Assembly (NCBI GenBank): GCA_964480875.1
Contig: CAYZRT010000004.1
Span: 1-63,913 of the forward strand
DNA from: an uncultured Smithella sp.
GTDB taxonomy: Bacteria > Desulfobacterota > Syntrophia > Syntrophales > Smithellaceae
Length of the DNA stretch: 63,913 bases
Reading direction: 5' to 3'
Part shown: positions 1 through 63,913 of the stretch, in pieces
Layout: each line of letters opens with the position of its first letter
How positions within the stretch are numbered: the stretch's first letter is position 1
The notes under the pieces: model-generated
What the model was told of the DNA's origin: nothing
Database searches by the model: none
The model's input: the letters and a program-made list of their open reading frames with translations, nothing else
Made by a program: the position numbers and the translations under genes

Positions 1-534
1 GCGCGATGTAAGCGAATCTTGTTCGGCATTGAAAGCGGAGTTAATGAAGTTTTAGCCGGTGTGGGTAAAGGGTATACAACGGATGATGTGAAGCGGGGGA
101 TCGTTGCTGCAAGGTCTGCAGGACTCGAAATCTCCGCTTTTTTTATGCTCGGACTTCCGGGCGAGACAAAAGAAACGGCAAAACAGACGATAGACTTTGC
201 GCTATCGCTGGACATTGATTTTGCGAAGTTTGCGATAACGATACCGCTTCCCGGTTCGGAACTCTATGATAATCTGGTGAAGCAGGGTAAAATTTCAGAA
301 CCGGAATGGGAAAGGTTTACAACCTTCAATCCCAATCCGGACTCACTTCCCTATATTCCCGAGGGTATGACGGGAAAAGAGCTTTTGCGGCTGCATCGGA
401 TGGCAAACGTGAAGTTTTATCTGCGTCCGAAAATCATATTCCGGCATCTTTTTGTGATCCGTTCAATCGGTTTGAAAATGATGTTTAATGGGGCGATGCT
501 GATATTAAAACAATTATTTAAGGGCGGGAAGTAA
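1..534 (+). CDS. B12-binding-type radical SAM protein, C-terminal portion (5' end outside the window)
   Basis: Frame 1 is open from the window edge to TAA 532-534. ILFGIESG and FMLGLPGETKET...IPLPGSELY match the C-terminal halves of the paralogs at 6551, 9321(-) and 16460. Confidence 0.8.
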   Translation, partial: ARCKRILFGIESGVNEVLAGVGKGYTTDDVKRGIVAARSAGLEISAFFMLGLPGETKETAKQTIDFALSLDIDFAKFAITIPLPGSELYDNLVKQGKISEPEWERFTTFNPNPDSLPYIPEGMTGKELLRLHRMANVKFYLRPKIIFRHLFVIRSIGLKMMFNGAMLILKQLFKGGK

Positions 535-2081
535 TGCGATTGCTGTTTATTAGACCGCCGAAATATATATGGCCCTACATGAATGAGCAGGACAACTATC
601 TGCTTCCTCAGGCGCTTGCCTGCCTTGGAGCGGAAACCAGACGGCAAGGTCATGAGGTCATCCTTTTGGATTGTATGCCGCTCAAGATAGGTTGGAAGAG
701 TCTCGAACAAAAAATAAGAGATCTTGCACCACAGGTAGTATTAGCGGGAGATTCGGAGACGCTGTACGCTCACGAAAGCGGCAGAGTATTTCAGATTGCT
801 AAATCCGTTTCAAAGAATATTTTTACAGTCGCGGGTGGCGTGCATTTTTCGTACACTTGTGAGGATGCTTTTTCAAAGTATCCCATTGATGCAATCGTAA
901 GAGGCGAAGGCGAAAAAACGCTTTCTGAACTTTTACAGACGTTGGAAGGTGGCGGTGATCTGACCAAGGTAAAGGGGCTCGCATTACCGGCCGGTGACGG
1001 TCGTGTGATATATACAGGTTATCGGGAATTAATTACCAACCTGGACGAACTTCCGATTCCTGCTTATGATTTGTTGCCGATGGATCGCTATGGGACGGCG
1101 CGCTATCTGTTTTCTCCGGGCGGTGTGACCATTCATCACAGTCGCGGATGCGTCAGCGGTTGCAGTTTTTGTGCGTGTTGGATTCAGATGGCTAAACGCG
1201 CAGGTGATCCGCCGAACGAGCAACTTTTCCCGCGCTGGCGCACCCGTTCCGTTGAACCCGTTGTTGATGAGATGGAACTTTTGCTAAAAAAATATGGTAA
1301 AAAATGTCTGGTGTTTGTGGATGATACTTGGAATGTCGACCCCGTGTGGAGCAACGGATTCGCCGATGAGCTACTGCGAAAAAAGCTTGGCGTGAACTGG
1401 TTTGCGTTTTTCCGCTCAGATTTTATGGTGAGAGACGAGGAATCAGGTTTGTTCGAGAAACTGATTGCGTCAGGGTTAACTCACATCTGTGTAGGTTTGG
1501 AAAGGGCAAATGATGAAGAGCTTGATAAGTTGGAGAAGCACAATTCAAATCCGGAATTGATGTTGTCATTCATCCCGAAGATGCGCAAAAAATACCCGTC
1601 GCTCTTTTTACAGACGACGTTTATCGTAGGGCTTAGGCAGGATACAAAGGAAAGCATGGAGCGACTGCTCAATTATGTTGAAAAGCTAAATCCTGACTAT
1701 CCCGCATTCCATCCGGTGACGCCCGTCCCCGGCACGCCGTTGTGGAAGGAAGCAAAGGGAAATGGATGGCTTGAGATAACGGATTTTGCAAAATACGATT
1801 GGATGACTCCGGTCATGCGCACAGATGCGATGACGCGCGAAGACTTGGAGTTAACGATTTGGGAGATGAACCGTCGCTATCTGAATCCGCTTCGGATTGC
1901 GCGGGGAATCTTTTCGCCGCGCAAATATCGTCGTCGGATGTATATGTGGTGGTTTGTGGTAAGCGTACGCGCAATTTTTGATTATTTGCTGGATCATCTG
2001 TTTATCCCACGCTCATCAAGGCGTGGCGAAAGTCTATCAGAGTATGTGGGATTAGTAAGACCCAAATGGTACAATAAATAG
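534..2081 (+). CDS. Class-B (cobalamin-binding domain) radical SAM enzyme
   Basis: The ATG overlaps the upstream stop (TAATG at 532-536). An N-terminal Rossmann-like B12-type domain (VVLAGDSE...VAGGVHFS...IVRGEGE) is followed by the CxxxCxxC motif HHSRGCVSGCSFCACW. Confidence 0.85.
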   Translation: MRLLFIRPPKYIWPYMNEQDNYLLPQALACLGAETRRQGHEVILLDCMPLKIGWKSLEQKIRDLAPQVVLAGDSETLYAHESGRVFQIAKSVSKNIFTVAGGVHFSYTCEDAFSKYPIDAIVRGEGEKTLSELLQTLEGGGDLTKVKGLALPAGDGRVIYTGYRELITNLDELPIPAYDLLPMDRYGTARYLFSPGGVTIHHSRGCVSGCSFCACWIQMAKRAGDPPNEQLFPRWRTRSVEPVVDEMELLLKKYGKKCLVFVDDTWNVDPVWSNGFADELLRKKLGVNWFAFFRSDFMVRDEESGLFEKLIASGLTHICVGLERANDEELDKLEKHNSNPELMLSFIPKMRKKYPSLFLQTTFIVGLRQDTKESMERLLNYVEKLNPDYPAFHPVTPVPGTPLWKEAKGNGWLEITDFAKYDWMTPVMRTDAMTREDLELTIWEMNRRYLNPLRIARGIFSPRKYRRRMYMWWFVVSVRAIFDYLLDHLFIPRSSRRGESLSEYVGLVRPKWYNK

Positions 2082-2096
2082 TTTTGAAGGAGATAC

Positions 2097-3425
2097 ATGA
2101 TTAATTACCATAATACACCCGCCATTATTTATGTTCATCCTAAGACACCCATGTTGTTTCGATGTATGCTCCCTATGTCGGTGCCAGCTATTATTAATAG
2201 AATCTCCTATCCTGTGGTTGGCTATTATCCTGATGAATTGCGTTTAGTTGATTTAAATAAGGTGAAAATAGTTATTATGGACATTCATTGGTATCTTTCT
2301 TTGAACGGTGCGCTTGAACTTGCTGCGTACATTAAAGAAAAAAAAACAAATATTATTATTATCGCGGGTGGATTGACGGCAAGCCTTTTTGCAGACATTT
2401 TGGTGAAAAATACGCCCATTGATTATATTATTCGTGGGGATGGTGAGGTTCCAACAGCACGACAGGTTGATGCGTTGATAAATGACAAAAATATAGAAAC
2501 AATTCCAAATCTTGTAGGGAAACATGAATTTGTTACCCCGTGGTCATTTAAGTTATCTCAAGAAGAAATAAATTTTAATAAGTATTATGATATTAATTTT
2601 TTTCCGTCGTTTAAGCGCGACACATATAAAATACATCAATACAACTCCGGTTGGCCGGTATCGATTTTTCCGTATTTGGCGTCATTTAGGGGGTGTCCGG
2701 TTGACTGTAAAAATTGTCTTGGCGGATTGTCTGAGCAACAAATACAGTTTAGGCGCGGACCGGTTTTTCGCACAGCGGAGAATGTGAAAAGAGATTTAGA
2801 ATTTTTATCAGACAATAAGAGCATTACTTTTGCAAATAATCATATAGATTACGTTGCTTTTTATGAAGATAAGGATGTGCAGTCTTTATTTTCACAGTGT
2901 TATAAATTAAAAATTCAACATGATTTCATAAAGGTGCCGCAAAAGCATATTTTAGAAATTTTTTTGAACAGTTTTTCAGGCGGTACAATTTGTTTTAGTA
3001 TGGACACATACCATTCAACATCAGAGATAATTGAAGATCCGGGAAAACTTATCGAAGCAATTAATATGGTTAAAGCAAAAAAATGGTACTATCCATTACT
3101 CTATTATGCGAGAAGATATCTTAAATCAAACAAAGAATACAGGGCAGCATTGAAATATATCGTTAAAAAAACACATTGTAGCCTGTATTATTCTGACTTT
3201 TTTTGGGGAGATGCTCCTTTTCCAAATAAGGAAGGGAATGGCGATATGTCGGAGTATGCCCGCTGTATGGCTATGTCACAAGGCCAAGGAAATAAATTCA
3301 AGGCGCCTAAACTTTTAGCAAACGGTGGTTTATTGGTGGATCGTTTTCTTCCGTGTTTGTCAATCCCTATACGACAATTAATTTACAAATGTCAAAATAA
3401 TTTTCCCTTATCTTTTTTTAAGTAA
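2097..3425 (+). CDS. Divergent radical SAM protein with a B12-binding-like N-domain
   Basis: IIIAGGLTAS...YIIRGDGE is followed by FRGCPVDCKNCLG (CxxxCxxC). It is much more diverged than the other paralogs and lacks their GxPGET C-terminal block. Confidence 0.65.
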   Translation: MINYHNTPAIIYVHPKTPMLFRCMLPMSVPAIINRISYPVVGYYPDELRLVDLNKVKIVIMDIHWYLSLNGALELAAYIKEKKTNIIIIAGGLTASLFADILVKNTPIDYIIRGDGEVPTARQVDALINDKNIETIPNLVGKHEFVTPWSFKLSQEEINFNKYYDINFFPSFKRDTYKIHQYNSGWPVSIFPYLASFRGCPVDCKNCLGGLSEQQIQFRRGPVFRTAENVKRDLEFLSDNKSITFANNHIDYVAFYEDKDVQSLFSQCYKLKIQHDFIKVPQKHILEIFLNSFSGGTICFSMDTYHSTSEIIEDPGKLIEAINMVKAKKWYYPLLYYARRYLKSNKEYRAALKYIVKKTHCSLYYSDFFWGDAPFPNKEGNGDMSEYARCMAMSQGQGNKFKAPKLLANGGLLVDRFLPCLSIPIRQLIYKCQNNFPLSFFK

Positions 3426-3461
3426 AAGATATTCTTGCTAAATCATCAATGGCGTTATTGT

Positions 3462-4274
3462 CTAAGAAGGCTGCCTATGGATGATTACGCGATCTACGAA
3501 CGGAGGAATTTCGCATGGCGGATTTTCATAATAGACGGTATTACCCCGGTAAATAAATCGCGTATTGTCACCGTGCGGAGTGAGCCGAAAATAACGTTCT
3601 GCGCAATGGTGTCGGCAGCTATAAATGCCAGGTATGCGTCCTGGACTCGTCAGCCGTTCGACGGGCTGGCAGAACCTTGTACTCGTTATATATACATATG
3701 GGGTGTGGAGACTGTACTCAAAGTCTGTCACGCCCACGGTGCCAAAACCCTGTTGCGGATTTTGTATTTCAATTCTCGACACATGTCGTTCTTTTAAAAA
3801 CCTTGCGAAAATTGGATTATTAACGGATATATGTTGAAACTCCGCTCGTTTTTTTTCAAGTTCCGACCCGTCGAACGCTGTGTCAAGTATTTCCATAATC
3901 CTGGGGTCACTTCGCTGAAAAGCGAGTATTATACCGGCGACAGGTTTAAGTCCTTTGAAATCTGTTGCAATCGTCGTGAGAAATCCGAGATCGTTAGCGA
4001 TGACCTCGGAACCTGGCGCTAAAGAAGTGAGCGTTTCAGCCAATGCAATTGCGTGTCCTATATGCGACTCCGTCAAATACGGCGTAACAAGGTGAAGACT
4101 AAGACCGCGCTCCTGCGCCGTCCAAATAAATCCAGCCAGTTCTTCACGGGTCGGTAAAGCCTCCTGACAAAACCCGCTGCCAACGTACACTCCGGTGAAT
4201 TCAGCTTTTCCGCAAGGCATCTCTGCCGCTCTCTCGATAAATATTTTTTTATCCGGTTCTTTCTTTTCAGCCAT
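3462..4274 (-). CDS. U32-family protein, small UbiV-like partner
   Basis: 270 aa. GVYVGSGFCQ...LHLVTPYL...VIANDLGF...VAGIILAF follows the layout I recall for UbiV (VIYLGEAVCS...VLSTLAL...IEASDLGV...VAGHALN). It lies 30 nt downstream of the larger U32 gene. Confidence 0.55.
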   Translation of the reverse strand: MAEKKEPDKKIFIERAAEMPCGKAEFTGVYVGSGFCQEALPTREELAGFIWTAQERGLSLHLVTPYLTESHIGHAIALAETLTSLAPGSEVIANDLGFLTTIATDFKGLKPVAGIILAFQRSDPRIMEILDTAFDGSELEKKRAEFQHISVNNPIFARFLKERHVSRIEIQNPQQGFGTVGVTDFEYSLHTPYVYITSTRFCQPVERLTSPGRIPGIYSCRHHCAERYFRLTPHGDNTRFIYRGNTVYYENPPCEIPPFVDRVIIHRQPS

Positions 4275-4304
4275 CTGCTTTCAGGATTTCGCTCCGCTCA
4301 ATTT

Positions 4305-5432
4305 TTATTTGGTAATTTTATCAATCCCAAAGTTTATAACCTCTTTCTTATCCGGCTCGCAGTAGTAGCAGAATCCTTCGCCGCAGTAATTGGGATAGAG
4401 ATCCATTCTCATTTTTTTAACTGTATTCGTGTATTCGAGGCGGGACGGATTGCTTTTTAGCAAGGCTAGGGCGTCGCGCACCATGCGCGTGTCCGCACAC
4501 TTACGAGACGTTAGATTCTGGCGTCCAACAATCTTTACCGACTCTACGCCGGGCACCTGCACGATGTCATACAGTGCACAAAGACCGCATGCCTCGCGAA
4601 AATTATTCAGTGTATCAAAAAATCTGAAATTTAGTTCTGATGCGAGTACCTTGCCGTCTACCGCGTTTACCAAATCCGCTTTATATTCCCTGCAGCACAT
4701 CATTCCATTGCAGGCCGCAAACCTGTCCTGAATATGGTTAATTAGCCGATTTCGGTAAGTGCCGAAAAGGAAGGACATCTTGCGGCCAAGTAAACATTGT
4801 GCCAGCGCAGCCGCGTATGTAAACAAACCACCTTTCACCCTGTATGTTGCATGCTCGAATCGGCACAACGAATTCGGGAAATAACAGCGTTCTGACATTA
4901 TGAAAACTTCGAACCCGGTTTGGGGGCATGCCGCCGCCGTATCCGCGATCTCGCCTATGGTAAGATGCCGCGGCAGCGTAATTCGTGAAGCACCAAAATC
5001 GCGGTACAGCCGCACTGTATGAGAATTGAACGCCCCCCCGAACGTACTGATAATAACTTTTACACCAGGATATTTTTCATTCAAATAAGTAATCAACGCG
5101 ATATCGGCAACGATCAGGCCGTCAGCTCCGCAGGCGATGATCTTCTCAACCTCCGATTCAACCACCGAAAACTGTGCTTTCGTGTAGAACGCATTATAAG
5201 TAACGTATGTTCTCATTCCGTGCTGCCGCGCCGCCGCAACAATCTCAGACAGCTCATAGAAGTCTGAGAGATTTGCTTCCGGTACCTGCCGTGAATTCAA
5301 CGAAAACACGTTTGTATATTCCCGCTGCACTTCGCGGCGCATTATTCCACAGTATAGCTCTGTTGCGCCGGCCGCATGTAACGGTCCGACTTCGCTCAAA
5401 CTGTTTATAGGTGAAAGAATTTCCATATTCAT
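4305..5432 (-). CDS. U32-family protein, UbiU-like large partner
   Basis: 375 aa. The N-terminus MEILSPINSLSEVGPLHAAGATELYCG and the block GADGLIVADIALITYLNEKYP...ITLPRHLTIGEI...FEVFIMSERCYFPNSLCRFEH parallel UbiU (LEVFAFGSLCIMSEGRCYLSS). Confidence 0.75.
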   Translation of the reverse strand: MNMEILSPINSLSEVGPLHAAGATELYCGIMRREVQREYTNVFSLNSRQVPEANLSDFYELSEIVAAARQHGMRTYVTYNAFYTKAQFSVVESEVEKIIACGADGLIVADIALITYLNEKYPGVKVIISTFGGAFNSHTVRLYRDFGASRITLPRHLTIGEIADTAAACPQTGFEVFIMSERCYFPNSLCRFEHATYRVKGGLFTYAAALAQCLLGRKMSFLFGTYRNRLINHIQDRFAACNGMMCCREYKADLVNAVDGKVLASELNFRFFDTLNNFREACGLCALYDIVQVPGVESVKIVGRQNLTSRKCADTRMVRDALALLKSNPSRLEYTNTVKKMRMDLYPNYCGEGFCYYCEPDKKEVINFGIDKITK

Positions 5433-5489
5433 TCCATTTTTGAATAAGCTGTTCTGTTTATACTTTACATCTGGTTTTCCGCATTTCTG

Positions 5490-6260
5490 CTATGCCGGTC
5501 GTGCGGGCTTAGCTGTTTCATAACATATTGAAGCCCGCGATCTGGTTGTTCGGCAGTCAATTCCCAGTCCAGCCATCAAACCTGTGACCTTTTTTTCAGG
5601 GAGCGCGTTTCGTATCGAAAGCGCGAGCGCCGTTTCACCTTTGCTCGACAGCCCGATCCGATCCTTCATTTTCACATAAGCTGCATACCCTCTTGCAAGA
5701 AGCGATTCAGGATTCAAGTCGACAATAACAAGATTGCCGCCGGGTTTGAGTACGCGCCACATTTCCGAAATCATCCTGCGCGCGTCCTCGAAATGATGAA
5801 GAGACGCCTCCGAATAAACAAGATCGAAAACATCCGCAGCAAACGGCAGCGAATTGTCATCATTACGGACAAGTATCACCCGGGTGCCCATATTGGGTTT
5901 GTTCACCTTGGTTGCGAAACGGAGCATCTCCGGATCGATGTCGCAGCCCGTAACCAGAACGCTTTCTTTTGTGAGGCCGATTATTTGCTGTAACGTTAAC
6001 CCGGCACCGCATCCAACTTCCAGAACTGACATCGCATGACAGTGATTCATAAACCGGAGACATATCTTACGTGCATGACGCGAAGGGCGTTGTTTGTTCC
6101 TGTAAAGAAAAAATTCTTCTGTAGTCATCCCTTCTTTATTTATGATGCTCATTTGACCGATTTCTCCTATTTGACTTGCATTAACTTCTTTATAACATCC
6201 GCACATATGCGTTCTGTTAAAGATTATATATTCCCGCGCCGATTGAATTGTGACCCGCAA
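5490..6260 (-). CDS. Class I SAM-dependent methyltransferase (UbiE/Methyltransf_11-like)
   Basis: Motif I is VLEVGCGAGL, followed by VTGCDIDPEM and LKPGGNLVIVD. The real start may be the internal ATG at 6152 (MSIINKEG). Confidence 0.8.
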   Translation of the reverse strand: MRVTIQSAREYIIFNRTHMCGCYKEVNASQIGEIGQMSIINKEGMTTEEFFLYRNKQRPSRHARKICLRFMNHCHAMSVLEVGCGAGLTLQQIIGLTKESVLVTGCDIDPEMLRFATKVNKPNMGTRVILVRNDDNSLPFAADVFDLVYSEASLHHFEDARRMISEMWRVLKPGGNLVIVDLNPESLLARGYAAYVKMKDRIGLSSKGETALALSIRNALPEKKVTGLMAGLGIDCRTTRSRASICYETAKPARPA

Positions 6261-6550
6261 GCAGAATCTTATATAGAATTTCGCCCGCCGATATAATGGA
6301 ATAGATGACGGACTTCAAAAAGTCGGGTAGATAAAAATATTTTGCGGAGGAAAGTATAGGAAGTACGATTTTGTATGTCAACAATTTATTGCTAAAATGG
6401 AATTAATGGAATTAATAAACTTGTAATTCATTAGGTGACATGATAATTTCTCTAATAAAAAAATATAGATAAATAATTTCACGCTGTGGTCTCCGCCTCA
6501 GGGGAATAAACTGCATAAATGAATATCAGTATGAACTTATTTTTAAAAAC

Positions 6551-8005
6551 ATGAATAACACCCTCCCTAAAAAACATAGGGTATTATTGATCGTACCTGT
6601 TCCATCATCCAGATATAATCAATTTACCATCAATTATTATGCTCCAAATATCGGTTTGGCAAGCATAGCAGGGTATTTGATTGAAAAAAATATTGAAGTA
6701 GAAATTTTTGATGGAATTATTGATTCAAGCTTAAGAAATTTGTATAAAAAAATAGAAAGCTATACTCCAACACATATAGGAATTTCAGCTTTCACTTCAA
6801 ATATAAAATCGGCATGGAAGACAGCTCAAGCTATTAAAACTAAATTTAATCAAATCCCAATAACTATTGGGGGACTTCATGTATCAGCATTACCGGAAGA
6901 GTCGCTGGCAGAATGTCCTTATGTAGATTATGTCATCGTTGGCGAAGGCGAAGAGAGCTTCTATTCTTTATTGGAAAATATAAATACTCCACAAAATTTC
7001 AATAAAATAAAGGGGCTGGGCTACAGAATTAATTCAAAAATAATCATAAATCCTCCTTCCGATCATTATCATATAAATATGGATACTTTGCCTATGCCTG
7101 CTTGGCATTTATTCGATTGGGATAAATACAAGGAATACCCTTTCAGGGATAAGCATATCAATTCTAATCCTCATGAATTTCTTCTACAGACAACAAGAGG
7201 CTGTCCCTATTCATGTAAATTTTGTTCTCGTAATTTTGGGAATAAAGTCAGACAAAAATCACCTAATATAGCGGTTGATGAAATTTCAGTTTTGATAAAT
7301 TCCTTTAATGCAAAATATCTGCTTTTTGTGGATGAAACATTTACTATAAACAAAGAATATACAAAAAATCTTTGTAACCTTATTATTAAACGTGGTCTAA
7401 ACAAGAAGATCTCATGGTCCTGTGGAACTAGAATTGATAAATTGGATAAGGAAATATTAACTCTAATGAAAAATGCGGGATGCGTAAGTATTTTTGTGGG
7501 TTTGGAATCCGGATCACAAAAAATATTAAATTTAATAAATAAAGGTGTTAAAAAGAGCTGTTTTTCTAATGCGTTGAAGAATATAAAAGAACAGGGAATT
7601 AGTACAGTAACAAGTTTTATTTTGGGATTTCCTGGTGAAACCAAAGAAGATATAAAACAAACCATAGATTTATCACTTACTTTACCATTGGATTTTGTTT
7701 CATTTAATATTTTCACCCCGTTTCCAGGTTCAGAATTTTACAAAACCATATCTGTCTCAGATACTATCACTCTTAAAACACACGATTGGGATCGTTATGT
7801 AACACAAACTGGCTCATATCAGTTAAACCAGCCATCTATAAGAACAATAGATATTATTATATTGCATATACTTGCTTACTTAAGATTTTATCTTAGAAAA
7901 AATTGTTTTCATAAAATCTTTCAGATTATTAACATTAAAGTGCTATTTTATTTGCTAATAAATAAAATAACTGCAAAGATTTTTGCGGATCCCTATGAGG
8001 AATGA
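6551..8005 (+). CDS. Class-B (cobalamin-binding domain) radical SAM enzyme
   Basis: RVLLIVPVP...ITIGGLHVSALPEE...VIVGEGEE, then TTRGCPYSCKFCS, then FILGFPGETKEDIKQT...FTPFPGSEFY. Very AT-rich coding sequence. Confidence 0.85.
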   Translation: MNNTLPKKHRVLLIVPVPSSRYNQFTINYYAPNIGLASIAGYLIEKNIEVEIFDGIIDSSLRNLYKKIESYTPTHIGISAFTSNIKSAWKTAQAIKTKFNQIPITIGGLHVSALPEESLAECPYVDYVIVGEGEESFYSLLENINTPQNFNKIKGLGYRINSKIIINPPSDHYHINMDTLPMPAWHLFDWDKYKEYPFRDKHINSNPHEFLLQTTRGCPYSCKFCSRNFGNKVRQKSPNIAVDEISVLINSFNAKYLLFVDETFTINKEYTKNLCNLIIKRGLNKKISWSCGTRIDKLDKEILTLMKNAGCVSIFVGLESGSQKILNLINKGVKKSCFSNALKNIKEQGISTVTSFILGFPGETKEDIKQTIDLSLTLPLDFVSFNIFTPFPGSEFYKTISVSDTITLKTHDWDRYVTQTGSYQLNQPSIRTIDIIILHILAYLRFYLRKNCFHKIFQIINIKVLFYLLINKITAKIFADPYEE

Positions 8006-8048
8006 ATCGTAACCAACCTGGTACGACGTAACATTATATCTTGCGTAT

Positions 8049-8495
8049 TTATGGTAATATGATGTCTTGGCAATGTGTTACGTCCATATAGCGCAATTTG
8101 ATAAAAGTATAAATGAAAACACAAATGAATGTAGCAGTTACAAACATTGCGTTGGGAATTGGATTAAATAATAACCTGCAATAAACAATAAACAAATATA
8201 CTGCAAAGATGAATGTGATTTCTTTATTATACTTAACCATGCCGACCCATCCTATTATTTGCAGTATTGCCCGAACCCAAAATCCTATATGCATAGCCCA
8301 TTTTAAGTCATTTGAAAGAACAAGAATGAAAAGAAAAAAACCATACCATAGTTGCTCACGCGGCAGTTTTTTCTTAACAAAGAAATAAATGCAAAAAAAT
8401 ATGACGGTAGTATAAGACCAGCCGCCCATTAATAAAAATGGAGCAATATTGTCATTGATGTAGAATAGACTTAACGACCGCCAATTCATGTTCAT
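8049..8495 (-). CDS. Small polytopic membrane protein, unknown function
   Basis: 148 aa with about 4 hydrophobic helices by eye. It is third in a run of three small membrane ORFs on the minus strand. Confidence 0.55.
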   Translation of the reverse strand: MNMNWRSLSLFYINDNIAPFLLMGGWSYTTVIFFCIYFFVKKKLPREQLWYGFFLFILVLSNDLKWAMHIGFWVRAILQIIGWVGMVKYNKEITFIFAVYLFIVYCRLLFNPIPNAMFVTATFICVFIYTFIKLRYMDVTHCQDIILP

Positions 8496-8506
8496 TGCGG
8501 CAGTTT

Positions 8507-8929
8507 CTATTGGTATGCATATGAAGATCGAAAAAACGCTGCAAATATGACGAAATTTTTATAATCCCTTACTGTTTTTGGGTCAATCAGCTTATTTACA
8601 AACTCGTAAGCTAAATAAAATGTAAAAATCCAACCAACGGGGATAAAAATAGGCACATTCAAAAGCTTTATTGGCATATTGGGAAATTCATAAGAACGGA
8701 TAAATGAAAAATAATAAAATTCACGTACAAAACCGAACAGAAATCCTCCTACGAAAAACTCAAAAGTAAATCTACAGCCCTTGGTCAATAGGCTATGGAT
8801 GATCATTATTGAAAAGGCTATTCCTACGGATATGATAAATACTTCAAGCTTAAGCATGGGGTTGCCTCGTTTTATTGATGCGATACGTGATGGCAAAAAA
8901 CAATACAAGAGGCAGCAATGTAAGTCCAA
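8507..8929 (-). CDS. Small polytopic membrane protein, unknown function
   Basis: 140-aa ORF. The likely start is the internal ATG at 8857 (MLKLEVFIISVG), which overlaps the stop of the upstream 65-aa ORF by 8 nt. It has hydrophobic helices and a VPIFIPVGWIFTFY motif. Confidence 0.5.
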   Translation of the reverse strand: MDLHCCLLYCFLPSRIASIKRGNPMLKLEVFIISVGIAFSIMIIHSLLTKGCRFTFEFFVGGFLFGFVREFYYFSFIRSYEFPNMPIKLLNVPIFIPVGWIFTFYLAYEFVNKLIDPKTVRDYKNFVIFAAFFRSSYAYQ

Positions 8930-9047
8930 TCTCGACAGAAGACAGCAGAATGGCTACATAAATAATAACACCGCAAAAAATTAAAATAACAGAAAAAAGC
9001 AGAAGGTCTAAAATCATATTTTTTCTTTGCATTAATATTGGCCTCAA
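8850..9047 (-). CDS. Small (65 aa) two-helix membrane protein, hypothetical
   Basis: Two hydrophobic stretches (LLLFSVILIFCGVIIYVAILL, LTLLPLVLFFAI). Its position suggests translational coupling with the next ORF. Confidence 0.35.
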   Translation of the reverse strand: MRPILMQRKNMILDLLLFSVILIFCGVIIYVAILLSSVEIGLTLLPLVLFFAITYRINKTRQPHA

Positions 9048-9061
9048 ATTACTTATAATTT

Positions 9062-9288
9062 TTTATTGTGAGACTCAAATTTCAAAAGCGTAGCGCATTG
9101 AAATTTGTAAGTCGAACAATCCCGCACAGCGGAGGGTAATGAAACCCAAACTTCAGAAAGAGCGCGTAAGGAAGCTTGTAGGTCGAATGATCCTACCTAT
9201 GCATGGATATATACCCTGCCCCTTGGGGCGTAATTAGGTTCCAGTCCCGATAGCAATCGGGATTGCCCTGGGGTTCATACCCGTGATT
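9062..9288. repeat. Structured dispersed repeat, copy A (two hairpin units plus a 78-nt 3' module)
   Basis: Units A1 (9068-9117) and A2 (9138-9188), each followed by a short hairpin. The 3' module 9211-9288 differs at only 4 of 78 positions from 26960-27037. Confidence 0.75.
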
Positions 9289-9320
9289 TTCGTATCTGAT
9301 ACCCTTTTTCGCTATAAATA

Positions 9321-10781
9321 TCAAAATAATTTGTTTTGAAAGAAGTTTCTGGCCAGGAGAAATGTAATCTTAAATAACGCTTTGATATACATTATCGCCT
9401 CGGGGAAAGTGCGTATATTAAACAAATGGCGAAGAATAAAGGATGGACGAAAATAAAAATCGCGGTAACTTTTCAAATAGTATTTTTTAACAGTTTTATC
9501 AGATATCGTATCTAATTTTAAAATAGGTTGGCCCAGGTTATAAAGGTCCCAGTGATAATGCAAAAGACCATTTTTGCTGAAGAATTCTTTATACATGGCT
9601 GTTCCCGGATAAGGCGTGGTAATATTGAAGACAGCAAATTTAAGTCCGGCGTTTTTGGCAAATTTTATTGTTTTATCCATGCTGGCTTCCGTTTCTCCCG
9701 GACTGCCAAGCATGAAAGCTCCACGAATGTCTATCTTTGCTTTTTTCGTCCATTCGATTGCGTTTCGGGATTGCATTAGGTTGGTATGCTTATTAATGTT
9801 TTTTAAAATGGTTTCATTTGCCGTCTCAAAACCGTACATGATTTGGTGGCAGCCTGCTTTTTTCATAAGAGCCAGCAATTCCGGGGTTACGGTATCCACC
9901 CTCGCAAAACATGACCAACTGATTTTAATTCTCGTTTCCAATATCAACTGACACAATCCGGAGACGTTTTTTTTATTGGCCGTAAACGTGTCATCATAAA
10001 AGGATATCTCTCTAATATTGTATTTTTTTTGTAAAAGCTCAATATGTTGAACGATTCTTTCCGGAGAAGTGAATCTGATTGCAGAACCAAACATTCCCGA
10101 AAAACAGAAAGCGCACTTTCCGGGACATCCCCGGGATGTTACCATTCCAATGGATGGATTTTGTCTTGCCGCACCTAAGGCAGAATGATACAAGTGCATG
10201 GGTAGTTTTTCGTAAGCGGGGAACGGCAACGACTCTAGGTCCACATATTCTAAAGCATCAGGATTTATAATGACGTCATGTTGCTGATTTCGCCAGGTCA
10301 AATTGGGGATAAGATGCAACGGCGTTCCTTTGGCCAACTCAGTGATAAAGGCTTCGCCTTCGTTCCGCACAGCCATATCGCAAATTTTATCCCGCACAAG
10401 ATCTTCATGGAAAACCGTTGGGTGAACCCCTCCCATGATGATTTTGATATCTGGAAATATTTTACGTATGCCACGGGCGATTGAAGCGGCGCTGGAAATT
10501 TCCGGCGTCGTCGCGGTAAGTCCGATATAATCCGTGACGGGATTTATTCTTTCAATAATTTCCTGAACACTGAGTTTTAAAGCAGCCGCATCAATGATTT
10601 GCGATGTCTGTCCCTGCTTATCCCAGATTGCGGCCAGCAGCGCCAATCCCAGCGGAGGAATGTCGGAATTAATCACACTCCATATGTTATTATGGTTTAT
10701 TTTTCTTGGCGGATTAATGAAGGCAATATTCATAAATAATTGATTATAATTTATAGTATTTTTGTTATTTTTTTTGAACAA
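9321..10781 (-). CDS. Class-B (cobalamin-binding domain) radical SAM enzyme
   Basis: IFPDIKIIMGGVHPT...MAVRNEGE, then TSRGCPGKCAFCFSG, then FMLGSPGETEASMDKT...TTPYPGTAMY. The start may be ATG 10733 (MNIAFINPP). Confidence 0.85.
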   Translation of the reverse strand: MFKKNNKNTINYNQLFMNIAFINPPRKINHNNIWSVINSDIPPLGLALLAAIWDKQGQTSQIIDAAALKLSVQEIIERINPVTDYIGLTATTPEISSAASIARGIRKIFPDIKIIMGGVHPTVFHEDLVRDKICDMAVRNEGEAFITELAKGTPLHLIPNLTWRNQQHDVIINPDALEYVDLESLPFPAYEKLPMHLYHSALGAARQNPSIGMVTSRGCPGKCAFCFSGMFGSAIRFTSPERIVQHIELLQKKYNIREISFYDDTFTANKKNVSGLCQLILETRIKISWSCFARVDTVTPELLALMKKAGCHQIMYGFETANETILKNINKHTNLMQSRNAIEWTKKAKIDIRGAFMLGSPGETEASMDKTIKFAKNAGLKFAVFNITTPYPGTAMYKEFFSKNGLLHYHWDLYNLGQPILKLDTISDKTVKKYYLKSYRDFYFRPSFILRHLFNIRTFPEAIMYIKALFKITFLLARNFFQNKLF

Positions 10782-11445
10782 TAAGAATCAGAGATTGTCC
10801 CACGGGAGGTCTGATGATTTTTTCTGCAAGGCATAAAAAAGGAACAATTTTGTCGAATAATATTGTCTGTTTTACCGGTAGTTCTTTCTTTTTGAATATT
10901 CGTCCATTGACAAACCAGCCCAATAAACCGAGGAAATTCATATAAAAAAAATCAACTATTTTTAAATTTTTATCGTTGATCAGCAGCTTTAAATCTTTTT
11001 TATTATATCGATGTAAATGATTGAAAGAAACATCCATTGAACCATAAAGTGTTTTTAAAGCAGGCACAAGAATGATTAACTTTCCTTCTCTGTCCAGGAT
11101 AGAGATCATATTATCAATGGCTTTATAGTCTTTTTCTAAATGTTCAAGGATGTTAAGACAGAGTATCGTATCGAATTTTTTATCGGCAATGGAAGATAAT
11201 GTGATGTTTTGAATATCGATATTGAAAACATCAAAATTTAACTTGTCACGAAATGAATATTTGGCATTTAAATAATCTATATAATCCTGATTTATATCAA
11301 TAAGCGTTAAATTATTTTTGAATATAATGAAATCGGTAATATTGCCTATCCCGGCGCCCACTTCCAAAATATTATTGCCAATATGATTATGAATATTATC
11401 GTATATCCAATAATTATAATTAAAGCGTTCGGATAATAACAGCAA
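10765..11445 (-). CDS. Class I SAM-dependent methyltransferase
   Basis: Motif I is ILEVGAGIGNITDF, followed by FDTILCLNILEHL and GKLIILVP. The 3' end overlaps the ORF of the downstream radical SAM gene. Confidence 0.8.
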   Translation of the reverse strand: MLLLSERFNYNYWIYDNIHNHIGNNILEVGAGIGNITDFIIFKNNLTLIDINQDYIDYLNAKYSFRDKLNFDVFNIDIQNITLSSIADKKFDTILCLNILEHLEKDYKAIDNMISILDREGKLIILVPALKTLYGSMDVSFNHLHRYNKKDLKLLINDKNLKIVDFFYMNFLGLLGWFVNGRIFKKKELPVKQTILFDKIVPFLCLAEKIIRPPVGQSLILIVQKK

Positions 11446-11773
11446 AGATTGTTTTATTTTATCAGCGCCGGTGTTTATGCTTTCTATTTTATAAATCCTC
11501 CAACTGGTAACATTTGGCGTGTATTATACTCGTCGCAGGATGATTTGCAAAATATTTATGAAAAAAATGTTGCAATAGTTGTTAAAAAACTAAATAATCG
11601 CTCAAACAAATTTTAAATGCAAAATACCACCAGAGGACTTTTGTCGAGCTCAACACAGATGATCCTTAAATTATGATTTGCCAGACGCATTTTTTTAATT
11701 GTTGTTAATTTATTATTATCGAAGGAATTCTAAGATTAATACCTTAAGATTTTAAAATGATTTAAATTTATTT

Positions 11774-13408
11774 ATGGATTTGCCGGAATTGTCATCAAAA
11801 GAATCCCCCTGCGCTGGATATAGACAGCGCGCTTATTGCTTCTTCAACCGATTAAATATCTTTGATCTATTGGTAATCATTATCTGCATAGCAAGTTTTG
11901 GATTCAGTTTAATTGAGTCGATGGTTAACGCGGATAATCAGCATTGGGGCGGCGTTTATTTACAGGCCCTGGATATTAAAAGAGGAGCAATGCCGCATTC
12001 CGAAGTAATGATTTTCCATGGATATATTCACGCGTTGATTCAAAGCGCTGCGTTAATATTATTTGGCGAAAGATTAATAAGCGTGGGAATAATCACGGGG
12101 CTATTTTATTCTTTTACGTTATTTCTTTCGTATTGTATTTTTTCCAGATTTATGAAAAAGAGTCTTGCCTTTATTGCCGTATTGTTAATCTTTTTAATTC
12201 ATCCTTACATTATTTATCCTTATCCTAATTATTTTGCCTATCCTTTTCAACTGCTGGCGCTTATTTTTTTTCTGCGATATCCGGAACAACATTTAAATGG
12301 TTTGCTGGCCGGATTTTTCCTGGGCTTGTCGGTACTTGCGCGGTATTCTTCGGTTATAGCGGTTCTTCCGCCCTTTATAAGTCTTCTTCTATGGGATTTC
12401 TTTGCCATGAAAGAAGAGAGAAAAAACGCCATTAATAAAATCGTTACAGTAGCCTGCGGTTTTCTTGTTCTTTTGGCTTCTTTTTTTTTATATCTCTTCG
12501 TTAACTCCGCCCTGGATGATTTCTATAATCAGAATAAGATACTAATCACTATCCTGGGAAGAGTCAGTGACGCTGATACCTGGCTTAATTTTTTAGCCTC
12601 TGTGTTTCAAGTTGTCCCGAGTTACGCTTCCGATTTACGTGGTAAGCTCTTTACTTTCATATTAATAGTCTGCCTGTTTATACCGGTTCGGGAAATCATC
12701 AGGAAAATATCAGGGGGTGTAACAAAGTCGGTATATGCCCGTTATGATGTAATAGCTGTGTGTCTTCTGGCTATTTTCGGGTATTTGAATTCGGTGCACG
12801 TTTATGAAACATTACGACTGATTAACGGCGCGTCTTTAGGCGTTGGAATATGCGTTCTGGTTTTCTATAATATTTTCAAGAATGCAGGAAAAAAAATAAA
12901 ATATGTAATGTTATTTTTGATTATTCTTTTATTTTTACTTTTATCATCCAGCCTCTTGTTCAGCAGAACCACGTCATCCTATTACCCGTGGAGCCTGAAT
13001 GTTTTATTGCGTGATGGAGTGACGAACAAAACTATCGGAATATTTAAAGGTAAAATTCTTACCAAAGAATACAATGATTTTTATCAGGAAGTATTTAATG
13101 TCATTGCGCCGTATAAAAATTGTTGTTACATACTTAATTATACGCAGGATGTAGTAGCTTTTTTGGTCAATGATTTGCCTCGCCTCCAAATATCGGGTGT
13201 GCACTTTCCCGGTATTGACGATCTTTCTAAACAGGAGAAATTAATTCATCAAAACAAGGCAGTGATACTTTCATTTATAAAATTGGATTTGCCTGGTTAC
13301 TCTTTAATATTTGCCAGGAGATGGCCGGAGGAAATACCGTGGATGGGTGGCGGGTATTTATTCATATATGCGCCAAAACTCCAAGCATGCGGTATTCAAT
13401 CCTTGTAA
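11774..13408 (+). CDS. Large polytopic membrane protein, GT-C-like (ArnT/PMT-type) candidate
   Basis: 544 aa. The first ~400 residues contain more than 10 hydrophobic segments by eye, followed by a soluble C-terminal domain. No catalytic motif could be verified by eye. Confidence 0.5.
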   Translation: MDLPELSSKESPCAGYRQRAYCFFNRLNIFDLLVIIICIASFGFSLIESMVNADNQHWGGVYLQALDIKRGAMPHSEVMIFHGYIHALIQSAALILFGERLISVGIITGLFYSFTLFLSYCIFSRFMKKSLAFIAVLLIFLIHPYIIYPYPNYFAYPFQLLALIFFLRYPEQHLNGLLAGFFLGLSVLARYSSVIAVLPPFISLLLWDFFAMKEERKNAINKIVTVACGFLVLLASFFLYLFVNSALDDFYNQNKILITILGRVSDADTWLNFLASVFQVVPSYASDLRGKLFTFILIVCLFIPVREIIRKISGGVTKSVYARYDVIAVCLLAIFGYLNSVHVYETLRLINGASLGVGICVLVFYNIFKNAGKKIKYVMLFLIILLFLLLSSSLLFSRTTSSYYPWSLNVLLRDGVTNKTIGIFKGKILTKEYNDFYQEVFNVIAPYKNCCYILNYTQDVVAFLVNDLPRLQISGVHFPGIDDLSKQEKLIHQNKAVILSFIKLDLPGYSLIFARRWPEEIPWMGGGYLFIYAPKLQACGIQSL

Positions 13409-13582
13409 ATGAATTCAATACATTGATCCTGTGAATTTCTATGAGGCATGAAAATGGTTTACGTCTAGATGTCGGAGATGCTTCTGATAAAGCAAAGGTT
13501 TTTTGAAATTGAATTTTTGCTAATAATGCAACCAAAAGAACTGATGAACATTGCGCCATTATGAAATTTTGTTAGTGATAGT

Positions 13583-15238
13583 ATGAAAAAAATCAATGTG
13601 CTTATATTAATCATATTGCCAGCAGTTCTTGTATTGACCGTTTCACTTTTAAAATATTCTCGTGGTTCGTATTGGTTGGTTCACAATTCTGATCCTGGAT
13701 ATATTTATTTATTAAACTCTCTTGCATTGGCTGAATCAAAAAAAGCGCCAACCACTGGTCATCCTGGCACAACCCTTCAAATAGCGGGGGCAGTTATAAT
13801 GAAAACTTTTTATGCTCTTGACTATTCTAAAAAGGAAAGTCTGAAAATCGAGGTTCTTAAGAATCCTGAATTCTATTTAAATATTATACACATTATTTTA
13901 ATAACTTGTAATGCTCTGCTGCTATTTATCATTGGCGTGATAACATTTAATTTAACAAAAAATATTTGGCTGAGTATTTTGTTGCAGTTTTCACCGTTCA
14001 TTTCCACGGTCATGCTGAATCTGGGTTTCGTATGGATTTCTCCCGAACCACTTCTGATTTTTTCCAGTCTGTTGTTTGTGTTGATTCTTGTAAAAATTGT
14101 ATTGAATAAAAATTATTCCGAATCAACTCACTGGTATATGATAGCCTTTGCGTTTATTTCCGGTTTTGGGATCGCTACGAAGATGACATTCCTTCCTTTA
14201 CTGATGATTCCTCTTTTTATTTTGCCTAAATTACGACACAGGATTGGTTTTATTTTTTTGGCCGGCTTAAGTTTTGTTTTATGGACATGGCCGATTATTC
14301 CGCAATATGATATTTTATTTAAGTGGTATTGGCGTATCCTTACGCATACAGGTTATTATGGCCTCGGTGAACAAGGCATAATTGATTCTGGGATTTTTTT
14401 TCGCAATATAAGTAATTTATTTTTAGGGAATCCTTTATTTTTTTTCGTCTGGTTTTTTGCTCTGAGTTTTATTCTCATTATTTTATTGTTGAGACATAAC
14501 AAATTCATTGAGAAAAAAGTCTTGGATAATACATCTTTTAAGGTATTAATTGCCTCGCTGTTTGTGCAATTGTGTGCCGTTTTGATTTTTTCTAAGTCGG
14601 GTTACGACTACTATTATTTGCCTGTGATGAACCTTTCTGCATTAATGATTTTTTTGATGATTGTTTATTTACAGGAGATTGAAGTCAAGTTTCTAAGTAG
14701 TACAGGAACTGTTATGATTATATGTATATTCTTGTTTTTCGGCAGTGTTTGGAGAGCGGCTGAAATCAAAGATGTATTTATAAAAAATCTGCAAAATAAG
14801 CGGGAAGGACAGGGGGTCTTTCAAGCGCTGGAGAATGATTATAAAAATTATTTTAAAATTTCTTGCTATCGTTGCTCATCTCCGATTTGTGCACTATCTT
14901 TCGGTAATTTCTTTATTAATAATGGCCTGTATTCCGAATCTCTTCAAGATATTTATGGGGAAGCATATTTTTATGATAGACGTGAAGGGAAATTTCATTC
15001 ATGGACTAAAGAGTTTACTGTTGAGGATATAATTATTCAAAGCCAGGGTAATAGAATATTAATTCATGCCCCCTTTTTTATTAAAGAACATGGCTTCATG
15101 CTGCCGACGAGGACGGGTTCAATTTTGCATCTAAAGGATGTCTTTGGGGGAGAATTTGAATCTATTTATATGCTCAAAGGAATTGCAATAGGTGCTGGAA
15201 AATTTCAGCCGTTTAGTTTGTCGCCTGAACCGAAATGA
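13583..15238 (+). CDS. Large polytopic membrane protein, GT-C-like (ArnT/PMT-type) candidate
   Basis: 551 aa. An early periplasmic-loop acidic motif (HNSDPGYIYLLNS) follows the first TM helix, then many TM segments and a soluble C-terminal domain. Confidence 0.55.
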   Translation: MKKINVLILIILPAVLVLTVSLLKYSRGSYWLVHNSDPGYIYLLNSLALAESKKAPTTGHPGTTLQIAGAVIMKTFYALDYSKKESLKIEVLKNPEFYLNIIHIILITCNALLLFIIGVITFNLTKNIWLSILLQFSPFISTVMLNLGFVWISPEPLLIFSSLLFVLILVKIVLNKNYSESTHWYMIAFAFISGFGIATKMTFLPLLMIPLFILPKLRHRIGFIFLAGLSFVLWTWPIIPQYDILFKWYWRILTHTGYYGLGEQGIIDSGIFFRNISNLFLGNPLFFFVWFFALSFILIILLLRHNKFIEKKVLDNTSFKVLIASLFVQLCAVLIFSKSGYDYYYLPVMNLSALMIFLMIVYLQEIEVKFLSSTGTVMIICIFLFFGSVWRAAEIKDVFIKNLQNKREGQGVFQALENDYKNYFKISCYRCSSPICALSFGNFFINNGLYSESLQDIYGEAYFYDRREGKFHSWTKEFTVEDIIIQSQGNRILIHAPFFIKEHGFMLPTRTGSILHLKDVFGGEFESIYMLKGIAIGAGKFQPFSLSPEPK

Positions 15239-15395
15239 GAAATAGTGCAAAACACTCTTTAATTTATGTTGTTATATTGTATTTAAATCATCGTAATAAA
15301 TATGATTCAATCTTATTTAAAATACATTATTTTGTTTTTCTTTTCATTATTTCCGATTTTTTGTTGAAACAACGGAGGAGAATCTTTTATTATTT

Positions 15396-16451
15396 ATGAA
15401 AACTGCAATGGAAATGGCGCAGGGACTTATCCGCGCCAAATATTTCTCAGCTCCGTTCTATGCACACTTTTATGTTACCGAACAATGTAATCTCCAATGT
15501 AAAATGTGTAATATCTGGAAAAGAAAATCAAAAGAGATGACCATAAAGGAAATAGAGCAGTGCGCGAAAATTCTTAAAGAGCTGAAGGCACAGAATATCG
15601 TGATAACCGGCGGAGAGCCTCTTCTTCGACCGGACATAGCGGATATCGTCATGTTATTGCATGATTATGGATTCTCCATAAGGCTTCAGACGAACGGGAC
15701 TCTCATCACAGAAAGAAAAATCAGAGCCTTAACCGAAGCCGGATTGCAAAACATTACCATTTCACTCGATACGCTTGATCATGAGAAATTTGACTGGATT
15801 TGCGGCTCAAAAGATATTCTGCAAAAAGTTGAAAAATCACTGGATATTGCTGCTGACTATATGAAAGGTTTTATTGTGGTAAACATTGCCGTTTCCAGAA
15901 TAAATATTTCCGAGCTGCCGGATATTGTCCGATTTGTGCATTCTAAAGGTGCGTATGCTTCCATTGTTCCTGTGCATTTGCAACCGGATAAAAGTAATCA
16001 GGGTTTTTGTTACGGCTATCATCAGGAAATGCTTTTTTCAAATGAAGCGCTGTCCGAAATAGAAAAAGTCTATGCGGAAATTATGAAAATGAAGAAAGAG
16101 TCATACAGAATCATCAATTCCAGAAAATTTTTAAAAGCCTCTCTCGATTATTTCCGCACAGGCGATTATTCATGGAATTGCAAAGCCGGAGAAAGATTTT
16201 TTGTTGTTTATCCCGATGGCGGCGTCGCCCCTTGTGATGTATTCCCTGCTTTGTTTAATATAAAATCGAACGGCTTGAAAAAATTCCGGAGCGCCGACTA
16301 TCAGGAAAGCGTCAGGCATCTGAGAGAAGGATGCAGCGGTTGTATGATAGGTTGTTGGAGGGAAACAAACCTGTTTATTGATGATTTTGTCACGAGGATG
16401 GAGCACATGCAGCTTTACTTTAGAAAAAAAACAGGTACGCATCATCAATAA
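15396..16451 (+). CDS. Radical SAM protein with a SPASM-type C-terminal Cys-rich domain
   Basis: YVTEQCNLQCKMCNIW (CxxxCxxC) and GGEPLLRPD are followed by the C-terminal block CKAGERFFVVYPDGGVAPCD...CSGCMIGC. There is no B12 domain. Confidence 0.8.
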   Translation: MKTAMEMAQGLIRAKYFSAPFYAHFYVTEQCNLQCKMCNIWKRKSKEMTIKEIEQCAKILKELKAQNIVITGGEPLLRPDIADIVMLLHDYGFSIRLQTNGTLITERKIRALTEAGLQNITISLDTLDHEKFDWICGSKDILQKVEKSLDIAADYMKGFIVVNIAVSRINISELPDIVRFVHSKGAYASIVPVHLQPDKSNQGFCYGYHQEMLFSNEALSEIEKVYAEIMKMKKESYRIINSRKFLKASLDYFRTGDYSWNCKAGERFFVVYPDGGVAPCDVFPALFNIKSNGLKKFRSADYQESVRHLREGCSGCMIGCWRETNLFIDDFVTRMEHMQLYFRKKTGTHHQ

Positions 16452-16459
16452 GGGAATTA

Positions 16460-17920
16460 TTGTTTAAGTCTGATCCGAAAGGATTTTGCATTCAGATGTC
16501 GAAAGTACTTTTAATCAAGCCAAGATTTTTAGGATTAGAGTTTCCATTAATAACGCAGCCGCTGGGGCTTATGTATATTGGTTCTATGCTGAAAAAAGCC
16601 GGGCATGAGCCTAAGATTCACGACGGTGCCCTGGATGATAAAGACCTTCATGTCCTTCGGCGTATTCTTAAAGAATGGCCACCGGACTTTATCGGCATCA
16701 GTATCATTATTACTGAGGTGGAGCAGACAAAAAGAATTATGGAGCTTATCAGGGCAATTTGCCCTGAAGTTCCCATCACGTTTGGTGGTCCCTGGCCGTC
16801 GGCCAATCCTGAAAAATCGATCAAGGAATTTGGTGCGGACTTTGTTGTTATGGGAGAGGGCGAGTTGGTATTTCCCGAGCTGATAGATGCAATGAACCAA
16901 AAATTCCCGACGGATTCGATTGCCGGGACAGCATCATTGTGTAATGGTCATGTAAAAATCAATCCGGGGCGGTTATTGACCGAAGATGAGTTGAATAATC
17001 TTCCGTTTCCCGCGTGGGAGCTGCTGGATCATAAATTGTATGCGAAAATGCATTCCAAACCCGCCGTGGGCTGCCGTCCTTACATGGCGATGATCACGTC
17101 GCGCGGCTGTCCGTACCGATGTTCTTATTGTTACCAGATCATGGGTAAAACCTTCAGAAAAAGGCCGGCACATTCGGTTCTTACGGAGATAGAGGAACTT
17201 TATTTTCAGTACGGATTCAAAGAATTCGAGATCATTGACGACTGTTTTAATCTTGATCGAGAAAGAATGATTGCCATCCTCACAGGAATCAGGAATAAAT
17301 TTAATGATGTCAAACTGCACTTTCCTAACGGATTGAGAGCGGACCTGCTTGAGCCGCAGGATATGGCTCTTTTTAAACAGGCGGGAACCGTATCTGCCGC
17401 ATTTGCCATAGAAACAGCCAGTCCCCGGCTGCAGAAGATGATTCACAAAGATCTGAATATAGAGAAGGCTGATCTAACGATGAAAGCTTCCGCTCAGGCA
17501 GGAATTTATTCGACCGGCTTTTTCATGCTCGGATTTCCGACAGAAACCTATGAAGAAGCATCTTCCACCGTACAATGTGCCGTCCATTCGTCCCTGCATC
17601 GGGCAATCTTTCTGCGCGTCATACCGTTTCCCGGGACTGAACTGGCGGACATGGCCGCGGATATTCTTGAAAATAAGCAGGAGATCGTTGCTCCACATTA
17701 TATGAATTATTATAATAATTCATATAATGTTTCCGCAATGTCGGATAAGGAACTGCGCAATATCTTTCAACGCGCTTACAGGGCCTTCTATTTTAATCCC
17801 AAGAGAATATTGAGCATTGCGATTCATCATCCGAAATTTATGGCGCTTCCCTACTATGCTTTTTTGACGATGATCAGGGCTCTGCCGAGGATGGGCCATC
17901 ACGCCTTGGTCAGACATTGA
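16460..17920 (+). CDS. Class-B (cobalamin-binding domain) radical SAM enzyme
   Basis: VPITFGGPWPS...VVMGEGE, then TSRGCPYRCSYCYQ, then FMLGFPTETYEEA...IPFPGTELA. The likely start is ATG 16496 (MSKVLLIKP). Confidence 0.85.
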   Translation: MFKSDPKGFCIQMSKVLLIKPRFLGLEFPLITQPLGLMYIGSMLKKAGHEPKIHDGALDDKDLHVLRRILKEWPPDFIGISIIITEVEQTKRIMELIRAICPEVPITFGGPWPSANPEKSIKEFGADFVVMGEGELVFPELIDAMNQKFPTDSIAGTASLCNGHVKINPGRLLTEDELNNLPFPAWELLDHKLYAKMHSKPAVGCRPYMAMITSRGCPYRCSYCYQIMGKTFRKRPAHSVLTEIEELYFQYGFKEFEIIDDCFNLDRERMIAILTGIRNKFNDVKLHFPNGLRADLLEPQDMALFKQAGTVSAAFAIETASPRLQKMIHKDLNIEKADLTMKASAQAGIYSTGFFMLGFPTETYEEASSTVQCAVHSSLHRAIFLRVIPFPGTELADMAADILENKQEIVAPHYMNYYNNSYNVSAMSDKELRNIFQRAYRAFYFNPKRILSIAIHHPKFMALPYYAFLTMIRALPRMGHHALVRH

Positions 17921-17977
17921 CAATGAATCATAATAAAAAAGATTAATATAAGAATTTATGACCTGTATTTCATTGAC

Positions 17978-19936
17978 ATGCAGGATACTTCTTCATATAA
18001 TTTTAACGTGAAAACCAACTTCCTTGTTCAACAAAGAGAGAACGATAATCTTCAAAAAAAGCACAATGACCTTGTGTTTATTTTGGTGATTATTATTACC
18101 GCTGTCGTGTTTTCCGGTAGCCTGAAACTTGAATGGACGAACTGGGATGACAATTTATTGGTATACAATAATCCCTCGGTAAGTGAAGCAAGATTTGAGG
18201 ATATTTTCACCCGGCCTGCCGACTACAACACGTATAACCCTTTAGTAGTGTCTTTTTTTGTTCTTGAGTGGAAGTTGGTTAAAGACAAACCATTTCTTTA
18301 TCATCTGAACAACTATCTGTTGCATCTTTTCTGCACCGCGCTGGTCTTGATTTTTTTACGAAAAATCGGACTTTCAATATGGTGGAGTGGTTTTGCGGCA
18401 TTACTTTTCGGCATTCATCCTATGAGAGTAGAGTCCGTTGCGTGGATTTCCGAACGAAAAGATGTTCTTTACTCGCTTTTTTATCTGGCGGCATTACTTG
18501 CCTATGTTCGCTACATTTCTAACGAGAAAAGAGGTCAGTTGCTTTTGACTTTGCTTTTTTTTGTGTTGTCACTTCTATCTAAGATTCAGGCTGTGGCATT
18601 GCCTTTTGTTCTGGTATTGCTGGATTTGTATTTTAAAAGAAAAATAGGCGTGAAAACCATCTTAGAAAAAGGTGTTTTTTTCATCATAGCTTTTGTTGTG
18701 GGTTTTTTGGGGTCAACCGTTTTCTTTAAAAATGCTTTCGTTACAACCGACAGTAAGGCTATTGTAAATACTTTTAATTACTTTGGACAGGTTGTGCTGG
18801 GCGGTTATGCTTTCACGATCTACCTTTTAAAATCTGTTGTTCCTTTTGCGTATTCTGCCACATATCCAACTCCCTCATCACTTCAGATACAGCATTTGAT
18901 TGGCGCATTGATAACCGTTTTGATTTTAGCAGGCGCTATAGCTTTATGGCGCAAATTCAAGTTTGTCACATTCGGCTTAATGTTTTTCAGCTTTAATATA
19001 ATGTTTTTGCTCATGCCTTTTCAGGGCAACGAAACAGCCTTTCTTAATGATCGCTATGTCTATTTTGCCTATATAGGTTTATTCTTCATCATGGCTATGG
19101 GAATGCAACAATTATCAGAAAGATTATCATCGTATCGCAAGCCAATTATATCGTTTGCTGTGGCTCTGCTGGTTATCTATGGTATCATGACAATAAATTA
19201 TATTCCCGTCTGGACGAACAGCAATACGCTTTGGACATACGTTATTGATAAATATCCCGGTAAAATGGCGATCGCGCACCTAAACAGAGGAAACTACTGG
19301 TACAGCAAAAATCAAAAGGATAAGGCCTTGGATGACTTCAGTTTGGCCATCGAAATTAATCCTGAATTTTCCAGCGCCTATGCCAATAGAAGTCTTGTCT
19401 ATCTTGACAAAGGCGAGACGGAAAAAGCGCTTAAGGATTATAACCGTTATCTGGAATTGTTACATCCCTTTGATACGAAAGGGAATAGGTTAAATTTATC
19501 ATTGTCGGATTCTTTCAGTCACAGGGGTTCAATTTACAGCAGAATGGGTCAGTACGAAAAAGCGCTTGCTGATTTTCAAAAGGCCATCGAACTGGATCCT
19601 TTCAATTCGGATATTTATTTTAAAAGGGCTCTTATTTATATGCAGTTGCATGAATATGACAAGGCCGTTAGGGATTTCAACCTCTGTCATCAAGCCGATC
19701 CGGCGAATGCCGATGTCATCAATAACAGAGGAGTATGTTATCTTCGTTCCGGTAATTTTCAATCCGCGCTTGATGATTTTAACAAGGCTATTTTATTCAA
19801 CGGCGCTAATCCTTCTTATTATGTAAACAGAGCCACTGTATATTATAAATTAGGACGTCTGGTTGAAGCGAGGCAGGATGCCCAAACCGCGAAAAAATTA
19901 GGCGCTGCCATTGATCCTCCTTCGGGAAATCGCTGA
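17978..19936 (+). CDS. Multi-pass membrane protein with C-terminal TPR repeats (TMTC/DUF1736-like GT-C candidate)
   Basis: The N-terminal ~430 aa are highly hydrophobic. The C-terminus has consecutive TPR-like repeats (AHLNRGNYWYSKNQKDKALDDFSLAIEINP..., AYANRSLVYLDKGETEKALKDYNRYLEL..., YFKRALIYMQLHEYDKAVRDF...). Confidence 0.7.
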   Translation: MQDTSSYNFNVKTNFLVQQRENDNLQKKHNDLVFILVIIITAVVFSGSLKLEWTNWDDNLLVYNNPSVSEARFEDIFTRPADYNTYNPLVVSFFVLEWKLVKDKPFLYHLNNYLLHLFCTALVLIFLRKIGLSIWWSGFAALLFGIHPMRVESVAWISERKDVLYSLFYLAALLAYVRYISNEKRGQLLLTLLFFVLSLLSKIQAVALPFVLVLLDLYFKRKIGVKTILEKGVFFIIAFVVGFLGSTVFFKNAFVTTDSKAIVNTFNYFGQVVLGGYAFTIYLLKSVVPFAYSATYPTPSSLQIQHLIGALITVLILAGAIALWRKFKFVTFGLMFFSFNIMFLLMPFQGNETAFLNDRYVYFAYIGLFFIMAMGMQQLSERLSSYRKPIISFAVALLVIYGIMTINYIPVWTNSNTLWTYVIDKYPGKMAIAHLNRGNYWYSKNQKDKALDDFSLAIEINPEFSSAYANRSLVYLDKGETEKALKDYNRYLELLHPFDTKGNRLNLSLSDSFSHRGSIYSRMGQYEKALADFQKAIELDPFNSDIYFKRALIYMQLHEYDKAVRDFNLCHQADPANADVINNRGVCYLRSGNFQSALDDFNKAILFNGANPSYYVNRATVYYKLGRLVEARQDAQTAKKLGAAIDPPSGNR

Positions 19937-20174
19937 AACTGTTTTGAGGATAATTTTCACCCTCTGCTCATAACACTCCAACGCACAGGCGCCGTCTGTA
20001 TCGTATTGACACCCGATGCACATCGTTCTGCCACGAAAAACAGGTTCTTATCAGAGATGAATGTATGAAAATTGTTCTGGTTCATTGGAAAGGGAATGAT
20101 GCTCCTGTGCCCGCTTTATTTTTACTGTTATAAGAAGTTGACGGTCGTATAGAGATATGAGAAAAGGTTGATAT

Positions 20175-21497
20175 ATGAAAATTGGAATTCTGGGCGGAGG
20201 ACTTAGCGGTATTTCAACCGCTTATTTTCTGCAAAATAATAAGGGAATCAAACGCATCGAGATACTGGAGAAGGAGCACGAACCGGGCGGTTTATGCCGT
20301 TCTTTTAATATAAAGGGCTTGTATTATGACATCGGTCCGCACATCATTTTTTCGAAAGATAAAGAGACATTGGATTTCATGATCAATATGCTTGGTGAGA
20401 ATAAAAACAAACTTAGAAGATCGAATAAAATATTTTACAAAAATAAACTTATAAAATATCCTTTTGAAATCGAGCTTTCAGCATTGCCTGAAGACGATAG
20501 AAAATACTGTCTGAATACTTTCTTGAACAATCCGTACGAAAATCGTGAAGCAAAGAATCTTCTCCAGTATTTTCTGAAAACGTTTGGAGAAGGCATCACC
20601 GGTATTTATTTAAAACCTTATAATGAGAAGATATGGAAATTCGATCTTTCACGAATGGACACTCAAATGATTGACAGAATTCCCAATCCACCAAAAGAGG
20701 ATATTGTAAAAAGCGCGGCGGGAGTATCTACGGAGGGCTATCGTCATCAATTATATTTTTATTATCCCCGGGAAGGCGGTATTAACGCGTTAATCAAATC
20801 TTTTGTAAGTAAATTAAATGATAAAGTTGGTATTATCGTGGATAGCGCCGTTGTTGAATTGCAGCAAATTGATAATAAATGGAAGACAAAAACGGACAAA
20901 GGTGTATCGGCAGAATATGATTTGATTGTATCCACGATACCTATTCAATCCCTGGCGGGAATTTATCGGTCCAATTTACCGGAAGACGTTAGAGAGTCGG
21001 TTCATGATTTAAAATATAATTCCATCATTGTCGCAATCATAAATGTCAAAAAGGATAATCTGGAAGGAAATTTTGCTGTCATGGTTCCGGATAAAGATAT
21101 AATTTTTCACAGGATATCGAAAATCAATTTTCTCGGGAATTGCTACGGCAGGAACGATGATTCCAGTACGCTGATGGCGGAAGTAACCTTTTCAAAAAAC
21201 AGCCTGATTGATCAAATGAGCATATGCGAAGTGGAAGGAAAAATAATCGAAGGATTGGTGGATAGCCGGTTTATCGATAGCCGTGAACATATTCATTATA
21301 TGGAAACAAGGAAATTTGAATATGCCTATGTTGTTTGCGACTTAAATCACACAAAAAATGTTGAACGGATCAGAAAATATTTTTCGGATCAGAACATCCT
21401 GCTTTGCGGCAGATTCGGAGAGTTCAAATATTTAAATATGGATACGGTTATAAGGCATGCGAAAGATCTCAGTGAAAAAATAGTAAAAAATATTTAA
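20175..21497 (+). CDS. FAD/NAD(P)-binding oxidoreductase related to UDP-galactopyranose mutase
   Basis: The dinucleotide fold is MKIGILGGGLSGISTAYFL...EKEHEPGGLC. The C-terminal LLCGRFGEFKYLNMDTVI parallels GRLAEYKYYNMDQVI of the Glf at 29650-30768. Confidence 0.6.
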   Translation: MKIGILGGGLSGISTAYFLQNNKGIKRIEILEKEHEPGGLCRSFNIKGLYYDIGPHIIFSKDKETLDFMINMLGENKNKLRRSNKIFYKNKLIKYPFEIELSALPEDDRKYCLNTFLNNPYENREAKNLLQYFLKTFGEGITGIYLKPYNEKIWKFDLSRMDTQMIDRIPNPPKEDIVKSAAGVSTEGYRHQLYFYYPREGGINALIKSFVSKLNDKVGIIVDSAVVELQQIDNKWKTKTDKGVSAEYDLIVSTIPIQSLAGIYRSNLPEDVRESVHDLKYNSIIVAIINVKKDNLEGNFAVMVPDKDIIFHRISKINFLGNCYGRNDDSSTLMAEVTFSKNSLIDQMSICEVEGKIIEGLVDSRFIDSREHIHYMETRKFEYAYVVCDLNHTKNVERIRKYFSDQNILLCGRFGEFKYLNMDTVIRHAKDLSEKIVKNI

Positions 21498-21563
21498 GGC
21501 ATTCCCGCAGTATTGATAGAATTTTGCATGTGATTTGACACATGATTTTAAGGGAGCGTACTG

Positions 21564-22502
21564 ATGAAAGCATTAATCACCGGCGGCGCCGGCTTTATCG
21601 GTAGCCATTTAGCCGATTTATTAATCTCCAAAGATTATAGTGTGATTGCGGTTGATAATCTTTCGCTGGGAACAATAGATAATATGCATCATTTAACTCA
21701 TCACAAAAAGTTTAAATTCATCAAGGAGGATTTACTTCACCTTGACCGCTTGAAAGATATTTTTCAGAAAAATAAATTTGATACCGTTTTCCACCTGGCG
21801 GCCAATTCGGATATAGCCGAAAGCGCCGGTAATCCGGGGACTGATTTGGAGAACACCTTCATGACCACATGGAACACGCTGGAGTGCTGCCGGTTGTTTC
21901 ATGTTAAAAAGTTTGTTTTTGCATCGACATCGGCTGTTTATGGAAACGCGACGCGAACACTATCAGAGGAAGCAGGGACATTCTCCCCGGTATCTTATTA
22001 TGGCGCGGGCAAGCTTGCTTCGGAGGGTTTTATCAGCGCATATTCTTCGATGAGCGATATCCAGTCATGGATTATCAGATTTCCCAATGTCGCAGGGGAG
22101 AGGATGACGCACGGAATTATTTATGATTTTATTAAAAAATTGAAGAGCAATCCCAAACGGCTGGTTGTGTTAGGCGATGGCAACCAGAAAAAGCCTTACA
22201 TCTATGTCAAAGATTTGGTGGAAGCCATGTTCTTTATCTATCAAACCTCAAAAGAGAAGCTGAATCATTATAATGTCGGCGTAAAAGATCAGACGTCCGT
22301 CACTGAAATAGCAAAAATAGTTTGCGACGAAATGCGATTAAAAAACGTGAAATTAAAATATACCGGTGGAAGCACGGGCTGGAAGGGTGATGTTCCGCAT
22401 TATAAATACGATTTGAAAAAACTTAATGCTCTTGGCTGGAGAGCGAAATATTCATCTGCTGAAGCGGTTAGATTAGCTGTCAGGAGTGTTCTTGGACAAT
22501 GA
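21564..22502 (+). CDS. NAD-dependent sugar-nucleotide epimerase/dehydratase (SDR family)
   Basis: ALITGGAGFIGSHLADLL, ASTSAVYG and YGAGKLASE (YxxxK). Confidence 0.85.
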   Translation: MKALITGGAGFIGSHLADLLISKDYSVIAVDNLSLGTIDNMHHLTHHKKFKFIKEDLLHLDRLKDIFQKNKFDTVFHLAANSDIAESAGNPGTDLENTFMTTWNTLECCRLFHVKKFVFASTSAVYGNATRTLSEEAGTFSPVSYYGAGKLASEGFISAYSSMSDIQSWIIRFPNVAGERMTHGIIYDFIKKLKSNPKRLVVLGDGNQKKPYIYVKDLVEAMFFIYQTSKEKLNHYNVGVKDQTSVTEIAKIVCDEMRLKNVKLKYTGGSTGWKGDVPHYKYDLKKLNALGWRAKYSSAEAVRLAVRSVLGQ

Positions 22503-23848
22503 TAGCGTTTATTCTTGCAGGCGGACAAGGAACCAGACTTAAAGAAATTACCCCGGATAATATTCCCAAACCCATGGTGAACCTCGCCGGGAAACCCATT
22601 TTGCAATATCAACTGGAGTTTCTCGCAAAAAATAATGTTCATGACGTTATTATAAGCGTTGGTTATGGCGCGGAGTCAATCAAAAAATATTTCGGGGAAG
22701 GTAAAAAATTCGGTTTGTCGATAAAATATTCCGATGATCCCCGGCCGCTGGGCACGGCCGGCGCATTTAAGTATGCTGAACCGTTACGTGGTGATGCTCA
22801 GGACATCCTGATTTTATATGGGGACATCATATTCGACATTGATCTAACAAGAATGATAAAATTCCACAATTCCTATAGCGGGTTGGGCACTTTGCTGGTT
22901 CATCCCAATGATCATCCTTATGATAGCGATTTACTGGAAGCGGATACTGTTAACAAAATACGTAAATTTATCTCCAAGCCGCATCCGGCCGGTCAAGCGT
23001 GTCAAAATTTAGTCAACGCCGGCATCTATATTCTTAAGCCGGAGATTGCCCGTTTTATAAGAAGCGGGCAAAAACTGGATTTCGGTCAGGACGTTTTCCC
23101 CGCGTTAGTCGGCCAGGGTAAAGAGTTTCATGCTTACAGATCATCGGAGTATGTAAAGGATATCGGCTCGCCGGAAAGACATACAGAAGTTGAAAAAGAT
23201 ATTTTCAGTGGCAAGGTTTATCGCCGAAACCTGGCCAATAAACAGAAAGCAATATTCCTGGACAGAGACGGTGTAATTAATGAAGAGGTTAATTTCCTCA
23301 ACAGGCCGGAACAGATAAAACTGATAGACGGTTCAGCGGAGGCGGTGAAAAAAATAAATGATTCAGACTACCTGGTCATCGTGATAACCAATCAATCTGT
23401 TGTGGCACGAGGAATTTGTTCGGAAAAAGATGTTGCCGAAATCCATAAAAAATTGGATATGCTCTTGGGTGAAAAGCACGCTTTTCTGGATGGTGTCTAT
23501 TATTGCCCTCATCATCCCGATAGGGGATTTGAAGGAGAGAAAAGAGAATACAAAATAGAATGCGAGTGCAGAAAACCGAAAACGGGCATGGTAAAACAAG
23601 CTCAGCACGATTTTAATATTGATCAAGAAAAATCTTTTATCATTGGCGATGCCACCTCCGATATTATGACGGGGGTTAATGCCGGCCTCAAAACGATCCT
23701 GGTAAGAACAGGCCATGCCGGAAAAGACAAGAAATTTGATTGTCAGCCCGATTTTATTTTTGAAAATCTAAAAGATGCAGTGGATTTCATTATGGATAAA
23801 TACGGGACGCTGAACACGGATTATTGCTCGGAGAAAAAAATACGTTGA
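22499..23848 (+). CDS. Bifunctional heptose-1-phosphate nucleotidyltransferase (HddC-like) / D,D-heptose 1,7-bisphosphate phosphatase (GmhB-like)
   Basis: The N-terminus ILAGGQGTRLKE...PKPMV is a sugar-1-P nucleotidyltransferase. The C-terminal HAD domain has IFLDRDGVIN, ITNQS, CRKPKTGM and IGDATSD. The ATGA start overlaps the upstream stop. Confidence 0.8.
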   Translation: MIAFILAGGQGTRLKEITPDNIPKPMVNLAGKPILQYQLEFLAKNNVHDVIISVGYGAESIKKYFGEGKKFGLSIKYSDDPRPLGTAGAFKYAEPLRGDAQDILILYGDIIFDIDLTRMIKFHNSYSGLGTLLVHPNDHPYDSDLLEADTVNKIRKFISKPHPAGQACQNLVNAGIYILKPEIARFIRSGQKLDFGQDVFPALVGQGKEFHAYRSSEYVKDIGSPERHTEVEKDIFSGKVYRRNLANKQKAIFLDRDGVINEEVNFLNRPEQIKLIDGSAEAVKKINDSDYLVIVITNQSVVARGICSEKDVAEIHKKLDMLLGEKHAFLDGVYYCPHHPDRGFEGEKREYKIECECRKPKTGMVKQAQHDFNIDQEKSFIIGDATSDIMTGVNAGLKTILVRTGHAGKDKKFDCQPDFIFENLKDAVDFIMDKYGTLNTDYCSEKKIR

Positions 23849-23877
23849 TTATATTAGCGGTTAAAGAAGAGGCGTGA

Positions 23878-24867
23878 ATGATAGGTACAAGAACTCCATT
23901 CAGAATCAGTTTTGCCGGCGGGGGAAGTGACTTAAAAGAATTCTATTCAAGACAACCCGGTTGCGTATTGAGTACGACCATTAACAAATACATGTTTATA
24001 TTTGTTCATCCGTTTTTTGATGAAAGAATTCAGATAAAATACTCCAGAACCGAATTGGTAAACGATGCAGGTGAAATTAAGCATCCTATCGTACGGGAAG
24101 TGTTTAAAAAATTTGGAATCAAAGGCATCGATATTAATTCCATCGCCGATATTCCGGCGGGAACCGGGCTTGGTTCATCAAGTTCTTTCACCGTCGGCCT
24201 GCTGCATGCTTTGTATGTTTATTCCGGTCAATATCCCGCAAAAGAAAAACTTGCCCGGGAAGCTTGCGAAGTTGAAATTGATATTCTGGGCGAACCCATC
24301 GGCAGGCAGGATCAATACTCTGCCGCGTATGGAGGGCTTAATTTGATCACATTCAATCCGGACGATACGGTCAGGGTAGAACCGGTTGCTATGTCTTCCG
24401 CCAAATATGATGAATTTGAAAGTAATCTCCTGTTTTTTTATTTAGGCAGCCTAAGATCGGCTCGTGAAATACTGACTGAACAAAAAAGCAATACGATGTC
24501 CGATAAAAAAGCCTTCAGCAATATTGAAAGAATGACCGATCTGGCAAGAAATCTGAGAAAAAGTCTTTCCAACGGCAATTTGCAGGATGCGGGCATGATA
24601 CTGGATGAAGGCTGGCGTTTGAAAAAATCGCTTTCATCTAAAATTTCTGATGATAAGATAGATTATTATTATCATATGGCCAGAAATAACGGTGCGAGTG
24701 GCGGTAAACTGCTTGGCGCGGGCGGCGGCGGTTTTTTGATGTTCTATTGCGAACCGATGCAGCAGGAACAGCTAAGACGATCATTGAAAGACCTGAAAGA
24801 ATATAAATTTAAATTTGACGGCTCTGGGACGAAGGTTGTCTACGATATGGATGGTGAGGAGAGTTGA
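23878..24867 (+). CDS. GHMP sugar kinase, D-glycero-D-manno-heptose 7-phosphate kinase (HddA-like)
   Basis: RTPFRISFAGGGSDL, PAGTGLGSSSSF and GGKLLGAGGGGFLMF. Confidence 0.8.
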   Translation: MIGTRTPFRISFAGGGSDLKEFYSRQPGCVLSTTINKYMFIFVHPFFDERIQIKYSRTELVNDAGEIKHPIVREVFKKFGIKGIDINSIADIPAGTGLGSSSSFTVGLLHALYVYSGQYPAKEKLAREACEVEIDILGEPIGRQDQYSAAYGGLNLITFNPDDTVRVEPVAMSSAKYDEFESNLLFFYLGSLRSAREILTEQKSNTMSDKKAFSNIERMTDLARNLRKSLSNGNLQDAGMILDEGWRLKKSLSSKISDDKIDYYYHMARNNGASGGKLLGAGGGGFLMFYCEPMQQEQLRRSLKDLKEYKFKFDGSGTKVVYDMDGEES

Positions 24868-24868
24868 T

Positions 24869-25462
24869 ATGATCTATTGCACAGCGCATATAAAAAAATA
24901 TCTGAAGCTTCTGGAAAATAAAATTAGCGCATTAGATATACGGCAGATAAACAAAATCGTTAATATACTGAAAACTGCTTATGATAGCGAACATACCATA
25001 TTTGCGATGGGAAACGGTGGCAGCGGAACAACGGCGTCTCATCTCGTTTGCGATTTCAATAGGGGAGCATCCGCCGGCTCCGTTAAGAAGTTCAAAGTCA
25101 TAAGTTTAAACGATAATGTTCCTTCCCTTTCGGCAATAGCCAACGATATCGGTTATGACGCGGTTTTTGAGGAGCAGTTGAAAAATTTTCTGCGTCCGGG
25201 GGACGTGGTGCTCGGCATTTCCGTCAGCGGCAATTCAAAAAATATCATCCGGGCCATTGAATATGCCAATAAGCATGGAGCAACGACCATAGGGCTTTGC
25301 GGTTTTGACGGCGGTCAGTTGAAGAAAATCGCGCAATATCCCCTCCATGTAAAGGTTGACGACATGAAAATTGCGGAAGATATTCATTCCATTGTAAGCC
25401 ATATTTTGATGAAAATGCTGGGCGCGGCACTCATAAAAGAAAAGAATAAAAAAAGAAAGTGA
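24869..25462 (+). CDS. gmhA: SIS-domain phosphoheptose isomerase
   Basis: FAMGNGGSGTTASHLVCDF and ISVSGNSKNII. The ATG lies 1 nt after the upstream TGA. The longer ORF from 24815 overlaps the kinase gene and is less likely. Confidence 0.8.
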   Translation: MIYCTAHIKKYLKLLENKISALDIRQINKIVNILKTAYDSEHTIFAMGNGGSGTTASHLVCDFNRGASAGSVKKFKVISLNDNVPSLSAIANDIGYDAVFEEQLKNFLRPGDVVLGISVSGNSKNIIRAIEYANKHGATTIGLCGFDGGQLKKIAQYPLHVKVDDMKIAEDIHSIVSHILMKMLGAALIKEKNKKRK

Positions 25463-25495
25463 ATATGCTTTAAAGCAGATTTCATAAAATAAGTT

Positions 25496-26083
25496 ATGAT
25501 CAGCAAAAATATTATAATGAACGATAGGTCTGCAGTAACAAAATACAACAAACTCGAATTGGGTTGCGGGCAAAGACCGACGCCGGGATATCTGCATCAG
25601 GATATCACCAGTCAACCGGGTGTGACGCTGGATTTTAACTGTCCGATATGGGAGATCCCGCTCAAAGAAAATTCGCTATCCGAGGTCATTGCCCTGGCAT
25701 TGATGGAGCATCTGCGTTTTACCGATTTTACTAAAGCGCTTATTCATATTCAAAAACTGCTTGTATCCCGGGGAGAATTTCTTTTTGATCTTCCGGATAT
25801 CAAAAAATGGAGCGAGTATTTGTATAATATTACACATGGAATGCCGGAAAAAAGTCCGTTTTCCAAGGAGCATGTCTATGCGACTTTCTGGGGTTGGCAA
25901 AGGTGGCCCGGAGATGAACACAAATGCGCCTGGCTGAAGGAAGATTTGTTCCGACATCTGAAAGAAACCGGATTCAGCGAAATTCTTGAAGCGGACGCTG
26001 AAATTTTTATAACCCGCGGCATTTTTAGAGATCGTTTTAAAAGCCCGGATAACGCGCACCTTTACATAAAAGCAATCAAGTAA
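25496..26083 (+). CDS. Class I SAM-dependent methyltransferase-like protein
   Basis: LELGCGQRP (motif I), VIALALMEHL and GEFLFDLP. Confidence 0.6.
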   Translation: MISKNIIMNDRSAVTKYNKLELGCGQRPTPGYLHQDITSQPGVTLDFNCPIWEIPLKENSLSEVIALALMEHLRFTDFTKALIHIQKLLVSRGEFLFDLPDIKKWSEYLYNITHGMPEKSPFSKEHVYATFWGWQRWPGDEHKCAWLKEDLFRHLKETGFSEILEADAEIFITRGIFRDRFKSPDNAHLYIKAIK

Positions 26084-26117
26084 AATATTTTTGGTGCTAG
26101 AACATGAAGGCAGAAAA

Positions 26118-26897
26118 ATGATCCATCTTCCCAAGAATGATCCGGTTTCCGTAATTATAACCGTTTACAATGAAGTTGACACTCTCGAGAATGAAATCCT
26201 GACTATTCGCAATAAAATTTTATCTCAATTGCCCGGATCCGAACTGATCATCGCCGAGGACGGCAGCACCGACGGCACAAAAGAAATTATTTCAAAATAT
26301 GTTCGTGATTTGGGAGTCATTCATTCGACGGCCACCCAAAGAAAAGGTTATGCGAAAGCGTTGAATGATGCGATGAAATTAGCAAGAAATCCATATATTT
26401 TTTTCAGCGATACCGGGTCTAAGTTTGATTTTGATGATTTCTGGAGGTTATACAACATACGTGATGAATATTCACTGGTCATCGGTGTAAGATCCAAAAG
26501 GTCGGACAAATTATACCGCCGCTTTCTAACGCTGTCTTATAATTTTGTTTTGAAAAAATATTTTAATGTTTATTTGCAGGATTCCGATAGTGGCTTTAGA
26601 CTTTATAAAAAAGCGCTTATCGCCAAGATTTGCAACGAAGAATGGGTAAACACATCTTTAATCGGATCTGAGTTAACCTTGAGAACAATATTCAGTGGCA
26701 GCAGTGTTGGCTATGTCGCAATCGCTTATAAACAGCGTGCCGACATGTCGAGAGGTTTGCCCCCTCAAAAAATATTTGAGGTGATCATCGGGGTATTAAA
26801 AAACTTTCCCAAATTGAAAAAAGTTCTTTCATCTGTTACTTATCCCAAACTCATTTATTGTGAAACTCAAATTTCAAAAACGAAGTGTATAACCTAA
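26118..26897 (+). CDS. Family-2 glycosyltransferase (polyprenol-phosphate sugar transferase type)
   Basis: VSVIITVYNE and AEDGSTDGT. The ORF can also start at TTG 26091. The last ~15 codons and the stop are supplied by repeat copy B, so the native C-terminus may be lost. Confidence 0.75.
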   Translation: MIHLPKNDPVSVIITVYNEVDTLENEILTIRNKILSQLPGSELIIAEDGSTDGTKEIISKYVRDLGVIHSTATQRKGYAKALNDAMKLARNPYIFFSDTGSKFDFDDFWRLYNIRDEYSLVIGVRSKRSDKLYRRFLTLSYNFVLKKYFNVYLQDSDSGFRLYKKALIAKICNEEWVNTSLIGSELTLRTIFSGSSVGYVAIAYKQRADMSRGLPPQKIFEVIIGVLKNFPKLKKVLSSVTYPKLIYCETQISKTKCIT

Positions 26898-27037
26898 AGG
26901 TCACGCGTTGAAATTTGATAGTCGAATCCCGACCTTGTCGGGACACAGCGGAGGGTATAATACCCCGCCCCTTGGGGCGGAATTAGGGTCCAGTCCCAAT
27001 AGCAATCGGGATTGCCCTGGGGTTCATACCCGTGATT
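26853..27037. repeat. Structured dispersed repeat, copy B (one hairpin unit with a 20-nt loop insertion plus the 78-nt 3' module)
   Basis: Unit B1 is 26860-26927, the GC hairpin is 26928-26942 and the 3' module is 26960-27037. The loop insert 26889-26908 is the exact reverse complement of 47314-47333. Confidence 0.75.
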
Positions 27038-27063
27038 AAATTTTAGCTGGACAGTATTTTTAT

Positions 27064-27092
27064 TTGATTAAAATATTAAAAATTTATAGATT
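27064..27092 (+). promoter_or_regulatory. Conserved sigma70-like promoter module, copy 1
   Basis: TTGATT, 17 nt, TAGATT. The AT-rich spacer TTAAAAATTTA is shared with copies at 28088, 45594 and 47131. Confidence 0.45.
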
Positions 27093-27247
27093 ATTTCTAA
27101 AATATGCATTTTATATCTAAGTAGGTGCACGACGGAGTTTCCCGTAATATCTTCCCAAGGCGTTCATCATCAATTGTGCTTGTGATACGTGGCGTAGCTA
27201 AACGAGATGACAATGCGGCTGGGGGGGCAGTTTCCGGACGGCAACAC

Positions 27248-28024
27248 ATGGAGCAAATGGATAAATTAAACAGCCAGTACCGATATTTTGAGGAAGTTCA
27301 CCATGGTCTCATCAAAGAGGTGGGCACCGGGCTGAAAATACTGGACGTGGGCTGCGGTTACGGACAGAACGGGGAGGAAATGATCAAGCGGGGCAATATA
27401 GTGTTTGGTGTTGATATATTGCCCATCGCCATCGAAAAAGCTAAATCACGACTTACATACGCTGCTGTTGCCGATTTCAGCAGGCCGGAAACTATACCGG
27501 AAGCAATAAAACGCGAACAATTCGACCTGGTTGTGTTTTCCGATATACTTGAACATGTTTATGACCCGATGAGTCTTATCCGTAATGCCATTCCCATGAT
27601 GAAGGAGAATGCCATATTGCTTGTCTCCGTACCTAACATTGCGAACTGGCTTAGCCGACTTAAACTTTTTTTCGGACATTGGGAATATACCGTTTCAGGA
27701 GTAATGGATAGGACCCATATCCGCTTTTTTACGTTGAAAAGCGTGAAACAACTCATTCAAACTGCAGGTTTCGATGTCATCCATGTGTCTGCGACGCCAT
27801 ATTTTTTAAGAGCATTCGGCGTACAGGTAAGGAATGTGCTGTTTCCGGACAGCCGGGACTGCAAGCCGTCCGCGCCAGAAGCCCTGGCTTATTCCCCGTA
27901 CTACAAATTTTATCTGAAATATATCTACAACCCGGAAGCGGCCGTTGCAAACCTCTGGAAAAGCATGTTCGCCTACCAACTAGTCATCACTGCGCGGCTG
28001 GTAAATCCTACACCTCGTCAATAG
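27248..28024 (+). CDS. Class I SAM-dependent methyltransferase
   Basis: ILDVGCGYGQNG, FDLVVFSDILEHV and AILLVSVPN. The ORF is open from GTG 27125, but ATG 27248 (MEQMDKL) removes an Arg/Ser-rich N-terminal extension that looks non-native. Confidence 0.75.
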   Translation: MEQMDKLNSQYRYFEEVHHGLIKEVGTGLKILDVGCGYGQNGEEMIKRGNIVFGVDILPIAIEKAKSRLTYAAVADFSRPETIPEAIKREQFDLVVFSDILEHVYDPMSLIRNAIPMMKENAILLVSVPNIANWLSRLKLFFGHWEYTVSGVMDRTHIRFFTLKSVKQLIQTAGFDVIHVSATPYFLRAFGVQVRNVLFPDSRDCKPSAPEALAYSPYYKFYLKYIYNPEAAVANLWKSMFAYQLVITARLVNPTPRQ

Positions 28025-28087
28025 AAACTTATTATGAAAGAAAAGCATGCTCTTATTGAAAATAGCTTTCACAGACAGATTGTTTAT

Positions 28088-28116
28088 TTGTTGAAAACAT
28101 TAAAAGTTTATAGATT
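28088..28116 (+). promoter_or_regulatory. Conserved sigma70-like promoter module, copy 2
   Basis: TTGTTG, 17 nt, TAGATT, with the same spacer core TTAAAAGTTTA. It lies 55 nt upstream of the START-like gene. Confidence 0.45.
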
Positions 28117-28170
28117 ATTATTTACATTCAAAATACAGAACTTTCTAATGATGGAGAATCAGGAGTAAGT

Positions 28171-28857
28171 GTGATGAAATTTTGCAGGCTGATTACATTA
28201 GTAATTTTTATGGTCGTGATGAGTATTCCGTTGTCATGGGCGGAGGACGGGGGGTGGAAAAAAATCGGAGAATCGGATGGCATAATCGGATACACCCGTC
28301 CTACAACCAAAAGCTCTGTTGATGAAATAAAAGCCGTGGGGGTTGTGGATGCATCGGTTGCGGTCATTGAGGCCGTTATGCGAGATATTTCTGTCATGCC
28401 GGAATATGTTTATTTGTGTAAGGAAGCTTTTCTGATGAATACCCCGGATATGAAAAGCGGAGGAGACGTCATCTTTTTTTACAGCCTGACTGATCTGCCT
28501 TTCCCGGCAAGTGATCGTGACGCTGTCGTCAGATCCGTGTGGACGATTGATAGGGCGACAGGTATTGTCTATTGTCATGCGGAAGGGTTAGAAACAACAT
28601 TTGAGCAGAGTCAAGACATCGTGCGAATTCCGCTTTCAATCATGGATTGCACTCTGGTGCCCAGGGGTGAAAACAGGACGGAAGTTATTTATCAGATTCT
28701 GGGACATCCGGGGGGGGAATTACCTTCTTGGTTTGTAAAGATGTTATCAAGGGATTACGGTATTAAGACCATAGCCGGTCTCAGAAAAATAGTGAAGAAA
28801 AATAAATACAAAAATGTAAGAAAAATCGTTACAACAACACCACATGTCAAAAAATGA
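28171..28857 (+). CDS. Secreted START/SRPBCC-like lipid-binding protein
   Basis: The signal peptide is MMKFCRLITLVIFMVVMSIPLSWA/EDGG. GWKKIGESDGIIGYTRP...VGVVDASV...FPASDRDAVV follows the layout typical of START domains. An AGGAG ribosome-binding site precedes ATG 28174. Confidence 0.55.
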   Translation: MMKFCRLITLVIFMVVMSIPLSWAEDGGWKKIGESDGIIGYTRPTTKSSVDEIKAVGVVDASVAVIEAVMRDISVMPEYVYLCKEAFLMNTPDMKSGGDVIFFYSLTDLPFPASDRDAVVRSVWTIDRATGIVYCHAEGLETTFEQSQDIVRIPLSIMDCTLVPRGENRTEVIYQILGHPGGELPSWFVKMLSRDYGIKTIAGLRKIVKKNKYKNVRKIVTTTPHVKK

Positions 28858-28895
28858 TTTTTCAACTATCTTCCTAAATGGACATTTACTCACAG

Positions 28896-29633
28896 TTAGT
28901 TCGAGTCGAATGACGAAAAAATTTCTTCGATGAAGAATTTATTTTCTTTGTCTGAGCAAAAAGGAATGTTCACCATTAAACGTCGCAGCATAGATTCCTT
29001 GCGTCGCATTATTTCACGCCGGCTGGTTTTTCTCAAATCGTTGTCTATCCAGTAAATGTTTGCAGGGTCCGAAGGCATCAGCAAAATATTTTTCAAATGA
29101 AGATCCTTGTGTAAAACATTATGAGAGAACATTAAAGAAATATCCCGGGCTACCATCTTCAGATACGTTAATCTGTCGGTTTCACTTAAAGTACTCATGT
29201 GTTGTGAAATATGAACAGCTTCCGGCAGAAATCCGCAGATGAATAATGAATCAAGGCGGCTGAAGGGATTCAAATTGATGGCGTAGCCTATAGGGTCGGG
29301 ACATTTCAGCCCCATATCCATCATATTATGTGAACTTAAAAATTCACGCTTGCCCTGACAAAACACCAGACGGCGCGTATAATCCGCGGCTTTTTGAGCC
29401 TGAATACGTTTGATCAGAATATCCGGGTTGTTTGATTTTTCCCCGGCAACAAAGAAAAGTTTAGCAAAAGGACTGGTAAACAGAGGTTTCTCCTCGAACA
29501 GTGGCGGATGTAAAGCAGACGTCACAAGCGGCAGAAATTCTCTGTGCACGCGCACCAGCCATATCTGAGGGAAGGGGCGCCTGATAAACCGGAAGAATGT
29601 TTTCATTGACTGTTTATTTGTCTTTAATCTCAT
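28896..29633 (-). CDS. Lipopolysaccharide kinase (Kdo/WaaP/InaA) family protein
   Basis: The kinase catalytic-loop-like motif is HKDLHLKNILL, followed by IYWIDNDL. Confidence 0.65.
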   Translation of the reverse strand: MRLKTNKQSMKTFFRFIRRPFPQIWLVRVHREFLPLVTSALHPPLFEEKPLFTSPFAKLFFVAGEKSNNPDILIKRIQAQKAADYTRRLVFCQGKREFLSSHNMMDMGLKCPDPIGYAINLNPFSRLDSLFICGFLPEAVHISQHMSTLSETDRLTYLKMVARDISLMFSHNVLHKDLHLKNILLMPSDPANIYWIDNDLRKTSRREIMRRKESMLRRLMVNIPFCSDKENKFFIEEIFSSFDSN

Positions 29634-29649
29634 AGAAATTTTATAATGT

Positions 29650-30768
29650 TTATTTCGAATTTGTTCCTGTCTGGTGTTTTTTTACCTGCTGCAGGGCTCT
29701 GGAAATCACCTGATCCATGTTGTAATATTTATATTCGGCCAGACGACCGCCAAAGATAACGTCTTTTTCCCTGTTCTGTGCCTTTTGATAATTGGCCAGT
29801 ATCTTCAAATCCGTCTTTAATCGCACCGGATAATACGGCTCGTGCGGATTATCACACGGATATTCCCTTATTACAACAGTGCCTCTAGACATTCCGGATT
29901 TCTCAGGGTGAAAATGCTTGGGTTCAATGATCCGTGTATAAGGAATCTCCCGATCAGCATAGTTCATGATACTGATTCCCTGAAAATCATCCAGTGTCAT
30001 TTTTTCTTTTTCAAACCGGCAGGATCTCCAGTTTAATTTTCCAAAACGATAATCAAAGTAACGGTCTATCGGACCGGTGTAAACGATTATTTTGGCAAAT
30101 GACTGCCAGTAATCCCGCTTGTCAAAAAAGTCCGTTTTCAGCTTCACGGAGATGCCGGAGAGAAGCTTTTCAAAAATCGGCGTGTAACCACCCACGGGCA
30201 TACCCTGAAAATCATCGTCATAATAGCTGTAGTTGTCGGACGTTCTTACCGGCAGCCTCGTAATAACCTCGGCGGGGAGTTCCCGCGGATCACAACCCCA
30301 TTGTTTTGTTGTATAACCTTTGATAAAGGCCTCGTAAAGATCCCGGCCGATAAGACTTATCGCTTTTTCTTCGAGGTTTGCGGGTTGGGGAATCACTGTT
30401 ATCCTGGATTTTAAAAATTCAGCGGCCTCATCCGGCGTTAAATTCAGGTGATAAAATTTATTGATGGTGGTTAAATGGATAGGAAAGGGGTAAATCTTTC
30501 CCCGGGCGGTTGTCAAAACACGATGCCGGTAATTATTAAAATCGGTGAAGGTATTGACATAGTCCCAGATATTTTTGTCCGGTGTGTGAAAAATATGGGG
30601 TCCGTATTTGTGGATGTTGATGTTGGTTTCAGAATCATCGAAGGAGAAGCAGTTACCGCCGATGTGATCGCGTTTTTCAATGACCAGAACTTTTTTGCCG
30701 GCTTTTTTTACTTCGTAAGCGAAGACAGCTCCAAAAAAACCAGCGCCTACTACCAAGAAATCATACAT
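29650..30768 (-). CDS. glf: UDP-galactopyranose mutase
   Basis: MYDFLVVGAGFFGAVFAYEVKKAGKKVLVIEKRDHIGGNCF closely parallels E. coli Glf as I recall it. C-terminal GGRLAEYKYYNMDQVI. Confidence 0.9.
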   Translation of the reverse strand: MYDFLVVGAGFFGAVFAYEVKKAGKKVLVIEKRDHIGGNCFSFDDSETNINIHKYGPHIFHTPDKNIWDYVNTFTDFNNYRHRVLTTARGKIYPFPIHLTTINKFYHLNLTPDEAAEFLKSRITVIPQPANLEEKAISLIGRDLYEAFIKGYTTKQWGCDPRELPAEVITRLPVRTSDNYSYYDDDFQGMPVGGYTPIFEKLLSGISVKLKTDFFDKRDYWQSFAKIIVYTGPIDRYFDYRFGKLNWRSCRFEKEKMTLDDFQGISIMNYADREIPYTRIIEPKHFHPEKSGMSRGTVVIREYPCDNPHEPYYPVRLKTDLKILANYQKAQNREKDVIFGGRLAEYKYYNMDQVISRALQQVKKHQTGTNSK

Positions 30769-31069
30769 TTTCCGGAGTGTATCCTTTCGTATGTGAAGAA
30801 GTAAACGGTCTCAATACCGGTCAGGCATCAAAGTGGCCAGAATTATATGAAGAATGGTATTCTGTGTCAAAGAAATATTTACCGATGTGTTCCTGACGGA
30901 AAGCTCTTTTGTTGATGTATCATAAGTGGATTTTTGATTTGAATTTTATTAGAAAACAAGCGGATTACTTTTCTGTTAAGAAAACGGCTTTAAAAATCTG
31001 TTTGATTAGTCAGGTCTGATCGTTTTATATATTACTATTCAATGATATTTAAAACTATTAAAGCAGGAA

Positions 31070-31822
31070 ATGAATAAAGACAACTTAATTATATCGGCTG
31101 TCGGAGATAAATCTCTGCATAAAGAATGGATTAAATCCCACTCTGCTTTTGATGTCGTATTAATATATTACGGCAATAACGACGAAATATATTCTGATTA
31201 TAAAAAAGATGCCTTAATCTGTATTGCACAAACCGGCCAGAAATATCATTTAATTAAGATGTTCATTAAGGAAAACTTTGATTTTGTGTTGAAATATAAA
31301 TATGTCTGGTTACCCGACGACGATATTTCCATATCTGCGGATAATCTGAATGACATGTTTAATATAGCGAAAGAGTACAACTTATATATTTGTCAGCCCT
31401 CCGTAATATCTTCGGACGGTAAAGTCGGGCATGAAATAACCAGACCCAGGAAGGGTTTCAAACTAAGATTTACAAATTTTGTAGAGGTTATGATGCCGTT
31501 GTTCAAGGTTGAAACTCTTCTGTCGCTCTACGACGATTTTGATCTTTCCGAATCCAGTTGGGGATTAGATGCATTATGGCCACATCGATTAAATTATCCG
31601 ACAAACAGATTGGCTATCATTGACGAAATATCAGCCCTGCATACCAGATCCGCAGGCTCTGATTATTCGAGATTTAAAATAAGACCGAAAACTGAATTAA
31701 AAAATATCCTGCGAAAATATGATATTTCCTTCAAAACAAAAAATTATTTATTTGTATCGAAAGACAATTCAATAAAGGTTCCATGGTTCAATAGATTTTT
31801 CCGTCTTTACCGTAAAAAATAG
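31070..31822 (+). CDS. Hypothetical protein, DUF707-like
   Basis: 250 aa and AT-rich. The WLPDDDI acidic motif and overall layout resemble DUF707. The family call is from memory only. Confidence 0.45.
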   Translation: MNKDNLIISAVGDKSLHKEWIKSHSAFDVVLIYYGNNDEIYSDYKKDALICIAQTGQKYHLIKMFIKENFDFVLKYKYVWLPDDDISISADNLNDMFNIAKEYNLYICQPSVISSDGKVGHEITRPRKGFKLRFTNFVEVMMPLFKVETLLSLYDDFDLSESSWGLDALWPHRLNYPTNRLAIIDEISALHTRSAGSDYSRFKIRPKTELKNILRKYDISFKTKNYLFVSKDNSIKVPWFNRFFRLYRKK

Positions 31823-31969
31823 AAAAGTATCATTGCGTACATATTCGGGAATGCCTTGCTTTTGATATTCTTTTTACGAGGTTTTGGAGAAGGCAGGCAA
31901 TCTAAAAATAATGTATGTTTTCTTGATCAGTTTATTAAATTTCACTAAAAAAAATTTTCAAAATTTTTC

Positions 31970-32016
31970 TTGACAGAAAGTCATTTTTATTATTTAAACT
32001 GACCAGTCAGTTTAAA
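31970..32016 (+). promoter_or_regulatory. Promoter (TTGACA) plus inverted-repeat operator upstream of the first TetR gene
   Basis: TTGACA lies at 31970-31975. The hyphenated inverted repeat TTTAAACTGAC-ca-GTCAGTTTAAA (perfect 11-nt arms) lies at 31993-32016. Confidence 0.5.
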
Positions 32017-32253
32017 TCGTCGTACATGAATTGCTGGCCGAATCGCATCATGTATGGGGTTGATGACGATGCAGAGAGAAGAGGTTCGATTCGATGAATT
32101 CTTCAAGTCCAGATTGCTACAACGCGTACTTCTTCGGTTATTTTCATAAGTCAACTTGTTGCCATGTCCCCTATGAACTTTTCTTTTTCTACCATTGCTT
32201 CTGCGAGGGTTATTTAGAAAATATTAATGATGATTTTTCCGGAGGTATTGCCT

Positions 32254-33012
32254 ATGCCTAAGATTGTCAATCATGACGAGTACCGTCGGGAACTTCTGAC
32301 AAAATCCTTCAATTTGTTTACCCGTAAAGGGTATACCAATATAACCATGGATGAGATCGCGGCGGAAATCGGCGTATCCAAAGGGATTCTCTATCACTAT
32401 TTCCCCTCCAAGGAAAAAATGCTCGCCCAGATGATTTCGTGGACCGGCTATCAAAACACGGAAGAGTATATCAGGCGGACAAGTTCTGTGGAAAAAGTCC
32501 GTGATCGTTTTGACATGATTGTGGATTACTGGAGAGAAAAGGGCAAACTTTATGAAAGCATCCTGCTGCTGGCGTTTGACATGTACCGCAACGCGGACAT
32601 CGAGCACTGGAAGCCGCTCTATGATCTTTTTGCCGAACGCTATACGGCTGGAATGTCGGAACGACTAAACATTTCGCGGCAGTTTGCTCACTCCATATTC
32701 ATTTATTTTCTTGGCCTTTCTTTCCATTCAGTGGCAACCGGCAGCGACACCAAAGAATACAACAAACAAATAGATTTCCTTGACGTCATATTCAGGCCTC
32801 TCATTGTGGACGCGCCCGAAGATCTGGATAAAGCCGCGCAAAAATTCAAGGACGTGTACAAAACCTTTCTGGCCGATTTGCCGGTTGTCAAAAAAGGCTC
32901 CGTTCAAAAGAAAATAAAAAATACAAAGACAGTAAAAGCTGAAAAAAAGATTAAAAGAGTTGAACCAAAACAAAAAAAATTAATCTCGAATAAATCGAAT
33001 AAAAAACAATAA
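32254..33012 (+). CDS. TetR/AcrR-family transcriptional regulator with a Lys-rich C-terminal tail
   Basis: The HTH region is FTRKGYTNITMDEIAAEIGVSKGILYHYFPSKE. GGAGG lies 8 nt before the ATG. The tail is KKGSVQKKIKNTKTVKAEKKIKRVEPKQKKLISNKSNKKQ. Confidence 0.85.
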   Translation: MPKIVNHDEYRRELLTKSFNLFTRKGYTNITMDEIAAEIGVSKGILYHYFPSKEKMLAQMISWTGYQNTEEYIRRTSSVEKVRDRFDMIVDYWREKGKLYESILLLAFDMYRNADIEHWKPLYDLFAERYTAGMSERLNISRQFAHSIFIYFLGLSFHSVATGSDTKEYNKQIDFLDVIFRPLIVDAPEDLDKAAQKFKDVYKTFLADLPVVKKGSVQKKIKNTKTVKAEKKIKRVEPKQKKLISNKSNKKQ

Positions 33013-33029
33013 CCGGTAAAGGAGGCACC

Positions 33030-34271
33030 ATGAATAAAACACTCGATGAGTTGTTTGTTTACCCGAAAGAGTTGGTGGATGAAGAGTCGAAACGTGTAAT
33101 TCACCTCGTAAGACAATGGGCCGATAAGGAAATCATATCTAAACGTCAGGAGTATCGTGAAAATTACGAAAAGCTCTTTATCGAAACCAGAAAATCGCTC
33201 AATCTTACCATTGGTTTGCAAAGGCTCACTTTGCCGGAAGAACATGGCGGTTTTGGGTGGCATAATCCCGCCAGCACACCGGGTATCGTTTCCGTTCTTA
33301 CCGAAATCGGGCGTGCCGATGCCGCTATCGGCGTCACCTCCGCGATAAAATGCGTAATCTTTGCCGCAACCACTTTATTGCCTCATTTGGACAAAGCCGT
33401 TTGCGATGTACTGGCGCCGATTTACTGCGCCGATGAACTGAAAACCCCGTCCCTCATTCTTCCCGGCATGGGCACGGCCGGCGAGGACACTCCGCTGTTT
33501 TTAGGCAGATCAATTCTGGCCACAGTGGAACCAGATGGGGACGGATACGCGGTCAACGGAAAAAATATGAGGCCTTTAAACAGCGGCGCCGTGGCCGATC
33601 TTTTCTGTGTGGTCTGCGCCGACAAGTTGGGACGCCCCTGTGTCGCTCTGGTTCCCGGCGACGACAGAAATGTCTTGCGCGGCAAAACGCTACTGGAGAC
33701 CGGTCTCAACGCCAGCGCCAACTGCGATGTCAGTTTTAATCATGTCAGAATTCCCAAGTCCTATCTGATTGACCGCGACGGCGTGGTTGAGCAAATTTAC
33801 ACCTGGCTCAACCTGCTGCTCGGCGGCGTGAGCGTCGGCGTGGGAATGAATTTCTTCGAAATCGTCACGGACTGGTCCGAAACCAGAACCATCAAGGGTG
33901 GAACCATGATGAAAGAAAATCCCCTTTGTGCTTCCGTTCTCGCTGACGTGGCCGATGAAGTCTTCACCGCCAGGCTTCTTCTTTACAATCTGGCGCACAT
34001 TATGTCCAAGCCGGATGACTGGGGATACAGCGGGTCCCAGCGGGTTTACACGTTTTCGCAGATCATCGGTTCGCAGGTACAGCAGAAAATTATGCGGGCG
34101 ATTAACAGAGGGTTGGAACTGATGGGTTCCGCCGGTTATTCCAAAGAGTGGCATGTGGAAAAACAATGGCGTGATATCAAAACCATCCAGTCGTACCTTT
34201 GCGGAGTCGGTGCGGAAGCGCCGGTAAAAATGGATACGGCGCGGTTTTTCTTCGACTGCAAGCAGATTTAA
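33030..34271 (+). CDS. Acyl-CoA dehydrogenase family protein (non-canonical)
   Basis: ACAD-like throughout (EEHGGFGW..., WRDIKTIQSYLCG). The position of the MCAD-type YEGT glutamate reads SYLCG. Confidence 0.8.
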   Translation: MNKTLDELFVYPKELVDEESKRVIHLVRQWADKEIISKRQEYRENYEKLFIETRKSLNLTIGLQRLTLPEEHGGFGWHNPASTPGIVSVLTEIGRADAAIGVTSAIKCVIFAATTLLPHLDKAVCDVLAPIYCADELKTPSLILPGMGTAGEDTPLFLGRSILATVEPDGDGYAVNGKNMRPLNSGAVADLFCVVCADKLGRPCVALVPGDDRNVLRGKTLLETGLNASANCDVSFNHVRIPKSYLIDRDGVVEQIYTWLNLLLGGVSVGVGMNFFEIVTDWSETRTIKGGTMMKENPLCASVLADVADEVFTARLLLYNLAHIMSKPDDWGYSGSQRVYTFSQIIGSQVQQKIMRAINRGLELMGSAGYSKEWHVEKQWRDIKTIQSYLCGVGAEAPVKMDTARFFFDCKQI

Positions 34272-34285
34272 TAAGGAGGCCAATA

Positions 34286-35566
34286 ATGAAAAACTTCGAT
34301 GAATTCTCAAAACCGGAAGAATATATATCCCCGATGGATAAACACCTCCGCAGCGCGCTTCGTAACTGGGCAGACAAAGAGGTCATACCCTACCGGCGCA
34401 AATACGATGAAGACTGGAAAAACCATCACTTAATTGAACCGGCCTTCGACAAGCTCATGGGCAACAAGGGGCTGGGCATTCAGAAAGCGCTTTTCCCGCC
34501 GGAACTCGGCGGCTGGGGCATCGGACAGTCGGATTACGCCTTTACCGTGGCCTGCGCGCTGGCGGAAGAGGTCGGCAGGGCGGACACGGCTATGGCGGTC
34601 GCGTTTATGGTCACCTATTGGCCGCTTACGACAATACTTGTAACTCCTCATGTCAATTGGCGGCTGGCCCGGGAATTTGCCCCGATGTTCTGTGAAACCG
34701 AGAAAGCGGTTTTCGCGGCCAACGCCATGACGGAACCGCAGGGTGGAGCGGATATTGAAAATCTGGAAATTACCGGAGGCAAAACCATCCACACGACCGC
34801 CCGCCTCGATGGTGACGAATGGGTAATCAATGGGCACAAACTCTGGCCGACCAACACCGGCGGAGTGGCCAAACTTTTTGTCGTTCCCTGCACAACGAAG
34901 CTGGGCTCTACAGATCCCAACGACTTTGCCATGATATTTGTACCCGCCGATGCCAAAGGCGTAACCCAGGGGGGCCCTTACGAAAAAGCCGGTATGGCCG
35001 CCGACAAAAACGGCGACATCTGGTTTGAAGATGTAAGGGTTCCCAGCTGGTACCGGGCCCACGGACCGGGCATGGACGCGCAGGTCTTCCGCGAAATCAT
35101 TCCCTGGGGGCTGGTGGGAAGCATGGGATTTTTGTGCGGCGCAATGTTGAATCTCTACGAAATTCTCTACGATTTCGTTTCCACCAAAACCTATAAAAAC
35201 AGGCCATTGAAAGAAGACGACTGCGTCGCCGGAATCATCGGCCGCATCGCTGGCGATATCGACGTCTGCCGTATTCTGGCCTATGAAGCCGCCCGCATGG
35301 GCGACCGGCGTAACAAGCCCTATGGCTATCCGATTTATTCCGATGAAGTGGCCTGCAAAATGCGCAACCTCAAGGACTTTGTCTCCGACAGAGCGGTGGA
35401 TATTTTCGGCAAGGCCATGGATGTTCTGGGAACGTACGGCGCCGACCGCGAATACGATATCGAAAAACACTGGCGTGACATCAAAATTATTCAGTTATGG
35501 ATGGGCGGCAAGCAGCTCTGCCAGATGGAAGCAGCCCGGTATTTCTTCAATTGCAAGACATTATAG
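34286..35566 (+). CDS. Acyl-CoA dehydrogenase family protein (non-canonical)
   Basis: ATG 34286 follows AAGGAGG. AMTEPQGGADI is present, and WRDIKIIQLWMGG stands in place of the IYEGT block. Confidence 0.8.
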   Translation: MKNFDEFSKPEEYISPMDKHLRSALRNWADKEVIPYRRKYDEDWKNHHLIEPAFDKLMGNKGLGIQKALFPPELGGWGIGQSDYAFTVACALAEEVGRADTAMAVAFMVTYWPLTTILVTPHVNWRLAREFAPMFCETEKAVFAANAMTEPQGGADIENLEITGGKTIHTTARLDGDEWVINGHKLWPTNTGGVAKLFVVPCTTKLGSTDPNDFAMIFVPADAKGVTQGGPYEKAGMAADKNGDIWFEDVRVPSWYRAHGPGMDAQVFREIIPWGLVGSMGFLCGAMLNLYEILYDFVSTKTYKNRPLKEDDCVAGIIGRIAGDIDVCRILAYEAARMGDRRNKPYGYPIYSDEVACKMRNLKDFVSDRAVDIFGKAMDVLGTYGADREYDIEKHWRDIKIIQLWMGGKQLCQMEAARYFFNCKTL

Positions 35567-35577
35567 GAGACCGAACC

Positions 35578-36015
35578 ATGCAAGAAGGCAATAAGGGAGT
35601 GATTGATTTAACCGACCGCGTGCTGAAGGAGCTGCTCAAAAAGCCGGGCTTCAAGGAGAATGTCCGCACTGTGCTCCAGAATATCGATCCGGAATCGAGC
35701 CGCAGGCTGGTCAGGACGATGATGTGGCATGATCCGGAGTTTTTTCTGGGCGTACTGGGCGCTGTTCCCTCCATTGCCAATTCCTTGGTTCAATGCGTGG
35801 ACGAACTGCTCATTCAGCTCAACGAAAAATTTTCGCCGCAGCTGCTTCACGACTTTATGAAGTCGATTGTTTTGTCGCTGGACAAGGAAACTCTGGAAAG
35901 TATTGTCCGCAACGGGAAAGTGCTGGGAACGCAATTGTGGGTCATTGCGGAAGAAACATACAATGAACAGCAGGCTTCCAATACTGATACGGAGGGAGAT
36001 GAACATGGAAAATAA
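35578..36015 (+). CDS. Hypothetical helical protein, paralog 1 of 3
   Basis: 146 aa. It shares a ~75-aa module (NIDPESS...WHDPEFFLGVLGAVPSIANS...LNEKFSPQLLHDF...LDKETLESIV) with the next gene. Confidence 0.6.
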   Translation: MQEGNKGVIDLTDRVLKELLKKPGFKENVRTVLQNIDPESSRRLVRTMMWHDPEFFLGVLGAVPSIANSLVQCVDELLIQLNEKFSPQLLHDFMKSIVLSLDKETLESIVRNGKVLGTQLWVIAEETYNEQQASNTDTEGDEHGK

Positions 36016-36664
36016 CACCGTGATGCCCGCCGAAGGTGGCGTAATGAAAGAGGTGTTAAGCACACCCTTCGTGAAAGATTTGATTCGCAGTAATTTGCAG
36101 AACATCAAACCGGACAAAACGCATCCGGTGGTTAACGCTCTGATCTGGCAGGATCCGGAATTCATTCTGTCCGTTCTGGGATCGATTCCTACGGTCGTCA
36201 ATTCTTGCACCGGCGCTCTGGCGGAAGCGGGAAAACAAATCAATGAGAAATTTTCACCGGTACTGCTCAGGGATTATGTCGGGAGCATTCTGAAAGATAT
36301 TGACACGGAAGAATTGAAAGCCCTCGTTGAAGCTTACGTCGACCTTGGGAAAAATCTCTGGGAGGTTTCGCCGGAATTCAGGGAAATGGCGGGTCAAGCT
36401 TTAAAAGAAGATGCGCCGCCGCTGATCGGCAGAGGAATCAGTTCGGCCTGCCGCTTCGTTAATGAGGTCAGTAAAGAAGACCCGCGCGTGGTGAGCAAAT
36501 TTGTTTCCGATGTCGTTGCCAATATTGACGGCGATGAGTTTAAGGACGCGACTCATACGATTGTCAACGCGGTCCTTGATCAGAAGCTTCATTTGTTTTC
36601 CTGGACGTGGCAGTTGTTGTGCAAAAGGATGAAGAAGAAAAGTAAGAGAAAGGGTCATTATTGA
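36005..36664 (+). CDS. Hypothetical helical protein, paralog 2 of 3
   Basis: The start (36005, or 35999) overlaps the upstream stop, and GGAGGG lies upstream. The shared module is NIKPDKT...WQDPEFILSVLGSIPTVVNS...INEKFSPVLLRDY...IDTEELKALV. Confidence 0.6.
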   Translation: MENNTVMPAEGGVMKEVLSTPFVKDLIRSNLQNIKPDKTHPVVNALIWQDPEFILSVLGSIPTVVNSCTGALAEAGKQINEKFSPVLLRDYVGSILKDIDTEELKALVEAYVDLGKNLWEVSPEFREMAGQALKEDAPPLIGRGISSACRFVNEVSKEDPRVVSKFVSDVVANIDGDEFKDATHTIVNAVLDQKLHLFSWTWQLLCKRMKKKSKRKGHY

Positions 36665-36688
36665 AGATATTGAATGGAGGGATATTCC

Positions 36689-37972
36689 ATGAGTAATGTT
36701 GAAAAACCGGTTCAACCGGATAATGCCGCCGACCTTACCGGCAGTGTCGTGTGGAAAACAGTTAAAACTCCCATGATCAGAAAATTGATTACTGCCGCAG
36801 TTCATGAGGCACTAAAGGACTGGTCGGGCGACAGCAAGCTCAAGGCACGGATGTCCTCAAGCGTGGAAAATGTCGTGGAAAGTGTTTTGTCCACGGCAGA
36901 CAAAGCCGACGGCAAGATGGGCGTCGAACTGGGGAAGCTTTTAACCGCTTTTGCCCGGGAGACGAACGAGGAATTGAAGAAAGGATTAAAGGTCATTGAA
37001 GATCCCCGTCAGACCGCCATTAATGATTTTATCGTCAACACCGATTTTGGTGAGGTTAAGGAGATGATGGACCGCTCCGAAGGGCCTGTCATTCAAAACC
37101 TTGACATTGCCGTCGAATGCATCTGGAGATATCCGGCCAAAGTCGCATCGATACTGGCCTCACTCGTTTCCGCAGGCAATATCTCCGTCAAGAGCATTTC
37201 CATTATTATTAAGTCGCTTCTTGATAATCTCGGTCCGGATCTAACGGCCGATATTCTTCTTTCCATCGTGAGGGAGCTCAATGGCAAGGAAATAGGCAAG
37301 CTAACCAACAATGTTTCCGAACTGCTCCGTCGTATGCACACGGGGAGCCTCCTGCTGTCCAGGGGCGGCAAGTCACTTTTTGAAATTTACCTGACCAACC
37401 TTCTCAAGGATGCCGTCAGAGAGATAGATCCCGTCATTTTTACTAAAGCGCGCATCGCTCTGGCCGAAGACGGCGAAACCGTCGCCAAGTCCCTGGCGGA
37501 AGTGATGAGTGAAAATGAAAAAATGCTTTTTGCATCCGTGGCCGCCTATGCCGCTCTGGAGAATCCGAAGATCAGGGCCCGGGCCATTAAAATGAACCTT
37601 TATGAAAATGCCGATCAGGAAAAATTTATCGAAGCGGCAGCCAGCGGTATTTCCGATCTGGACACACAGGTCATGGCGGAGAATTTCAATGCAGCGCTCA
37701 GAATTATAAACAATATTCATGAAGCCAAGCCGGAGCTCTTTACGACTCTTCTGCGCGGATTTGCCGATTCCGTGGATGAAGATGAGCTGCAAAAAACGGC
37801 CCAATGGCTTGTTCCGGAGATTGTCGGCACTTTTAAAACGCTGGCTCCTGCGGCAATGCCTTCATTAATCAACGGATTCTGCGACATGGTTAAGGCAGAT
37901 CAAAGCGAGGAAGCCAGAAAGGCTATGGAAAACCTTAGATCTGTAATTTTAGCAGACGGAGGTGCGAAATGA
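36689..37972 (+). CDS. Hypothetical helical protein, distant paralog 3 of 3
   Basis: 427 aa from ATG 36689 (GGAGGG upstream). It is all-helical by composition with no Cys motifs, and shows weaker resemblance to the shared module (NLDIAVECIWRYPAKVASILASLVSAGN...). Confidence 0.55.
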   Translation: MSNVEKPVQPDNAADLTGSVVWKTVKTPMIRKLITAAVHEALKDWSGDSKLKARMSSSVENVVESVLSTADKADGKMGVELGKLLTAFARETNEELKKGLKVIEDPRQTAINDFIVNTDFGEVKEMMDRSEGPVIQNLDIAVECIWRYPAKVASILASLVSAGNISVKSISIIIKSLLDNLGPDLTADILLSIVRELNGKEIGKLTNNVSELLRRMHTGSLLLSRGGKSLFEIYLTNLLKDAVREIDPVIFTKARIALAEDGETVAKSLAEVMSENEKMLFASVAAYAALENPKIRARAIKMNLYENADQEKFIEAAASGISDLDTQVMAENFNAALRIINNIHEAKPELFTTLLRGFADSVDEDELQKTAQWLVPEIVGTFKTLAPAAMPSLINGFCDMVKADQSEEARKAMENLRSVILADGGAK

Positions 37973-39102
37973 TGAACGACTGGAAAGAAATTGTCAACAC
38001 AACAGAAAATTCCTACGTAAAAAAATGGAAAGAAAAAGGCAAGGCCGTCATTGGTTATCCATGTACCTTCGTTCCCGATGAAATTATTTATGCCGCCGAT
38101 ATTCTGCCTTATCGTTTAAGAGGAACGGGAACAACTTCTTCTTCCATCGGAGACACTTATTTCGGACCGGTGATCTGCAGTTTTCCCAAATGCGTTCTGC
38201 AACTTGCCGGAGAAGGAAAGTTTAATTTCCTTGACGGCACAATCATCGTGCCGGGATGCGATTCCATGAGAAGGCTGGATGAATGCTGGCGCAAGGCGGG
38301 CGAAGATTATCCGGGCATTGTCCCGGGATTCTTTCACTACTTCGGCGTACCCCATAAAGTGACTGACTATTCTCTGAAATGGTTTCATGAAGAAACGATA
38401 AAACTGCAGGGAAAAATCGAGGAACATTTCCACGTCAAGATAACCGATGAAGCCCTGAAAGGCGCCATACGAGTTTATAACGAAAGCAGAAAACTGCTCA
38501 TCCAGTTGGACAAGCTGCGCATCAAAGATGACGTTGTCATGACCGGAGAAGACGCGTTGATTATTATCCTGGCCAGCGCCGCCATGCCACGCGACGAATT
38601 CAACAAAATGCTTCGCAAAACCTTGTCGCAACTGGAAACGAAGAAAGAAACGATCAAGGGTAAAAAAAGGCTGATGCTGGTGGGATCCGCAAGTGACGAT
38701 CCGGAGTTCATGAAGGTTATCGAGGATTGCGGAGCCGTCATCGTCGCCGACACCATGTGTTTCGGTTCCCGCTCTTACAGTGATCTTACCGAGGAAGATG
38801 GTGATCCGCTGTTTGCTTTGGCTAAACGTTATCTCAATCATGCCTATTGTCCGCGAATGTTCGGATACTACAAGGAAAGATTAAAGTACATCATGGTCCG
38901 GGCGAAAGAAGCCAAAGTGGACGGGATTATTCTGCAGAATATCCGTTTCTGCGATCTGCACGGTTCGGAAAACGGCATTTTCGAAAGAGATCTGGAAAAA
39001 GAAGGCATCCCCTGCATGAGAATGGAGCGCGAGTACGGTCCGCTGACCGAGTCGGGACGTGTAAAAATGCGGGTTGACGCATTTCTGGAAAGAATTTCTT
39101 AA
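37969..39102 (+). CDS. BCR/HAD-family subunit, small type (BcrC/BadD/HgdB-like)
   Basis: 377 aa, with an ATGA overlap with the upstream gene. Conserved Cys contexts: GPVICSFPKC, VPGCDSMRRL, ADTMCFGSRSY and IRFCDLHG. Confidence 0.85.
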   Translation: MMNDWKEIVNTTENSYVKKWKEKGKAVIGYPCTFVPDEIIYAADILPYRLRGTGTTSSSIGDTYFGPVICSFPKCVLQLAGEGKFNFLDGTIIVPGCDSMRRLDECWRKAGEDYPGIVPGFFHYFGVPHKVTDYSLKWFHEETIKLQGKIEEHFHVKITDEALKGAIRVYNESRKLLIQLDKLRIKDDVVMTGEDALIIILASAAMPRDEFNKMLRKTLSQLETKKETIKGKKRLMLVGSASDDPEFMKVIEDCGAVIVADTMCFGSRSYSDLTEEDGDPLFALAKRYLNHAYCPRMFGYYKERLKYIMVRAKEAKVDGIILQNIRFCDLHGSENGIFERDLEKEGIPCMRMEREYGPLTESGRVKMRVDAFLERIS

Positions 39103-39118
39103 ACAAGGAGGATTTGCC

Positions 39119-39352
39119 ATGGAACAGCAGGATAAAATCGCCGTTGACGTTATTAAGAATATTGCCATTGATTCATCTCGGGTTCTGGCTGAAAGGCAGC
39201 GCGCCATCGATGCCCTGACCCTTTTTCATGAAGAAGCCCTTCCGGCGCTGAAAGAAATTGAAAAAATAGTTGACGTAAACATTCTTAAGGAAAGAGCCAG
39301 ACTCTATATTCAGAGAATCAAAGAAGGCGCTGTTTTGAGCATGAATGCTTAG
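39119..39352 (+). CDS. Small (77 aa) helical protein with a HEAT-like repeat
   Basis: AAGGAGG precedes ATG 39119. ERQRAIDALTLFHEEALPALKEI resembles a PBS-lyase/HEAT-type repeat. Confidence 0.4.
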   Translation: MEQQDKIAVDVIKNIAIDSSRVLAERQRAIDALTLFHEEALPALKEIEKIVDVNILKERARLYIQRIKEGAVLSMNA

Positions 39353-39455
39353 TAAGTTTGAATTTGTTTTATGCGATGAAACAAATTCATTAACGCACTT
39401 ACCCCGCACAGGCGGGACTTGTCCCGTTTATCGGGGTTAAAGGAAGGATAATAGG

Positions 39456-40859
39456 ATGAAGAAGGAGACTAGAGAATACAATTTTGACTGGAATATGTGG
39501 ACGATTCTGGAAAATGCCTCCAAGACGGCGGATGGTTCCCGCAAGGAATACGAAACGCTTCTCCCGTATATTCCTCACTATCGCAACGTACTGGATGCTT
39601 TTGCCAAGCACGGAGAACCGGGCATCCTTTTTTTGAAGATTATCGCCAAATACGCCAATGATTGCGTGCGCGCTCATATCGAGGGCAGAAAAACAGCGGG
39701 GGTAACATTCTGTTTTGCCACGCCCATTTTGTACGCTTTCAACATTCAGCCCATTGCGCTGGAACCGTGGAGCGTTCTGGCTACGGTTGTTTTGAAAAGG
39801 GGAACCGCCGAATTTCTGGATTATTGCAGCGAACTCGGTTTTACCGAAACATCCTGTTCATCGCAAAGAGGATCGCTGGGTGCTTATCTGTGCGGCTTGG
39901 CGACAAGCCTCGATTTTGTTGTTTATGACTCGCCGGGCATATGCGATACCAATGCCAACTCATTTTCGTTTGCCGCCTCCTATCTGGATATTCCCTTCTA
40001 TCAGTTAAACTACCCTTACACCCTGACTGATGAACGGGCGACGGAATATCACCGGGCGGATTTCAGGGGGCTGATAAAGTTTCTGGAAGAACAGACGGGC
40101 AGAAAGATGGATATGGATAGGCTGCGCGACGTCATGAATGAATCCAGAAAACAGGATGACCTGACCTGTGAATTGCTGGATTTACAGAGGCTCAGGCCCT
40201 GTCCCATGCCGCCGATATACGAGTTGATGCTTTACGGCGGGCGTTTCATGATGAACGGCACCCGGGAATACACGCTACTGCTGGAGTCCATGCTGAAGCA
40301 CACCCGAAAGAAAGCCGGGGAAGGCAAGGCCGGAACGACATCCGGCGAAGAAAAAGCCCGGGGTCTTTTCTGTTATATCGACCATTACACAACCGACGGA
40401 CGGCTTTGGGATTTCCTCGATCAACGCAATATTTCGCATATGGGGTCCATCCTGTTCAACTTCTGGCAGAAAGACAGTTTATACGCCGGGGGCAAGGAGG
40501 ACGAAGGCTATCGTTTTGATGACGAACACCTTGACGCCATCATTGATTCCCTTGCCGCCCAGATGTCCAGAATGCCGATGGTCAAACAAATCAGAGGGCC
40601 TTATGACGCGCCGGGCATGTGGCTGGACGACACCCTGGGCGCGATAAACATTATGAAGCCGGATTTCGTTGTTTATATGGGAACGATGGGTTGCCGCAAT
40701 ACCTGGGGAATGGTGAAACCTTTTGTTCGCGATCTGGAAAAGCACGGCATTCCGACGCTTTATATTTACGCGGACAGTTTTGATGACCGGGTGCAATCAT
40801 GGCAAGCCGTGGCGGATAAGCTTGAAGAGTTTCTGAATGTTCGTAAAATAGTGACATGA
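39456..40859 (+). CDS. BCR/HAD-family subunit, large type (BcrB/BadE/HgdA-like), copy 1
   Basis: 467 aa. TETSCSSQRGSLGAYL, YDSPGICDTNANSF and YMGTMGCRNTWG. Confidence 0.85.
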   Translation: MKKETREYNFDWNMWTILENASKTADGSRKEYETLLPYIPHYRNVLDAFAKHGEPGILFLKIIAKYANDCVRAHIEGRKTAGVTFCFATPILYAFNIQPIALEPWSVLATVVLKRGTAEFLDYCSELGFTETSCSSQRGSLGAYLCGLATSLDFVVYDSPGICDTNANSFSFAASYLDIPFYQLNYPYTLTDERATEYHRADFRGLIKFLEEQTGRKMDMDRLRDVMNESRKQDDLTCELLDLQRLRPCPMPPIYELMLYGGRFMMNGTREYTLLLESMLKHTRKKAGEGKAGTTSGEEKARGLFCYIDHYTTDGRLWDFLDQRNISHMGSILFNFWQKDSLYAGGKEDEGYRFDDEHLDAIIDSLAAQMSRMPMVKQIRGPYDAPGMWLDDTLGAINIMKPDFVVYMGTMGCRNTWGMVKPFVRDLEKHGIPTLYIYADSFDDRVQSWQAVADKLEEFLNVRKIVT

Positions 40860-40942
40860 ACGATGGTTGTTTGAGCCGGTTCACCATCTGAATTTTCTGC
40901 AGTAGAAAAACCGGCGTTTCCTTGTAAAGAAGGAGAATAAAC

Positions 40943-42346
40943 ATGAAAAGAGAAACTAGAGAATATAATTTTGACTGGAGCCTCTGGAATATTCTGGAAA
41001 ACGCGGCAAAAACATGTGACGGATCCCAAAAAGAATATGAAACTCTTCTTCCTTTCATACACCACTACAGGGATGTCTTGGATGCTTTTGTGAAACAGGG
41101 GGAACCTGGTGTTCTCTTTTTGAAGTTACTGGCCCGTTACATGAAAGACTGTGTCACGGCAAAGGAAAAGGGCAAGAAAGTTTCCATGACGACATTTTGT
41201 CTGGCTATTCCTATTCTTTATGCTTTTAATATCCAACCTCTGGCGCTGGAAGTGTGGTCTGTTCTGGGCACCATTGTACTCAAGCGAGGCACTGCGGAAT
41301 TTCTGGATTTCTGCTGTGAATTGGGATTTACGGAAACATCCTGCTCCGCCCAGCGTGGGGCTTTGGGTGCTTACCTGTCAGGTCTGGGCGTAAAACCGGA
41401 TCTCATCGTTTGTGACTCTCCAGGTGTCTGCGACACGAATGCCAATTCTTTCGCTTTTGCGGCAGCGTATCTTGATTTGCCGTTTTATCAATTAAATTAC
41501 CCGTCCACGTTAACAGAAGGTCGTTCGGAAAGATACCACCGTGAAGACTACAGAGGATTGATAAAATTTCTGGAAGAACAGACCGGCCAGAAACTCGACA
41601 TCGACAAACTAGGGGCAATTATAAGAGAAACTAAAAAGCAGGATGAACTTGCCTGTGAAATATTCGAAATGCTCAGGCTAAAACCTTCCCCTGTTCCCGC
41701 CATTTATGATCTTCTGCTCTATGGCGGAAAATTCATGATGGGTGGATTACCTCAATACACGGAACTACTGGAAGCGATGGTCCGAAAAGCAAAAGATAAT
41801 ATGCAAAAAGGAATCGCCGGAACATCATCAGGCAGGGAAAAGCTACGGGGGATGTTTTGCTATATTGATCATTATACAACAGATGCCCGGATGTGGAGTT
41901 TTCTGGATAGTAAAGATATCAGTCATCTTGGTTCCCTGCTCTTCGGCTTCTGGCAGACGGAAATGCCTTATGCGAAAGGCCGGGAAGCAGAAGGCTATGC
42001 CATTGATGACCGTTCTCTGGATTCGATGATTGATTCCATGGCCGCCATGAATTCCCGTATGCCCATGGTCAAACAAATCAGAGGGCCTTATGATATGCCG
42101 GAGATGTGGCGCGAAGATGTTATGGGTATGGTAAAGTTAACAAAGCCGGATTTCGTGGCCTATATGGGAACCATCGGCTGCCGCAACACCTGGGGCATGA
42201 TTAAATTGCTGGTCAGGGATCTGGAGAATGCCGGTGTCCCGACCATTGTTCTTTATGGAGACGGCTTTGACGACCGGGTACAGTCGTGGGAATCCATAAG
42301 CGATAAAATATCTGAATTCATACATGTCAGGGGGATATTAAAATGA
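40943..42346 (+). CDS. BCR/HAD-family subunit, large type, copy 2 (tandem paralog)
   Basis: 467 aa, collinear with copy 1 with no indels and roughly two thirds identical by eye. TETSCSAQRGALGAYL, CDSPGVCDTNANSF and YMGTIGCRNTWG. Confidence 0.85.
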   Translation: MKRETREYNFDWSLWNILENAAKTCDGSQKEYETLLPFIHHYRDVLDAFVKQGEPGVLFLKLLARYMKDCVTAKEKGKKVSMTTFCLAIPILYAFNIQPLALEVWSVLGTIVLKRGTAEFLDFCCELGFTETSCSAQRGALGAYLSGLGVKPDLIVCDSPGVCDTNANSFAFAAAYLDLPFYQLNYPSTLTEGRSERYHREDYRGLIKFLEEQTGQKLDIDKLGAIIRETKKQDELACEIFEMLRLKPSPVPAIYDLLLYGGKFMMGGLPQYTELLEAMVRKAKDNMQKGIAGTSSGREKLRGMFCYIDHYTTDARMWSFLDSKDISHLGSLLFGFWQTEMPYAKGREAEGYAIDDRSLDSMIDSMAAMNSRMPMVKQIRGPYDMPEMWREDVMGMVKLTKPDFVAYMGTIGCRNTWGMIKLLVRDLENAGVPTIVLYGDGFDDRVQSWESISDKISEFIHVRGILK

Positions 42347-43131
42347 TTGTAGCGGGATGTGATGTGGGCTCTCTGACCGCCAAGGCGGTCATCATGAACG
42401 GCTCTATTCTGGGGTCTGCGGTTATCAAGGCGAAAGCCAAACCGGAAGAATCAGCCTCCAAAGTTATGAATCAGGCTCTGGCCAAAGCCGGTTTGAAAAT
42501 GGAGGATATTTCTTTCTGCGTCGGCACCGGATACGGCAGAAATAAAATTCCCTTTGTCAATGTAACGATGTCGGAAATTGCCTGTCACGGCAGGGGAGCG
42601 CAATGGATCATGCCATCCGTTAGGACGGTTATTGACATCGGAGGGCAGGATTGCAAAGCTATGCGTCTGGACAAGGATGGAAATGTTCTTAAGTTTTCTA
42701 CCAATGACAAGTGTGCTGCCGGAACAGGAAGGTTTCTGGAGGTCATGGCCAAACTGCTGGGAGTGAGTCTTGATGAACTGGGAACCATATCGGAAAACGC
42801 CAAGGACCCTCTGTCGCTTTCGTCCACCTGTACGGTCTGGGTACAGGCCGAAGTGATTCACCACCTCAATTCCCAAAAACCCATAGAAGATATTGCCGCG
42901 GCGATCAACCGGGCAATGGCCATTCGTGTCGCCATTTTGGCCAATCAAGTCAGCGCCGAAAGGGACATCTGCATGTCGGGTGGAGTGGCGAAAAACAAAG
43001 GCGTCGTTGCCGATTTGGAAAAGGTGCTGGGAATGAAGATTAAAAAGCTGAAATATGATCCTCAAATCGTCGGAGCGATAGGCGCAGCAGTCATCGCCGG
43101 GGAGAAAGCAAAAGGAGGGAAGGCATCATGA
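42343..43131 (+). CDS. BcrAD/BadFG/HgdC-type activase ATPase, copy 1
   Basis: MIVAGCDVGSLTAKAVIM, GTGYGR, EIACHGRGA, IDIGGQDCKA, NDKCAAGTGRFLE and GGVAKN. ATGA overlap with the upstream gene. Confidence 0.9.
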   Translation: MIVAGCDVGSLTAKAVIMNGSILGSAVIKAKAKPEESASKVMNQALAKAGLKMEDISFCVGTGYGRNKIPFVNVTMSEIACHGRGAQWIMPSVRTVIDIGGQDCKAMRLDKDGNVLKFSTNDKCAAGTGRFLEVMAKLLGVSLDELGTISENAKDPLSLSSTCTVWVQAEVIHHLNSQKPIEDIAAAINRAMAIRVAILANQVSAERDICMSGGVAKNKGVVADLEKVLGMKIKKLKYDPQIVGAIGAAVIAGEKAKGGKAS

Positions 43132-43907
43132 TCGTAGCCGGATGCGACGTCGGTTCTTTGACGGCCAAAGCCGTTATTATGAAAAATAATGAAATACTGG
43201 CAGCAAAAGTTATACGGGCGAAATCCCATCCGGAGGAGTCGGCGCGGAAAATCATGGCGCAGGCCCTGGAACAGGCTGGTCTTGTAATAGATGAAATATC
43301 CTATTGCGTGGGAACGGGCTACGGCCGGGCCAGCATTCCTTTCGCCACTTCGGTGGAATCGGAAATTGCCTGCCATGGCAGAGGCGCCCAGTGGCAGATG
43401 CCGTCGGTGAGAATGGTCATTGACATCGGCGGGCAGGATGCCAAGGCGATTCGTCTCGATGAAAAAGGAAACGTTATCAGATATGTTTATAATGATAAAT
43501 GCGCTTCCGGAACGGGCAGGTTTCTGGAGGTGATGGCCGACGCGTTAAGCATTGACATTACTGAAATGGGAGCTGTTTCCCTTTCTTCACAAAATCCGAT
43601 CAGCATTTCCAATCAATGCGTCATCTTCGCGGAAACGGAAATTGTTTCTTTAATCAATGAGGGCAAAAACATGGCCGATATTGTCAGCGGCTTGCACAAT
43701 GCATTAGCGCACAGGGTTGCCGCATTGGCCAAGGGAATTGAACTGCAGGAAGACATCGTCATGACGGGCGGCGTTGCCAAGAACGAAGGCATGTTTATGG
43801 CCCTGGAAAAAGCCCTGAGCAAAAAAATTAAAAATGTCGGAAGAGATCCTCAGGTCAATGGCGCCTTGGGAGCGGCTATTTTTGCCGCCGAACGTTTGAA
43901 AAATTAA
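43128..43907 (+). CDS. BcrAD/BadFG/HgdC-type activase ATPase, copy 2
   Basis: It has the same motif set (NDKCASGTGRFLE, GGVAKN). The first 18 aa are identical to copy 1, but the DNA differs at many synonymous sites. Confidence 0.9.
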   Translation: MIVAGCDVGSLTAKAVIMKNNEILAAKVIRAKSHPEESARKIMAQALEQAGLVIDEISYCVGTGYGRASIPFATSVESEIACHGRGAQWQMPSVRMVIDIGGQDAKAIRLDEKGNVIRYVYNDKCASGTGRFLEVMADALSIDITEMGAVSLSSQNPISISNQCVIFAETEIVSLINEGKNMADIVSGLHNALAHRVAALAKGIELQEDIVMTGGVAKNEGMFMALEKALSKKIKNVGRDPQVNGALGAAIFAAERLKN

Positions 43908-43920
43908 GGATGTAATTTTT

Positions 43921-44655
43921 ATGGAGCTTTTCGAACACACCTTCGATGAAATCCGAAATTTTTCAAGCAAAAGAAAAGGTAAATCCTGGATTCCGGAACC
44001 GTATGCCAAGCACTGGCCGGAAGGGGGCGGCAGAGACGTTGTTTTGTCTGATGACATGGGCGTGGAGCTGGGCAGTCCGCAGATGGAATCCTCTTCCTGC
44101 TTAATCTGGACGGAAAATTCCGATCTGGTTTGTGATCGCAAAATTACACTGATCGGTCCCGATGTTCCGTCGAGCTTAAACACGAGCTTGTCTTTCGGAA
44201 AGGTCGTTCTTGTTGCAGTCAGTGGATTTAATGAGGACAATACTTACGACCGTTACAAGGAAATGGAATCTGTCAGATATGCCATCGATCTGAAAGGATA
44301 CATGATCAGGGCCGTATCCCAGTATCAGCGGGAATGGAGCCGTATCAGCCGAGAGGCCGTGCAAAACGGTTTTTCTTTTGAGGTGCTGGGTCAGGCTCTG
44401 CGGAATGAATATATGAAGAAAGATTTTATTCATTCCGTCGAATTTCTTTTTGTTACGTCAAATTCGGAAGATGTGCGCGAACTCCAGGAAATAACAAAAA
44501 ATGTGGGAAGGACAATCAATGCCCTGGATAAAATGCTCAACGAAATAAATTCAGATTGTGACGAGTGCGAGTATAACGATGTTTGCGATGAGGTGGCGGA
44601 ACTTAAAAGCATGAGAAAATTACGTAATGGAAAAAGGATGAACCAACATGACTAA
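43921..44655 (+). CDS. Truncated acetyl-CoA synthase (AcsB/CdhC) middle-domain-like protein
   Basis: MGVELGSPQ..., KITLIGPDV, WSRISREAVQNGFSFEVLGQAL, VEFLFVTSNSEDVRELQEI and a terminal CDECEYNDVC align by eye with Moorella AcsB (VEMGGNRTP..., IEVIGPDI, WLRVSKDAVAKGFRFKNYGEIL, VQVTIFTDEAKVKEYMEV, CVLCQSFAPNHVC) as I recall that sequence. Confidence 0.6.
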   Translation: MELFEHTFDEIRNFSSKRKGKSWIPEPYAKHWPEGGGRDVVLSDDMGVELGSPQMESSSCLIWTENSDLVCDRKITLIGPDVPSSLNTSLSFGKVVLVAVSGFNEDNTYDRYKEMESVRYAIDLKGYMIRAVSQYQREWSRISREAVQNGFSFEVLGQALRNEYMKKDFIHSVEFLFVTSNSEDVRELQEITKNVGRTINALDKMLNEINSDCDECEYNDVCDEVAELKSMRKLRNGKRMNQHD

Positions 44656-45415
44656 AAAAACAAAGACGATTGCTTTGTGCGGAAAAGGCGGGGTGGGAAA
44701 GACGTCGGTATCCGCGCTGATGGTAAAGAATCTTACTCAAAGAAAAGACATCAAGGTGCTGGCCATCGATGCCGATCCTGCCATAGGCCTTTGCACGGCA
44801 TTGGGAATACAAATCAAAAAAACCGTGGATGATATCAGAAATGATTTAATCAATTCTATTAGGAAAGGAGCAAGCCAGGATAAAGCCGCAACGCTGAACA
44901 GGCTGGATTATGAGCTTTTTGATGCCCTGACGCAATTCAAAAATATCGCTTTTCTGGCCATAGGACGGCCGGAATCGGAAGGTTGCTTCTGCAAGGTCAA
45001 CTCTCTTTTGAAAGATATCATTCAGGATCTGGCGAAAAATTTTGACGTGGTGCTCATCGACGGAGAAGCCGGCGTCGAACAAATCAACCGCAGAGTGATG
45101 AAAACGGTCGATCATCTGATTATGATATCCGACACTTCTGCCAAGGGGATTCATGTTGCCCATACCATCAAGCATCTGGCCGAGGACAACAAAGCCGTAA
45201 ATTATAAAAGCATGGGAATGATTTTGAACCGCGTCAGAAATGAGAGCGAAGTACACGATATCCGAAAGAACATCCCCATCAATATTCTGGGATGGCTGCC
45301 GGAGGACGATCTGATCAGGGAATTCGATTTTTACGGCAGGTCTTTCCTTGATTTTCCGGATACGGCCGAAGCGGGCAAAAAAGTAAACGTCATGATAGAC
45401 GCCATGAATTTATAA
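44648..45415 (+). CDS. cooC: CooC/AcsF-type P-loop maturation ATPase
   Basis: The P-loop is IALCGKGGVGKTS, followed by LAIDADP, the CxC metal motif in PESEGCFCKV, and VLIDGEAGVEQ. The start overlaps the upstream gene by 8 nt. Confidence 0.85.
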   Translation: MTKKTKTIALCGKGGVGKTSVSALMVKNLTQRKDIKVLAIDADPAIGLCTALGIQIKKTVDDIRNDLINSIRKGASQDKAATLNRLDYELFDALTQFKNIAFLAIGRPESEGCFCKVNSLLKDIIQDLAKNFDVVLIDGEAGVEQINRRVMKTVDHLIMISDTSAKGIHVAHTIKHLAEDNKAVNYKSMGMILNRVRNESEVHDIRKNIPINILGWLPEDDLIREFDFYGRSFLDFPDTAEAGKKVNVMIDAMNL

Positions 45416-45593
45416 ATATGTCAAAATGAATGCACTGTTTCAGGAGTATTTCCTTCCGCAGGTGAAAATGAAGCGGCTCTATTTGTTCGGAGTTCCATTG
45501 AGAAGGTGAACAATGTTTTCTTTCAAGAAACATTTGCCTTTCTTTCTTTTGCGCCGAATTTTCATCAAGACGGTCTTTAAATAAACTTTTCAT

Positions 45594-45622
45594 TTGATAA
45601 AAAGATTAAAAATTTGTAGATA
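45594..45622 (+). promoter_or_regulatory. Conserved sigma70-like promoter module, copy 3 (upstream of the MFS gene)
   Basis: TTGATA, 17 nt, TAGATA. A further ~45 nt downstream (AAAATTAGCATC...TGATAAAG..ACAGA) is shared with copy 4. Confidence 0.45.
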
Positions 45623-45737
45623 ACCAAAATTAGCATCGCTCGTCATTCTGATAAAGACAGATACAGGATACAAAATTCTCCAATAAATAAGATATTTACT
45701 GATAGTTGACAAAAATTGAAGAAACGGGAGTGAATAA

Positions 45738-47096
45738 ATGTCTCAAATGCAAACTACTTTTCCACGCTCTTTGCCTCTGCTCGGTGGTCTCTTAGGAAGC
45801 ACCACTTGCGGCATGCTGCTTTATGCTTTCAGCGTTTTCATCAAACCCCTTCAGGCTCAATTTGGTTGGACTGTTCCCGAAGTTGCTCTGGCCTACGCCA
45901 TCATCTGTCTTGTTTTCGGTCTGATGACTTTTCCTGCCGGAAGACTTAGCGATAAATTCGGTCCGCGCAAAGTTGTTCTTTTGGGCGGTTTAATTATGGC
46001 CTTTGGATTTTTCATGGTTTCCACCATCGCCCCACCCGATCCTGCCGTTATCGCCGCCGGTGGTGATGCCGCAAAAGCCGCCGGTAAAACCCAACTCTAT
46101 CTTCTCTATCTCTATTATGGAATTATTGCCGGATTCGGCGGCGGCTGTGTTTATCTGCCACCGATTGCGACGGCTCCCAAATGGTGGCCGGACCGCCGTG
46201 CATTAGCCACCGGCTTCGCTGTTGTCGGACTGGGCCTTGGTTCGTTTATCATGGCGCCGCTTGCTACCGTTATGATCAATCATTTTGGCAGCGCGCTTCC
46301 CGTTTTTAAATACGTGGGTGTTGCCATGGGCATCATGGTTGTCTGCGCCGCTATCTGCCTGAAAGTGCCACCGGCAGGCTACAAGCCTGCAGGCTGGAAT
46401 CCACCCGCCCCGATTGGCGTCGACGCTCACAAATCCTTCCGTGACTACACCCATGATGAGACCAAACACTCTGCCCAGTTCTGGTTTCTCTGGATTGCTT
46501 ATTTCTGTGGCTCCTTTGCCGGCCTGATGGTTATCGGCCTGATTGCCAAACATGGAATCGATGCCATGACCATTGCCTACAAGGTTAAGGAAGGACTGGA
46601 CGCGGCTGCCACTGTCCCGCCGGATGTTGCCAAAAGTATTGCCATGGCGGCGGCAGGTGCGCCCAGCGCTTTGGCGATTTTCAACGCTTTGGCGCGTATT
46701 CTGATTGGACCCCTGGCGGACAAGATAGGCACCAAAAAGATTTTCGTTACCCTGTTCACCCTTCAGGCGATTGCCATGCTTCTTCTGTTTCCGGCGGGAA
46801 AGACTACCGCGCTGCTGGCCGTTTGCGCCGGCCTGATTGGCTGGAACTACGGCGCCATGTTCACCCTGTTCCCTTCGACCCTGCTTACCTATTACGGCCC
46901 GACAGCGCAGGGTTCCAACTATGGATTGCTTTTCACCGCCTGGGGCGTTGCCGGTTTCTTCGGACCTTATCTGGGCGGAAAAATACAAGCCATGACCGGC
47001 TCCTTTTTTGTTCCGTTCGTGATTTCCGCGATAGTGCTGATGATTGCGGTTGTCATTCTTGCCGCGATTAAAGCGCCGGAGAAGAAGCATGCTTGA
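45738..47096 (+). CDS. MFS transporter (oxalate/formate antiporter-like subfamily)
   Basis: 452 aa with about 12 TM segments. The [12 protein letters not shown] loop motif follows TM2. Confidence 0.85.
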
Positions 47097-47130
47097 GAGC
47101 TTAATGAAAGAATAACCGGCAGAATTCTGT

Positions 47131-47159
47131 TTGCTAATAAGTGTAAAAGTTTATAGATT
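47131..47159 (+). promoter_or_regulatory. Conserved promoter-like module, copy 4 (orphan: no intact downstream gene)
   Basis: TTGCTA, 17 nt, TAGATT, plus the shared downstream segment to ~47205. Only a gene remnant follows on the plus strand. Confidence 0.35.
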
Positions 47160-47237
47160 GTTGAAAAATTAGCATCCTAATGCTTTTTGATAAAAGTAGA
47201 CAGAAAATAAAAGCCTCGCCGAATACGGCAGAGTGAT

Positions 47238-47296
47238 AAACTGGTTTACGAACTCTACGAACTGACAAAGGACGAAGTGAAGATCGTCGAGGGATC
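47238..47296 (+). pseudogene. Remnant of the C-terminus of a DNA methyltransferase/type IIG restriction-modification gene
   Basis: It translates to KLVYELYELTKDEVKIVEG, the characteristic ...VYELYGLTEEEIKIVE tail of Eco57I/PglX-type methyltransferases. A stop lies 10 codons upstream, so only the tail survives. Confidence 0.3.
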
Positions 47297-47366
47297 ATTA
47301 AATGTAGGGATTGACGCGTGACCTTTAGGTTATCCCCCGATCAATCCGCAAGATAACTGACAGGCT

Positions 47367-48020
47367 TTAGCGTTCAGAAAGAAGATATCTCAGGATGATA
47401 TCTTCCGTTTCGTTGATGAGTCTCTTTTTTTCAATACCGGTATTGTCAAATTTGATTTGATGCATCATCTCTTCGGCAAGTTTAAGCAGGATAAACGCGG
47501 CCGCTTCAAAATCGGATACGCGAATGTATTTTTTATAATTTTGCATATACGAAACCAGCAAATCGATCACTTTCTTTTCTTCGGTGCGGCGTATTTTTTC
47601 TATTTCATTATCGAGTAAGGCTATTGCGAGAATTTGCTTGAGAAGCCTGTAGTTGACTTTGTATTCGGAGAGAACTTCTTTGATGATGAGATGCGCCAGA
47701 TTTCTTGCTTCCTTATACGTATCAGCAGGATTTTGATAAAATTTGAATTCAAAATTAAGCAATACTTTTTCAGAAATATTGCGAAAAATACGTTCAATGA
47801 TTTCGGCAAAAACCTCCTTTTTGTTGTTAAAATAACTATAAAACGTTCCCGTGGCAACTTTTGCTACAGCGGCAATTTCTAAAGCGTTTGTCTGATAATA
47901 TCCCTTTTCGGTGAATAATTTTGTTGCGGATTTGACGATTTTTTCCTTTGTTTCAATGCCCCTCGATTGCTTGGGAATACGGGCTTTATTGGTAGTTGAG
48001 ATAATTTTTGTTTTCTTCAC
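47367..48020 (-). CDS. TetR/AcrR-family transcriptional regulator
   Basis: The HTH region is FTEKGYYQTNALEIAAVAKVATGTFYSYFNNKKE. It is divergent from the ACAD operon. Confidence 0.9.
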   Translation of the reverse strand: MKKTKIISTTNKARIPKQSRGIETKEKIVKSATKLFTEKGYYQTNALEIAAVAKVATGTFYSYFNNKKEVFAEIIERIFRNISEKVLLNFEFKFYQNPADTYKEARNLAHLIIKEVLSEYKVNYRLLKQILAIALLDNEIEKIRRTEEKKVIDLLVSYMQNYKKYIRVSDFEAAAFILLKLAEEMMHQIKFDNTGIEKKRLINETEDIILRYLLSER

Positions 48021-48108
48021 TTTACAAAACCTCTTACAGGTAATGCGCGTTTATAAATACTTTTATATATGATTAACCAGTTTATTTTCAATGCTTTTTT
48101 TACCGGAA

Positions 48109-48166
48109 AATAATATGAAACATGTTTCATATTATTGTTGACATTATGAAGCATAAAGTATATATG
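48109..48166 (+). promoter_or_regulatory. Perfect 28-bp palindromic operator abutting a sigma70 promoter
   Basis: AATAATATGAAACA/TGTTTCATATTATT lies at 48109-48136. It is followed by TTGACA (48138-48143), 17 nt, then TATATG (48161-48166). Confidence 0.6.
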
Positions 48167-48324
48167 GTTTAAAGTGCCATCGTAATTTTAGTATTACAGC
48201 GGTTCTTTGTTAGGGCGAAGGCGATAAGAAATCTCACGGGATTTGGCCGGCATGCGCCAGGCGTAAACTTTTTATAATTCTTTTTATATTGAAAGAACAC
48301 TGACTATAGAAAGGGGAGGGTAGA

Positions 48325-49506
48325 ATGGAGAAGGAGCCTATTGGGGGAATATGTGCCGAAGATGTAGCTCACTATCAGGATCTGGCCCGTCAGTACGCCA
48401 AAAAGTCGCTGCTGCCGGTTTTTGAGGGTGAAAATTCCGACGGGAATTTGGCGCTGCTGCAGGAAAAACTGAACACCGCTTTCGATATAGGCATGGCCGC
48501 CTCTCCGGATGAGTCGTTTTCCGGCTGCCAGTATGGAATCTGGGGTAGCGCAACCGCCGAGACGGGGATCATGCCTTCGCTGCTTCTTTTATCCATTTTG
48601 GCCGAAACATGCGGCGGCGCCGCCATGTGCCTTCATGCACAGGGCGTAGCTTCCAACCTGCTTCTTCAGACCAAAAAAAAACTGCCGTTTATCCCGATGA
48701 GGGTCGGGCTTTGCCTTCAGGAAGGACTTTATCCGCCTTTTCTGGGAACTTTGATTGCGCCCGATCAAGACGCTCCCGCGCAAATCACGACTACTGCCGT
48801 TCAGAAAAATAATAAATACATCATCAACGGTTCCAAGTCGTTTGTTTATTCGTTGTACTATGTCAATGCTTACGTGGTGATGGCCCGCATTAATGAAAAA
48901 TGGGGATGTTTTCTTGTGAACGTGGATGAAAAAAATATCGAAAGAATAGATATAGGCTTACGAACCGGTCTTCGTGCTTGTCTGGTTGAAAACGTCCGGT
49001 TCAACGATGTGGAAATTCCGGCGGAAGCGCGCCTAGATGATGGAGATGCCCGTGAGCTGGTTATTCGGGCTTTAAATCTTAACTGGGCGGGCATGTCGGC
49101 CATTGCGGTGGGCATAGCAAAAGGTGCGGCGGCGGCGGCGCGCAAATTTACCGCCGAACGTTATCAGGGTGGTAAGCTGATTAAAGAACATCCGACAATA
49201 AAAATGCTCATTGCCGGCGCGGAAGCTTCGGTCGCCGCAGCGGAAGCAAGTGTATATTCGTTGCAGACCGTCGATTTATCCGCGTTTACCGGGTTGAAAA
49301 AGTGCGCTGCCGCTAAATTGGCGGTTACTGAACTTTGTTCGCGTGCCGTGACAGACTGTCTCCAGACGTTCGGTGGCTACGGTTATATGGAAGATTTCGG
49401 CATGGAGAAACGGCTCAGAGATGTTACCGTGCTGAAATCGGCGTCAGGTTCCCCGACGTACCTCAAGCAATTGATTTTCGATATTGAGAAGGAGGAAACG
49501 CTATGA
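48325..49506 (+). CDS. Acyl-CoA dehydrogenase-like protein lacking the YEGT glutamate
   Basis: ACAD fold (KYIINGSKSFV..., ERYQGGKLI). The C-terminal block reads LRDVTVLKSASGS instead of ...IYEGT. Confidence 0.75.
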   Translation: MEKEPIGGICAEDVAHYQDLARQYAKKSLLPVFEGENSDGNLALLQEKLNTAFDIGMAASPDESFSGCQYGIWGSATAETGIMPSLLLLSILAETCGGAAMCLHAQGVASNLLLQTKKKLPFIPMRVGLCLQEGLYPPFLGTLIAPDQDAPAQITTTAVQKNNKYIINGSKSFVYSLYYVNAYVVMARINEKWGCFLVNVDEKNIERIDIGLRTGLRACLVENVRFNDVEIPAEARLDDGDARELVIRALNLNWAGMSAIAVGIAKGAAAAARKFTAERYQGGKLIKEHPTIKMLIAGAEASVAAAEASVYSLQTVDLSAFTGLKKCAAAKLAVTELCSRAVTDCLQTFGGYGYMEDFGMEKRLRDVTVLKSASGSPTYLKQLIFDIEKEETL

Positions 49507-50828
49507 ACGAATCTCTGGAAGAACGCATTGAGCAGCTCAAACTGAGTAACGCGACTCAGAAGATGAATTTTTTCGGGCGTCTTCTGGTGGACAATCGTGA
49601 GATGAGTCTCTGGGATCATGATACAAAAACCCTCCCGTGGGGCGCGCGCCGCTGGCGGCGCAAAGCGCTGAAGTTCTCCCGTGAATATATTCGTCCTCTC
49701 GCAAAAACGGCAGATCTGCTCCCTCATGATTACAATCCCAAACCGCTATTGTCCCAGGCGGCTAAACAGGGATTTCAAACCCTGCTTTTGGTTCCCCCTC
49801 TGGGCACTGCAAGTACTATGACTTATCTGAGGAATGCTTCGCTGCTGGTGGCGGTCGTGGGAGAAGAATTTGCTACGGAATGCGGAGGACTGGCGTTGCT
49901 TTTGCTTGCGCATAATCTGGGCATTGCTCCTCTGGTATTATCGGGCAGCCTGAGAAATTACTTCAATCATTTAATTCCTTTTTATTACAAATCTTATTTT
50001 CAGAACAGTTCGGAAGGCATGTCCTTTGCCATCACCGAACCCGGCGCCGGTTCCGATGTCGAAGAAACAGAGGGAGGCGCGCTGGCTAAACTTGTTACCA
50101 CGGCGAAATATGTGCCTGAAAAGAAAGGCTATATTCTCAACGGGCAGAAATGCTTTATAACCAACGGGGCTATTGCCAGTAAGGTAACTGTGTACGCAAA
50201 ACTGGAAGGCGAAGGCATCGAATCATGGACATGCTTTTTGTTGGAAAAAGGGATGCCGGGCTTTTCCGTAGGCCGTAGTGAACGCAAGATGGGACAGCGT
50301 GCGTCGGACGCATCCGAGCTTATTTTTGACAATGTTTTTGTCCCCGAAAAAAATCTTGTCGGCAAGGTTTGTTCCGGTTGGGCCAACAATCGCAATGTTC
50401 TAAATTATTCGCGTCCGGTTGTCGGCGCGATGGCTCTGGGACACGGACGCGGAGCTTTCGAACGCTGTCTCGAATTTTGCCGGAATACCAATCTGGGACC
50501 GAAGCGTCTCATTGAATATCAGGATGTTCAACTGGAGATGGCGGATATGGCCATCAGCCTTTGGGCGGCGCGCTCCATGATTTGGCAAAGCTGCCGGCAA
50601 TTCAGATGTTATCAGTCGGCTTCGGCTTCTGCGAAAGTTTTTGCTTCCGACACGGCATTCAAAGTATGCAATCAGGCCATGGAATTGATGGGAGATCACG
50701 GTTATCTGCACGCACATGGCGTTGAGCGGGCATGGCGCGATTCGCGTTTGACGCAGATATACGAAGGCACAAACCAGATCAACCGGCTGGCGCTTTTTGA
50801 ACATCATCTGAGCACGGATTTTAGATAG
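49503..50828 (+). CDS. Acyl-CoA dehydrogenase (canonical catalytic Glu present)
   Basis: FAITEPGAGSDV, GQKCFITNG and WRDSRLTQIYEGTNQINRL. ATGA overlap with the upstream ACAD-like gene. Confidence 0.9.
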   Translation: MNESLEERIEQLKLSNATQKMNFFGRLLVDNREMSLWDHDTKTLPWGARRWRRKALKFSREYIRPLAKTADLLPHDYNPKPLLSQAAKQGFQTLLLVPPLGTASTMTYLRNASLLVAVVGEEFATECGGLALLLLAHNLGIAPLVLSGSLRNYFNHLIPFYYKSYFQNSSEGMSFAITEPGAGSDVEETEGGALAKLVTTAKYVPEKKGYILNGQKCFITNGAIASKVTVYAKLEGEGIESWTCFLLEKGMPGFSVGRSERKMGQRASDASELIFDNVFVPEKNLVGKVCSGWANNRNVLNYSRPVVGAMALGHGRGAFERCLEFCRNTNLGPKRLIEYQDVQLEMADMAISLWAARSMIWQSCRQFRCYQSASASAKVFASDTAFKVCNQAMELMGDHGYLHAHGVERAWRDSRLTQIYEGTNQINRLALFEHHLSTDFR

Positions 50829-50928
50829 GCGATAGATGAGAAACACCTCTTATCCGGACGACTGTCTTTTTAAATGAGAAAGTTTTCCGCATATCCTAAA
50901 TTAATTTTATATGCTCAGGAATAATCGC

Positions 50929-51696
50929 ATGATGAAAAGCATTTTTATTACAGGGGCATCAGCCGGCATCGGAAAAGCAACAGCCCTTCTTTTCGCTAGT
51001 AAAGGATGGTTTGTCGGCATTACCGATGTTAATGCCGCCGGTCTCGAAGAGCTTAGAAAATGTTCAGGAGAAAAAATAGGCTACTTAGCGCCGCTTGATG
51101 TCATGGATGCGGAAAAAGTTTCATCAGTATTGAAGGAGTTCAACAAGGCCGCGGGAGGAAGAATGGACGTGTTGTTCAATAATGCGGGCATTCTGCGGGT
51201 AGCTCCTTTTGAAAATATCGCTCTTAAAGATCATCAGGCGATTCTTAATATAAACGTGGGAGGTGTTATTAATTGCACCTATCATGCTTTTCCGTATCTT
51301 AAAAACACCAAAGGATCGCGGGTCATTAATATGGCTTCTGTCGCGTCAATCATAGGAACACCGACTCAGGCGACATACGCCACATCAAAATTCGGGGTGA
51401 GAGGATTTACGGAGGCATTAAACGTCGAATGGAAGCGACATGGCATACATGTTTGTGACATCATGCCGTGCTATGTTAACACGCCAATGGTTAAACAAAA
51501 TCCCGGCAAAATTGTTGATAGTGTCGGTGTCCATATAACAGCAGAGGATGTAGCCGCTACTGTCTGGAAGGCCGCCCGGCGCAATCGTCTCCACTGGATG
51601 ATTGACAGACTTCCAAACAGACTTTTTTACAAGTTTAGATGCTTTGTTCCCGATTCACTAGAAAAGTTTGTCCTAAGAAAAATGGCCGGGTTATAA
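50929..51696 (+). CDS. Short-chain dehydrogenase/reductase
   Basis: IFITGASAGIGKA, NNAG and YATSKFGVRG (YxxxK). Confidence 0.85.
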   Translation: MMKSIFITGASAGIGKATALLFASKGWFVGITDVNAAGLEELRKCSGEKIGYLAPLDVMDAEKVSSVLKEFNKAAGGRMDVLFNNAGILRVAPFENIALKDHQAILNINVGGVINCTYHAFPYLKNTKGSRVINMASVASIIGTPTQATYATSKFGVRGFTEALNVEWKRHGIHVCDIMPCYVNTPMVKQNPGKIVDSVGVHITAEDVAATVWKAARRNRLHWMIDRLPNRLFYKFRCFVPDSLEKFVLRKMAGL

Positions 51697-51731
51697 AAAT
51701 CCTAATCGTTGACCGGCAGGTAATTGCTGAT

Positions 51732-52415
51732 ATGCCTAGCATAAAGAGAGAAGAAATGACTTTGATGCGTAAAGATCAATCTATTGAATGTTTTCAGGGC
51801 AAAGATTTGAAAGACTTCAGTTATGAGGATCTGATGAAGCTTAACCGGAAGCAACTGATGGAGTTGTTCTTTGAGCTTAACGCACCGTCCATGTCGGAGA
51901 TGAAAGGAGAATATCGTGCCGCATTATTGGATAGCGGGTATATCATCAATATGTTCCTGGCCAAGTTGTATCTTCATTTCACATGGGGAAATTGGCAACA
52001 CAAAGCCTTTGAAGCATTGGATCAACAGCACGGTCACGGTTACAATACTTTCATTACGACTCAATCAAAACTATATGAAAATTACTTTTTAGCAGTCTTC
52101 ATGAGAATGATGAGCATTATATGTTCTTTATTCCGTCTGTATAACCCTCAGCGAATGGCGAGAATCATGCTCAATAAAACAGCCATTGTTTCTTCGGTTT
52201 TCGATGCGAGACCTTCATTTCAACTGAGCTATCGGGATTTCAATACCTTTTATACCAACACCATGACAGACGAAGTTCGTAAAGTGAACGATAACCTTTT
52301 TCTGGGTATAGGAAGATTGACCATTACTTTCGGCAAATTCAATCCGATGCCTTTTGTGCTGATCGGTCCGCCTGATCCGTGGGTCGGTCCCGATATTCAA
52401 TACCCGGACAAATGA
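51732..52415 (+). CDS. Hypothetical protein, possibly GXWXG/DUF4334-like
   Basis: The start at ATG 51732 avoids overlap with the SDR gene. MKGEYRAALLDSG...WGNWQHKAF and TDEVRKVNDNLFLGIG resemble that family from memory. No function is known. Confidence 0.4.
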   Translation: MPSIKREEMTLMRKDQSIECFQGKDLKDFSYEDLMKLNRKQLMELFFELNAPSMSEMKGEYRAALLDSGYIINMFLAKLYLHFTWGNWQHKAFEALDQQHGHGYNTFITTQSKLYENYFLAVFMRMMSIICSLFRLYNPQRMARIMLNKTAIVSSVFDARPSFQLSYRDFNTFYTNTMTDEVRKVNDNLFLGIGRLTITFGKFNPMPFVLIGPPDPWVGPDIQYPDK

Positions 52416-52482
52416 CTGAAAGGAAAAAAACTGGAAAACAAATTCACATGACCATGAACGTGGATTTATTAGGAGGCAATAA

Positions 52483-53742
52483 ATGAGAGATGTTTATATT
52501 ATCGGCGTCGGGATGACGCCCTTCGGAAAACACATGGATAAAAATATGAAGACCTTGGCTGCTGAGGCGGTCAACGCTTCATTGCAGCATGCGGGTTTAA
52601 CCAAAGAAGCTATACAAACAGCTGTTGTCGGTAATGCCTATCAGGGTATTGTGACCGGTCAGGAATCGATTCGCGGACAGGTTGTGCTGCGGGCTATGGG
52701 CATCGGCGATATTCCCGTTACCAACGTTGAAAACGCCTGCTGTTCATCAGCGACGGCATTACAGGTTGCCTGGATGGATGTTGCCCTCGGACTTCATGAC
52801 ATTGGCCTCGTGCTCGGTATGGAAAAGATGTACATGGACGACCGGGAAAAGAGATTGAAACTCTACTCATCATCGGCTGACGTCGAGGTTGTGGAGTTGT
52901 TTGTTAAGGCAATGAAGGAAGATGCCGAGCGCAGGCGAAAGGAAGCCGAGAAGAACGCAGCGCCTGGCGGTGAGAAAAAAAAGGAGAAGGTCGAAGGAAG
53001 CGCTTTCATGGAAATTTATGCGGCGGGGGCTCGATTACATATGGAACATTATGGCGTTACCCAGCGTCAGTTGGCGGTGATCAGTGCCAAAAACCACGCC
53101 CATAGTGTACACAATCCTTACGCGCAGTATAGAACAAGCTTTACCGTTGATGAAGTTCTCGCGGCGCCGACTGTCGCATTTCCACTGACACGTCCCATGT
53201 GCTCGCCGGTGGGTGATGGCGCGGCTGCTTTGGTTATTTGTTCCGGTGATTATGTGAAAAAGATTGGCGCAAAAAAGCCGGTAAAAATTCTGGCGACAGT
53301 GCTGGGCGGAGGTGTGGACAGAGATTTCTTCGCTCCGGATATCGGCGAGCGCCTCTCGAAAGTGGCTTATGAAAAGGCAGGTGTCGGTCCGGAAGATATC
53401 GACGTGGCAGAAGTCCATGACGCGACGGCATTCGGCGAATTGCGGGCTGCCGAGGACATGGGATTTTGTAAGATGGGAGAGGGGGGAATCTTTGCTGAGC
53501 AGGGTCATTCAACAATAGGCGGAAAGCTTCCCATCAATCCCTCCGGCGGCTTGGAATCCAAGGGACATCCGGTCGGGGCGACCGGCGCGGGTCAGATTGC
53601 CGAACTGGTCTGGCAACTGCGTGGTGAAGCGGGAAAACGCCAGGTGGAAGGAGCACGTATTGCGCTTGCTGAAAACGGCGGCGGAAATATCGGCGTGGAA
53701 GAAGCAGCCATGGTGATTACAATTCTACAGGCCGATTTTTAA
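52483..53742 (+). CDS. SCPx/nonspecific-lipid-transfer-type thiolase
   Basis: VYIIGVGMTPFGK, NVENACCSSATA, NPSGGLESKGHPVGATG and ENGGG. It contains a charged insert (ERRRKEAEKNAAPGGEKKKEKVEG). Confidence 0.85.
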   Translation: MRDVYIIGVGMTPFGKHMDKNMKTLAAEAVNASLQHAGLTKEAIQTAVVGNAYQGIVTGQESIRGQVVLRAMGIGDIPVTNVENACCSSATALQVAWMDVALGLHDIGLVLGMEKMYMDDREKRLKLYSSSADVEVVELFVKAMKEDAERRRKEAEKNAAPGGEKKKEKVEGSAFMEIYAAGARLHMEHYGVTQRQLAVISAKNHAHSVHNPYAQYRTSFTVDEVLAAPTVAFPLTRPMCSPVGDGAAALVICSGDYVKKIGAKKPVKILATVLGGGVDRDFFAPDIGERLSKVAYEKAGVGPEDIDVAEVHDATAFGELRAAEDMGFCKMGEGGIFAEQGHSTIGGKLPINPSGGLESKGHPVGATGAGQIAELVWQLRGEAGKRQVEGARIALAENGGGNIGVEEAAMVITILQADF

Positions 53743-53823
53743 AGCTTGTGAATAAAGAAAGTAATGAGACCATAAAAAACTAGTATGGATTTCGGATTTC
53801 GCAACGTTGTCATTCTCTCTGTT

Positions 53824-53997
53824 CAGCCAAGTCTTTTTGACTTGGCTGTTAATAAAATAATCGGTCGAGTCCAAAAGACTCGACCGATCTTGAAAAATGA
53901 ATTGTCATTCCCGCGCAGGCGGGAATCCAGGCAAGGAAGTTCGGAGACAGTATACGTAATTGAGAAAAAACTGGATTGCCGAATCAAGTCCGGCAAT
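53824..53997. repeat. Cluster of four intergenic hairpins (GC-rich extragenic palindrome type)
   Basis: CAGCCAAGTC-TTTTT-GACTTGGCTG (53824-53848); ATCGGTCGAGTC-CAAAA-GACTCGACCGAT (53860-53888); ATTCCCGC-GCAG-GCGGGAAT (53907-53926); ATTGCCG-N9-CGGCAAT (53975-53997). Confidence 0.6.
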
Positions 53998-54065
53998 GAC
54001 AAACGTGAAGAAAGAAGAGGCTGTACTGCTTAATTTTAAAATGCAACAAATAAAAGGATTATATT

Positions 54066-55688
54066 ATGACTGATGAATTGAAAAATTTTCCTTTGTTTAA
54101 ATCCTTGTGGCTGAAGGTCAAAGATCCGGACAAGGTTGCTTTGATTTTTGTCAATGATGATGGAAGCGACGAAAAGATCACCTATGCCGGAATTTTTGAA
54201 AATACCAACAGAATTTCCCGTGCCTTGGTCAAAGCGGGTGTGGGTGAAGGGGATACCTTTGCCGTGTTGATGAGAAATCATCCGGAATTTCTCTACAGCC
54301 TTTCCGCCGCACTTTCTTTGGGCGCGATCGTTGTACCCATCGATCCCCGCTCCAGGGGCGCGAAGCTCTTTTTTCAAATCAATAATACAAAATCCAAAGG
54401 GATTATTGTTTCCGATGAATTCATCGGCAGTATCAAAGAAATTGAAAAAGACATTAAAGGTGTTCCGGTTATCGGTGTAACGTACAAAAGGCATCATAAC
54501 ATTCCTGCTGATTCTTCATATCCGTCGCTCAATGAAATACTGAAAAGTGAAAGAGGCTCTCTTCCCGATCAGGCCCGGCCCATGAAATTGAGCCGTCCGG
54601 TGCAGATCATTCATACATCGGGAACGACCGGAGATCCCAAGGGCGTAATTTTGCGGGGAGGGCGACTGCGCGATTCCGCGATCCTGGGGAAACTGATTTA
54701 CAAATACAAAAACGACGATATTTTATACAATGGTCTTTCCATGACCCACGGCAACTGCCAGTCCGTGACACTGTTTCCGGCGCTATCCAAGGGCATTCCC
54801 GCGGTCATCGGGGAAAAATTTACCAAAAGCAGGATCTGGGATATCTGCCGCAAATACGGCTGTACTTCCTTCTCGTCGCTGGGCGGCATGATGGCCGGAA
54901 TCTATAACGAACCACCCAAACCCAATGATGCGGATAATCCGGTGCGGGTGGTGATCAGCGCGGGAACACCGGCATCCATCTGGAAGGATTTTGAAAAACG
55001 CTTCAACGTGAAAATTCACGAGTGGTACGCGGCTGTCGAAGGAGGGCTGGCGCATAATCCTCCCGGAAAGGGGCCCATCGGCTCTTTCGGCAAACCGAAT
55101 TTCTTCATGTACCGGATGAAAATCGTTGATGAGAACGATCAGGAAGTGGGGCCGTTTGTCAAGGGGGAACTGATCAGCAAAATGACGTTTCGTCCGACAA
55201 AGGTTGATTATTTCGGCAAGAAAAAAGAATCCGACGCCAAGACAAAAGGCGGATGGCTGCGCAGCGGCGACATCTGTCACAAGGACGATAAGGGATTCCT
55301 TTTCTTCGATTTCCGCAAGGGAGGCGGCTTGCGCCGGCAGGGTGATTTTATTCAGCCCGACTATGTCGAAAAAATAATCGGCGAACATGACAGCGTTTCC
55401 GAAGTCTGTGTTTACGGAATTCCGGCATCATCCGGCGCGCCGGGGGAGAGCGATCTGGTTGCCGCGATTGCCCCGCTGTCCGGTAAAAAAATAGACGTGG
55501 CGTCATTAATCGACCTTTGTGTGAAGAAACTGGAACGCAATTCCGTTCCGTCATATTTTCAGATTGTCGATGAAATTCCCAAGACGATTACAGAAAAGGC
55601 GCTGGATAGAGTTCTCAAAGAACAATTCCGTCCGGACGCGCCCAATGTGGTGAATATTCAAAAACAGATGTCCTCAAAATCATCATAA
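54066..55688 (+). CDS. AMP-dependent acyl-CoA synthetase/ligase
   Basis: IIHTSGTTGDPKGV, WYAAVEG and GWLRSGDI are AMP-binding motifs. Confidence 0.9.
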   Translation: MTDELKNFPLFKSLWLKVKDPDKVALIFVNDDGSDEKITYAGIFENTNRISRALVKAGVGEGDTFAVLMRNHPEFLYSLSAALSLGAIVVPIDPRSRGAKLFFQINNTKSKGIIVSDEFIGSIKEIEKDIKGVPVIGVTYKRHHNIPADSSYPSLNEILKSERGSLPDQARPMKLSRPVQIIHTSGTTGDPKGVILRGGRLRDSAILGKLIYKYKNDDILYNGLSMTHGNCQSVTLFPALSKGIPAVIGEKFTKSRIWDICRKYGCTSFSSLGGMMAGIYNEPPKPNDADNPVRVVISAGTPASIWKDFEKRFNVKIHEWYAAVEGGLAHNPPGKGPIGSFGKPNFFMYRMKIVDENDQEVGPFVKGELISKMTFRPTKVDYFGKKKESDAKTKGGWLRSGDICHKDDKGFLFFDFRKGGGLRRQGDFIQPDYVEKIIGEHDSVSEVCVYGIPASSGAPGESDLVAAIAPLSGKKIDVASLIDLCVKKLERNSVPSYFQIVDEIPKTITEKALDRVLKEQFRPDAPNVVNIQKQMSSKSS

Positions 55689-55899
55689 TTCGTGAGAATG
55701 GATATTTATGAATCTTTCAGCATCTGCTGAAAGCAATATAAAGCCGGAGACGAAATATAGACATGCACAGTAAAACTCTTTTTTCGCTCGACGAGTTGAT
55801 AACGATGGAGAGGAGATGATGTAATTTACCAGACATCTCTTCGGGACATCATTTCTGGATTTTTAAACCGGGATTTTTTAAAAAAAAGGGGGAGAAAAA

Positions 55900-58386
55900 A
55901 TGTCTTCAACATTGGGTAACAGTTCAAAGGTAAAAACCGGAACGCGGCAAGGAAATTATCGTCCGAGCAAGTTTAAATATTTAAACGACCCTCCGGTTGT
56001 GACCAGCCCTTTCAATATTATTGTTGATCGGGACAAGTGCATCGGCTGCGGTGTCTGCATCAAGCAATGTCCCTGCCAGACCATTGAAATGGTTCCCCGG
56101 GAAGAGGCGTCGAGTCAGCAGTTGCCGGCATGTCAATATCGATGTCCGGCTGGCACGGATATCAGAAAATACGCAACCGTTCTATCCCAAAACGGCTCTC
56201 TGGAAGAAGCCTGGAAGATCATAACGGAAACCAATCCCTTCCCGGCGGTCACCGGCAGGGTATGTCCTCACCCCTGTGAAAGTAACTGTAACCGGGAGGG
56301 TGTGGATAATGCTTTGAACATTCACGGCATGGAACGAGCCATAGGAGATTACGGAATTGAAAAAGATCTTTCCTTTGCCAAGCCGTCCAAAATCCTCGAC
56401 AAAAAAATAGCCATAATCGGCGCAGGCCCCTCAGGACTTTCTTGCGCTTATCAGCTTGCCCGTTTAGGATATCAGGTAACGGTTTTTGAGTCAGCAAAGA
56501 AACCCGGCGGTATGCTTTCCTCCATACCGGCATACCGTCTGCCGGATTCGGTTGTGAATGCCGAAATCAATAGAATCCTGGATCTCGGTATTGTCTTGAA
56601 ACCAGGTGTCTCTGCAGGGAAAGAAGTTTCTTTTGAAGACATAAAGAAAGATTTTGCAGCCGTTTACGTATCCATTGGCGCGCAAGGCAGTGCTGCGCTT
56701 GGCATAAAGGCAGAAGAGAAAAATCTTTATTCCGGACTCGCTTTTTTGAGATCGGTTAAACAGGGTCATTCTTTGGTTTTAGGCAAAAAAGTGATTGTCA
56801 TCGGGGGGGGCAACACGGCCATTGATTCGGCCCGTACAGCACGCCGAATGGGAGCTGATGTAACCATCCTCTACCGGAGGACAATCTCCGAGATGCCGGC
56901 TCATAGAGAAGAAATCGATGCCGCTCTGCAGGAAGGGGTAAAAATAAATTTCCTCTGTGCTCCTGTCGCAAAAAACGATGACGGAACCCTTACCTGTGAG
57001 AAAATGCAACTTGGGTCTGCCGATGAAAGCGGCAGACCCAAACCCGTTCCCGTCAAGGGCAGTGAACACAATGTCTCCTTCGATACACTTATCGCGGCTG
57101 TCGGTCAGGAGCTTAAAGCGGAAGGATTTGAGTCTTTGCTGGGGGCTTCCTGGATTGGAGCTGATGCGCTAGGAGTTACAAAAGAAAAAGCTATCTTTGC
57201 CGGCGGCGATGCCGTCACGGGTCCGGGTTTGGTCAGCGAAGCGATTGGAGCAGGCAGAAAGGCGGCTCTGGCCATTGAGGCTTTCATCCACGGGAAGAAA
57301 GCCGGATGGCCGGCTAAGCAAGAAATAAATTATTCAGATGTGCCGTTGAATGACAGAAAAAAGATTTCCCGAAACAATGCGGCGGAACTCGGCGTGGCCG
57401 AAAGACTGCAAAAGATCGATGCGGAAGTTCATCTGGCCTTGGATTTCACGCAGGTCATTGACGAAAGCAAGAGATGTCTTGGCTGCGGCTTGCAGGAACC
57501 GAAATTCACGGGGTTGGAATACTTCGGCAACATCTGTATTGCCTGCCATGACTGTGAAGCGGTTTGTCCCCAGCAAGCCCTGCAATTTCCCAATTTCTAT
57601 CGGGTGGACGAAGGAAGATGGGCATACAATTTTGATTTCCCGGAACCCGGTCAGGGTATTCCAAACCCGCTGATGCTCGACAAGCCTTTGCCCTTGAACG
57701 AAATAGAATCCAAACTTACGGATGTCGAAAAAGTCATTTATCGCCGCCGTTCCGTGCGGGTCTATAAAAAGGAGCCGGTGCCCAAAGAACTTATCAAACG
57801 CGTTTTGGAAGCGGGCCGGTTTGCGCCTTCGGCGGGTAACTGCCAGGGATGGAAATTTGTAGTGGTCACGGATAGAAATCTTATGGATGCGCTTTCCGCT
57901 TCTACGATCAGGTTCCTCAATATATTCACAAAACTCTACCAGGGGAAGGATCCGGGCCGAACAGCTCTCAAAAAGATGCTGGCTTTCATCAAACCCAACT
58001 CCTTCGATCAACGGCCCATGGTGGCTATTCAAGCCTTGTCCACACCAAAATTCGGCGAGGGGAAACTTGACTGTTTCTTCGGGGCGCCTGTTGCCATCCT
58101 GCTGCTGACCCATCGCCTGCATGTCTCGGAACCTGAACTCGGCATGGGTATCTGCGGACAGAATATGGTTCTTGCCGCTCATTCACTGGGTTTGGGTACT
58201 TGCTATGTGGGCTTTGTTTCGAATGCACTGAATCTCGATCCCTTCACCAAATCAAAATTCAGAAAGAAGCTCGGAATTGAATGGCCCTACGATTCCGTGG
58301 CCACGGTGTTGACGCTCGGTTATCCTGCCGTTGATTTAAACAAACCGGTGGATCGGGAATTCCCCCGGGTTGAATGGGTGGAATGA
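55900..58386 (+). CDS. Fusion protein: ferredoxin + GltD/NfnB-like FAD/NAD(P)H oxidoreductase + 2x[4Fe-4S] ferredoxin + nitroreductase-fold domain
   Basis: CIGCGVCIKQCPC; CQYRCPAGTDI...GRVCPHPCESNCNR; KIAIIGAGPSGLSCAY; VIVIGGGNTAIDSART; CLGCGL...CIACHDCEAVCP; C-terminal RRSVRVYKKEPVP...GRFAPSAGNCQGWKFVVV. Confidence 0.8.
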   Translation: MSSTLGNSSKVKTGTRQGNYRPSKFKYLNDPPVVTSPFNIIVDRDKCIGCGVCIKQCPCQTIEMVPREEASSQQLPACQYRCPAGTDIRKYATVLSQNGSLEEAWKIITETNPFPAVTGRVCPHPCESNCNREGVDNALNIHGMERAIGDYGIEKDLSFAKPSKILDKKIAIIGAGPSGLSCAYQLARLGYQVTVFESAKKPGGMLSSIPAYRLPDSVVNAEINRILDLGIVLKPGVSAGKEVSFEDIKKDFAAVYVSIGAQGSAALGIKAEEKNLYSGLAFLRSVKQGHSLVLGKKVIVIGGGNTAIDSARTARRMGADVTILYRRTISEMPAHREEIDAALQEGVKINFLCAPVAKNDDGTLTCEKMQLGSADESGRPKPVPVKGSEHNVSFDTLIAAVGQELKAEGFESLLGASWIGADALGVTKEKAIFAGGDAVTGPGLVSEAIGAGRKAALAIEAFIHGKKAGWPAKQEINYSDVPLNDRKKISRNNAAELGVAERLQKIDAEVHLALDFTQVIDESKRCLGCGLQEPKFTGLEYFGNICIACHDCEAVCPQQALQFPNFYRVDEGRWAYNFDFPEPGQGIPNPLMLDKPLPLNEIESKLTDVEKVIYRRRSVRVYKKEPVPKELIKRVLEAGRFAPSAGNCQGWKFVVVTDRNLMDALSASTIRFLNIFTKLYQGKDPGRTALKKMLAFIKPNSFDQRPMVAIQALSTPKFGEGKLDCFFGAPVAILLLTHRLHVSEPELGMGICGQNMVLAAHSLGLGTCYVGFVSNALNLDPFTKSKFRKKLGIEWPYDSVATVLTLGYPAVDLNKPVDREFPRVEWVE

Positions 58387-58525
58387 GATAAAAATCTGCA
58401 CGAACAGGGATGATGTCGTGATGCATTAAAGGGAGTCTTTGTTCATGTTTAAAAGTATCCGTTGACATTAAAAATTTTATTCATTACGGTTTTATCAAAC
58501 GCAATTATTAATTGCATGGAAGCTG

Positions 58526-58912
58526 ATGGATAAAAATTCTAAAGAAAAATCATACACAATCAGGTTTGAACATCGGGCCGGATATCTTTACGCCTATGGG
58601 CATGCGTTAAAGGATAGTTTTGATACATCAGTGGGATTCTGGACGGATATCGCAGCTTATTGCAAAGATAATAAGTTTACCAAAGTGCTTGTTGAAGAAG
58701 ATTTTGCAACGGACAATTCCATGATTGACATGTATGAAATCGTTTCACAAGCACATAAACTTGGTTTTACGGGTATAAAAATAGCATTTGTGGATCGTCA
58801 TCCTGATCAAATGAAAACAAATTTGTTTGGTGAAACGGTTGCCCTGAACCGTGGCCTCATAGCCAAGGTTTTCTCCGGCGCTAAAGAAGCTGAAGAATGG
58901 CTTCTTTCCTGA
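58526..58912 (+). CDS. Hypothetical protein (128 aa)
   Basis: Clean ORF with a coding-like composition. No recognisable motif. Confidence 0.45.
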   Translation: MDKNSKEKSYTIRFEHRAGYLYAYGHALKDSFDTSVGFWTDIAAYCKDNKFTKVLVEEDFATDNSMIDMYEIVSQAHKLGFTGIKIAFVDRHPDQMKTNLFGETVALNRGLIAKVFSGAKEAEEWLLS

Positions 58913-58928
58913 GGTACGCCTATTGTCA

Positions 58929-59714
58929 TTACAGAATGGGTTTTTCAGGCATCAAAGAGGTTGACTGTGCTTTGCCGGAAGACATACTCTGAATAAATTT
59001 ATTCCGGGTTATCTGACGCTGTTCCATGAGTATCAGGCGATACTGTTCCACGTAATAATCCAATTTCTCTCCCGTCTTCGTAAGAAACGACATCAGAAGA
59101 GATTTCTTGGCATTGATAAACTGCTCGATTTGCTCAAGCGGAATGCTGTTCATAAATATTCTCAGCATATTGATGCGCAGCGGTCTCGTTGAATTAAATA
59201 TCAGCATCATGACCATATTGTTGACCACTGCCGCGATACGGTCCTGTTCATGTATCCAGAGTTCAATCAATTTTTCTCTGTCATTCTTATGATCGAGTTC
59301 CTGGTCCATGGCATCGGATAACTCCTTCAAATCGCGTGAAGATGCACGTTGTCCGGCAAGTTTTATCATTTCTGGAAACTGAATAATCCACCACTCCCAG
59401 ACTTCATCCAGCATAAACATGTCCGCCGCCAGTTCATCTTCGGAGGGATTGTTGTCGGAGAAAAGCACTCTTAAAAAATCAATGCCGGCATGCTTGACAA
59501 AGTCCTTCACATAAATCCCATCTCCTCTCCGAATTTCAAGCAATTGCATTGCTTCCAGTTGTTTTAAAGCCACTCGCAGGGTTGTTCTGTCCACGTTCAT
59601 AGTTTCGGAAAGTTCTCTTTCCGGTGGCAGTTTTTCGCCAGGTTTTAGTTTATGAAAGAAAATATCGCGCATGATAACTGTGGAAACCTTCTGGTGAGAT
59701 TGTTTGTTAACCAT
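58929..59714 (-). CDS. GntR-family (FadR/FCD-type) transcriptional regulator
   Basis: The N-terminal wHTH is KLKPGEKLPPERELSETMNVDRTTLRVALKQLEAMQLLEIRRGDGIYV, followed by a helical C-terminal domain. Confidence 0.85.
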   Translation of the reverse strand: MVNKQSHQKVSTVIMRDIFFHKLKPGEKLPPERELSETMNVDRTTLRVALKQLEAMQLLEIRRGDGIYVKDFVKHAGIDFLRVLFSDNNPSEDELAADMFMLDEVWEWWIIQFPEMIKLAGQRASSRDLKELSDAMDQELDHKNDREKLIELWIHEQDRIAAVVNNMVMMLIFNSTRPLRINMLRIFMNSIPLEQIEQFINAKKSLLMSFLTKTGEKLDYYVEQYRLILMEQRQITRNKFIQSMSSGKAQSTSLMPEKPIL

Positions 59715-59772
59715 TTATATTTGATCCTCCAACAGTTTGTTAAGTAGGTTAAATGTACTATGCTTTTTTTTC

Positions 59773-59839
59773 TTGACAAAATCAAGACAAATATATAGTT
59801 TTGGTTAAACCAATTAATAATATGTATGAAACCAAAACT
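59773..59839 (+). promoter_or_regulatory. Promoter plus GntR-type operator between the regulator and the thiolase gene
   Basis: TTGACA lies at 59773-59778. The palindrome TTGGTT-A-AACCAA lies at 59801-13. The outer inverted repeat is AGTTTTGGTT (59797-59806) and AACCAAAACT (59830-59839). Confidence 0.5.
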
Positions 59840-59857
59840 TAATAAGAGATTAGAATT

Positions 59858-61261
59858 ATGAAAGATGTTTATGTTATCGGCGCACACACCATTAAATTCG
59901 GGAAATATCTTGACAAGAGCATTAAAGACCTTGCCGCAAGCACCGTGATTCCCTGTCTAAAAGAAGCCGGTTTGGATAAAAAAGACATCCAAGCGTTGTG
60001 GTTTTCCAATTCGGGTTGGGGATACTCCAAGGGACAGGATTGTATTAGAGCACAGGTAGCTCTTAGGCCTATCGGAATAGAAGCCATTCCCATGACGAAT
60101 GTGGAAAATGCCTGCGCCGGCGGGTCAACCGCTTTTCATCACGCCTGGCTTGGAGTTGCCAGCGGCCTTTACGATATTACCATGGCTGTCGGCGCGGAAA
60201 AACTTCATGAGTCCAATAAAATGAAAGTCTTCGCCGGTTTTTTAGGCGGTCTCGATATTGAAAACATCTCCAACATTATCGCTAATATTTCTTTTTACGG
60301 TATGACAGAGCAGGATAAAAAGGACATGCAGGCGCATGTGGCAAAATATGCGGCACTGGTCAAAAAAGACACCAAAACAAAAAAGAAAAAAGCAACCCTC
60401 AAAAATCGTTTCAATGAATACTGGGACATGTTCAAAGTCTTCCTTCGTTTAACCGATGCCGTGGGGCCGGAGACGGTCAAAGAGATGAGAAAATTATTTA
60501 AGGGTGATCATTCGCCATTCATGGATGTATACGGATTTGCCGCCCGTCAGCATATGAAGAAATACGGCTCTACCATAGAGCAACTGGCCCTCATTGCGTC
60601 GAAGAATCACTTCCACTCTTCATTAAACCCCAACGCTCAATATAACTTCACCATAACCCCCGAGCAGGTGCTGGCAGATCGTATGGTCACCTGGCCGCTG
60701 ACCCGGGCAATGTGCGCGCCTATCGGTGACGGCGCCGCTTCAGCTATTCTTTGCGATGGAGAGACAGTAAAAAAACTGGGTCTCTCATCTCAGGCCGTCA
60801 AGGTAAGAGCATCGGTGCTCGGTTCCGGCCGTGAGCGCTCATTTGATGATATTGATATCGGCGAGCGCTTAAGCAAAATAGCGTATGAGAAGACAGGGCT
60901 TGGTCCTCAGGACATGCATTTTGCAGAAGTTCATGACGCGAGCGCCTACGGAGAGCTTCATCAGGCGGAGGCCCTGGGTTTCTGCAAGGAAGGTGAAGGC
61001 GGCATTTTTGCTGAAAGCGGCGCGACCAAGCTTGGCGGTAAAGTGCCCATTAACATCAGCGGCGGTTTGGAATCGCGCGGTCATCCCATCGGCGCATCCG
61101 GACTTGCGCAGATTCACGAACTGGTTACACAGCTTCGCGGCAATGCAGGTCCGCGACAGATCAAGGGCGCTAAACTTGCCATTGCCGAAAACGGCGGCGG
61201 AGCCTTAGGACAGGAAGAAGCCGCCATGTGTATTCACATCCTGGAGGCGCCTTCAAAGTAA
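59858..61261 (+). CDS. SCPx/nonspecific-lipid-transfer-type thiolase (paralog with a longer insert)
   Basis: VYVIGAHTIKFGK, NVENACAGGSTA, NISGGLESRGHPIGASG and ENGGG. A ~90-aa insert includes KKDTKTKKKKATLKNRF. Confidence 0.85.
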   Translation: MKDVYVIGAHTIKFGKYLDKSIKDLAASTVIPCLKEAGLDKKDIQALWFSNSGWGYSKGQDCIRAQVALRPIGIEAIPMTNVENACAGGSTAFHHAWLGVASGLYDITMAVGAEKLHESNKMKVFAGFLGGLDIENISNIIANISFYGMTEQDKKDMQAHVAKYAALVKKDTKTKKKKATLKNRFNEYWDMFKVFLRLTDAVGPETVKEMRKLFKGDHSPFMDVYGFAARQHMKKYGSTIEQLALIASKNHFHSSLNPNAQYNFTITPEQVLADRMVTWPLTRAMCAPIGDGAASAILCDGETVKKLGLSSQAVKVRASVLGSGRERSFDDIDIGERLSKIAYEKTGLGPQDMHFAEVHDASAYGELHQAEALGFCKEGEGGIFAESGATKLGGKVPINISGGLESRGHPIGASGLAQIHELVTQLRGNAGPRQIKGAKLAIAENGGGALGQEEAAMCIHILEAPSK

Positions 61262-61306
61262 CAAAAATGAACCTACGCCCAGCAAACTGGGCGGTATCGG
61301 ACATTT

Positions 61307-61444
61307 CCCCTCTTTTGCAAAGAGGGGTTAGGGGAGATTTGAATTACCGGCAAATCCCCCTCTTTCAAAGGGGGACGTTAAGGGAACCGCACACCCATGC
61401 GGCAGGTACCCGAAGGAATCTCCGATAGGGGGTTTTTCTATCGG
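61307..61444. repeat. Cluster of intergenic hairpins
   Basis: CCCCTCTTT-TGC-AAAGAGGGG (61307-61327), CCCCCTCTTTCAAAGGGGG (61356-61374, arms CCCCCTTTG with one bulged C), CCGCA-N6-TGCGG (61387-61402) and CCGATAG-N9-CTATCGG (61422-61444). Confidence 0.55.
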
Positions 61445-61476
61445 AAGATTCCTGCCACTAAAAAAGAGAGGACAAT

Positions 61477-62343
61477 ATGGATCTGAACAAAAAATTTTCC
61501 GGGAAAAGAGTCGTCATTACCGGTGCCGGAAGCGGTCTGGGCAGGGCTTTGGCGCTGGAATTTGCAAAGAGGGGTTGGAAGATAGCCATCGCCGAGATCA
61601 ATGATGAGCGGGCTAAAGAGTCGGCGGAAATGGTGAAGAAGGAAGGCGGAACCCCTATCACGATACATTGTGACGTAACAAATCCGGAAGATCTGGAAAA
61701 TGTTTTGAAAAGAGTCGTGAAAGAATGGAAAGGCGTGGACATTCTGATCAACAACGCCGGAGTGGCTGCAGCAGGATGGTTTGAAAAAATTCCGCTGGAA
61801 AAATGGGACTGGATTATCGGGCTCAATACCAAGAGCATCATTCACGGATGCCGCACGTTCATTAAATACTTTAAAGAGACTAATTCGGGAGGCTATATTG
61901 TCAATGTCGCCTCCAATGCCGGCATTGCGTCATTGCCCGAGATGGTCAGCTATAACGCCACCAAGGCCGCGACAATATCCATTTCCGAAACGCTGAAGAT
62001 TGAACTTTCTAAAATCAATGTCGGCGTTTCGGTTGTTTGTCCGACTTTTTTTAAAACGAATCTGATGGATCAGTTTACGTCTCCGGACGAACGACAACGC
62101 GAACTGGCCAATACCTTCTTCGGCAACGCGAAGACAACATCTGAAAAAGTCGCGTGTCACACCATCCGGTCTATCGAGAAAAACCGCTTTTATGTGATTA
62201 CTCAGAAAGACGGCCGGAACATGTGGCGCATGAAACGATGGTCTCCGGAGCTTTATTTCAAAGTGATGTCCGCGTTTTACAAAACCGGATTTTACGACAG
62301 GCACCTGGTGAAGCTGTTAAAGTTAATGAATATCGTCGGATAG
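61477..62343 (+). CDS. Short-chain dehydrogenase/reductase
   Basis: VVITGAGSGLGRA, NNAG and YNATKAA (YxxxK). Confidence 0.9.
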   Translation: MDLNKKFSGKRVVITGAGSGLGRALALEFAKRGWKIAIAEINDERAKESAEMVKKEGGTPITIHCDVTNPEDLENVLKRVVKEWKGVDILINNAGVAAAGWFEKIPLEKWDWIIGLNTKSIIHGCRTFIKYFKETNSGGYIVNVASNAGIASLPEMVSYNATKAATISISETLKIELSKINVGVSVVCPTFFKTNLMDQFTSPDERQRELANTFFGNAKTTSEKVACHTIRSIEKNRFYVITQKDGRNMWRMKRWSPELYFKVMSAFYKTGFYDRHLVKLLKLMNIVG

Positions 62344-62440
62344 CGTACGGCAGAGATATAAAATCATGTAAATTATCTTTACACAATGCCCGATTCATTA
62401 TAAATTATTCTCGCGTGTCGTTAGCAAGAGAGGGTATTTT

Positions 62441-63250
62441 ATGAAAAAAGACATCATCGATAAAATTCAAGTTTATACGGAAAGAGAAAATATTCTGATG
62501 GGCGCAGCGCCGGCGGACGAACTCAATAAAGCCGCCCCGGAGGGATTTCGTCCGAAAGATTTATTGCCGAATGCTAAAACCGTGCTGGTGTTTGCCCAAC
62601 CTCTGCCGCTGGCTGTTTTTCTGGTGCCTGGAGAAAATAATAATTTTTATCAAAGGTCGTCCTATACGCACTACCTGATCATGGACAAACTGGCCAACGA
62701 TTTAAGCCTGATGATTCAGCAGGGCGGTTATCCATCGCTTCCGATTCCATCATACAGTCCCCTGCGATTTTATAAAGGTGAGCCGCGCGGTATGATCAGT
62801 CTAAAACATGCCGCAGTTTATGCCGGCCTGGGAAAAATGGGACGCAACACCATCCTGATTAATCCTGAACATGGAAACATCATGCGTCTGGGTGCATTGA
62901 TGACGGAAATGGAGTGGCCGGAATATCCCGCCGTCAACGAAAAGAGTCTCTGTCCGGACAAATGCCGGATTTGCGAAGAGGCCTGTCCGGTTGGCGCGCT
63001 GAAGGACGGCAATATTGATATCATGAAATGCATGGGCAACTGCATCAAACATATTCTACTGCCTCCGAAGTTTATGCTGCCCATGATGAAACGTACCGTT
63101 GCAGCAAGTAAACTAATGACCAGATTCATGGAACTCACCTCGCTTAATTTCTTTGAAACCTACGCCATCGATTGCGCGGCCTGCCTCAAAGCCTGCATCC
63201 ATTTTCCCGGAAACAAGATAAAAAATAAAAGCGATAAAACCGCACGGTGA
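62441..63250 (+). CDS. Fe-S protein, epoxyqueuosine-reductase/reductive-dehalogenase-like ferredoxin domain
   Basis: CPDKCRICEEACPVGAL plus later Cys groups (CMGNC, CAACLKAC). The N-terminal half resembles the QueG N-domain only loosely. Confidence 0.5.
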   Translation: MKKDIIDKIQVYTERENILMGAAPADELNKAAPEGFRPKDLLPNAKTVLVFAQPLPLAVFLVPGENNNFYQRSSYTHYLIMDKLANDLSLMIQQGGYPSLPIPSYSPLRFYKGEPRGMISLKHAAVYAGLGKMGRNTILINPEHGNIMRLGALMTEMEWPEYPAVNEKSLCPDKCRICEEACPVGALKDGNIDIMKCMGNCIKHILLPPKFMLPMMKRTVAASKLMTRFMELTSLNFFETYAIDCAACLKACIHFPGNKIKNKSDKTAR

Positions 63251-63656
63251 GGAAAAATAGGCACTGTCACCTTTATTAAATATTGACATGTTGTAAATAG
63301 ATATGATTGTATAACCGCGAGCAGTCAGCAGGGATTTTTGAATTTATACCTGTGACTGCGAAGTCTCATCTTAAAGTTTCAAGTTGCATCAAGAATAAAA
63401 GTTGTTGAAGGAGTTGGGTGTGATAACATCTAAATCAAGTCAATCAACATCTTTGCAAAATAAAACTATTTTTTACACGCATGTTTTGAATAAAGGGCCA
63501 TCCGCGGTGAGAAGCCCGGCTGATAATCTCTAGTGAACCACTTGGGGTATTATACGGATCTGCATAACATCCCATGCAAGAAAATGTGAAATAGGTTGAT
63601 ACATGTTTAATATTAAGGTATTGGCGTTAAAATAGTAGATTTCAGCGCGGGGGTTT

Positions 63657-63913
63657 AATGAAACTCAAGTTTCAGGAACGTAGTGAACTGAAACTTGTAA
63701 GTTGAATTATCCCGCCTGAGGCGGAGGCTATCGAAGATAGCCGTGATATGCCGAAGGAGTTGTCGGCGTTTGCTATATTAATGAGACCCAAGATTCAGAA
63801 ACAACGTATACTAAATCTTGCAGGTCGTAGTGACACTCGTTGAGCGTGAGAGAACCGCGAGGTATAATCAAAAAGAGTGTAAATAAATAGAAGGCGGTGT
63901 AACCTTTCAAGTT
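63657..63913. repeat. Structured dispersed repeat, copy C (two hairpin units, runs to the window edge)
   Basis: Units C1 (63657-63707) and C2 (63780-63830), with small hairpins CCGCC-TGA-GGCGG, GGCTATC-GAA-GATAGCC and GCCGA-N8-TCGGC between them. Confidence 0.7.

Follow-up and report, generated by a model that had tools for sequence, protein, structure and literature searches.

A conserved Smithella operon joins benzoyl-CoA reductase/2-hydroxyacyl-CoA dehydratase relatives to an ACS middle-domain protein, CooC and a new helical family: a candidate ATP-coupled acyl-CoA reductase

It was found that a Smithella genome carries a 14-gene operon that may represent an uncharacterised branch of the benzoyl-CoA reductase (BCR)/2-hydroxyacyl-CoA dehydratase (HAD) superfamily. 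I see about an even chance that this branch, which has a class I (Bzd-type) build, is an ATP-coupled acyl-CoA reductase. An ATP-coupled radical reductase of acyl-CoA is the best reading of the locus, and a dehydratase is less likely. The operon is widespread, and its combination of a BCR/dehydratase relative with an ACS fragment, CooC and a new helical family has not been seen before. ORF listing and translation placed 14 tightly packed co-directional genes at 32227-45415 on the plus strand (to which all coordinates below refer) of the window, the whole 63,913-nucleotide stretch analysed. Neighbouring genes lie 8-17 nt apart or overlap by 4-11 nt at every junction but two, where the gaps widen to 103 nt (between 39352 and 39456) and 83 nt (between 40859 and 40943). 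The preliminary description had the gene kinds, order and spacing right but counted 15 genes, while its own list holds 14 items. It had also claimed an ATP-dependent Fe-S radical enzyme system of the BCR/HAD family unlike any characterised operon. This claim is supported: no characterised operon syntenic with the cluster was found, and the catalytic proteins score far below the family cut-offs in the NCBIfam profile search. The bulky (alicyclic, aromatic or isoprenoid) acyl-CoA substrate that it also proposed goes further than these data reach.

Two different BcrAD/HgdC-type ATPases are encoded side by side. ATPase a (262 aa, 42343..43131; BcrAD_BadFG 202 bits) and ATPase b (259 aa, 43128..43907; 191 bits) are 57% identical, and ATPase a exceeds the TIGR00241 cut-off (250 versus 125 bits). 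The cluster-bridging residues, Cys124 and Cys163 in a and Cys125 and Cys164 in b, are 100% conserved. The start of ATPase a overlaps the stop of the preceding large-subunit gene, and the ATPase a and b genes also overlap. ATPase a was found in 70 of 73 loci and ATPase b in 64 of 68. The overlapping junctions, the retention of both ATPases and the invariant bridging Cys residues argue for a four-subunit, BCR-like build, and the products would form a complex. The two ATPases would share a bridging [4Fe-4S] cluster, and their ATP hydrolysis would drive a low-potential electron into the remaining enzyme. The main competing explanation, which I consider unlikely though far from negligible, is a redox-neutral enzyme of the 2-hydroxyacyl-CoA dehydratase type that needs only catalytic ATP. 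It would dehydrate 2-hydroxyacyl-CoA or, in reverse, hydrate enoyl-CoA, with the ACAD-like pair interconverting enoyl-CoA and acyl-CoA, as in an acrylate-type or lactate-type route or in anaerobic alpha-oxidation of branched acids. The two distinct conserved ATPase genes speak against it; every characterised dehydratase is known to work with one homodimeric activator.

From the ATPases, the electron would pass to the small HGD-D subunit (377 aa, 37969..39102; HGD-D 299 bits). Its best PDB match is BzdN (8s02_B, 169 bits), followed by HadC (123), MbdN (116) and DCCP (98), while its NCBIfam scores remain below the cut-offs (double_cubane, 186 versus 350; bzdN, 161 versus 454). Six residues, C32, C70, C97, C264, C294 and C328, fall in the Cys columns common to BzdN and DCCP, and their conservation across 72 orthologs is 99-100%. 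In the alignment, HadC and MbdN have no Cys in some of these columns. The six-Cys pattern, unlike that of HadC, is a second point against a dehydratase. An [8Fe-9S] cluster has been demonstrated only in BzdN and DCCP, both from reductases (PMC11971306). Judging from these residues, the small subunit is a predicted carrier of an [8Fe-9S] double-cubane cluster.

The large HGD-D subunits are very far from characterised enzymes. Large subunits 1 (467 aa, 39456..40859; HGD-D 160 bits) and 2 (467 aa, 40943..42346; 151 bits) are paralogs with 65% identity, and two copies occur in 21 of the 70 loci that have the complete core. HadB is the best characterised match (NCBIfam 54, PDB 41 bits), ahead of DCCP (28-35), BcrB (24) and BzdO (19); the NCBIfam cut-offs for BzdO and BcrB exceed 440. 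In subunit 1, E103, C134, C163 and C413 do not vary among 17 diverse homologs. The first three fall opposite Glu65, Cys95 and Cys128 of BzdO; C413, in a 'GCRN' motif outside the BzdO alignment, is probably the counterpart of Cys380. The large subunit is predicted to be catalytic, with a three-Cys [4Fe-4S] cluster. The electron would arrive at this cluster, which would offer an open iron site beside the conserved Glu, and the CoA thioester would be reduced via a ketyl-type radical. Two observations weigh against a reductase and favour the dehydratase. The large subunit is marginally closer to HadB than to BzdO and BcrB, and the position of BzdO His131 is occupied by Asn, HadB likewise lacking the His. 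His131 is one of two residues beside the cluster-bound water in BzdO (PMC11971306).

Could the enzyme be a dearomatising class I BCR with an unusual aromatic substrate, such as a benzoyl-CoA analogue or a tetrahydronaphthoyl-CoA-like compound? The four-subunit layout, the proximity of the small subunit to BzdN and the Glu65 equivalent would all fit, as would the origin of Smithella and Desulfatibacillum in hydrocarbon-degrading settings. However, the large subunit reaches only 19-24 bits with the BzdO and BcrB models, the His131 equivalent is absent, the content of the thn operon differs, and genes for a dienoyl-CoA hydratase, a hydroxyacyl-CoA dehydrogenase and a ring hydrolase are missing. 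The hosts are not known as aromatic degraders either. An aromatic substrate is therefore improbable.

The preliminary description had pointed out that the partners expected for known systems are missing, and the scan of nearly all window ORFs of at least 150 aa agreed. It revealed no crotonase-family hydratase or hydrolase, CoA-transferase, 2-hydroxyacid dehydrogenase, 2-oxoacid:ferredoxin oxidoreductase or stand-alone ferredoxin. The lack of the CoA-transferase and the 2-hydroxyacid dehydrogenase argues against a dehydratase, while the lack of a ferredoxin within the operon, together with ACAD genes beside the HGD-D genes, argues against a reductase. An ACAD gene next to the HGD-D genes is a feature of the classic dehydratase operons (had/lcd). 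The hosts are energy-limited obligate anaerobes, for which a stoichiometric ATP cost would be unfavourable; this also favours the dehydratase. The MFS transporter gene directly downstream of the cluster is of the SfMCT-type L-lactate/monocarboxylate kind (NCBIfam 363 bits versus cut-off 320), which would suit a lactate-type route, but it is missing at the closest relative, locus L089 (91-96% identical). The preliminary description had leaned on this transporter, which is not conserved. Aldehyde dehydrogenase or AFOR genes beside some relatives are a further point for the dehydratase. Weighing these observations, I still favour a net reduction, rather than a dehydration, as the probable reaction.

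The ACAD-like pair lies upstream of the core in about 72% of the loci around the 78 best large-subunit matches. ACAD-like protein A (413 aa, 33030..34271) is divergent; its N, M and C domain matches are weak, with the middle domain under the Pfam cut-off, and in NCBIfam it reaches no more than 50 bits, where the cut-offs exceed 430. ACAD-like protein B (426 aa, 34286..35566) has ACAD domains and a 'TEPQGGAD' motif but scores at most 97 bits against NCBIfam cut-offs above 470. The two are 29% identical. At the canonical catalytic Glu position, A has Leu ('SYLCG'), and B has Met ('LWMGG') in place of the Glu (YEG) in the alignment to 3pfd; the loss of this Glu from both is another point against the reductase reading. 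A was found in 39 of 54 evaluable related loci and B in 43 of 59. B is the most conserved protein of the cluster, being 71-95% identical where the large subunit is only 50-65% identical. The acyl-CoA of the radical step may also be handled by these flavoproteins, directly ahead of that step or directly following it. The first gene of the operon encodes a TetR-family regulator (32227..33012; Pfam TetR_N, 59 bits); the start at 32254 given earlier is its second ATG, with the upstream start at 32227. A TetR gene of the same type occurs in 20 of 49 related loci, and 27 loci have one from a second TetR cluster, so that a TetR gene of either type goes with most related loci.

Is this gene set common in other genomes? 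The divergent large subunit is encoded at at least 271 genome loci, mostly of Smithella, Syntrophaceae and Desulfomonilia, and also in the cultured species Desulfatibacillum alkenivorans and Desulfocicer vacuolatum. In the neighbourhoods of the 78 best matches, a core of the 432-aa helical protein, the small and large subunits and the two ATPases is near-universal (92-97% of loci), with the small subunit in 69 of 73 evaluable loci. The gene order is repeated in dozens of independent genomes and metagenome contigs, which is more than chance. The preliminary description would have been undermined by accessory genes that do not travel with the BCR/HAD genes; they are strongly co-conserved. Several MAGs have two paralogous copies of the cluster, as is typical when the members of a catabolic enzyme family differ in their substrates. 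In many extended loci, a second set with one ATPase and a flavodoxin-ferredoxin protein, dehydratase-like in layout, adjoins the cluster. This sets the two-ATPase system apart and argues against a dehydratase function for it.

Between the ACAD-like genes and the small subunit lie the genes of helical paralog 1 (146 aa, 35575..36015), helical paralog 2 (219 aa, 36005..36664) and an all-helical core protein of 432 aa (36674..37972). A Pfam search gave no family for any of them, nor did NCBIfam for paralog 1. The preliminary description took them for three paralogs of no assigned family, and profile-profile comparison (hhalign) bore this out: the 146- and 219-aa proteins match with a probability of 99.9% (E 2e-37; 40% identity), the 219- and 432-aa proteins with 98.7% (E 1.6e-16), and the 146- and 432-aa proteins with 97.7% (E 2e-12). 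The proteins of no assigned family are kept at 25-94% identity across taxa. Paralogs 1 and 2 were found in 38 of 62 and 41 of 63 loci, respectively, and the 432-aa protein in 63 of 65, immediately 5′ of the small subunit, whose start overlaps its stop codon. All 399 representative clusters of the 432-aa family are stand-alone proteins of 410-530 aa. Its AF2 model has 20 helices (pLDDT 72, pTM 0.45), and a fold search against the PDB gave no match. The 432-aa protein may be translationally coupled to the small subunit as a fifth, structural component, and the role of the two short paralogs is probably to tether the ACAD-like pair. The conserved helical 77-aa protein (39119..39352), which BLAST detects next to the large-subunit gene in 38 of 77 loci, showed no relationship to the three paralogs in profile-profile comparison, and its earlier 'HEAT-like' label has no Pfam match.

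An ACS fragment (244 aa, 43921..44655; Pfam CdhC 52 bits) and a CooC-family P-loop ATPase (255 aa, 44648..45415; CbiA/MinD-type match) lie downstream of the core in about 85% of the loci around the 78 best large-subunit matches (56 of 65 and 52 of 62 loci, respectively). The former had been described as a truncated AcsB; in fact, it is the ACS middle domain only, without any A-cluster ligand, so ACS chemistry cannot be inferred. The sequence match spans only ACS residues ~334-482, and the AF2 model (pLDDT 80) matches only ACS chains (E 3e-11). It was assessed whether the pair could be decayed CODH/ACS remnants, with the ORFs of no family not being genes at all. The missing ligands would agree with such decay, but over 340 clusters show the ACS fragment as a uniform ~244-aa protein, and its C-terminal CxxCx5C motif holds two invariant residues, C213 and C222, besides C216, which is conserved to at least 90%. 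With the ACS fragment as the anchor, BcrAD ATPase genes were found nearby in 40 and HGD-D genes in 37 of 41 independent contigs, and CooC follows immediately 3′ in 50 of 56 metagenome loci. Since these synteny counts contradict it and the proteins of no assigned family are conserved, a chance neighbourhood is hardly credible. The best PDB match of CooC is CooC1 of C. hydrogenoformans (3kje, 74 bits), and the alignment takes in the metal-binding CXC motif; the Walker A motif GKGGVGKT of CooC and C113/C115 of the CXC motif are 100% conserved in 53 orthologs. The pair also lies beside other HGD-D clades (L001, L003, L139 and L147), whose large subunits are 21-26% identical, which argues for a generic role. 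Most likely, it is a generic cofactor-maturation or accessory module, which may serve several clades of these enzymes by ATP-dependent delivery or repair of metal or clusters. On the other hand, BzdNO made in E. coli obtains its [8Fe-9S] cluster, so a dedicated maturase is not obviously needed; handling of CoA esters would be an alternative role.

Among known systems, the class I reductase BzdNOPQ (8S02, PMC11971306) shares with the cluster two HGD-D subunits, two different BcrAD-type ATPases, a small subunit (nearest to BzdN) with all six double-cubane Cys residues, and a large subunit with three Cys (two directly aligned to BzdO) and a Glu beside the open iron site. In contrast, the large subunit of the cluster is scarcely recognisable as BzdO, with Asn for His131; the cluster lacks the ferredoxin and dienoyl-CoA pathway genes, adds the helical family, the ACAD-like pair, the ACS middle-domain protein and CooC, and has obligate anaerobes as hosts. 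The dehydratases Had (HadBC/HadI, for (R)-2-hydroxyisocaproyl-CoA), Hgd, Fld and Lcd also have an HGD-D heterodimer with a three-Cys [4Fe-4S] catalytic subunit, an HgdC-type ATPase and an ACAD gene within the operon. However, they have one ATPase gene instead of two, HadC lacks the Cys264 equivalent of the six, the cluster has no CoA-transferase, 2-hydroxyacid dehydrogenase or Etf, and its subunits reach only 54 and 157 bits against Had-type cut-offs of 750 and 700. DCCP with DCCP-R (6ENO, 7YYL) resembles the cluster in the six-Cys [8Fe-9S] motif and ATP-driven electron delivery, but in DCCP a single HGD-D protein forms a homodimer, accompanied by one reductase gene and acting on small molecules, whereas the cluster encodes a heterodimer in which a distinct catalytic subunit putatively binds acyl-CoA. 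The thn operon likewise comes from a strict anaerobe and encodes an ATP-dependent reductase of class-I-like type, with beta-oxidation-like genes around it and a regulator in first place; it differs in its hydratases of the crotonase and MaoC families, its ferredoxin and its hydrolases, lacks the ACS fragment, CooC and helical proteins, and shows no synteny. Finally, ACS with AcsF (a CooC-type maturase) and the CooC of CODH offer the precedent of an ACS-derived domain paired with a CooC-family ATPase bearing Walker A and CXC motifs. Here, the ACS part is a middle domain devoid of A-cluster ligands, CODH and corrinoid proteins are lacking, and the pair sits inside HGD-D/BcrAD operons.

Fourteen consecutive plus-strand ORFs at 32227-45415 were found by ORF listing and translation. 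The preliminary description counted 15 genes, a miscount because its own list holds 14 items, while its account of the close packing and of the gaps agrees with the ORF listing and translation. Neighbouring ORFs overlap by 4-11 nt or are 8-17 nt apart, except for two gaps of 103 nt and 83 nt that flank the gene of the first large subunit. According to Pfam and NCBIfam, the operon encodes a TetR regulator, two divergent ACAD-like proteins (A and B), a 377-aa HGD-D protein (the small subunit), two 467-aa HGD-D proteins (the large subunits, 65% identical to each other), two BcrAD/HgdC-type ATPases (a and b, 57% identical to each other), a 244-aa protein matching the CdhC family (the ACS fragment), and a MinD/CooC-type P-loop ATPase (CooC). 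The 77-aa protein and the 146-, 219-, and 432-aa proteins have no family in either database. The last three had been regarded as paralogs of one another, and hhalign comparisons of their ortholog alignments gave probabilities of 99.9%, 98.7%, and 97.7%, in agreement with this view. A promoter and terminator scan found no site bounding the operon, the promoter-like counts lying within the range of shuffled sequences, and Rfam and tRNA scans of the window found no RNA gene.

Which kind of enzyme may this operon encode? Among solved structures, the small subunit is closest to BzdN (169 bits), followed by HadC (123 bits), MbdN (116 bits), and DCCP (98 bits). Both BzdN and DCCP have a double-cubane [8Fe-9S] cluster with six cysteine ligands (PMC11971306; PMC7317905). 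In the alignments, Cys32, Cys70, Cys97, Cys264, Cys294, and Cys328 of the small subunit fall in the cysteine columns common to BzdN and DCCP, and these six residues are kept in 99-100% of 72 orthologs. HadC has no equivalent of Cys264, and MbdN lacks three of the six cysteines. The small subunit has the full six-cysteine ligand set of double-cubane cluster proteins and is thus a predicted [8Fe-9S] carrier. The large subunits are very remote from all characterised relatives, scoring 41-54 bits against HadB, 28-35 against DCCP, 24 against BcrB, and 19 against BzdO. Nevertheless, Glu103, Cys134, Cys163, and Cys413 are invariant when 17 diverse homologs are aligned; Glu103, Cys134, and Cys163 match Glu65, Cys95, and Cys128 in the BzdO alignment, while Cys413, in an invariant GCRN motif, is the probable counterpart of the third ligand, Cys380 of BzdO. 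The position of BzdO His131 is occupied by Asn. In each of the ATPases, the two cluster-bridging cysteines are 100% conserved among the orthologs.

Judged from these sequence features, the architecture is most likely that of a class I (Bzd-type) reductase rather than that of a dehydratase, because there are two differing ATPase subunits translationally coupled to the catalytic subunit, because the double-cubane pattern of the small subunit has so far been demonstrated in reductases only, and because the cluster predicted in the catalytic subunit has three Cys ligands, an open iron site, and a Glu nearby. The main rival is a redox-neutral, dehydratase-type reaction, for which speak the slightly better HadB scores, the missing equivalent of BzdO His131, the adjoining ACAD genes, and the energy-poor hosts. 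In the favoured reductase mechanism, ATP-coupled transfer would bring a low-potential electron to the acyl-CoA on the large subunit, with a net reduction as the result. The 432-aa helical protein would be a fifth, structural subunit, the 146- and 219-aa paralogs would connect the ACAD-like flavoproteins to the complex, and the ACAD-like pair would act on the same thioester.

Is this gene set common in other genomes? A large-subunit profile scan with one genome per GTDB species gave at least 271 loci, the top match being 97% identical and from an uncultured Smithella, which places the window in a Smithella-type organism. Other carriers include Smithella of alkane-degrading cultures, Syntrophaceae, Desulfomonilia, Phox-21, and Desulfobacterales, together with a few Bacillota and Leptospirales MAGs, and several MAGs have two loci per genome. 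Two carriers are cultured, Desulfatibacillum alkenivorans DSM 16219 and Desulfocicer vacuolatum DSM 3385. Gene presence was scored in the 78 best loci, only where the contig extends far enough. The small subunit was present in 69/73 evaluable loci, ATPase a in 70/73, ATPase b in 64/68, and the 432-aa protein in 63/65. The co-conservation of accessory genes with the BCR/HAD (benzoyl-CoA reductase/2-hydroxyacyl-CoA dehydratase) genes, on which the preliminary proposal depended, was borne out, for example by the ACS fragment (56/65) and CooC (52/62). ACAD-like B was found in 43 of 59 evaluable loci, ACAD-like A in 39 of 54, the 219-aa paralog in 41 of 63, the 146-aa paralog in 38 of 62, and the 77-aa protein in 38 of 77. 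The large-subunit gene is doubled in 21 of the 70 loci with a complete core. In a second, independent scan of metagenomes anchored on the ACS fragment, CooC lies immediately 3′ of the ACS fragment in 50/56 loci, and the context includes a BcrAD ATPase in 40/41 and an HGD-D protein in 37/41. A rare exception (locus L088) has an ACS-fragment homolog (~51% identical) on a 9.4-kb contig without CooC, HGD-D, or BcrAD genes, beside two AMP-dependent ligases, a geranylgeranyl-reductase-like flavoprotein, and a carotenoid-synthase-like gene.

In one Smithella subgroup (loci L079-L083 and L091-L105), conservation is a mosaic: identity to the window is 68-95% in the flanking modules (TetR, ACAD-like pair, short paralogs, ACS fragment, and CooC) but just 34-63% in the core, made up of the 432-aa protein, the small and large subunits, and the ATPases, so the core seems to be an exchangeable module. 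This pattern suggests either an exchange of the core cassette or its replacement by a paralog. Loci that lack the ACAD-like pair frequently have a GMC-type flavoprotein in its place. In 25/53 loci, a second, divergent system with a single ATPase and a dehydratase-like layout, often including a flavodoxin-ferredoxin fusion, lies directly 3′ of the ACS-fragment and CooC genes; it is absent from the window. In one such locus (L087, 11508-17165), it consists of the flavodoxin-ferredoxin fusion, HGD-D proteins of 374 and 505 aa, a 434-aa Fe-S protein, and a single BcrAD ATPase.

ACAD-like protein B is the most conserved protein of the cluster. Neither ACAD-like protein has the canonical catalytic Glu, which is Met in B and Leu in A, and an alternative catalytic base may be used. 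The 432-aa protein is predicted to be all-helical in an AF2 model. A fold search with this model found no significant PDB match, which is weak evidence because of the low pTM (0.45). Among 1.84 billion representative proteins, no domain fusion of the helical family was found but only stand-alone proteins, including every one of the 399 representative clusters of the 432-aa family.

The homology of the ACS fragment is limited to the middle domain of ACS (residues ~334-482), and its AF2 model (pLDDT 80) matches only ACS chains in the PDB (E 3e-11). Comparison with ACS in sequence and structure did not find the A-cluster ligands. A conserved CxxCx5C at the C-terminus spans a loop modelled with low confidence and the beginning of the final helix; it was considered as an ACS A-cluster motif and rejected since the two do not align. 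By its sequence, the P-loop protein is a true CooC family member: it scores 74 bits against CooC1 (3kje) vs ≤38 against MinD, and its CXC metal-binding motif aligns with that of CooC1 and is 100% conserved. The ACS-fragment and CooC pair is also found beside other HGD-D clades whose large subunits are just 21-26% identical. The pair would be a generic accessory because several enzyme clades are served. The CooC motifs point to a role in metal or cluster delivery or repair, while the ancestry of the ACS middle domain points to CoA binding. It is a bolder and rather unlikely idea that the two proteins form a dedicated ATP-dependent cofactor assembly or repair system for a whole BCR/HAD-type branch. 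If so, there would be an unrecognised heterometal (e.g., Ni-containing) or specially matured double-cubane cofactor; the core enzyme with the helical scaffold and the ACAD-like flavoprotein would be a new class of ATP-driven acyl-CoA reductase; and obligate syntrophs and sulfate reducers would use such a reductase for one step in the degradation of fatty-acid- or hydrocarbon-derived carbon.

Downstream of the operon are an MFS transporter gene (45738-47096), a divergent TetR gene, a second ACAD pair, an SDR, an SCPx-type thiolase, and an acyl-CoA ligase, as well as a 258-aa ORF with no match in Pfam, NCBIfam, or PDB sequences. The transporter belongs to the SfMCT L-lactate (monocarboxylate) equivalog of NCBIfam (363 bits vs a cut-off of 320), which hints at a lactate/acrylate pathway. 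This pathway was set aside, since the nearest relative, a 91-96% identical metagenome locus (L089) that otherwise shares the downstream genes, and other loci lack the transporter. Further on, a protein of 828 aa (55900-58386) fuses ferredoxin, nitroreductase, and GltD-like NAD(P)H oxidoreductase domains; the stretch 58929-63250 then has a divergent GntR gene and genes for an SCPx-type thiolase of 467 aa, an SDR, and a small Fe-S protein. In the last ~660 nt (63251-63913), all frames are free of long ORFs, and neither an Rfam family nor a tRNA was found. In three related loci (L001, L003, and L005), the set of GntR, thiolase, ligase, nitroreductase, and ferredoxin genes occurs together with an extra pair of BcrAD ATPases and a further two HGD-D proteins, a grouping that forms a second conserved BCR/HAD-like module. 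In L003, a lone 52-aa ORF (14446-14604), with a DctP gene on one side and the BcrAD ATPases of the related cluster on the other, matches Pfam BssC_TutF, the family of the small Fe-S subunit of benzylsuccinate synthase; no glycyl-radical enzyme gene was found nearby.

The glycan region 5′ of 32 kb has no relation to the operon finding. The first part (1-20000) has a low GC content (32-39% over 6-16 kb) and six genes with a B12-binding domain, in five of which a radical-SAM domain is detectable. B12-binding/radical-SAM genes lie at 534-2081, 6551-8005, 16460-17920, and, on the minus strand, 9321-10781, and a weak match with the B12 domain only lies at 2097-3425. A truncated ORF (19-534) has only a radical-SAM domain, and an additional radical-SAM gene lies at 15396-16451. 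With several methyltransferases, a U32 peptidase-like gene, and a PMT_2 glycosyltransferase, this part looks like a cell-envelope glycan or lipid modification island. The second part (20175-31822) is an LPS or polysaccharide cluster that directly abuts the operon, with heptose/sugar-nucleotide genes (an epimerase, an NTP-transferase/HAD phosphatase fusion, a GHMP kinase, and a SIS isomerase), a glycosyltransferase, a START-domain protein, a Kdo/WaaP-type kinase, and a UDP-galactopyranose mutase.

No description of the operon was found in a full-text literature search, and no earlier report is known of an ACS-derived domain and a CooC ATPase with the BCR/HAD superfamily. The enzyme is best filed as a deep, widespread, uncharacterised BCR/HAD clade with a distinctive conserved accessory set. 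The preliminary proposal of an undescribed ATP-dependent radical CoA-ester system with new, co-conserved accessories stands, while its suggestion of a bulky substrate found no support. The reactions of BCR/HAD enzymes are among the most reducing in biology, and only a handful of their substrate classes are known. The clade is notable for its spread, with relatives of its large subunit at no fewer than 271 genome loci, and for its frequent occurrence in multiple copies per genome. Its hosts Smithella, Syntrophaceae, and Desulfomonilia play a key part as syntrophs in anaerobic digesters, oil reservoirs, and sediments, and their carbon pathways are only partly understood. The fixed link to three new protein families and a CooC-type metallochaperone, for which no precedent was found in the superfamily, could reveal new cofactor biogenesis or a new organisation of radical acyl-CoA chemistry, and the two cultured strains, D. 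alkenivorans and D. vacuolatum, make the question open to experiment.

How does the operon compare with known systems? None of the curated NCBIfam thresholds for bzdN, bzdO, bzdQ, bcrA-D, HadB, HadC, and double_cubane was reached: the scores and cut-offs were 161 vs 454 bits for bzdN, 19 vs 449 for bzdO, 200 vs 380 for bzdQ, 24 vs 487 for bcrB, 140 vs 421 for bcrC, 54 vs 750 for HadB, 157 vs 700 for HadC, and 186 vs 350 for the double_cubane equivalog. The thn operon was ruled out as an ortholog, as its gene content differs and there is no synteny; no characterised operon syntenic with this one was found, in line with the preliminary proposal. It resembles class I BCRs in having four subunits, two HGD-D proteins and two differing BcrAD-type ATPases by Pfam. 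The active-site surroundings of the [4Fe-4S]-OH2 cluster in class I BCRs comprise three Cys plus Glu65 and His131 (BzdO numbering); here the picture is mixed, with aligned, invariant equivalents of Glu65, Cys95, and Cys128, an invariant Cys413 that is probably the match of Cys380, and an Asn aligned with His131. Ferredoxin, dienoyl-CoA hydratase, dehydrogenase, and ring hydrolase genes were not found among the window ORFs. The partners listed as missing in the preliminary description were indeed not found: a scan of nearly all window ORFs of at least 150 aa gave no crotonase-family enzyme, 2-oxoacid:ferredoxin oxidoreductase, CoA-transferase, or 2-hydroxyacid dehydrogenase, the last two being the operon partners of dehydratases. 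The dehydratases (Hgd, Had, Fld, and Lcd) have a single gene for a homodimeric activator, whereas the operon has two ATPase genes, both conserved. Double-cubane cluster proteins are homodimers of one protein, whereas the small subunit is paired with a different large subunit. MCAD-type acyl-CoA dehydrogenases have a catalytic Glu, which the operon's pair has replaced while having the ACAD fold. Unlike acetyl-CoA synthase (AcsB/CdhC), the ACS fragment is without the A-cluster domain and the Cys ligands for the [4Fe-4S] and Ni-Ni site, while CooC resembles CooC/AcsF in its deviant Walker A (GKGGVGKT) and CXC motifs.

Follow-up and report, generated by a model that had tools for sequence, protein, structure and literature searches.

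On balance, five neighboring genes in this window, the whole 63,913-nucleotide stretch of DNA analyzed, are likely to encode the core of a new family of ATP-dependent reductases in the BCR/HAD/DCCP superfamily, with two interchangeable catalytic subunits. The core set consists of three HGD-D proteins, one of 377 aa and two of 467 aa, and two activase-type ATPases. The family is a widely conserved, unstudied relative of benzoyl-CoA reductase (BCR). Its standard make-up, ancestral and commonest, combines two ATPases with a single small and a single large subunit; in the Smithella-type syntrophic bacterium studied here, a tandem, lineage-specific gene duplication has added a second large subunit. 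An initial sequence-only reading had placed the enzyme in the BCR/HAD superfamily, and this was borne out. We found neither a characterized relative of the family, nor a paper on it, nor a characterized clade sharing the five-gene composition.

Gene inventory and conservation

The five core genes form the middle of a conserved 14-gene operon spanning 32227-45415, in which the genes from 33030 to 45415 overlap or are tightly spaced.

32227..33012, + strand: predicted TetR-family regulator, from the Pfam TetR_N domain of its orthologue in loci L001-L003
33030..34271, + strand: ACADa, divergent acyl-CoA-dehydrogenase-fold protein, 413 aa (NCBIfam best 50 bits, cutoffs at least 470)
34286..35566, + strand: ACADb, divergent acyl-CoA dehydrogenase, 426 aa, three ACAD domains
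35578..36015, + strand: H1, 145-aa helical protein, domain-less, paralogue of H2
36005..36664, + strand: H2, helical protein of about 219 aa, paralogue of H1 (start codon approximate)
36674..37972, + strand: H3, 432-aa all-helical protein, stop overlapping the S start
37969..39102, + strand: S, small HGD-D subunit, 377 aa, BzdN-type (Pfam HGD-D E 8.5e-89)
39119..39352, + strand: m77, 77-aa protein between S and La, AGGAGG ribosome-binding site upstream
39456..40859, + strand: La, first large HGD-D subunit, 467 aa, predicted catalytic [4Fe-4S] subunit (HGD-D E 1.6e-46)
40943..42346, + strand: Lb, second large HGD-D subunit, 467 aa, La paralogue, stop overlapping the A1 start (HGD-D E 6.4e-44)
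42343..43131, + strand: A1, activase/BcrAD-type ATPase, 262 aa (BcrAD_BadFG E 1.5e-59)
43128..43907, + strand: A2, activase/BcrAD-type ATPase, 259 aa (BcrAD_BadFG E 2.7e-56)
43921..44655, + strand: truncated acetyl-CoA-synthase (ACS)-like protein, 244 aa, ACS middle domain plus C-terminal Cys motif (Pfam CdhC 6.5e-14)
44648..45415, + strand: CooC/AcsF-type P-loop metallochaperone ATPase, 255 aa (PDB best CooC1 3kje, 1.5e-19)

An ORF check of the window located all five core genes at these coordinates, intact and under purifying selection. Compared with orthologues, dN/dS was 0.03-0.17 across the genes (m77 0.02-0.12), the accessory genes being likewise under purifying selection. These low values and the identical gene order in 69 genome loci place the gene set far beyond chance. 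The sample of 80 loci holds the closest relatives only, and the trees are neighbor-joining trees without support values. The ORFs and domains of the five-gene inventory first proposed are all present, but that inventory overlooked m77 and the 14-gene unit, and Lb is missing from most related loci.

In most related loci the TetR gene heads the cluster or lies inside it. The ACADa/ACADb pair is found upstream in 45/74 loci; in some lineages a GMC-like flavoprotein takes its place and no CoA-related gene is fixed. ACADb orthologues have the Pfam N, M and C domains, and the best NCBIfam matches of ACADb, glutaryl-CoA dehydrogenase (97 bits) and cyclohexane-1-carbonyl-CoA dehydrogenase (96 bits), lie far under the cutoffs. 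The N-terminal and middle domains are weak or missing in ACADa orthologues, and ACADa is probably the degenerate half of a heteromer. Beta-oxidation genes occur among the neighbors.

H1, H2 and H3 are novel helical proteins. H1, which co-occurs with the ACAD pair, is 40% identical to H2 (E 3e-31), and neither gave a match in Pfam and NCBIfam searches; H2 also resembles H3, though only weakly (25% identity, E 1e-5). H3 lies directly 5' of S in 72/74 loci with a dN/dS of 0.10-0.15, and all 66 homologues found are named hypothetical. A Foldseek search of the PDB with its AF2 model (pLDDT 75, 20 helices) gave nothing under E=1. Orthologues of m77 were called in L001, L004 and L005 (dN/dS 0.02-0.12), with a placement that varies across loci between S-m-L, S-L-m and S-L-m-L.

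Downstream, the ACS-like protein aligns to ACS residues of about 332-503, and its C213-x2-C216-x5-C222 motif is 100% conserved (59 loci). Among the matches listed, its homologues are all stand-alone proteins of about 244 aa. The C-x-C motif of the CooC-type protein aligns with that of CooC1, C113 and C115 being 100% conserved. The two genes occur together in 54/69 loci and were not found nearby in Desulfatibacillum-type loci; CODH and ACS genes are absent from the cluster. We found no paper describing the pairing of such genes with a BCR/HAD-family enzyme.

Cluster sites of the core subunits

The closest PDB match of S is BzdN (8s02_B, 8e-49), followed by HadC (8e-35) and DCCP (3e-27). Cysteines 32, 70, 97, 264, 294 and 328 of S align with BzdN Cys36, 73, 100, 263, 293 and 327, the full ligand set of an [8Fe-9S] double cubane. 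These six are 99-100% conserved over 75 loci, and equivalents of Arg53, Arg267 and His330 are likewise present. S is thus predicted from its residues to be a double-cubane electron relay. HadC lacks Cys equivalents to S positions 32 and 264, so the complete BzdN/DCCP six-Cys site of S leans towards a reductase. In related loci, however, the small subunit of an adjacent single-activase module also has six Cys; cluster type and ATPase number are therefore unlinked, and six Cys alone do not imply stoichiometric ATP use.

In La, C134, C163, C413 and E103 map to BzdO Cys95, Cys128, Cys380 and Glu65, a catalytic [4Fe-4S] site of the BzdO/HadB type. Across 29 family members none of these four residues varies, and Lb carries the same set. 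N166 of La replaces BzdO His131; this Asn is invariant and present in Lb as well. The AF2 model of La (pTM 0.88) gave TM values of about 0.7 to HadB, BzdO and MbdO at 16-19% identity. By profile the large subunit is slightly nearer HadB (1.7e-16) than BzdO (3.9e-9), whereas by fold it is equally distant from both.

A1 and A2 share 57% identity, exceed the NCBIfam CoA_E_activ cutoff and both contain ATP motifs. The proposed cluster-bridging Cys context was confirmed in both (NDKCAAGTGRFLE and NDKCASGTGRFLE): the bridging Cys (C124 in A1, C125 in A2) and a second cluster Cys (C163, C164) are 100% conserved in about 70 related loci. The claim of two distinct ATPase genes also holds, as both are present in 68/69 related loci, and in the ATPase tree all 69 position-1 proteins form one clade and all 68 position-2 proteins another. 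By this tree the pair is fixed and ancestral in the family, comprising two ancient orthologue clades. Both ATPases are nearer HadI (A1 3.5e-64, A2 2.2e-65) and MbdQ (2.6e-61, 6.8e-64) than MbdP (3e-38, 3.4e-34), which indicates an independent duplication and not orthology to BzdP/BzdQ. A1 and A2 are the predicted halves of a heterodimer. The argument that two ATPases favor a BCR-like reductase was upheld in part: the six-Cys S leans the same way, but the HadI/MbdQ affinity and the six-Cys single-activase module weaken it.

Proposed mechanism and competing readings

How class I BCR, HAD and DCCP are built and coupled to ATP is established (PMC11971306), and the steps proposed here follow by homology. 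A1 and A2 would form a heterodimeric ATPase sharing one [4Fe-4S] cluster, and ATP hydrolysis would push a ferredoxin-level electron to very low potential. The electron would pass to the double cubane of S, which would store and relay electrons and partner a large subunit, whose three-Cys [4Fe-4S] cluster, with an open iron site by the conserved Glu, would act on the substrate. This would most likely be an acyl-CoA, though not benzoyl-CoA; the hint comes only from the ACAD and TetR neighbors, and the lineages with the GMC-like flavoprotein do not carry it. The divergent ACAD pair may serve as flavoprotein partner. Stoichiometric two-electron reduction is more probable than redox-neutral dehydration. 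The HadB-leaning large-subunit profile, the invariant Asn for His131 and ATPases nearest to a dehydratase activator, HadI, count against the reductase reading.

An enzyme of the 2-hydroxyacyl-CoA dehydratase type would use one electron and catalytic ATP for redox-neutral radical dehydration or isomerization of an acyl-CoA, after which the ACAD pair would reduce or oxidize the enoyl-CoA. We regard this as possible but clearly less probable. HadB and HadI are the best matches of the large subunit and of both ATPases, the three-Cys and Glu site is common to HadB, and HAD pathways commonly place an ACAD beside the dehydratase, as is the layout here. On the other hand, S is BzdN/DCCP-like with its six Cys, two ATPase genes are fixed where known HADs have one, CoA-transferase, 2-hydroxyacid dehydrogenase and Etf genes are absent from the conserved cluster, and the equivalog scores are low (HadB 54 of 750, HadC 157 of 700). 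A DCCP-like enzyme reducing a small or non-CoA substrate, with the CooC-type and ACS-like proteins building or serving a special, possibly nickel-containing metal site, is doubtful. The top NCBIfam match of S is indeed the double-cubane reductase model, but its 186 bits are well under the cutoff of 350. Likewise, the two downstream genes with their invariant Cys motifs accompany the enzyme in most loci, but not nearby in the Desulfatibacillum type. Replacement of the ACAD pair by a GMC-like flavoprotein fits a non-CoA substrate, whereas the ACAD pair, TetR regulators and nearby beta-oxidation genes point to acyl-CoA metabolism, and BzdNO and HadBC, which act on CoA esters, have the same S-L layout with the second sub-cluster lost from the large subunit. 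It is quite improbable that we are dealing with a genuine class I BCR of the BZD type, reducing aromatic rings and carrying a spare BzdO-like subunit. The N/O/P/Q inventory and sizes match, BzdN is the nearest structural relative of S, and the six-Cys site, three-Cys site and Glu65 equivalent are kept; yet the subunits fall far below all bzd/bcr equivalog cutoffs (bzdN 161 of 454, bzdO 19 of 449, bzdQ 200 of 380), the large subunit is just 16-18% identical to BzdO/MbdO with Asn for His131, and the ATPases are not P/Q orthologues. Moreover, Dch/Had/Oah-type crotonase pathway genes and a ferredoxin gene are absent from the window, and the hosts are strict anaerobes, a group in which class II BCR is the typical enzyme (PMC11971306).

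Returning to the favored reductase, S would pair with either La or Lb, an arrangement that would widen or split the substrate range. La and Lb are 65% identical with synonymous sites saturated, and hence old duplicates. Of the 69 related loci, 47 encode a single large subunit and 22 a pair, and the duplication arose independently at least twice, in the Desulfatibacillum group and in the Syntrophales/Desulfomonilia group. That Lb is a redundant recent duplicate without a distinct role, or that La and Lb pair with each other instead of with S, has very little probability. A single large subunit does suffice in those 47 loci, and the 23 clade-specific fixed differences between La and Lb are mostly conservative, the catalytic residues being identical. 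Against this stand the age and independent origins of the duplicates, the retention of both in all 8 Smithella-group loci compared (7 related loci and the window) at dN/dS 0.04-0.09 (Lb 0.05-0.09), and fixed differences at 104, 136, 140, 157 and 162, beside the cluster ligands; in single-L loci an S-L pair is the sole option. Alternative catalytic modules with S are thus plausible from the comparison of these loci: most have a single L, and both paralogues keep the catalytic residues, purifying selection and ligand-adjacent differences.

Comparison with known systems

No subunit reached an equivalog threshold of the NCBIfam profiles, the bzd/bcr and HadB/HadC models included. (R)-2-hydroxyisocaproyl-CoA dehydratase HadBC with its activator HadI (PDB 3o3m, 4eht) shares the catalytic three Cys and Glu, and for the large subunit HadB ranks first both by sequence profile and in Foldseek (TM 0.70/0.81); an ACAD gene nearby adds to the likeness. 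It differs in its single activator gene, in a HadC that binds a [4Fe-5S] cluster, two of the six Cys missing, and in CoA-transferase and 2-hydroxyacid dehydrogenase genes not present here. DCCP with its reductase DCCP-R (Carboxydothermus hydrogenoformans, 6eno, 7yyl) has the six-Cys [8Fe-9S] signature of S and ATP-dependent electron delivery by an activase-type ATPase. However, DCCP consists of two copies of a single six-Cys subunit and its reductase is a homodimer, whereas the present system joins a six-Cys S to three-Cys large subunits and a predicted heterodimeric ATPase. The CooC-like protein has the P-loop and C-x-C metal motif of CooC1. In the ACS-like protein, homology covers the middle domain of ACS and extends to the first three Cys of the A-cluster region; the remainder of the A-cluster domain, with the Ni-binding Cys-Gly-Cys, is missing.

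The class I BCRs of the BZD/MBR type, BzdNOPQ (Aromatoleum sp. CIB, 8s02) and MbdONPQ (Thauera chlorobenzoica, 9gai), have the same four kinds of subunit at the same sizes: a small subunit of about 380 aa (BzdN 379), a large one of about 445 aa (BzdO 447) and two HgdC-sized ATPases (MbdQ 269, MbdP 273). The initial view that the sizes fit neither known paradigm was therefore mistaken; only the extra large subunit departs from this type. The six [8Fe-9S] ligands of BzdN recur in S and the three Cys and Glu of the catalytic [4Fe-4S]-OH2 cluster in the large subunits, and both systems have two different ATPase genes, albeit by independent duplication here. Benzoyl-CoA pathway genes are not found here, and the large subunit, besides its low identity and the Asn, has an N-terminal extension of about 60 aa. 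The Smithella-type lineage has a large-subunit paralogue on top of this, and the present family brings conserved partners of its own: H3 and m77, the two downstream proteins (ACS-like, CooC-like), and either the ACAD pair or a GMC-like flavoprotein.

Gene content and conservation of the operon

The sequence-only reading described five open reading frames for a small subunit, two large subunits and two ATPases related to benzoyl-CoA reductases (BCRs) and 2-hydroxyacyl-CoA dehydratases (HADs), and all five are present in the window with exactly the coordinates and lengths it gave. They form the centre of a cluster of 14 genes spanning 32227-45415, which lie on one strand and overlap or are tightly spaced. 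The gene order is TetR, ACADa and ACADb (a divergent acyl-CoA-dehydrogenase-fold pair), H1, H2 and H3 (helical proteins), S, m77, La, Lb, A1, A2, an acetyl-CoA synthase (ACS)-like protein and a CooC-type ATPase. The core and the accessory genes nearest to it, all on this strand, are:

35578-37972: H1, H2 and H3, helical proteins
37969-39102: S, small subunit, 377 aa, HGD-D domain (E 8.5e-89)
39119-39352: m77, 77-aa protein between S and La
39456-40859: La, first large subunit, 467 aa, HGD-D domain
40943-42346: Lb, second large subunit, 467 aa, HGD-D domain
42343-43131: A1, first-position ATPase, 262 aa, BcrAD_BadFG domain
43128-43907: A2, second-position ATPase, 259 aa, BcrAD_BadFG domain
43921-45415: ACS-like (244 aa) and CooC-type genes, in one operon with the BCR/HAD-family enzyme

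La and Lb are 65% identical to each other, A1 and A2 57%. Both ATPases pass the cutoff of the NCBIfam acyl-CoA dehydratase activase domain, and the motif NDKCA(A/S)GTGRFLE, reported for both in the sequence-only reading, was read in each of them. Promoter-like sites between 31.8 and 48.4 kb occur near the shuffled expectation; terminator-like sites in the same interval number 32 compared with 20.1 in shuffled sequence (sd 4.7), none of them at an operon boundary. An Rfam scan of the whole window returned no RNA family.

The nearest relatives of every protein come from metagenome bins of Smithella, other Syntrophales or Desulfomonilia. An exact-sequence look-up of the S protein returned no record, and a scan with one genome per species found a large subunit with 97% identity on a Smithella sp. 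contig (L007). The window is thus assigned to a Smithella-type member of the Thermodesulfobacteriota. Gene order is identical in contigs carrying an 83% identical homologue, and variants of it occur in far more distant contigs. We annotated 84 loci (related genome loci and contigs) by phmmer with the window proteins as queries. ORFs in these loci were called mechanically, and the loci, about 80, are closest relatives only and phylogenetically non-independent, which applies to all counts below. Among the 69 loci that are complete from S to the ATPases, 68 contain exactly two ATPase genes, and in the remaining one a gene is split by a frameshift. One large subunit is encoded in 47 of the 69 loci and two in 22. 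In 72 of 74 loci the gene directly upstream of S is H3. Downstream, 54 of 69 loci have the ACS-like and CooC-like genes, the exceptions being mostly contig ends, and Desulfatibacillum-type loci genuinely have neither gene nearby. The ACAD pair occurs together with H1 and H2 in 45 loci, while 12 loci without this pair carry a GMC-like FAD oxidoreductase of about 440-470 aa adjoining TetR and H3 (e.g., L085 5181-6527, L087 5922-7340, L052 3457-4776); the two kinds of flavoprotein are never found together. These GMC-like loci belong to Desulfatibacillaceae, Bacillota and others.

Carriers of the family are Smithella, Syntrophaceae, Desulfomonilia, Desulfobacterales and some Bacillota and Leptospirales. 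When 1.84 billion representative sequences were searched with HMMER, only about seven full-length clusters (50% identity) scored high, after which scores fall to about 300 bits; the sister proteins at this level, which bear automatic names only, belong to bins of Dehalococcoidia and Asgard archaea. Our literature search found no paper describing the enzyme family. Acetone- and benzene-degrading sulfate reducers were followed as leads and discarded, as their proteins are other HAD/BCR-like proteins with no demonstrable link.

Small subunit, large subunits and ATPases

The closest PDB match of S is BzdN (8e-49), followed by HadC (8e-35), MbdN (1e-32) and the double-cubane cluster protein, DCCP (3e-27). 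In BzdN, an [8Fe-9S] double cubane is bound by Cys36, 73, 100, 263, 293 and 327 (Fuchs et al. 2025, PMC11971306). The S residues C32, C70, C97, C264, C294 and C328 align with these six ligands and are 99-100% conserved across 75 loci, and the same holds for the residues equivalent to BzdN Arg53, Arg267 and His330. DCCP has Cys at all six aligned positions and HadC has none at 32 and 264. MbdN of 3-methylbenzoyl-CoA reductase (PDB 9g87_B) has no Cys at the equivalents of 32, 264 and 294. As three of the six BzdN ligand positions thus have no Cys in MbdN, the [8Fe-9S] cluster may not be universal in class I BCRs.

A profile of 29 large subunits shows C134, C163 and C413 to be invariant, and these align with BzdO Cys95, Cys128 and Cys380. 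Likewise invariant are E103, which corresponds by alignment to the catalytic Glu65 of BzdO, and Asn166, which takes the position of BzdO His131. The AlphaFold model of La (pLDDT 83, pTM 0.88) gave query-normalised TM scores of 0.70 to HadB, 0.72 to BzdO, 0.71 to MbdO and 0.66 to DCCP, at sequence identities of 16-19%, so that the superposition is of about the same quality for the first three and slightly poorer for DCCP; the best match of the large subunit by profile and fold is HadB.

The second large subunit is a duplicate present in some lineages. A neighbour-joining tree, built without support values, places one duplication in Desulfatibacillum and, in the Syntrophales/Desulfomonilia group, another that is separate, older and followed by losses. 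The position of m77 varies among loci (S-m-L-L, S-L-m-L, S-L-m and S-m-L, where L is either large subunit), consistent with separate large-subunit duplications and losses, and it seems to track which paralogue was kept. Since dN/dS of La and Lb against their orthologues is 0.04-0.09 and all invariant residues are retained in both, the two subunits are both predicted to be functional. Within the Smithella group, 23 positions are fixed differently between the La and Lb clades, including 104, 136, 140, 157 and 162, beside the cluster ligands.

The best PDB matches of A1 and A2 are HadI and MbdQ (about 210-224 bits), with MbdP far lower (122-135 bits). A further neighbour-joining tree, also without support values, groups all 69 first-position ATPases into one clade and all 68 second-position ATPases into another, and places the single activases of a neighbouring module found in related loci outside both. 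Because of the match pattern together with these two pure position clades, the A1/A2 pair is predicted to have arisen once, before the radiation of the family, and separately from the divergence of BzdP from BzdQ or of MbdP from MbdQ.

Accessory proteins and flanking genes

The CooC-like protein carries the deviant Walker A P-loop GKGGVGKT, and its C113-F-C115 aligns with the C-x-C metal motif of CooC1 (3kje, E 1.5e-19). This motif is 100% conserved, so that the protein has both marks of CooC/AcsF metallochaperones, the deviant P-loop and the C-x-C. Its 244-aa neighbour spans ACS residues ~332-503, which form the middle domain, and ends in an invariant C-x2-C-x5-C (C213, C216, C222), where the Cys motif of the A-cluster begins. 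The rest of the A-cluster domain is missing, and a complete domain with the Ni-binding Cys-Gly-Cys is not present. Against ACS models the protein reaches 40-53 bits (cutoffs 356-809), and among the homologues listed all are stand-alone proteins of about 244 aa. We found no published precedent or paper linking CooC-type proteins with BCR/HAD enzymes.

The helical proteins H1 and H2 are paralogous to each other (3e-31), and H2 also has a weak relationship to H3 (1e-5). The model of H3 is all-helical (pLDDT 75), and a PDB fold search with it returned no neighbour. H1, H2, H3 and m77 gave no Pfam or NCBIfam match, permissive thresholds included. The three helical proteins may act as scaffolds. The m77 gene, overlooked in the sequence-only reading, has a good ribosome-binding site, AGGAGG, upstream and evolves under purifying selection (dN/dS of 0.02-0.12), and its orthologue appears among the gene calls of related contigs. 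For the ACAD pair, scores to the best-matching NCBIfam ACAD models are 50-97 bits, and ACADa looks like a degenerate partner of a heteromeric ACAD.

A second BCR/HAD-type module lies directly 3' of the CooC-like gene in L005 (14497-19626) and about 25 other loci (L008, L019, L029 and L079 among them) and is absent from the window. It encodes a small subunit (about 378 aa) with all six double-cubane Cys, a large subunit (about 505-520 aa) and only one activase. In the closest Smithella contigs, the region 3' of the cluster (16933-21404 in L001) contains GntR, a BcrAD_BadFG ATPase pair (256 and 275 aa), a thiolase and an AMP-ligase; no HGD-D genes adjoin this second ATPase pair.

Downstream of the operon in the window, an MFS transporter (45738-47096) scores 363 bits against the NCBIfam SfMCT L-lactate transporter model (cutoff 320). 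As a substrate clue pointing to a lactyl-CoA dehydratase it was rejected, as the transporter is not conserved beside the cluster in related loci. A catabolic block at 47367-63250 follows, with TetR, an ACAD pair (393 and 441 aa), two SDRs, two SCPx-type thiolases, an AMP-forming ligase, GntR and an 828-aa fusion of ferredoxin, pyridine-nucleotide-disulfide-reductase and nitroreductase domains. The ORFs at 51639-52415 (258 aa) and 62441-63250 (269 aa), which follow the two SDR genes, have no Pfam match and are mutually unrelated. The upstream 31 kb hold radical SAM and glycan/LPS genes unrelated to the enzyme operon. There, two B12-binding radical SAM proteins (534-2081 and 6551-8005) flank a low-GC stretch (32-38%) encoding UDP-galactopyranose mutase, glycosyltransferases, a DUF707 protein and a nucleotidyltransferase.

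Proposed function and comparison with known enzymes

By homology with BzdNO, DCCP and HAD, A1 and A2 would hold one [4Fe-4S] cluster between them and spend ATP on bringing an electron to a very low potential. Storage and relay of electrons would fall to the double cubane of S, and the substrate would be acted on by the three-Cys cluster in La or Lb, which would have an open iron site beside Glu103. The ACAD pair, the TetR-type regulators and the downstream beta-oxidation-type genes suggest an acyl-CoA as this substrate. In the window, CoA-transferase, 2-hydroxyacid dehydrogenase and Etf genes were not recognisable. Genes of the benzoyl-CoA pathway (dienoyl-CoA hydratase, Had, Oah), of the crotonase family and for ferredoxin were not found among the scanned ORFs, a few of which have no Pfam match.

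The BzdN-type small subunit and the fixed, predicted heterodimeric ATPase pair moderately favour a stoichiometric reductase over a dehydratase. HADs use one activator gene, whose product is a homodimeric archerase, whereas two ATPase genes in two ancient clades occur here, and their beta subunit HadC has a [4Fe-5S] site and no Cys at the equivalents of 32 and 264, whereas S has all six. On the other hand, the three-Cys catalytic [4Fe-4S] site of the HAD alpha subunit is also found in La and Lb, and the preference for a reductase is only moderate because the second module, with its single activase, also has a six-Cys small subunit and because the large subunit and ATPases are at least as near to HadB and HadI as to BCR proteins. 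Scores against the HAD equivalog models are 54 and 43 for HadB (cutoff 750) and 157 for HadC (cutoff 700).

We also considered a joint reading of the accessory proteins, to which we give little credence. The fixed partnership of a CooC/AcsF-type protein and a truncated ACS-like protein would point to a specially matured metal site, either Ni-containing or heterometallic, or to chaperone-assisted assembly of the double cubane, and H1-H3 would tether the enzyme to a flavoprotein partner. The whole would be a new ATP-driven redox machine of syntrophic and sulfate-reducing Desulfobacterota, performing a hard reduction of a new kind on a CoA ester derived from fatty acids or hydrocarbons.

The BCR/HAD/DCCP superfamily catalyzes some of the hardest reductions and radical reactions of anaerobic biology, and to our knowledge only a handful of substrates of these enzymes are known. 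The groups carrying the present family play a central part where fatty acids and hydrocarbons are degraded under methanogenic or sulfidogenic conditions. The family itself forms a compact, well-conserved and wholly unannotated group. It unites a predicted BzdN-type double cubane and a heterodimeric ATPase predicted to have evolved independently with accessory proteins not known from such enzymes, namely a chaperone of the CooC type, a fragment of ACS and novel helical proteins. The cultured carriers Desulfatibacillum alkenivorans DSM 16219 and Desulfocicer vacuolatum DSM 3385 make it experimentally tractable, and the natural duplicate La/Lb allows the determinants of substrate specificity in this fold to be compared within a single system.

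Overall, the observation made in the sequence-only reading holds and its interpretation is partly right. Its claim that the subunit sizes fit no paradigm fails, as BzdN (379 aa), BzdO (447), MbdQ (269) and MbdP (273) match S, the large subunits, A1 and A2. The interest lies not in the count of one small subunit, two large subunits and two ATPases itself but in a conserved, uncharacterised family of BCR-like enzymes whose accessory components are new and whose catalytic subunit is duplicated in this genome. DCCP is a homodimer of one six-Cys subunit, whereas the large subunits here keep only three ligand Cys; against the double-cubane reductase model NF040772 (cutoff 350), S scores 186 bits and the large subunits 35-38 bits. 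Plasmalogen synthase PlsA/PlsR are fused double-activase enzymes, whereas A1 and A2 are separate single-domain proteins. Scores against the BCR equivalog models stay far below the cutoffs for bzdN (161, cutoff 454), bzdO (at most 19 or no match, cutoff 449), bzdQ (200, cutoff 380), bcrC (140, cutoff 421) and bcrB (24, cutoff 487). The ancestral inventory of one S, one large subunit, A1 and A2 is the same as that of class I BCRs of the BZD and MBR types; the BZD type reduces benzoyl-CoA at a cost of one ATP per electron. The BZD-type enzyme has the four subunit types present here, to which this genome adds one large subunit, and its N subunit shares the six [8Fe-9S] Cys with S. Of its catalytic site, the three Cys and the Glu are kept, whereas His131 is replaced by Asn.

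Follow-up and report, generated by a model that had tools for sequence, protein, structure and literature searches.

Why should a gene for a fragment of acetyl-CoA synthase (ACS) be found among the genes for an ATP-dependent iron-sulfur reductase, and what could it do there? In the window, by which we mean the whole stretch of 63,913 nucleotides analysed here from an uncultured Smithella sp., the forward strand encodes a CdhC-like short protein of 244 aa (43921-44655, + strand) and, directly after it, a CooC-type P-loop ATPase of 255 aa (44648-45415, + strand). Both follow genes for HGD-D and BcrAD proteins. The HGD-D/BcrAD enzymes form the class-I benzoyl-CoA reductase / 2-hydroxyacyl-CoA dehydratase / double-cubane-protein superfamily.

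A preliminary description of this DNA had proposed that the short protein is a truncated AcsB/CdhC domain, and profile and structure comparisons agreed in giving a significant relationship to ACS. The protein matched the Pfam family CdhC (PF03598) over residues 41-181 with an E value of 6.5e-14 and 52.5 bits, the cutoff being 24 bits. Its alignment partners in the PDB were residues 333-482 of Moorella ACS and 332-503 of C. hydrogenoformans ACS; the former matched the A2-homologous segment of the protein, residues 41-193 (44041-44499, + strand). All the string pairs that had been quoted with Moorella AcsB were present in the PDB alignment (VELGS/VEMGG, ITLIGPDV/IEVIGPDI and WSRISREAVQNGFSFEVLGQAL/WLRVSKDAVAKGFRFKNYGEIL). 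When the AlphaFold model (pLDDT 83.6) was compared with the PDB using Foldseek, the top 23 matches were all ACS chains, with a best E value of 3e-10, and the next match had an E value of 0.34. Profile-to-PDB searches retrieved ACS at E values of 4e-10 to 1.8e-22, the lowest being obtained with the profile of a sister subfamily, which aligned with ACS over residues 312-517. The sequence homology spans about 150-200 residues. Scores against the NCBIfam ACS equivalogs (NF040764, NF003379, NF007078 and TIGR00316) reached only 39.7-53.1 bits, for cutoffs of 356-809 bits. The family comprised 344 close clusters and, below 1e-30, about 220 representatives at 50% identity; the best 150 representatives were all of 308 aa or less, mostly about 230-270 aa. 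The 244-aa ORF is confirmed as a real, conserved short protein that consists of the ACS middle domain and the cysteines with which the A-cluster motif begins.

Compared with ACS (AcsB or archaeal CdhC), with which it shares the fold over A2 and the start of A3, the protein lacks domain A1, as does archaeal CdhC, and nearly all of A3, including Cys528 and the Cys-Gly-Cys Ni-Ni site. Its C-terminus is reached 22 residues past C222, and neither CGC nor any other C-x-C occurs within its 244 residues. It does contain the motif C213-x2-C216-x5-C222 (DCDECEYNDVCDEV; 44557-44586, + strand), a presumed Fe-S/metal site, which was invariant in the complete orthologues (82/82) and present in 139 of 150 divergent representatives. 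Family-wide, its three cysteines are the sole invariant residues other than glycines. Some subfamilies have added a fourth to form a compact four-Cys motif, most members having three, and the surroundings of the motif are strongly acidic (pI about 4). The cubane ligands of Moorella ACS are Cys506, Cys509, Cys518 and Cys528; only the Cys506/509/518 region is represented in the short protein, which has no equivalent of Cys528. Because the sister-subfamily profile continues across it onto the Cys506/509/518 region, the motif corresponds by homology to the opening, cubane-binding part of the A-cluster motif, with an exact register that is ambiguous. It had been proposed that three candidate ligands were kept and the Cys-Gly-Cys Ni site lost, and this is what we found. 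The protein cannot be an acetyl-CoA synthase.

In ACS, domain A2 binds CoA (bioRxiv 10.1101/2024.08.05.606187; PMC12289521) and provides the docking site for the corrinoid protein's Fe-S domain (PMC12289521). The residues used for mapping were His386, Gly399 and Trp405 of the C. autoethanogenum enzyme, of which Trp405 stacks the adenine (bioRxiv 10.1101/2024.08.05.606187). This tryptophan is Trp427 of the Moorella enzyme, and the same offset of 22 fits His386 and Gly399; in the short protein its counterpart is the invariant W139. Residue mapping aligned W139 and R141, which lie in the A2-homologous segment, with the CoA-contacting W-x-R of ACS. These residues were kept in two of three subfamilies. 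The segment W-x-R-[IV]-S is retained in the family, except for the Trp, which has disappeared from subgroup A. The classical CoA-binding residue of Moorella ACS, Trp418, was rejected as a conserved site, since it aligns with R130.

The gene for the ATPase begins within the one for the CdhC-like protein, the ATG at 44648 and the stop codon TAA (44653-44655) defining an overlap of 8 nt (ATGACTAA), through which the two genes are translationally coupled. The overlap, the intact P-loop and the CxC motif were all as described previously for a CooC homolog. The Walker A motif is of the deviant kind (GKGGVGKT, residues 12-19; 44681-44704, + strand); it was found in 73/73 orthologues and was invariant across 108 sequences from two subfamilies. 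The putative metal-binding motif C113-F-C115 (44984-44992, + strand) occurred in 72/73 orthologues and was also invariant in the 108 sequences; its context, GCFCK, aligned with QCYCR of CooC1, the position being that of the dimer interface. The whole protein is very strongly conserved, including G-C-x-C-x2-N. In a PDB search by sequence, the best match was CooC1 (3kje) with an E value of 1.5e-19, versus 1.7e-8 for MinD. A fold search with the model gave TM scores of about 0.7 for FleN, MinD, CooC1, BchL and NifH alike, with CooC1 on top at 0.76; as MinD, FleN, CooC, BchL and NifH were not separated, and the electron-transfer ATPases NifH and BchL were as similar in fold as CooC, we dropped this search as a criterion for CooC membership.

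Biochemically, CooC/AcsF ATPases have a single established role, which is to insert Ni into the clusters of CODH/ACS at the expense of ATP (Gregg et al. 2016, PMC5000062, as cited in PMC10134865; reviewed in PMC6006190). The ATPase shares with these proteins the deviant Walker A motif and a CxC at the same position, and it resembles AcsF in that its gene also adjoins that of an ACS-derived protein. However, CooC and AcsF have CODH or a complete ACS as their client, whereas the neighbour here is an ACS fragment only, amid HGD-D/BcrAD genes. It differs from CooC/AcsF also in belonging to a separate subfamily that is highly conserved and goes with HGD-D/BcrAD operons.

The CoA binding of ACS A2 in the two studies cited above, the conservation of W139 and R141, and an ATPase fold that is as close to MinD/FleN could be taken to mean that the CdhC-like protein is a CoA- or acyl-CoA-binding protein with a regulatory or substrate-delivery function, its Cys motif being structural (e.g. 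binding Zn) and the ATPase a MinD-like organiser. We consider this improbable. The CxC is strictly conserved and aligned with that of CooC1, to which the ATPase is far nearer in sequence than to MinD; subgroup A has not kept the Trp; and the HGD-D catalytic subunits themselves bind CoA esters (PMC11971306).

The neighbouring reductase operon was then compared with characterised enzymes. The genes named here are all on the + strand. A promoter and terminator scan over 32-48.5 kb yielded nothing informative. A conserved protein of 432 aa with no significant Pfam match (36674-37972) precedes a BzdN-like HGD-D 'N-type' subunit of 377 aa (37969-39102), whose best PDB match was BzdN (8s02_B, E value 8e-49). 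The double-cubane [8Fe-9S] cluster of BzdN is liganded by Cys36/73/100/263/293/327 (PMC11971306), and C32/70/97/264/294/328 of the N-type subunit aligned with these residues; the six cysteines were at least 95% conserved in 60 orthologues and at least 90% in 78 distant homologues. Two paralogous 'O-type' putative catalytic subunits follow, both of 467 aa and both matching Pfam HGD-D (a, 39456-40859, E value 1.6e-46; b, 40943-42346). The O-type family has three conserved cysteines (C134/C163/C413 in paralogue b). In the PDB, paralogue b gave a weak match to HadB and none detectable to BzdO, which is very distant from it. The last two genes before the pair encode BcrAD/BzdQ-type ATPase subunits 1 (42343-43131; Pfam BcrAD_BadFG E value 1.5e-59, TIGR00241 250 bits) and 2 (43128-43907; BcrAD_BadFG E value 2.7e-56), each of which scored about 199 bits to BzdQ. 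The operon thus resembles BzdNOPQ/MbdNOPQ and the thn tetrahydronaphthoyl-CoA reductase in its BzdN-like subunit with all six [8Fe-9S] cysteines kept, and class I BCRs in having two different BcrAD-type ATPase genes. The NCBIfam equivalog cutoffs for BzdN/O/P/Q and BcrA-D were all missed (BzdN 161 versus 454 bits, BzdQ 200 versus 380 bits). Paired ACADs, SCP-x-type thiolases and a CoA ligase around the operon make up a beta-oxidation-like context, which suggests a bulky or alicyclic acyl-CoA as the substrate. An 828-aa fusion of Fer4, GltD-like flavoprotein and nitroreductase domains (55900-58386, + strand) is a candidate for electron input; in subgroup A, homologues of it with about 950 aa are encoded immediately after the CdhC-like protein.

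As had been stated before, no CODH, corrinoid Fe-S protein or methyltransferase gene accompanies the pair: among the window ORFs of at least 150 aa that were scanned against Pfam, none apart from the CdhC-like ORF itself matched a family of CODH, ACS, corrinoid Fe-S proteins or pterin methyltransferases. The region at 0-27 kb does contain SAM methyltransferase and B12-radical-SAM genes, which have no relation to the Wood-Ljungdahl pathway.

To what extent the pair goes with such enzymes elsewhere was assessed for the subfamily of the window at 83 independent genomic loci, with denominators that vary by the gene tested. The CooC-like gene directly followed the CdhC-like gene in 69/78 loci; upstream of the latter were BcrAD ATPases in 69/74, both HGD-D types in 56/59, and a protein of the conserved 432-aa type in 55/59. 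The same five components recur, with the gene orders rotated, in two deeply diverged subfamilies at 24-35% identity, a Lachnospiraceae/gut form and one with four Cys. In subgroup A the order was CooC-N-O-BcrAD-CdhC (28/35 loci) and in subgroup B N-O-BcrAD-CdhC-CooC (5 of 6 contexts), so that these arrangements and that of the window family are rotations of a single cyclic gene order. The subgroup A and B modules, with one activase and two HGD-D genes bearing the six-Cys signature, are built like DCCP/DCCP-R and single-activase HADs, and those of subgroup B lie, as HAD systems do, beside family-III CoA-transferases. DCCP and HAD systems, however, are without ACS-fragment or CooC genes, both of which are constant here. 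The co-occurrence with BCR/HAD-type genes that had been put forward for this one operon therefore holds across the 83 loci and the two divergent subfamilies. The link of the pair goes beyond one BCR-like operon and extends to an entire clade of HGD-D enzymes of the double-cubane type, and this clade includes compact single-activase modules in gut Lachnospiraceae. Its carriers are sulfate reducers, syntrophs and gut Clostridia, from habitats that range from sediments to the human gut; those in culture are Desulfosudis oleivorans, Desulforapulum autotrophicum or Desulfocicer vacuolatum relatives, and Lachnospiraceae isolates. An isolated copy of the short protein was also seen in one Asgard archaeon.

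ACS genes normally stand with those for CODH, CFeSP and methyltransferase, but the CdhC-like gene was beside none of them in the annotated neighbourhoods (loci L001, L003, L005 and L168-L172). No CODH, A3-domain or corrinoid-protein gene was found there, nor a second CdhC/ACS-family match, which led us to reject a split ACS with A3 encoded apart; in none of these neighbourhoods did the pair belong to a CODH/ACS locus. Public annotation as 'CO dehydrogenase/acetyl-CoA synthase beta subunit' would favour a decaying CODH/ACS remnant or a split ACS that is functionally unconnected to the reductase. This is effectively refuted by the hundreds of full-length orthologues of the same size, their invariant motifs and the strict HGD-D/BcrAD synteny, together with the absence of CODH, A3-domain and corrinoid-protein genes from the annotated neighbourhoods and the scanned window ORFs. 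The CdhC-like protein and its partner, an ATPase of the dimer-forming CooC/AcsF type, are a co-evolving, ancient and integral part of ATP-dependent HGD-D/BcrAD operons, and the pair lies outside CO and acetyl-CoA metabolism.

The main rival to the role that we favour below, and a somewhat less probable one, is that the CdhC-like protein is an Fe-S adaptor or electron-relay subunit with an ordinary [4Fe-4S] cluster, or one completed by Asp or by a partner. As a working part of the reductase it would take electrons from a ferredoxin or from an Fe-S flavoprotein that depends on NAD(P)H and hand them on to BcrAD, and the CooC-like protein would only mature or gate the CdhC-like protein, a scheme that we find doubtful. 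In the characterised bzd and thn operons there is a gene for a ferredoxin and none for CdhC-like/CooC-like proteins (PMC12016498); the window operon is the reverse, as no ORF with a ferredoxin motif was present in it (33.0-45.4 kb) or in the subgroup-A modules. At about 20 loci of subgroup A, the genes for the activase and for a ~950-aa Fer4/GltD-like flavoprotein flank that for the CdhC-like protein. A relay would also fit the acidic, ferredoxin-like motif region, the homology of the motif to the ACS cubane ligands, and the docking of ACS A2 to an Fe-S domain of its corrinoid partner protein (PMC12289521). However, flavodoxin-ferredoxin fusions or other Fer4 proteins were found within the module in 27/61 window-family loci, which means that a further carrier is frequently at hand. 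The argument that the CdhC-like protein replaces a ferredoxin is therefore not general and was dropped as such, and we downgraded the electron-carrier model accordingly. Furthermore, a standard [4Fe-4S] cluster does not need a dedicated CooC-type ATPase, and most members have three cysteines only.

We also considered that the CdhC-like cubane and the Cys-X-Cys of the CooC-like ATPase might build, jointly or after transfer of Ni, a composite Ni-Fe-S site similar to the A-cluster, which seems a long shot. Such a site might handle carbonyl or acyl groups on a CoA thioester, or act as an ATP-gated low-potential centre, though either chemistry is hardly to be expected. Both ancestral ACS/AcsF halves have been kept together over very deep divergence, the region of the bridging Cys of the A-cluster is retained, the CxC tripeptide of the ATPase resembles the Cys-Gly-Cys of ACS, and W139/R141 are conserved in two of three subfamilies. 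Against this, the CdhC-like protein has neither Cys-Gly-Cys nor an equivalent of Cys528, subgroup A has lost the Trp, and the 25 families most often seen around the subgroup-A modules included no Ni transporter and no recurrent metal-trafficking gene. In such a centre, a cubane on the Cys motif of the fragment would be bridged to Ni that the Cys-X-Cys of the ATPase holds or delivers. In the unlikely event that it exists, a heterometallic centre would give the BCR/HAD/double-cubane clade an ATP-gated organometallic or ultra-low-potential site at an A2-bound CoA thioester; it would be a minimal, repurposed relative of the ACS active site outside C1 metabolism, even in human-gut Lachnospiraceae.

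The role that we regard as most likely, while holding it tentatively, is that the pair serves the reductases as an accessory module which handles metal or clusters at the cost of ATP. The ancestral partnership of AcsF with ACS would persist in the pair. The CooC-like dimer would hold a metal ion or a labile cluster at its CxC interface and, by hydrolysing ATP, load it onto, or pass it through, the three cysteines of its CdhC-like partner, which probably hold a [4Fe-4S]-type centre in which one coordination position is open or exchangeable. The CdhC-like protein would then be the docking adaptor that carries this metal centre to the reductase for insertion, completion or repair of a cofactor, and it would dock by the A2 surface, on which ACS binds CoA and the corrinoid protein's Fe-S domain. 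All the HGD-D enzyme sets encoded around a pair would be served by that one pair. Two enzyme sets flanked a single pair in 30/54 loci and there was never more than one pair per locus, which fits a shared accessory factor. An accessory role is most likely also in view of the homology and fold match to ACS only, CooC1 as the best match of the ATPase, the conservation of the cysteines, Walker motif and CxC, the synteny and the translational coupling.

Several points argue against this accessory role. BzdNO was produced in E. coli with its [8Fe-9S] and [4Fe-4S] clusters without dedicated factors, and DCCP too obtains its clusters in that host with no helpers of this kind (PMC11971306). A generic need for cluster assembly can therefore not be assumed, and double-cubane enzymes do not generally require a special maturase. 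The characterised bzd, thn, HAD and DCCP systems are all without CdhC-like/CooC-like genes (PMC12016498). Near the modules, neither a Ni transporter nor any other metal-trafficking gene recurs; acidic residues such as those that surround the Cys motif are atypical Ni ligands; and a pure chaperone would leave the retained CoA-contacting W139/R141 unexplained. The CdhC-like protein might equally be the final client of the ATPase rather than an adaptor.

Our literature search found no publication on this pairing; a report on 'missing CODH/ACS' in Lachnospiraceae (PMC7000372) and one on an isoprene reductase (PMC10134865) were unrelated to it. In MAGs, these short proteins are labelled "carbon monoxide dehydrogenase" or "CO dehydrogenase/acetyl-CoA synthase beta subunit". 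Labels of the type "CO dehydrogenase/ACS" are misleading for the CdhC-like proteins, and such mislabels may lead to the Wood-Ljungdahl pathway being falsely called when metabolism is reconstructed.

A large and phylogenetically broad branch of ATP-dependent Fe-S reductases and dehydratases thus has two constant extra components. Because no characterised member of the superfamily has the pair, some cofactor, maturation or electron-entry biology is yet to be described, in enzymes that carry out some of the hardest reductions in biology; the pair points to an undescribed accessory function in this ATP-driven iron-sulfur reductase family. With about 500 residues in total, it is also a naturally minimised ACS/AcsF-like pair, and could open to experiment the old question of how CooC/AcsF proteins recognise and load their targets.

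The 244-aa CdhC-like protein (43921-44655, forward strand) matched Pfam CdhC over residues 41-181 (E 6.5e-14; 52.5 bits versus a cutoff of 24), while scoring far below all NCBIfam equivalog cutoffs for acetyl-CoA synthase (ACS). phmmer searches against PDB sequences aligned residues 41-193 with residues 333-482 of Moorella ACS and residues 41-218 with residues 332-503 of C. hydrogenoformans ACS, and recovered the same matches that the preliminary description had found by eye with AcsB. An AlphaFold2 model, built from 75 homologues, was confident for residues 1-200, low pLDDT values being found only at 209-222, near the Cys motif. With this model, the top 23 Foldseek matches in the PDB were ACS/CdhC chains (E down to 2.9e-10; 163-213 aligned columns), and the first match after these had an E of 0.34. 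The protein contains Cys at positions 60, 71, 213, 216, and 222, but neither C-x-C nor CGC, and nothing past the Cys motif: Cys528 and the Cys-Gly-Cys Ni site of ACS are missing. This agrees with the initial claim that three candidate ligands (Cys213, Cys216, and Cys222) were kept and the Ni site lost. The profile of a four-Cys sister subfamily matched ACS 312-517 (E 1.8e-22) in an alignment that ran on through the Cys motif; it placed the upstream Cys opposite Cys506, the start of CxxC opposite Cys509, and the final Cys opposite Cys518 (HVC; Moorella numbering), in an insecure register. Sequence comparison supports homology of the Cys motif of this family with the cubane-binding start of the A-cluster sequence.

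The second protein (255 aa, 44648-45415, forward strand) had CooC1 as its best PDB sequence match (3kje; E 1.5e-19), followed by MinD (1.7e-8). Its GKGGVGKT and GCFCK sequences aligned with the Walker A and QCYCR motifs of CooC1, in line with the intact P-loop and CxC originally noticed. The AlphaFold model, which is confident (pLDDT 86), resembled FleN/MinD, CooC1, BchL, and NifH alike (TM ~0.7), the highest structural match being CooC1 (TM 0.76, identity 26%). Because the fold is equidistant from these proteins, the classification as a CooC-type ATPase rests on sequence and motif; judged by its fold, the protein may have NifH-like behaviour. Homologues are labelled 'CO dehydrogenase maturation factor' by JGI.

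As previously proposed, the two ORFs overlap, by 8 nt: the CdhC-like ORF ends with ...CAT GAC TAA and the ATG of the CooC-like ORF lies inside it (ATGACTAA). An AAAGGA Shine-Dalgarno-like motif precedes this ATG, while the CdhC-like start, with AAGGA in front, is 13 nt past the stop of the preceding ATPase gene. The pair forms the end of a co-directional operon starting after a TetR gene at 32227 and comprising, in order, two acyl-CoA-dehydrogenase (ACAD)-like genes (33030-35566), three paralogous proteins without significant Pfam match (35497-37972), a 377-aa HGD-D subunit, a 92-aa ORF, two paralogous 467-aa HGD-D subunits (39456-40859 and 40943-42346), and two BcrAD-type ATPases. On the 3' side of the pair are an MFS transporter, a TetR gene, two more ACAD-like genes, an SDR, a CoA ligase, thiolases of the SCP-x type, and a Fer4/GltD-like/nitroreductase fusion of 828 aa (55900-58386; Fer4, Fer4_20, Pyr_redox_2, Fer4, and nitroreductase). 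The CODH, ACS, corrinoid Fe-S protein, and pterin methyltransferase families had no match among the scanned window ORFs of at least 150 aa, consistent with the early remark that CODH, corrinoid Fe-S protein, and methyltransferase genes are lacking.

Other features of the window were also recorded. The ORFs 35497-36015 (172 aa), 35867-36664 (265 aa), and 36674-37972 (432 aa) are the paralogues lacking a significant Pfam match (172-aa versus 265-aa, E ~1e-28; 265-aa versus 432-aa, weak match). Since the first two overlap by 150 nt, the real start of the 265-aa ORF is probably downstream of 35867. The ACAD-like genes form two adjacent or overlapping pairs (33030-35566 and 48325-50828), each with one divergent member, and resemble heteromeric ACADs acting on bulky (steroid or alicyclic) acyl-CoAs. 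Together, these pairs and the SCP-x-type thiolases (52483-53742 and 59858-61261) hint at a bulky or cyclic acyl-CoA as substrate of the reductase. Two ORFs without Pfam match, 51639-52415 (258 aa) and 62441-63250 (269 aa), lie among the beta-oxidation-like genes, the former having a conserved counterpart (L007:5128-5781) in the closest Smithella locus. The first 27 kb encode B12-radical-SAM enzymes, SAM methyltransferases, and sugar/glycosyl-transfer proteins. This region holds a cluster of five or six radical-SAM genes, B12-binding or other (534-2081, 2097-3425, 6551-8005, 9321-10781 on the reverse strand, 16460-17920, and 15396-16451), among which lie SAM methyltransferases, one glycosyltransferase of the PMT_2 type, and genes for sugar nucleotides. 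The GC content at 6-16 kb, which covers part of this cluster, is 32-38% versus ~47% in the operon. Possibly an island for modification of the envelope or of lipids, the cluster is unrelated to the pair.

The CdhC-like proteins are short, and their family is real and large. By word-indexed searching, we obtained 344 clusters, the best 120 of which were mostly 233-253 aa long, with a few shorter fragments, and, where named, mostly from Syntrophaceae/Smithella MAGs. The closest genome copy (L007, from an uncultured Smithella sp.) was 91% identical. When 1.84 billion representatives were searched exhaustively with a profile, 720 matched with E <= 1e-3, and 220 of them reached E <= 1e-30; the top 150 were all short (at most 308 aa, mostly 230-270 aa). 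The CxxCx5C motif was kept in 82/82 complete orthologues and in 139 of the 150 divergent representatives, the other 11 resembling fragments or frameshifts. Family-wide (24-35% identity to the window protein), its three Cys were the only invariant non-glycine residues, E49, R130, R141, and D223 being nearly invariant. In one divergent subgroup, a further Cys shortly before the motif gives C-x3-5-C-x2-C-x5-C, a compact four-Cys pattern that, as a sequence, is typical of a [4Fe-4S] site.

We analyzed synteny in 80 reference-genome loci and three metagenomic contexts, searching their ORFs with the window's proteins and counting only loci with enough flank. The CooC-like gene was directly 3' of the CdhC-like gene in 69/78 loci and elsewhere in the flank in 5 additional ones. 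Upstream, a BcrAD ATPase was found in 69/74 loci (directly adjacent in 52) and both HGD-D types in 56/59, so that the pair is indeed co-conserved with BCR/HAD-type genes. In most loci, the three paralogous proteins were conserved 5' of the N-type (BzdN-like) subunit; for the 432-aa protein, the count was 55/59. The hosts were Smithella/Syntrophales, Desulfomonilia, and many Desulfobacterales, among them MAGs assigned to Desulfosudis oleivorans, Desulforapulum autotrophicum, and Desulfocicer vacuolatum; there was also one Bacillota MAG. In 34/54 loci, the CooC-like gene was directly followed by a second and more distant HGD-D/HGD-D/BcrAD set, and 30 of these loci also had the primary set upstream; 12/54 had only the primary set, like the window. 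Two additional conserved redox partners of the second set are a ~290-aa flavodoxin-2x[4Fe-4S] fusion between the CooC-like and second N-type genes (L011:11716-12576, L012:11444-12346, and 7 other loci) and a Cys-rich Fer4 protein of ~440 aa, encoded between the O-type gene and the activase of that set (L011:15290-16636 and ~10 other loci).

The association persisted in divergent subfamilies. In subgroup A (25-28% identity), known from metagenomes of gut and digesters and including one Lachnospiraceae MAG protein, the order was CooC-like, N-type HGD-D, O-type HGD-D, single BcrAD, CdhC-like in 28 of the 35 loci with enough upstream DNA, BcrAD being directly 5' of the CdhC-like gene in 44/48. In subgroup B (the four-Cys type), it was N, O, (BcrAD), CdhC-like, CooC-like in 5/6 contexts, two of them with adjacent family-III CoA-transferases. 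Rotating a single cyclic order, CooC-N-O-BcrAD-CdhC, yields all three architectures. The association of the pair with HGD-D/BcrAD modules is ancient and independent of gene order, and it holds across deep divergence without any CODH/ACS context; the identity and architecture of both proteins and their strict pairing are likewise observed. On a Helarchaeota (Asgard archaeon) contig, the four-Cys short form (L167:1103-1870) adjoins TFIIB and chaperone genes and had no HGD-D, BcrAD, or CooC-like gene beside it in the available DNA, which spans 10 kb downstream but only ~1.1 kb upstream.

The 377-aa subunit was nearest to BzdN of class I benzoyl-CoA reductase (8s02_B, E 8e-49), followed by HadC, MbdN, and the double-cubane protein DCCP. 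BzdN carries an [8Fe-9S] double cubane on Cys36/73/100/263/293/327, and BzdO a three-Cys [4Fe-4S]-OH2 cluster (PMC11971306). The six BzdN ligands aligned with C32/70/97/264/294/328, conserved at 95% or more in 60 primary orthologues and at 90% or more in 78 secondary-set and subgroup-A homologues; three Cys were kept in the 467-aa subunits. The pair thus characterizes a clade of HGD-D enzymes of the double-cubane kind. Unlike the window operon, the characterized bzd, thn, HAD, and DCCP systems have no such pair genes, the thn operon having a ferredoxin and an oxidoreductase instead (PMC12016498). The two O-type subunits (~759 bits to each other) are accompanied by a single N-type subunit, which suggests alternative catalytic subunits with one double-cubane partner in common; related loci have either one or two O-type genes.

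In ACS, acetyl-CoA is bound mainly by the middle domain, A2, with the adenine stacked on Trp405, the diphosphate facing a Lys/Arg patch, and His386 and Gly399 near the acetyl group (C. autoethanogenum; bioRxiv 10.1101/2024.08.05.606187). A2 is likewise where the corrinoid protein docks with its Fe-S domain (PMC12289521). With a constant offset of 22, His386, Gly399, and Trp405 correspond to Moorella His408, Gly421, and Trp427, which in the phmmer alignment to ACS stand opposite R119, S133, and W139 of the CdhC-like protein. W139 shows no variation in the window's subfamily or in subgroup B and is replaced by Gln in subgroup A, while R141 (Moorella Arg429) is nearly invariant throughout. The Cys motif comes after A2, at exactly the point where the C-terminal domain, A3, would present the A-cluster to the thiol of CoA.

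The Cys motif would bind a cubane-type Fe-S or other metal center, on which the CooC-like ATPase could act as AcsF does on ACS, and the pair would serve the reductase. That both proteins together form a composite Ni-Fe-S site seems very improbable. CooC/AcsF proteins have one known activity, ATP-dependent Ni insertion beside Fe-S cubanes (PMC6006190; Gregg et al. 2016, cited in PMC10134865). We tentatively rank first an ATP-dependent metal- or cluster-handling (maturation/repair) module, because no other chemistry has been established for this ATPase family, because three Cys plus a variable fourth ligand make the site similar to transfer scaffolds, and because one pair accompanies two enzyme sets in most loci. 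BzdNO, made in E. coli, assembles its clusters there (PMC11971306); this argues against a generic maturation need and leaves room for a clade-specific cofactor difference. The main rival, which we consider rather unlikely, gives the CdhC-like protein a working role as an Fe-S adaptor or as an electron relay to the activase. In its favor, the motif is acidic, and the window operon and subgroup-A modules lack a ferredoxin; against it, extra flavodoxin/ferredoxin genes occur in 27/61 loci. A relay would also fit the position of the CdhC-like gene between the activase and a ~950-aa Fer4/GltD-like flavoprotein, encoded directly 3' in ~20 subgroup-A loci (L087:10737-13577, L096:10807-13701, and ~18 others). 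This flavoprotein is homologous to residues 27-531 of the 828-aa fusion and has an unassigned N-terminal region of ~330 aa; both are likely NAD(P)H-linked electron-input proteins.

In open-access papers and bioRxiv, we found no description of an ACS-fragment/CooC pairing with reductases, though a subscription-journal report is possible. Its components come from known families; what appears undescribed is that BCR/HAD/DCCP-type enzymes have recruited them in a conserved way. Short CdhC-like proteins without the catalytic domain include P0270 (Lachnospiraceae MAG), P0485 (Helarchaeota MAG), and many JGI entries. CO dehydrogenase/ACS-type labels on such proteins can yield false Wood-Ljungdahl pathway calls in MAG-based reconstructions.
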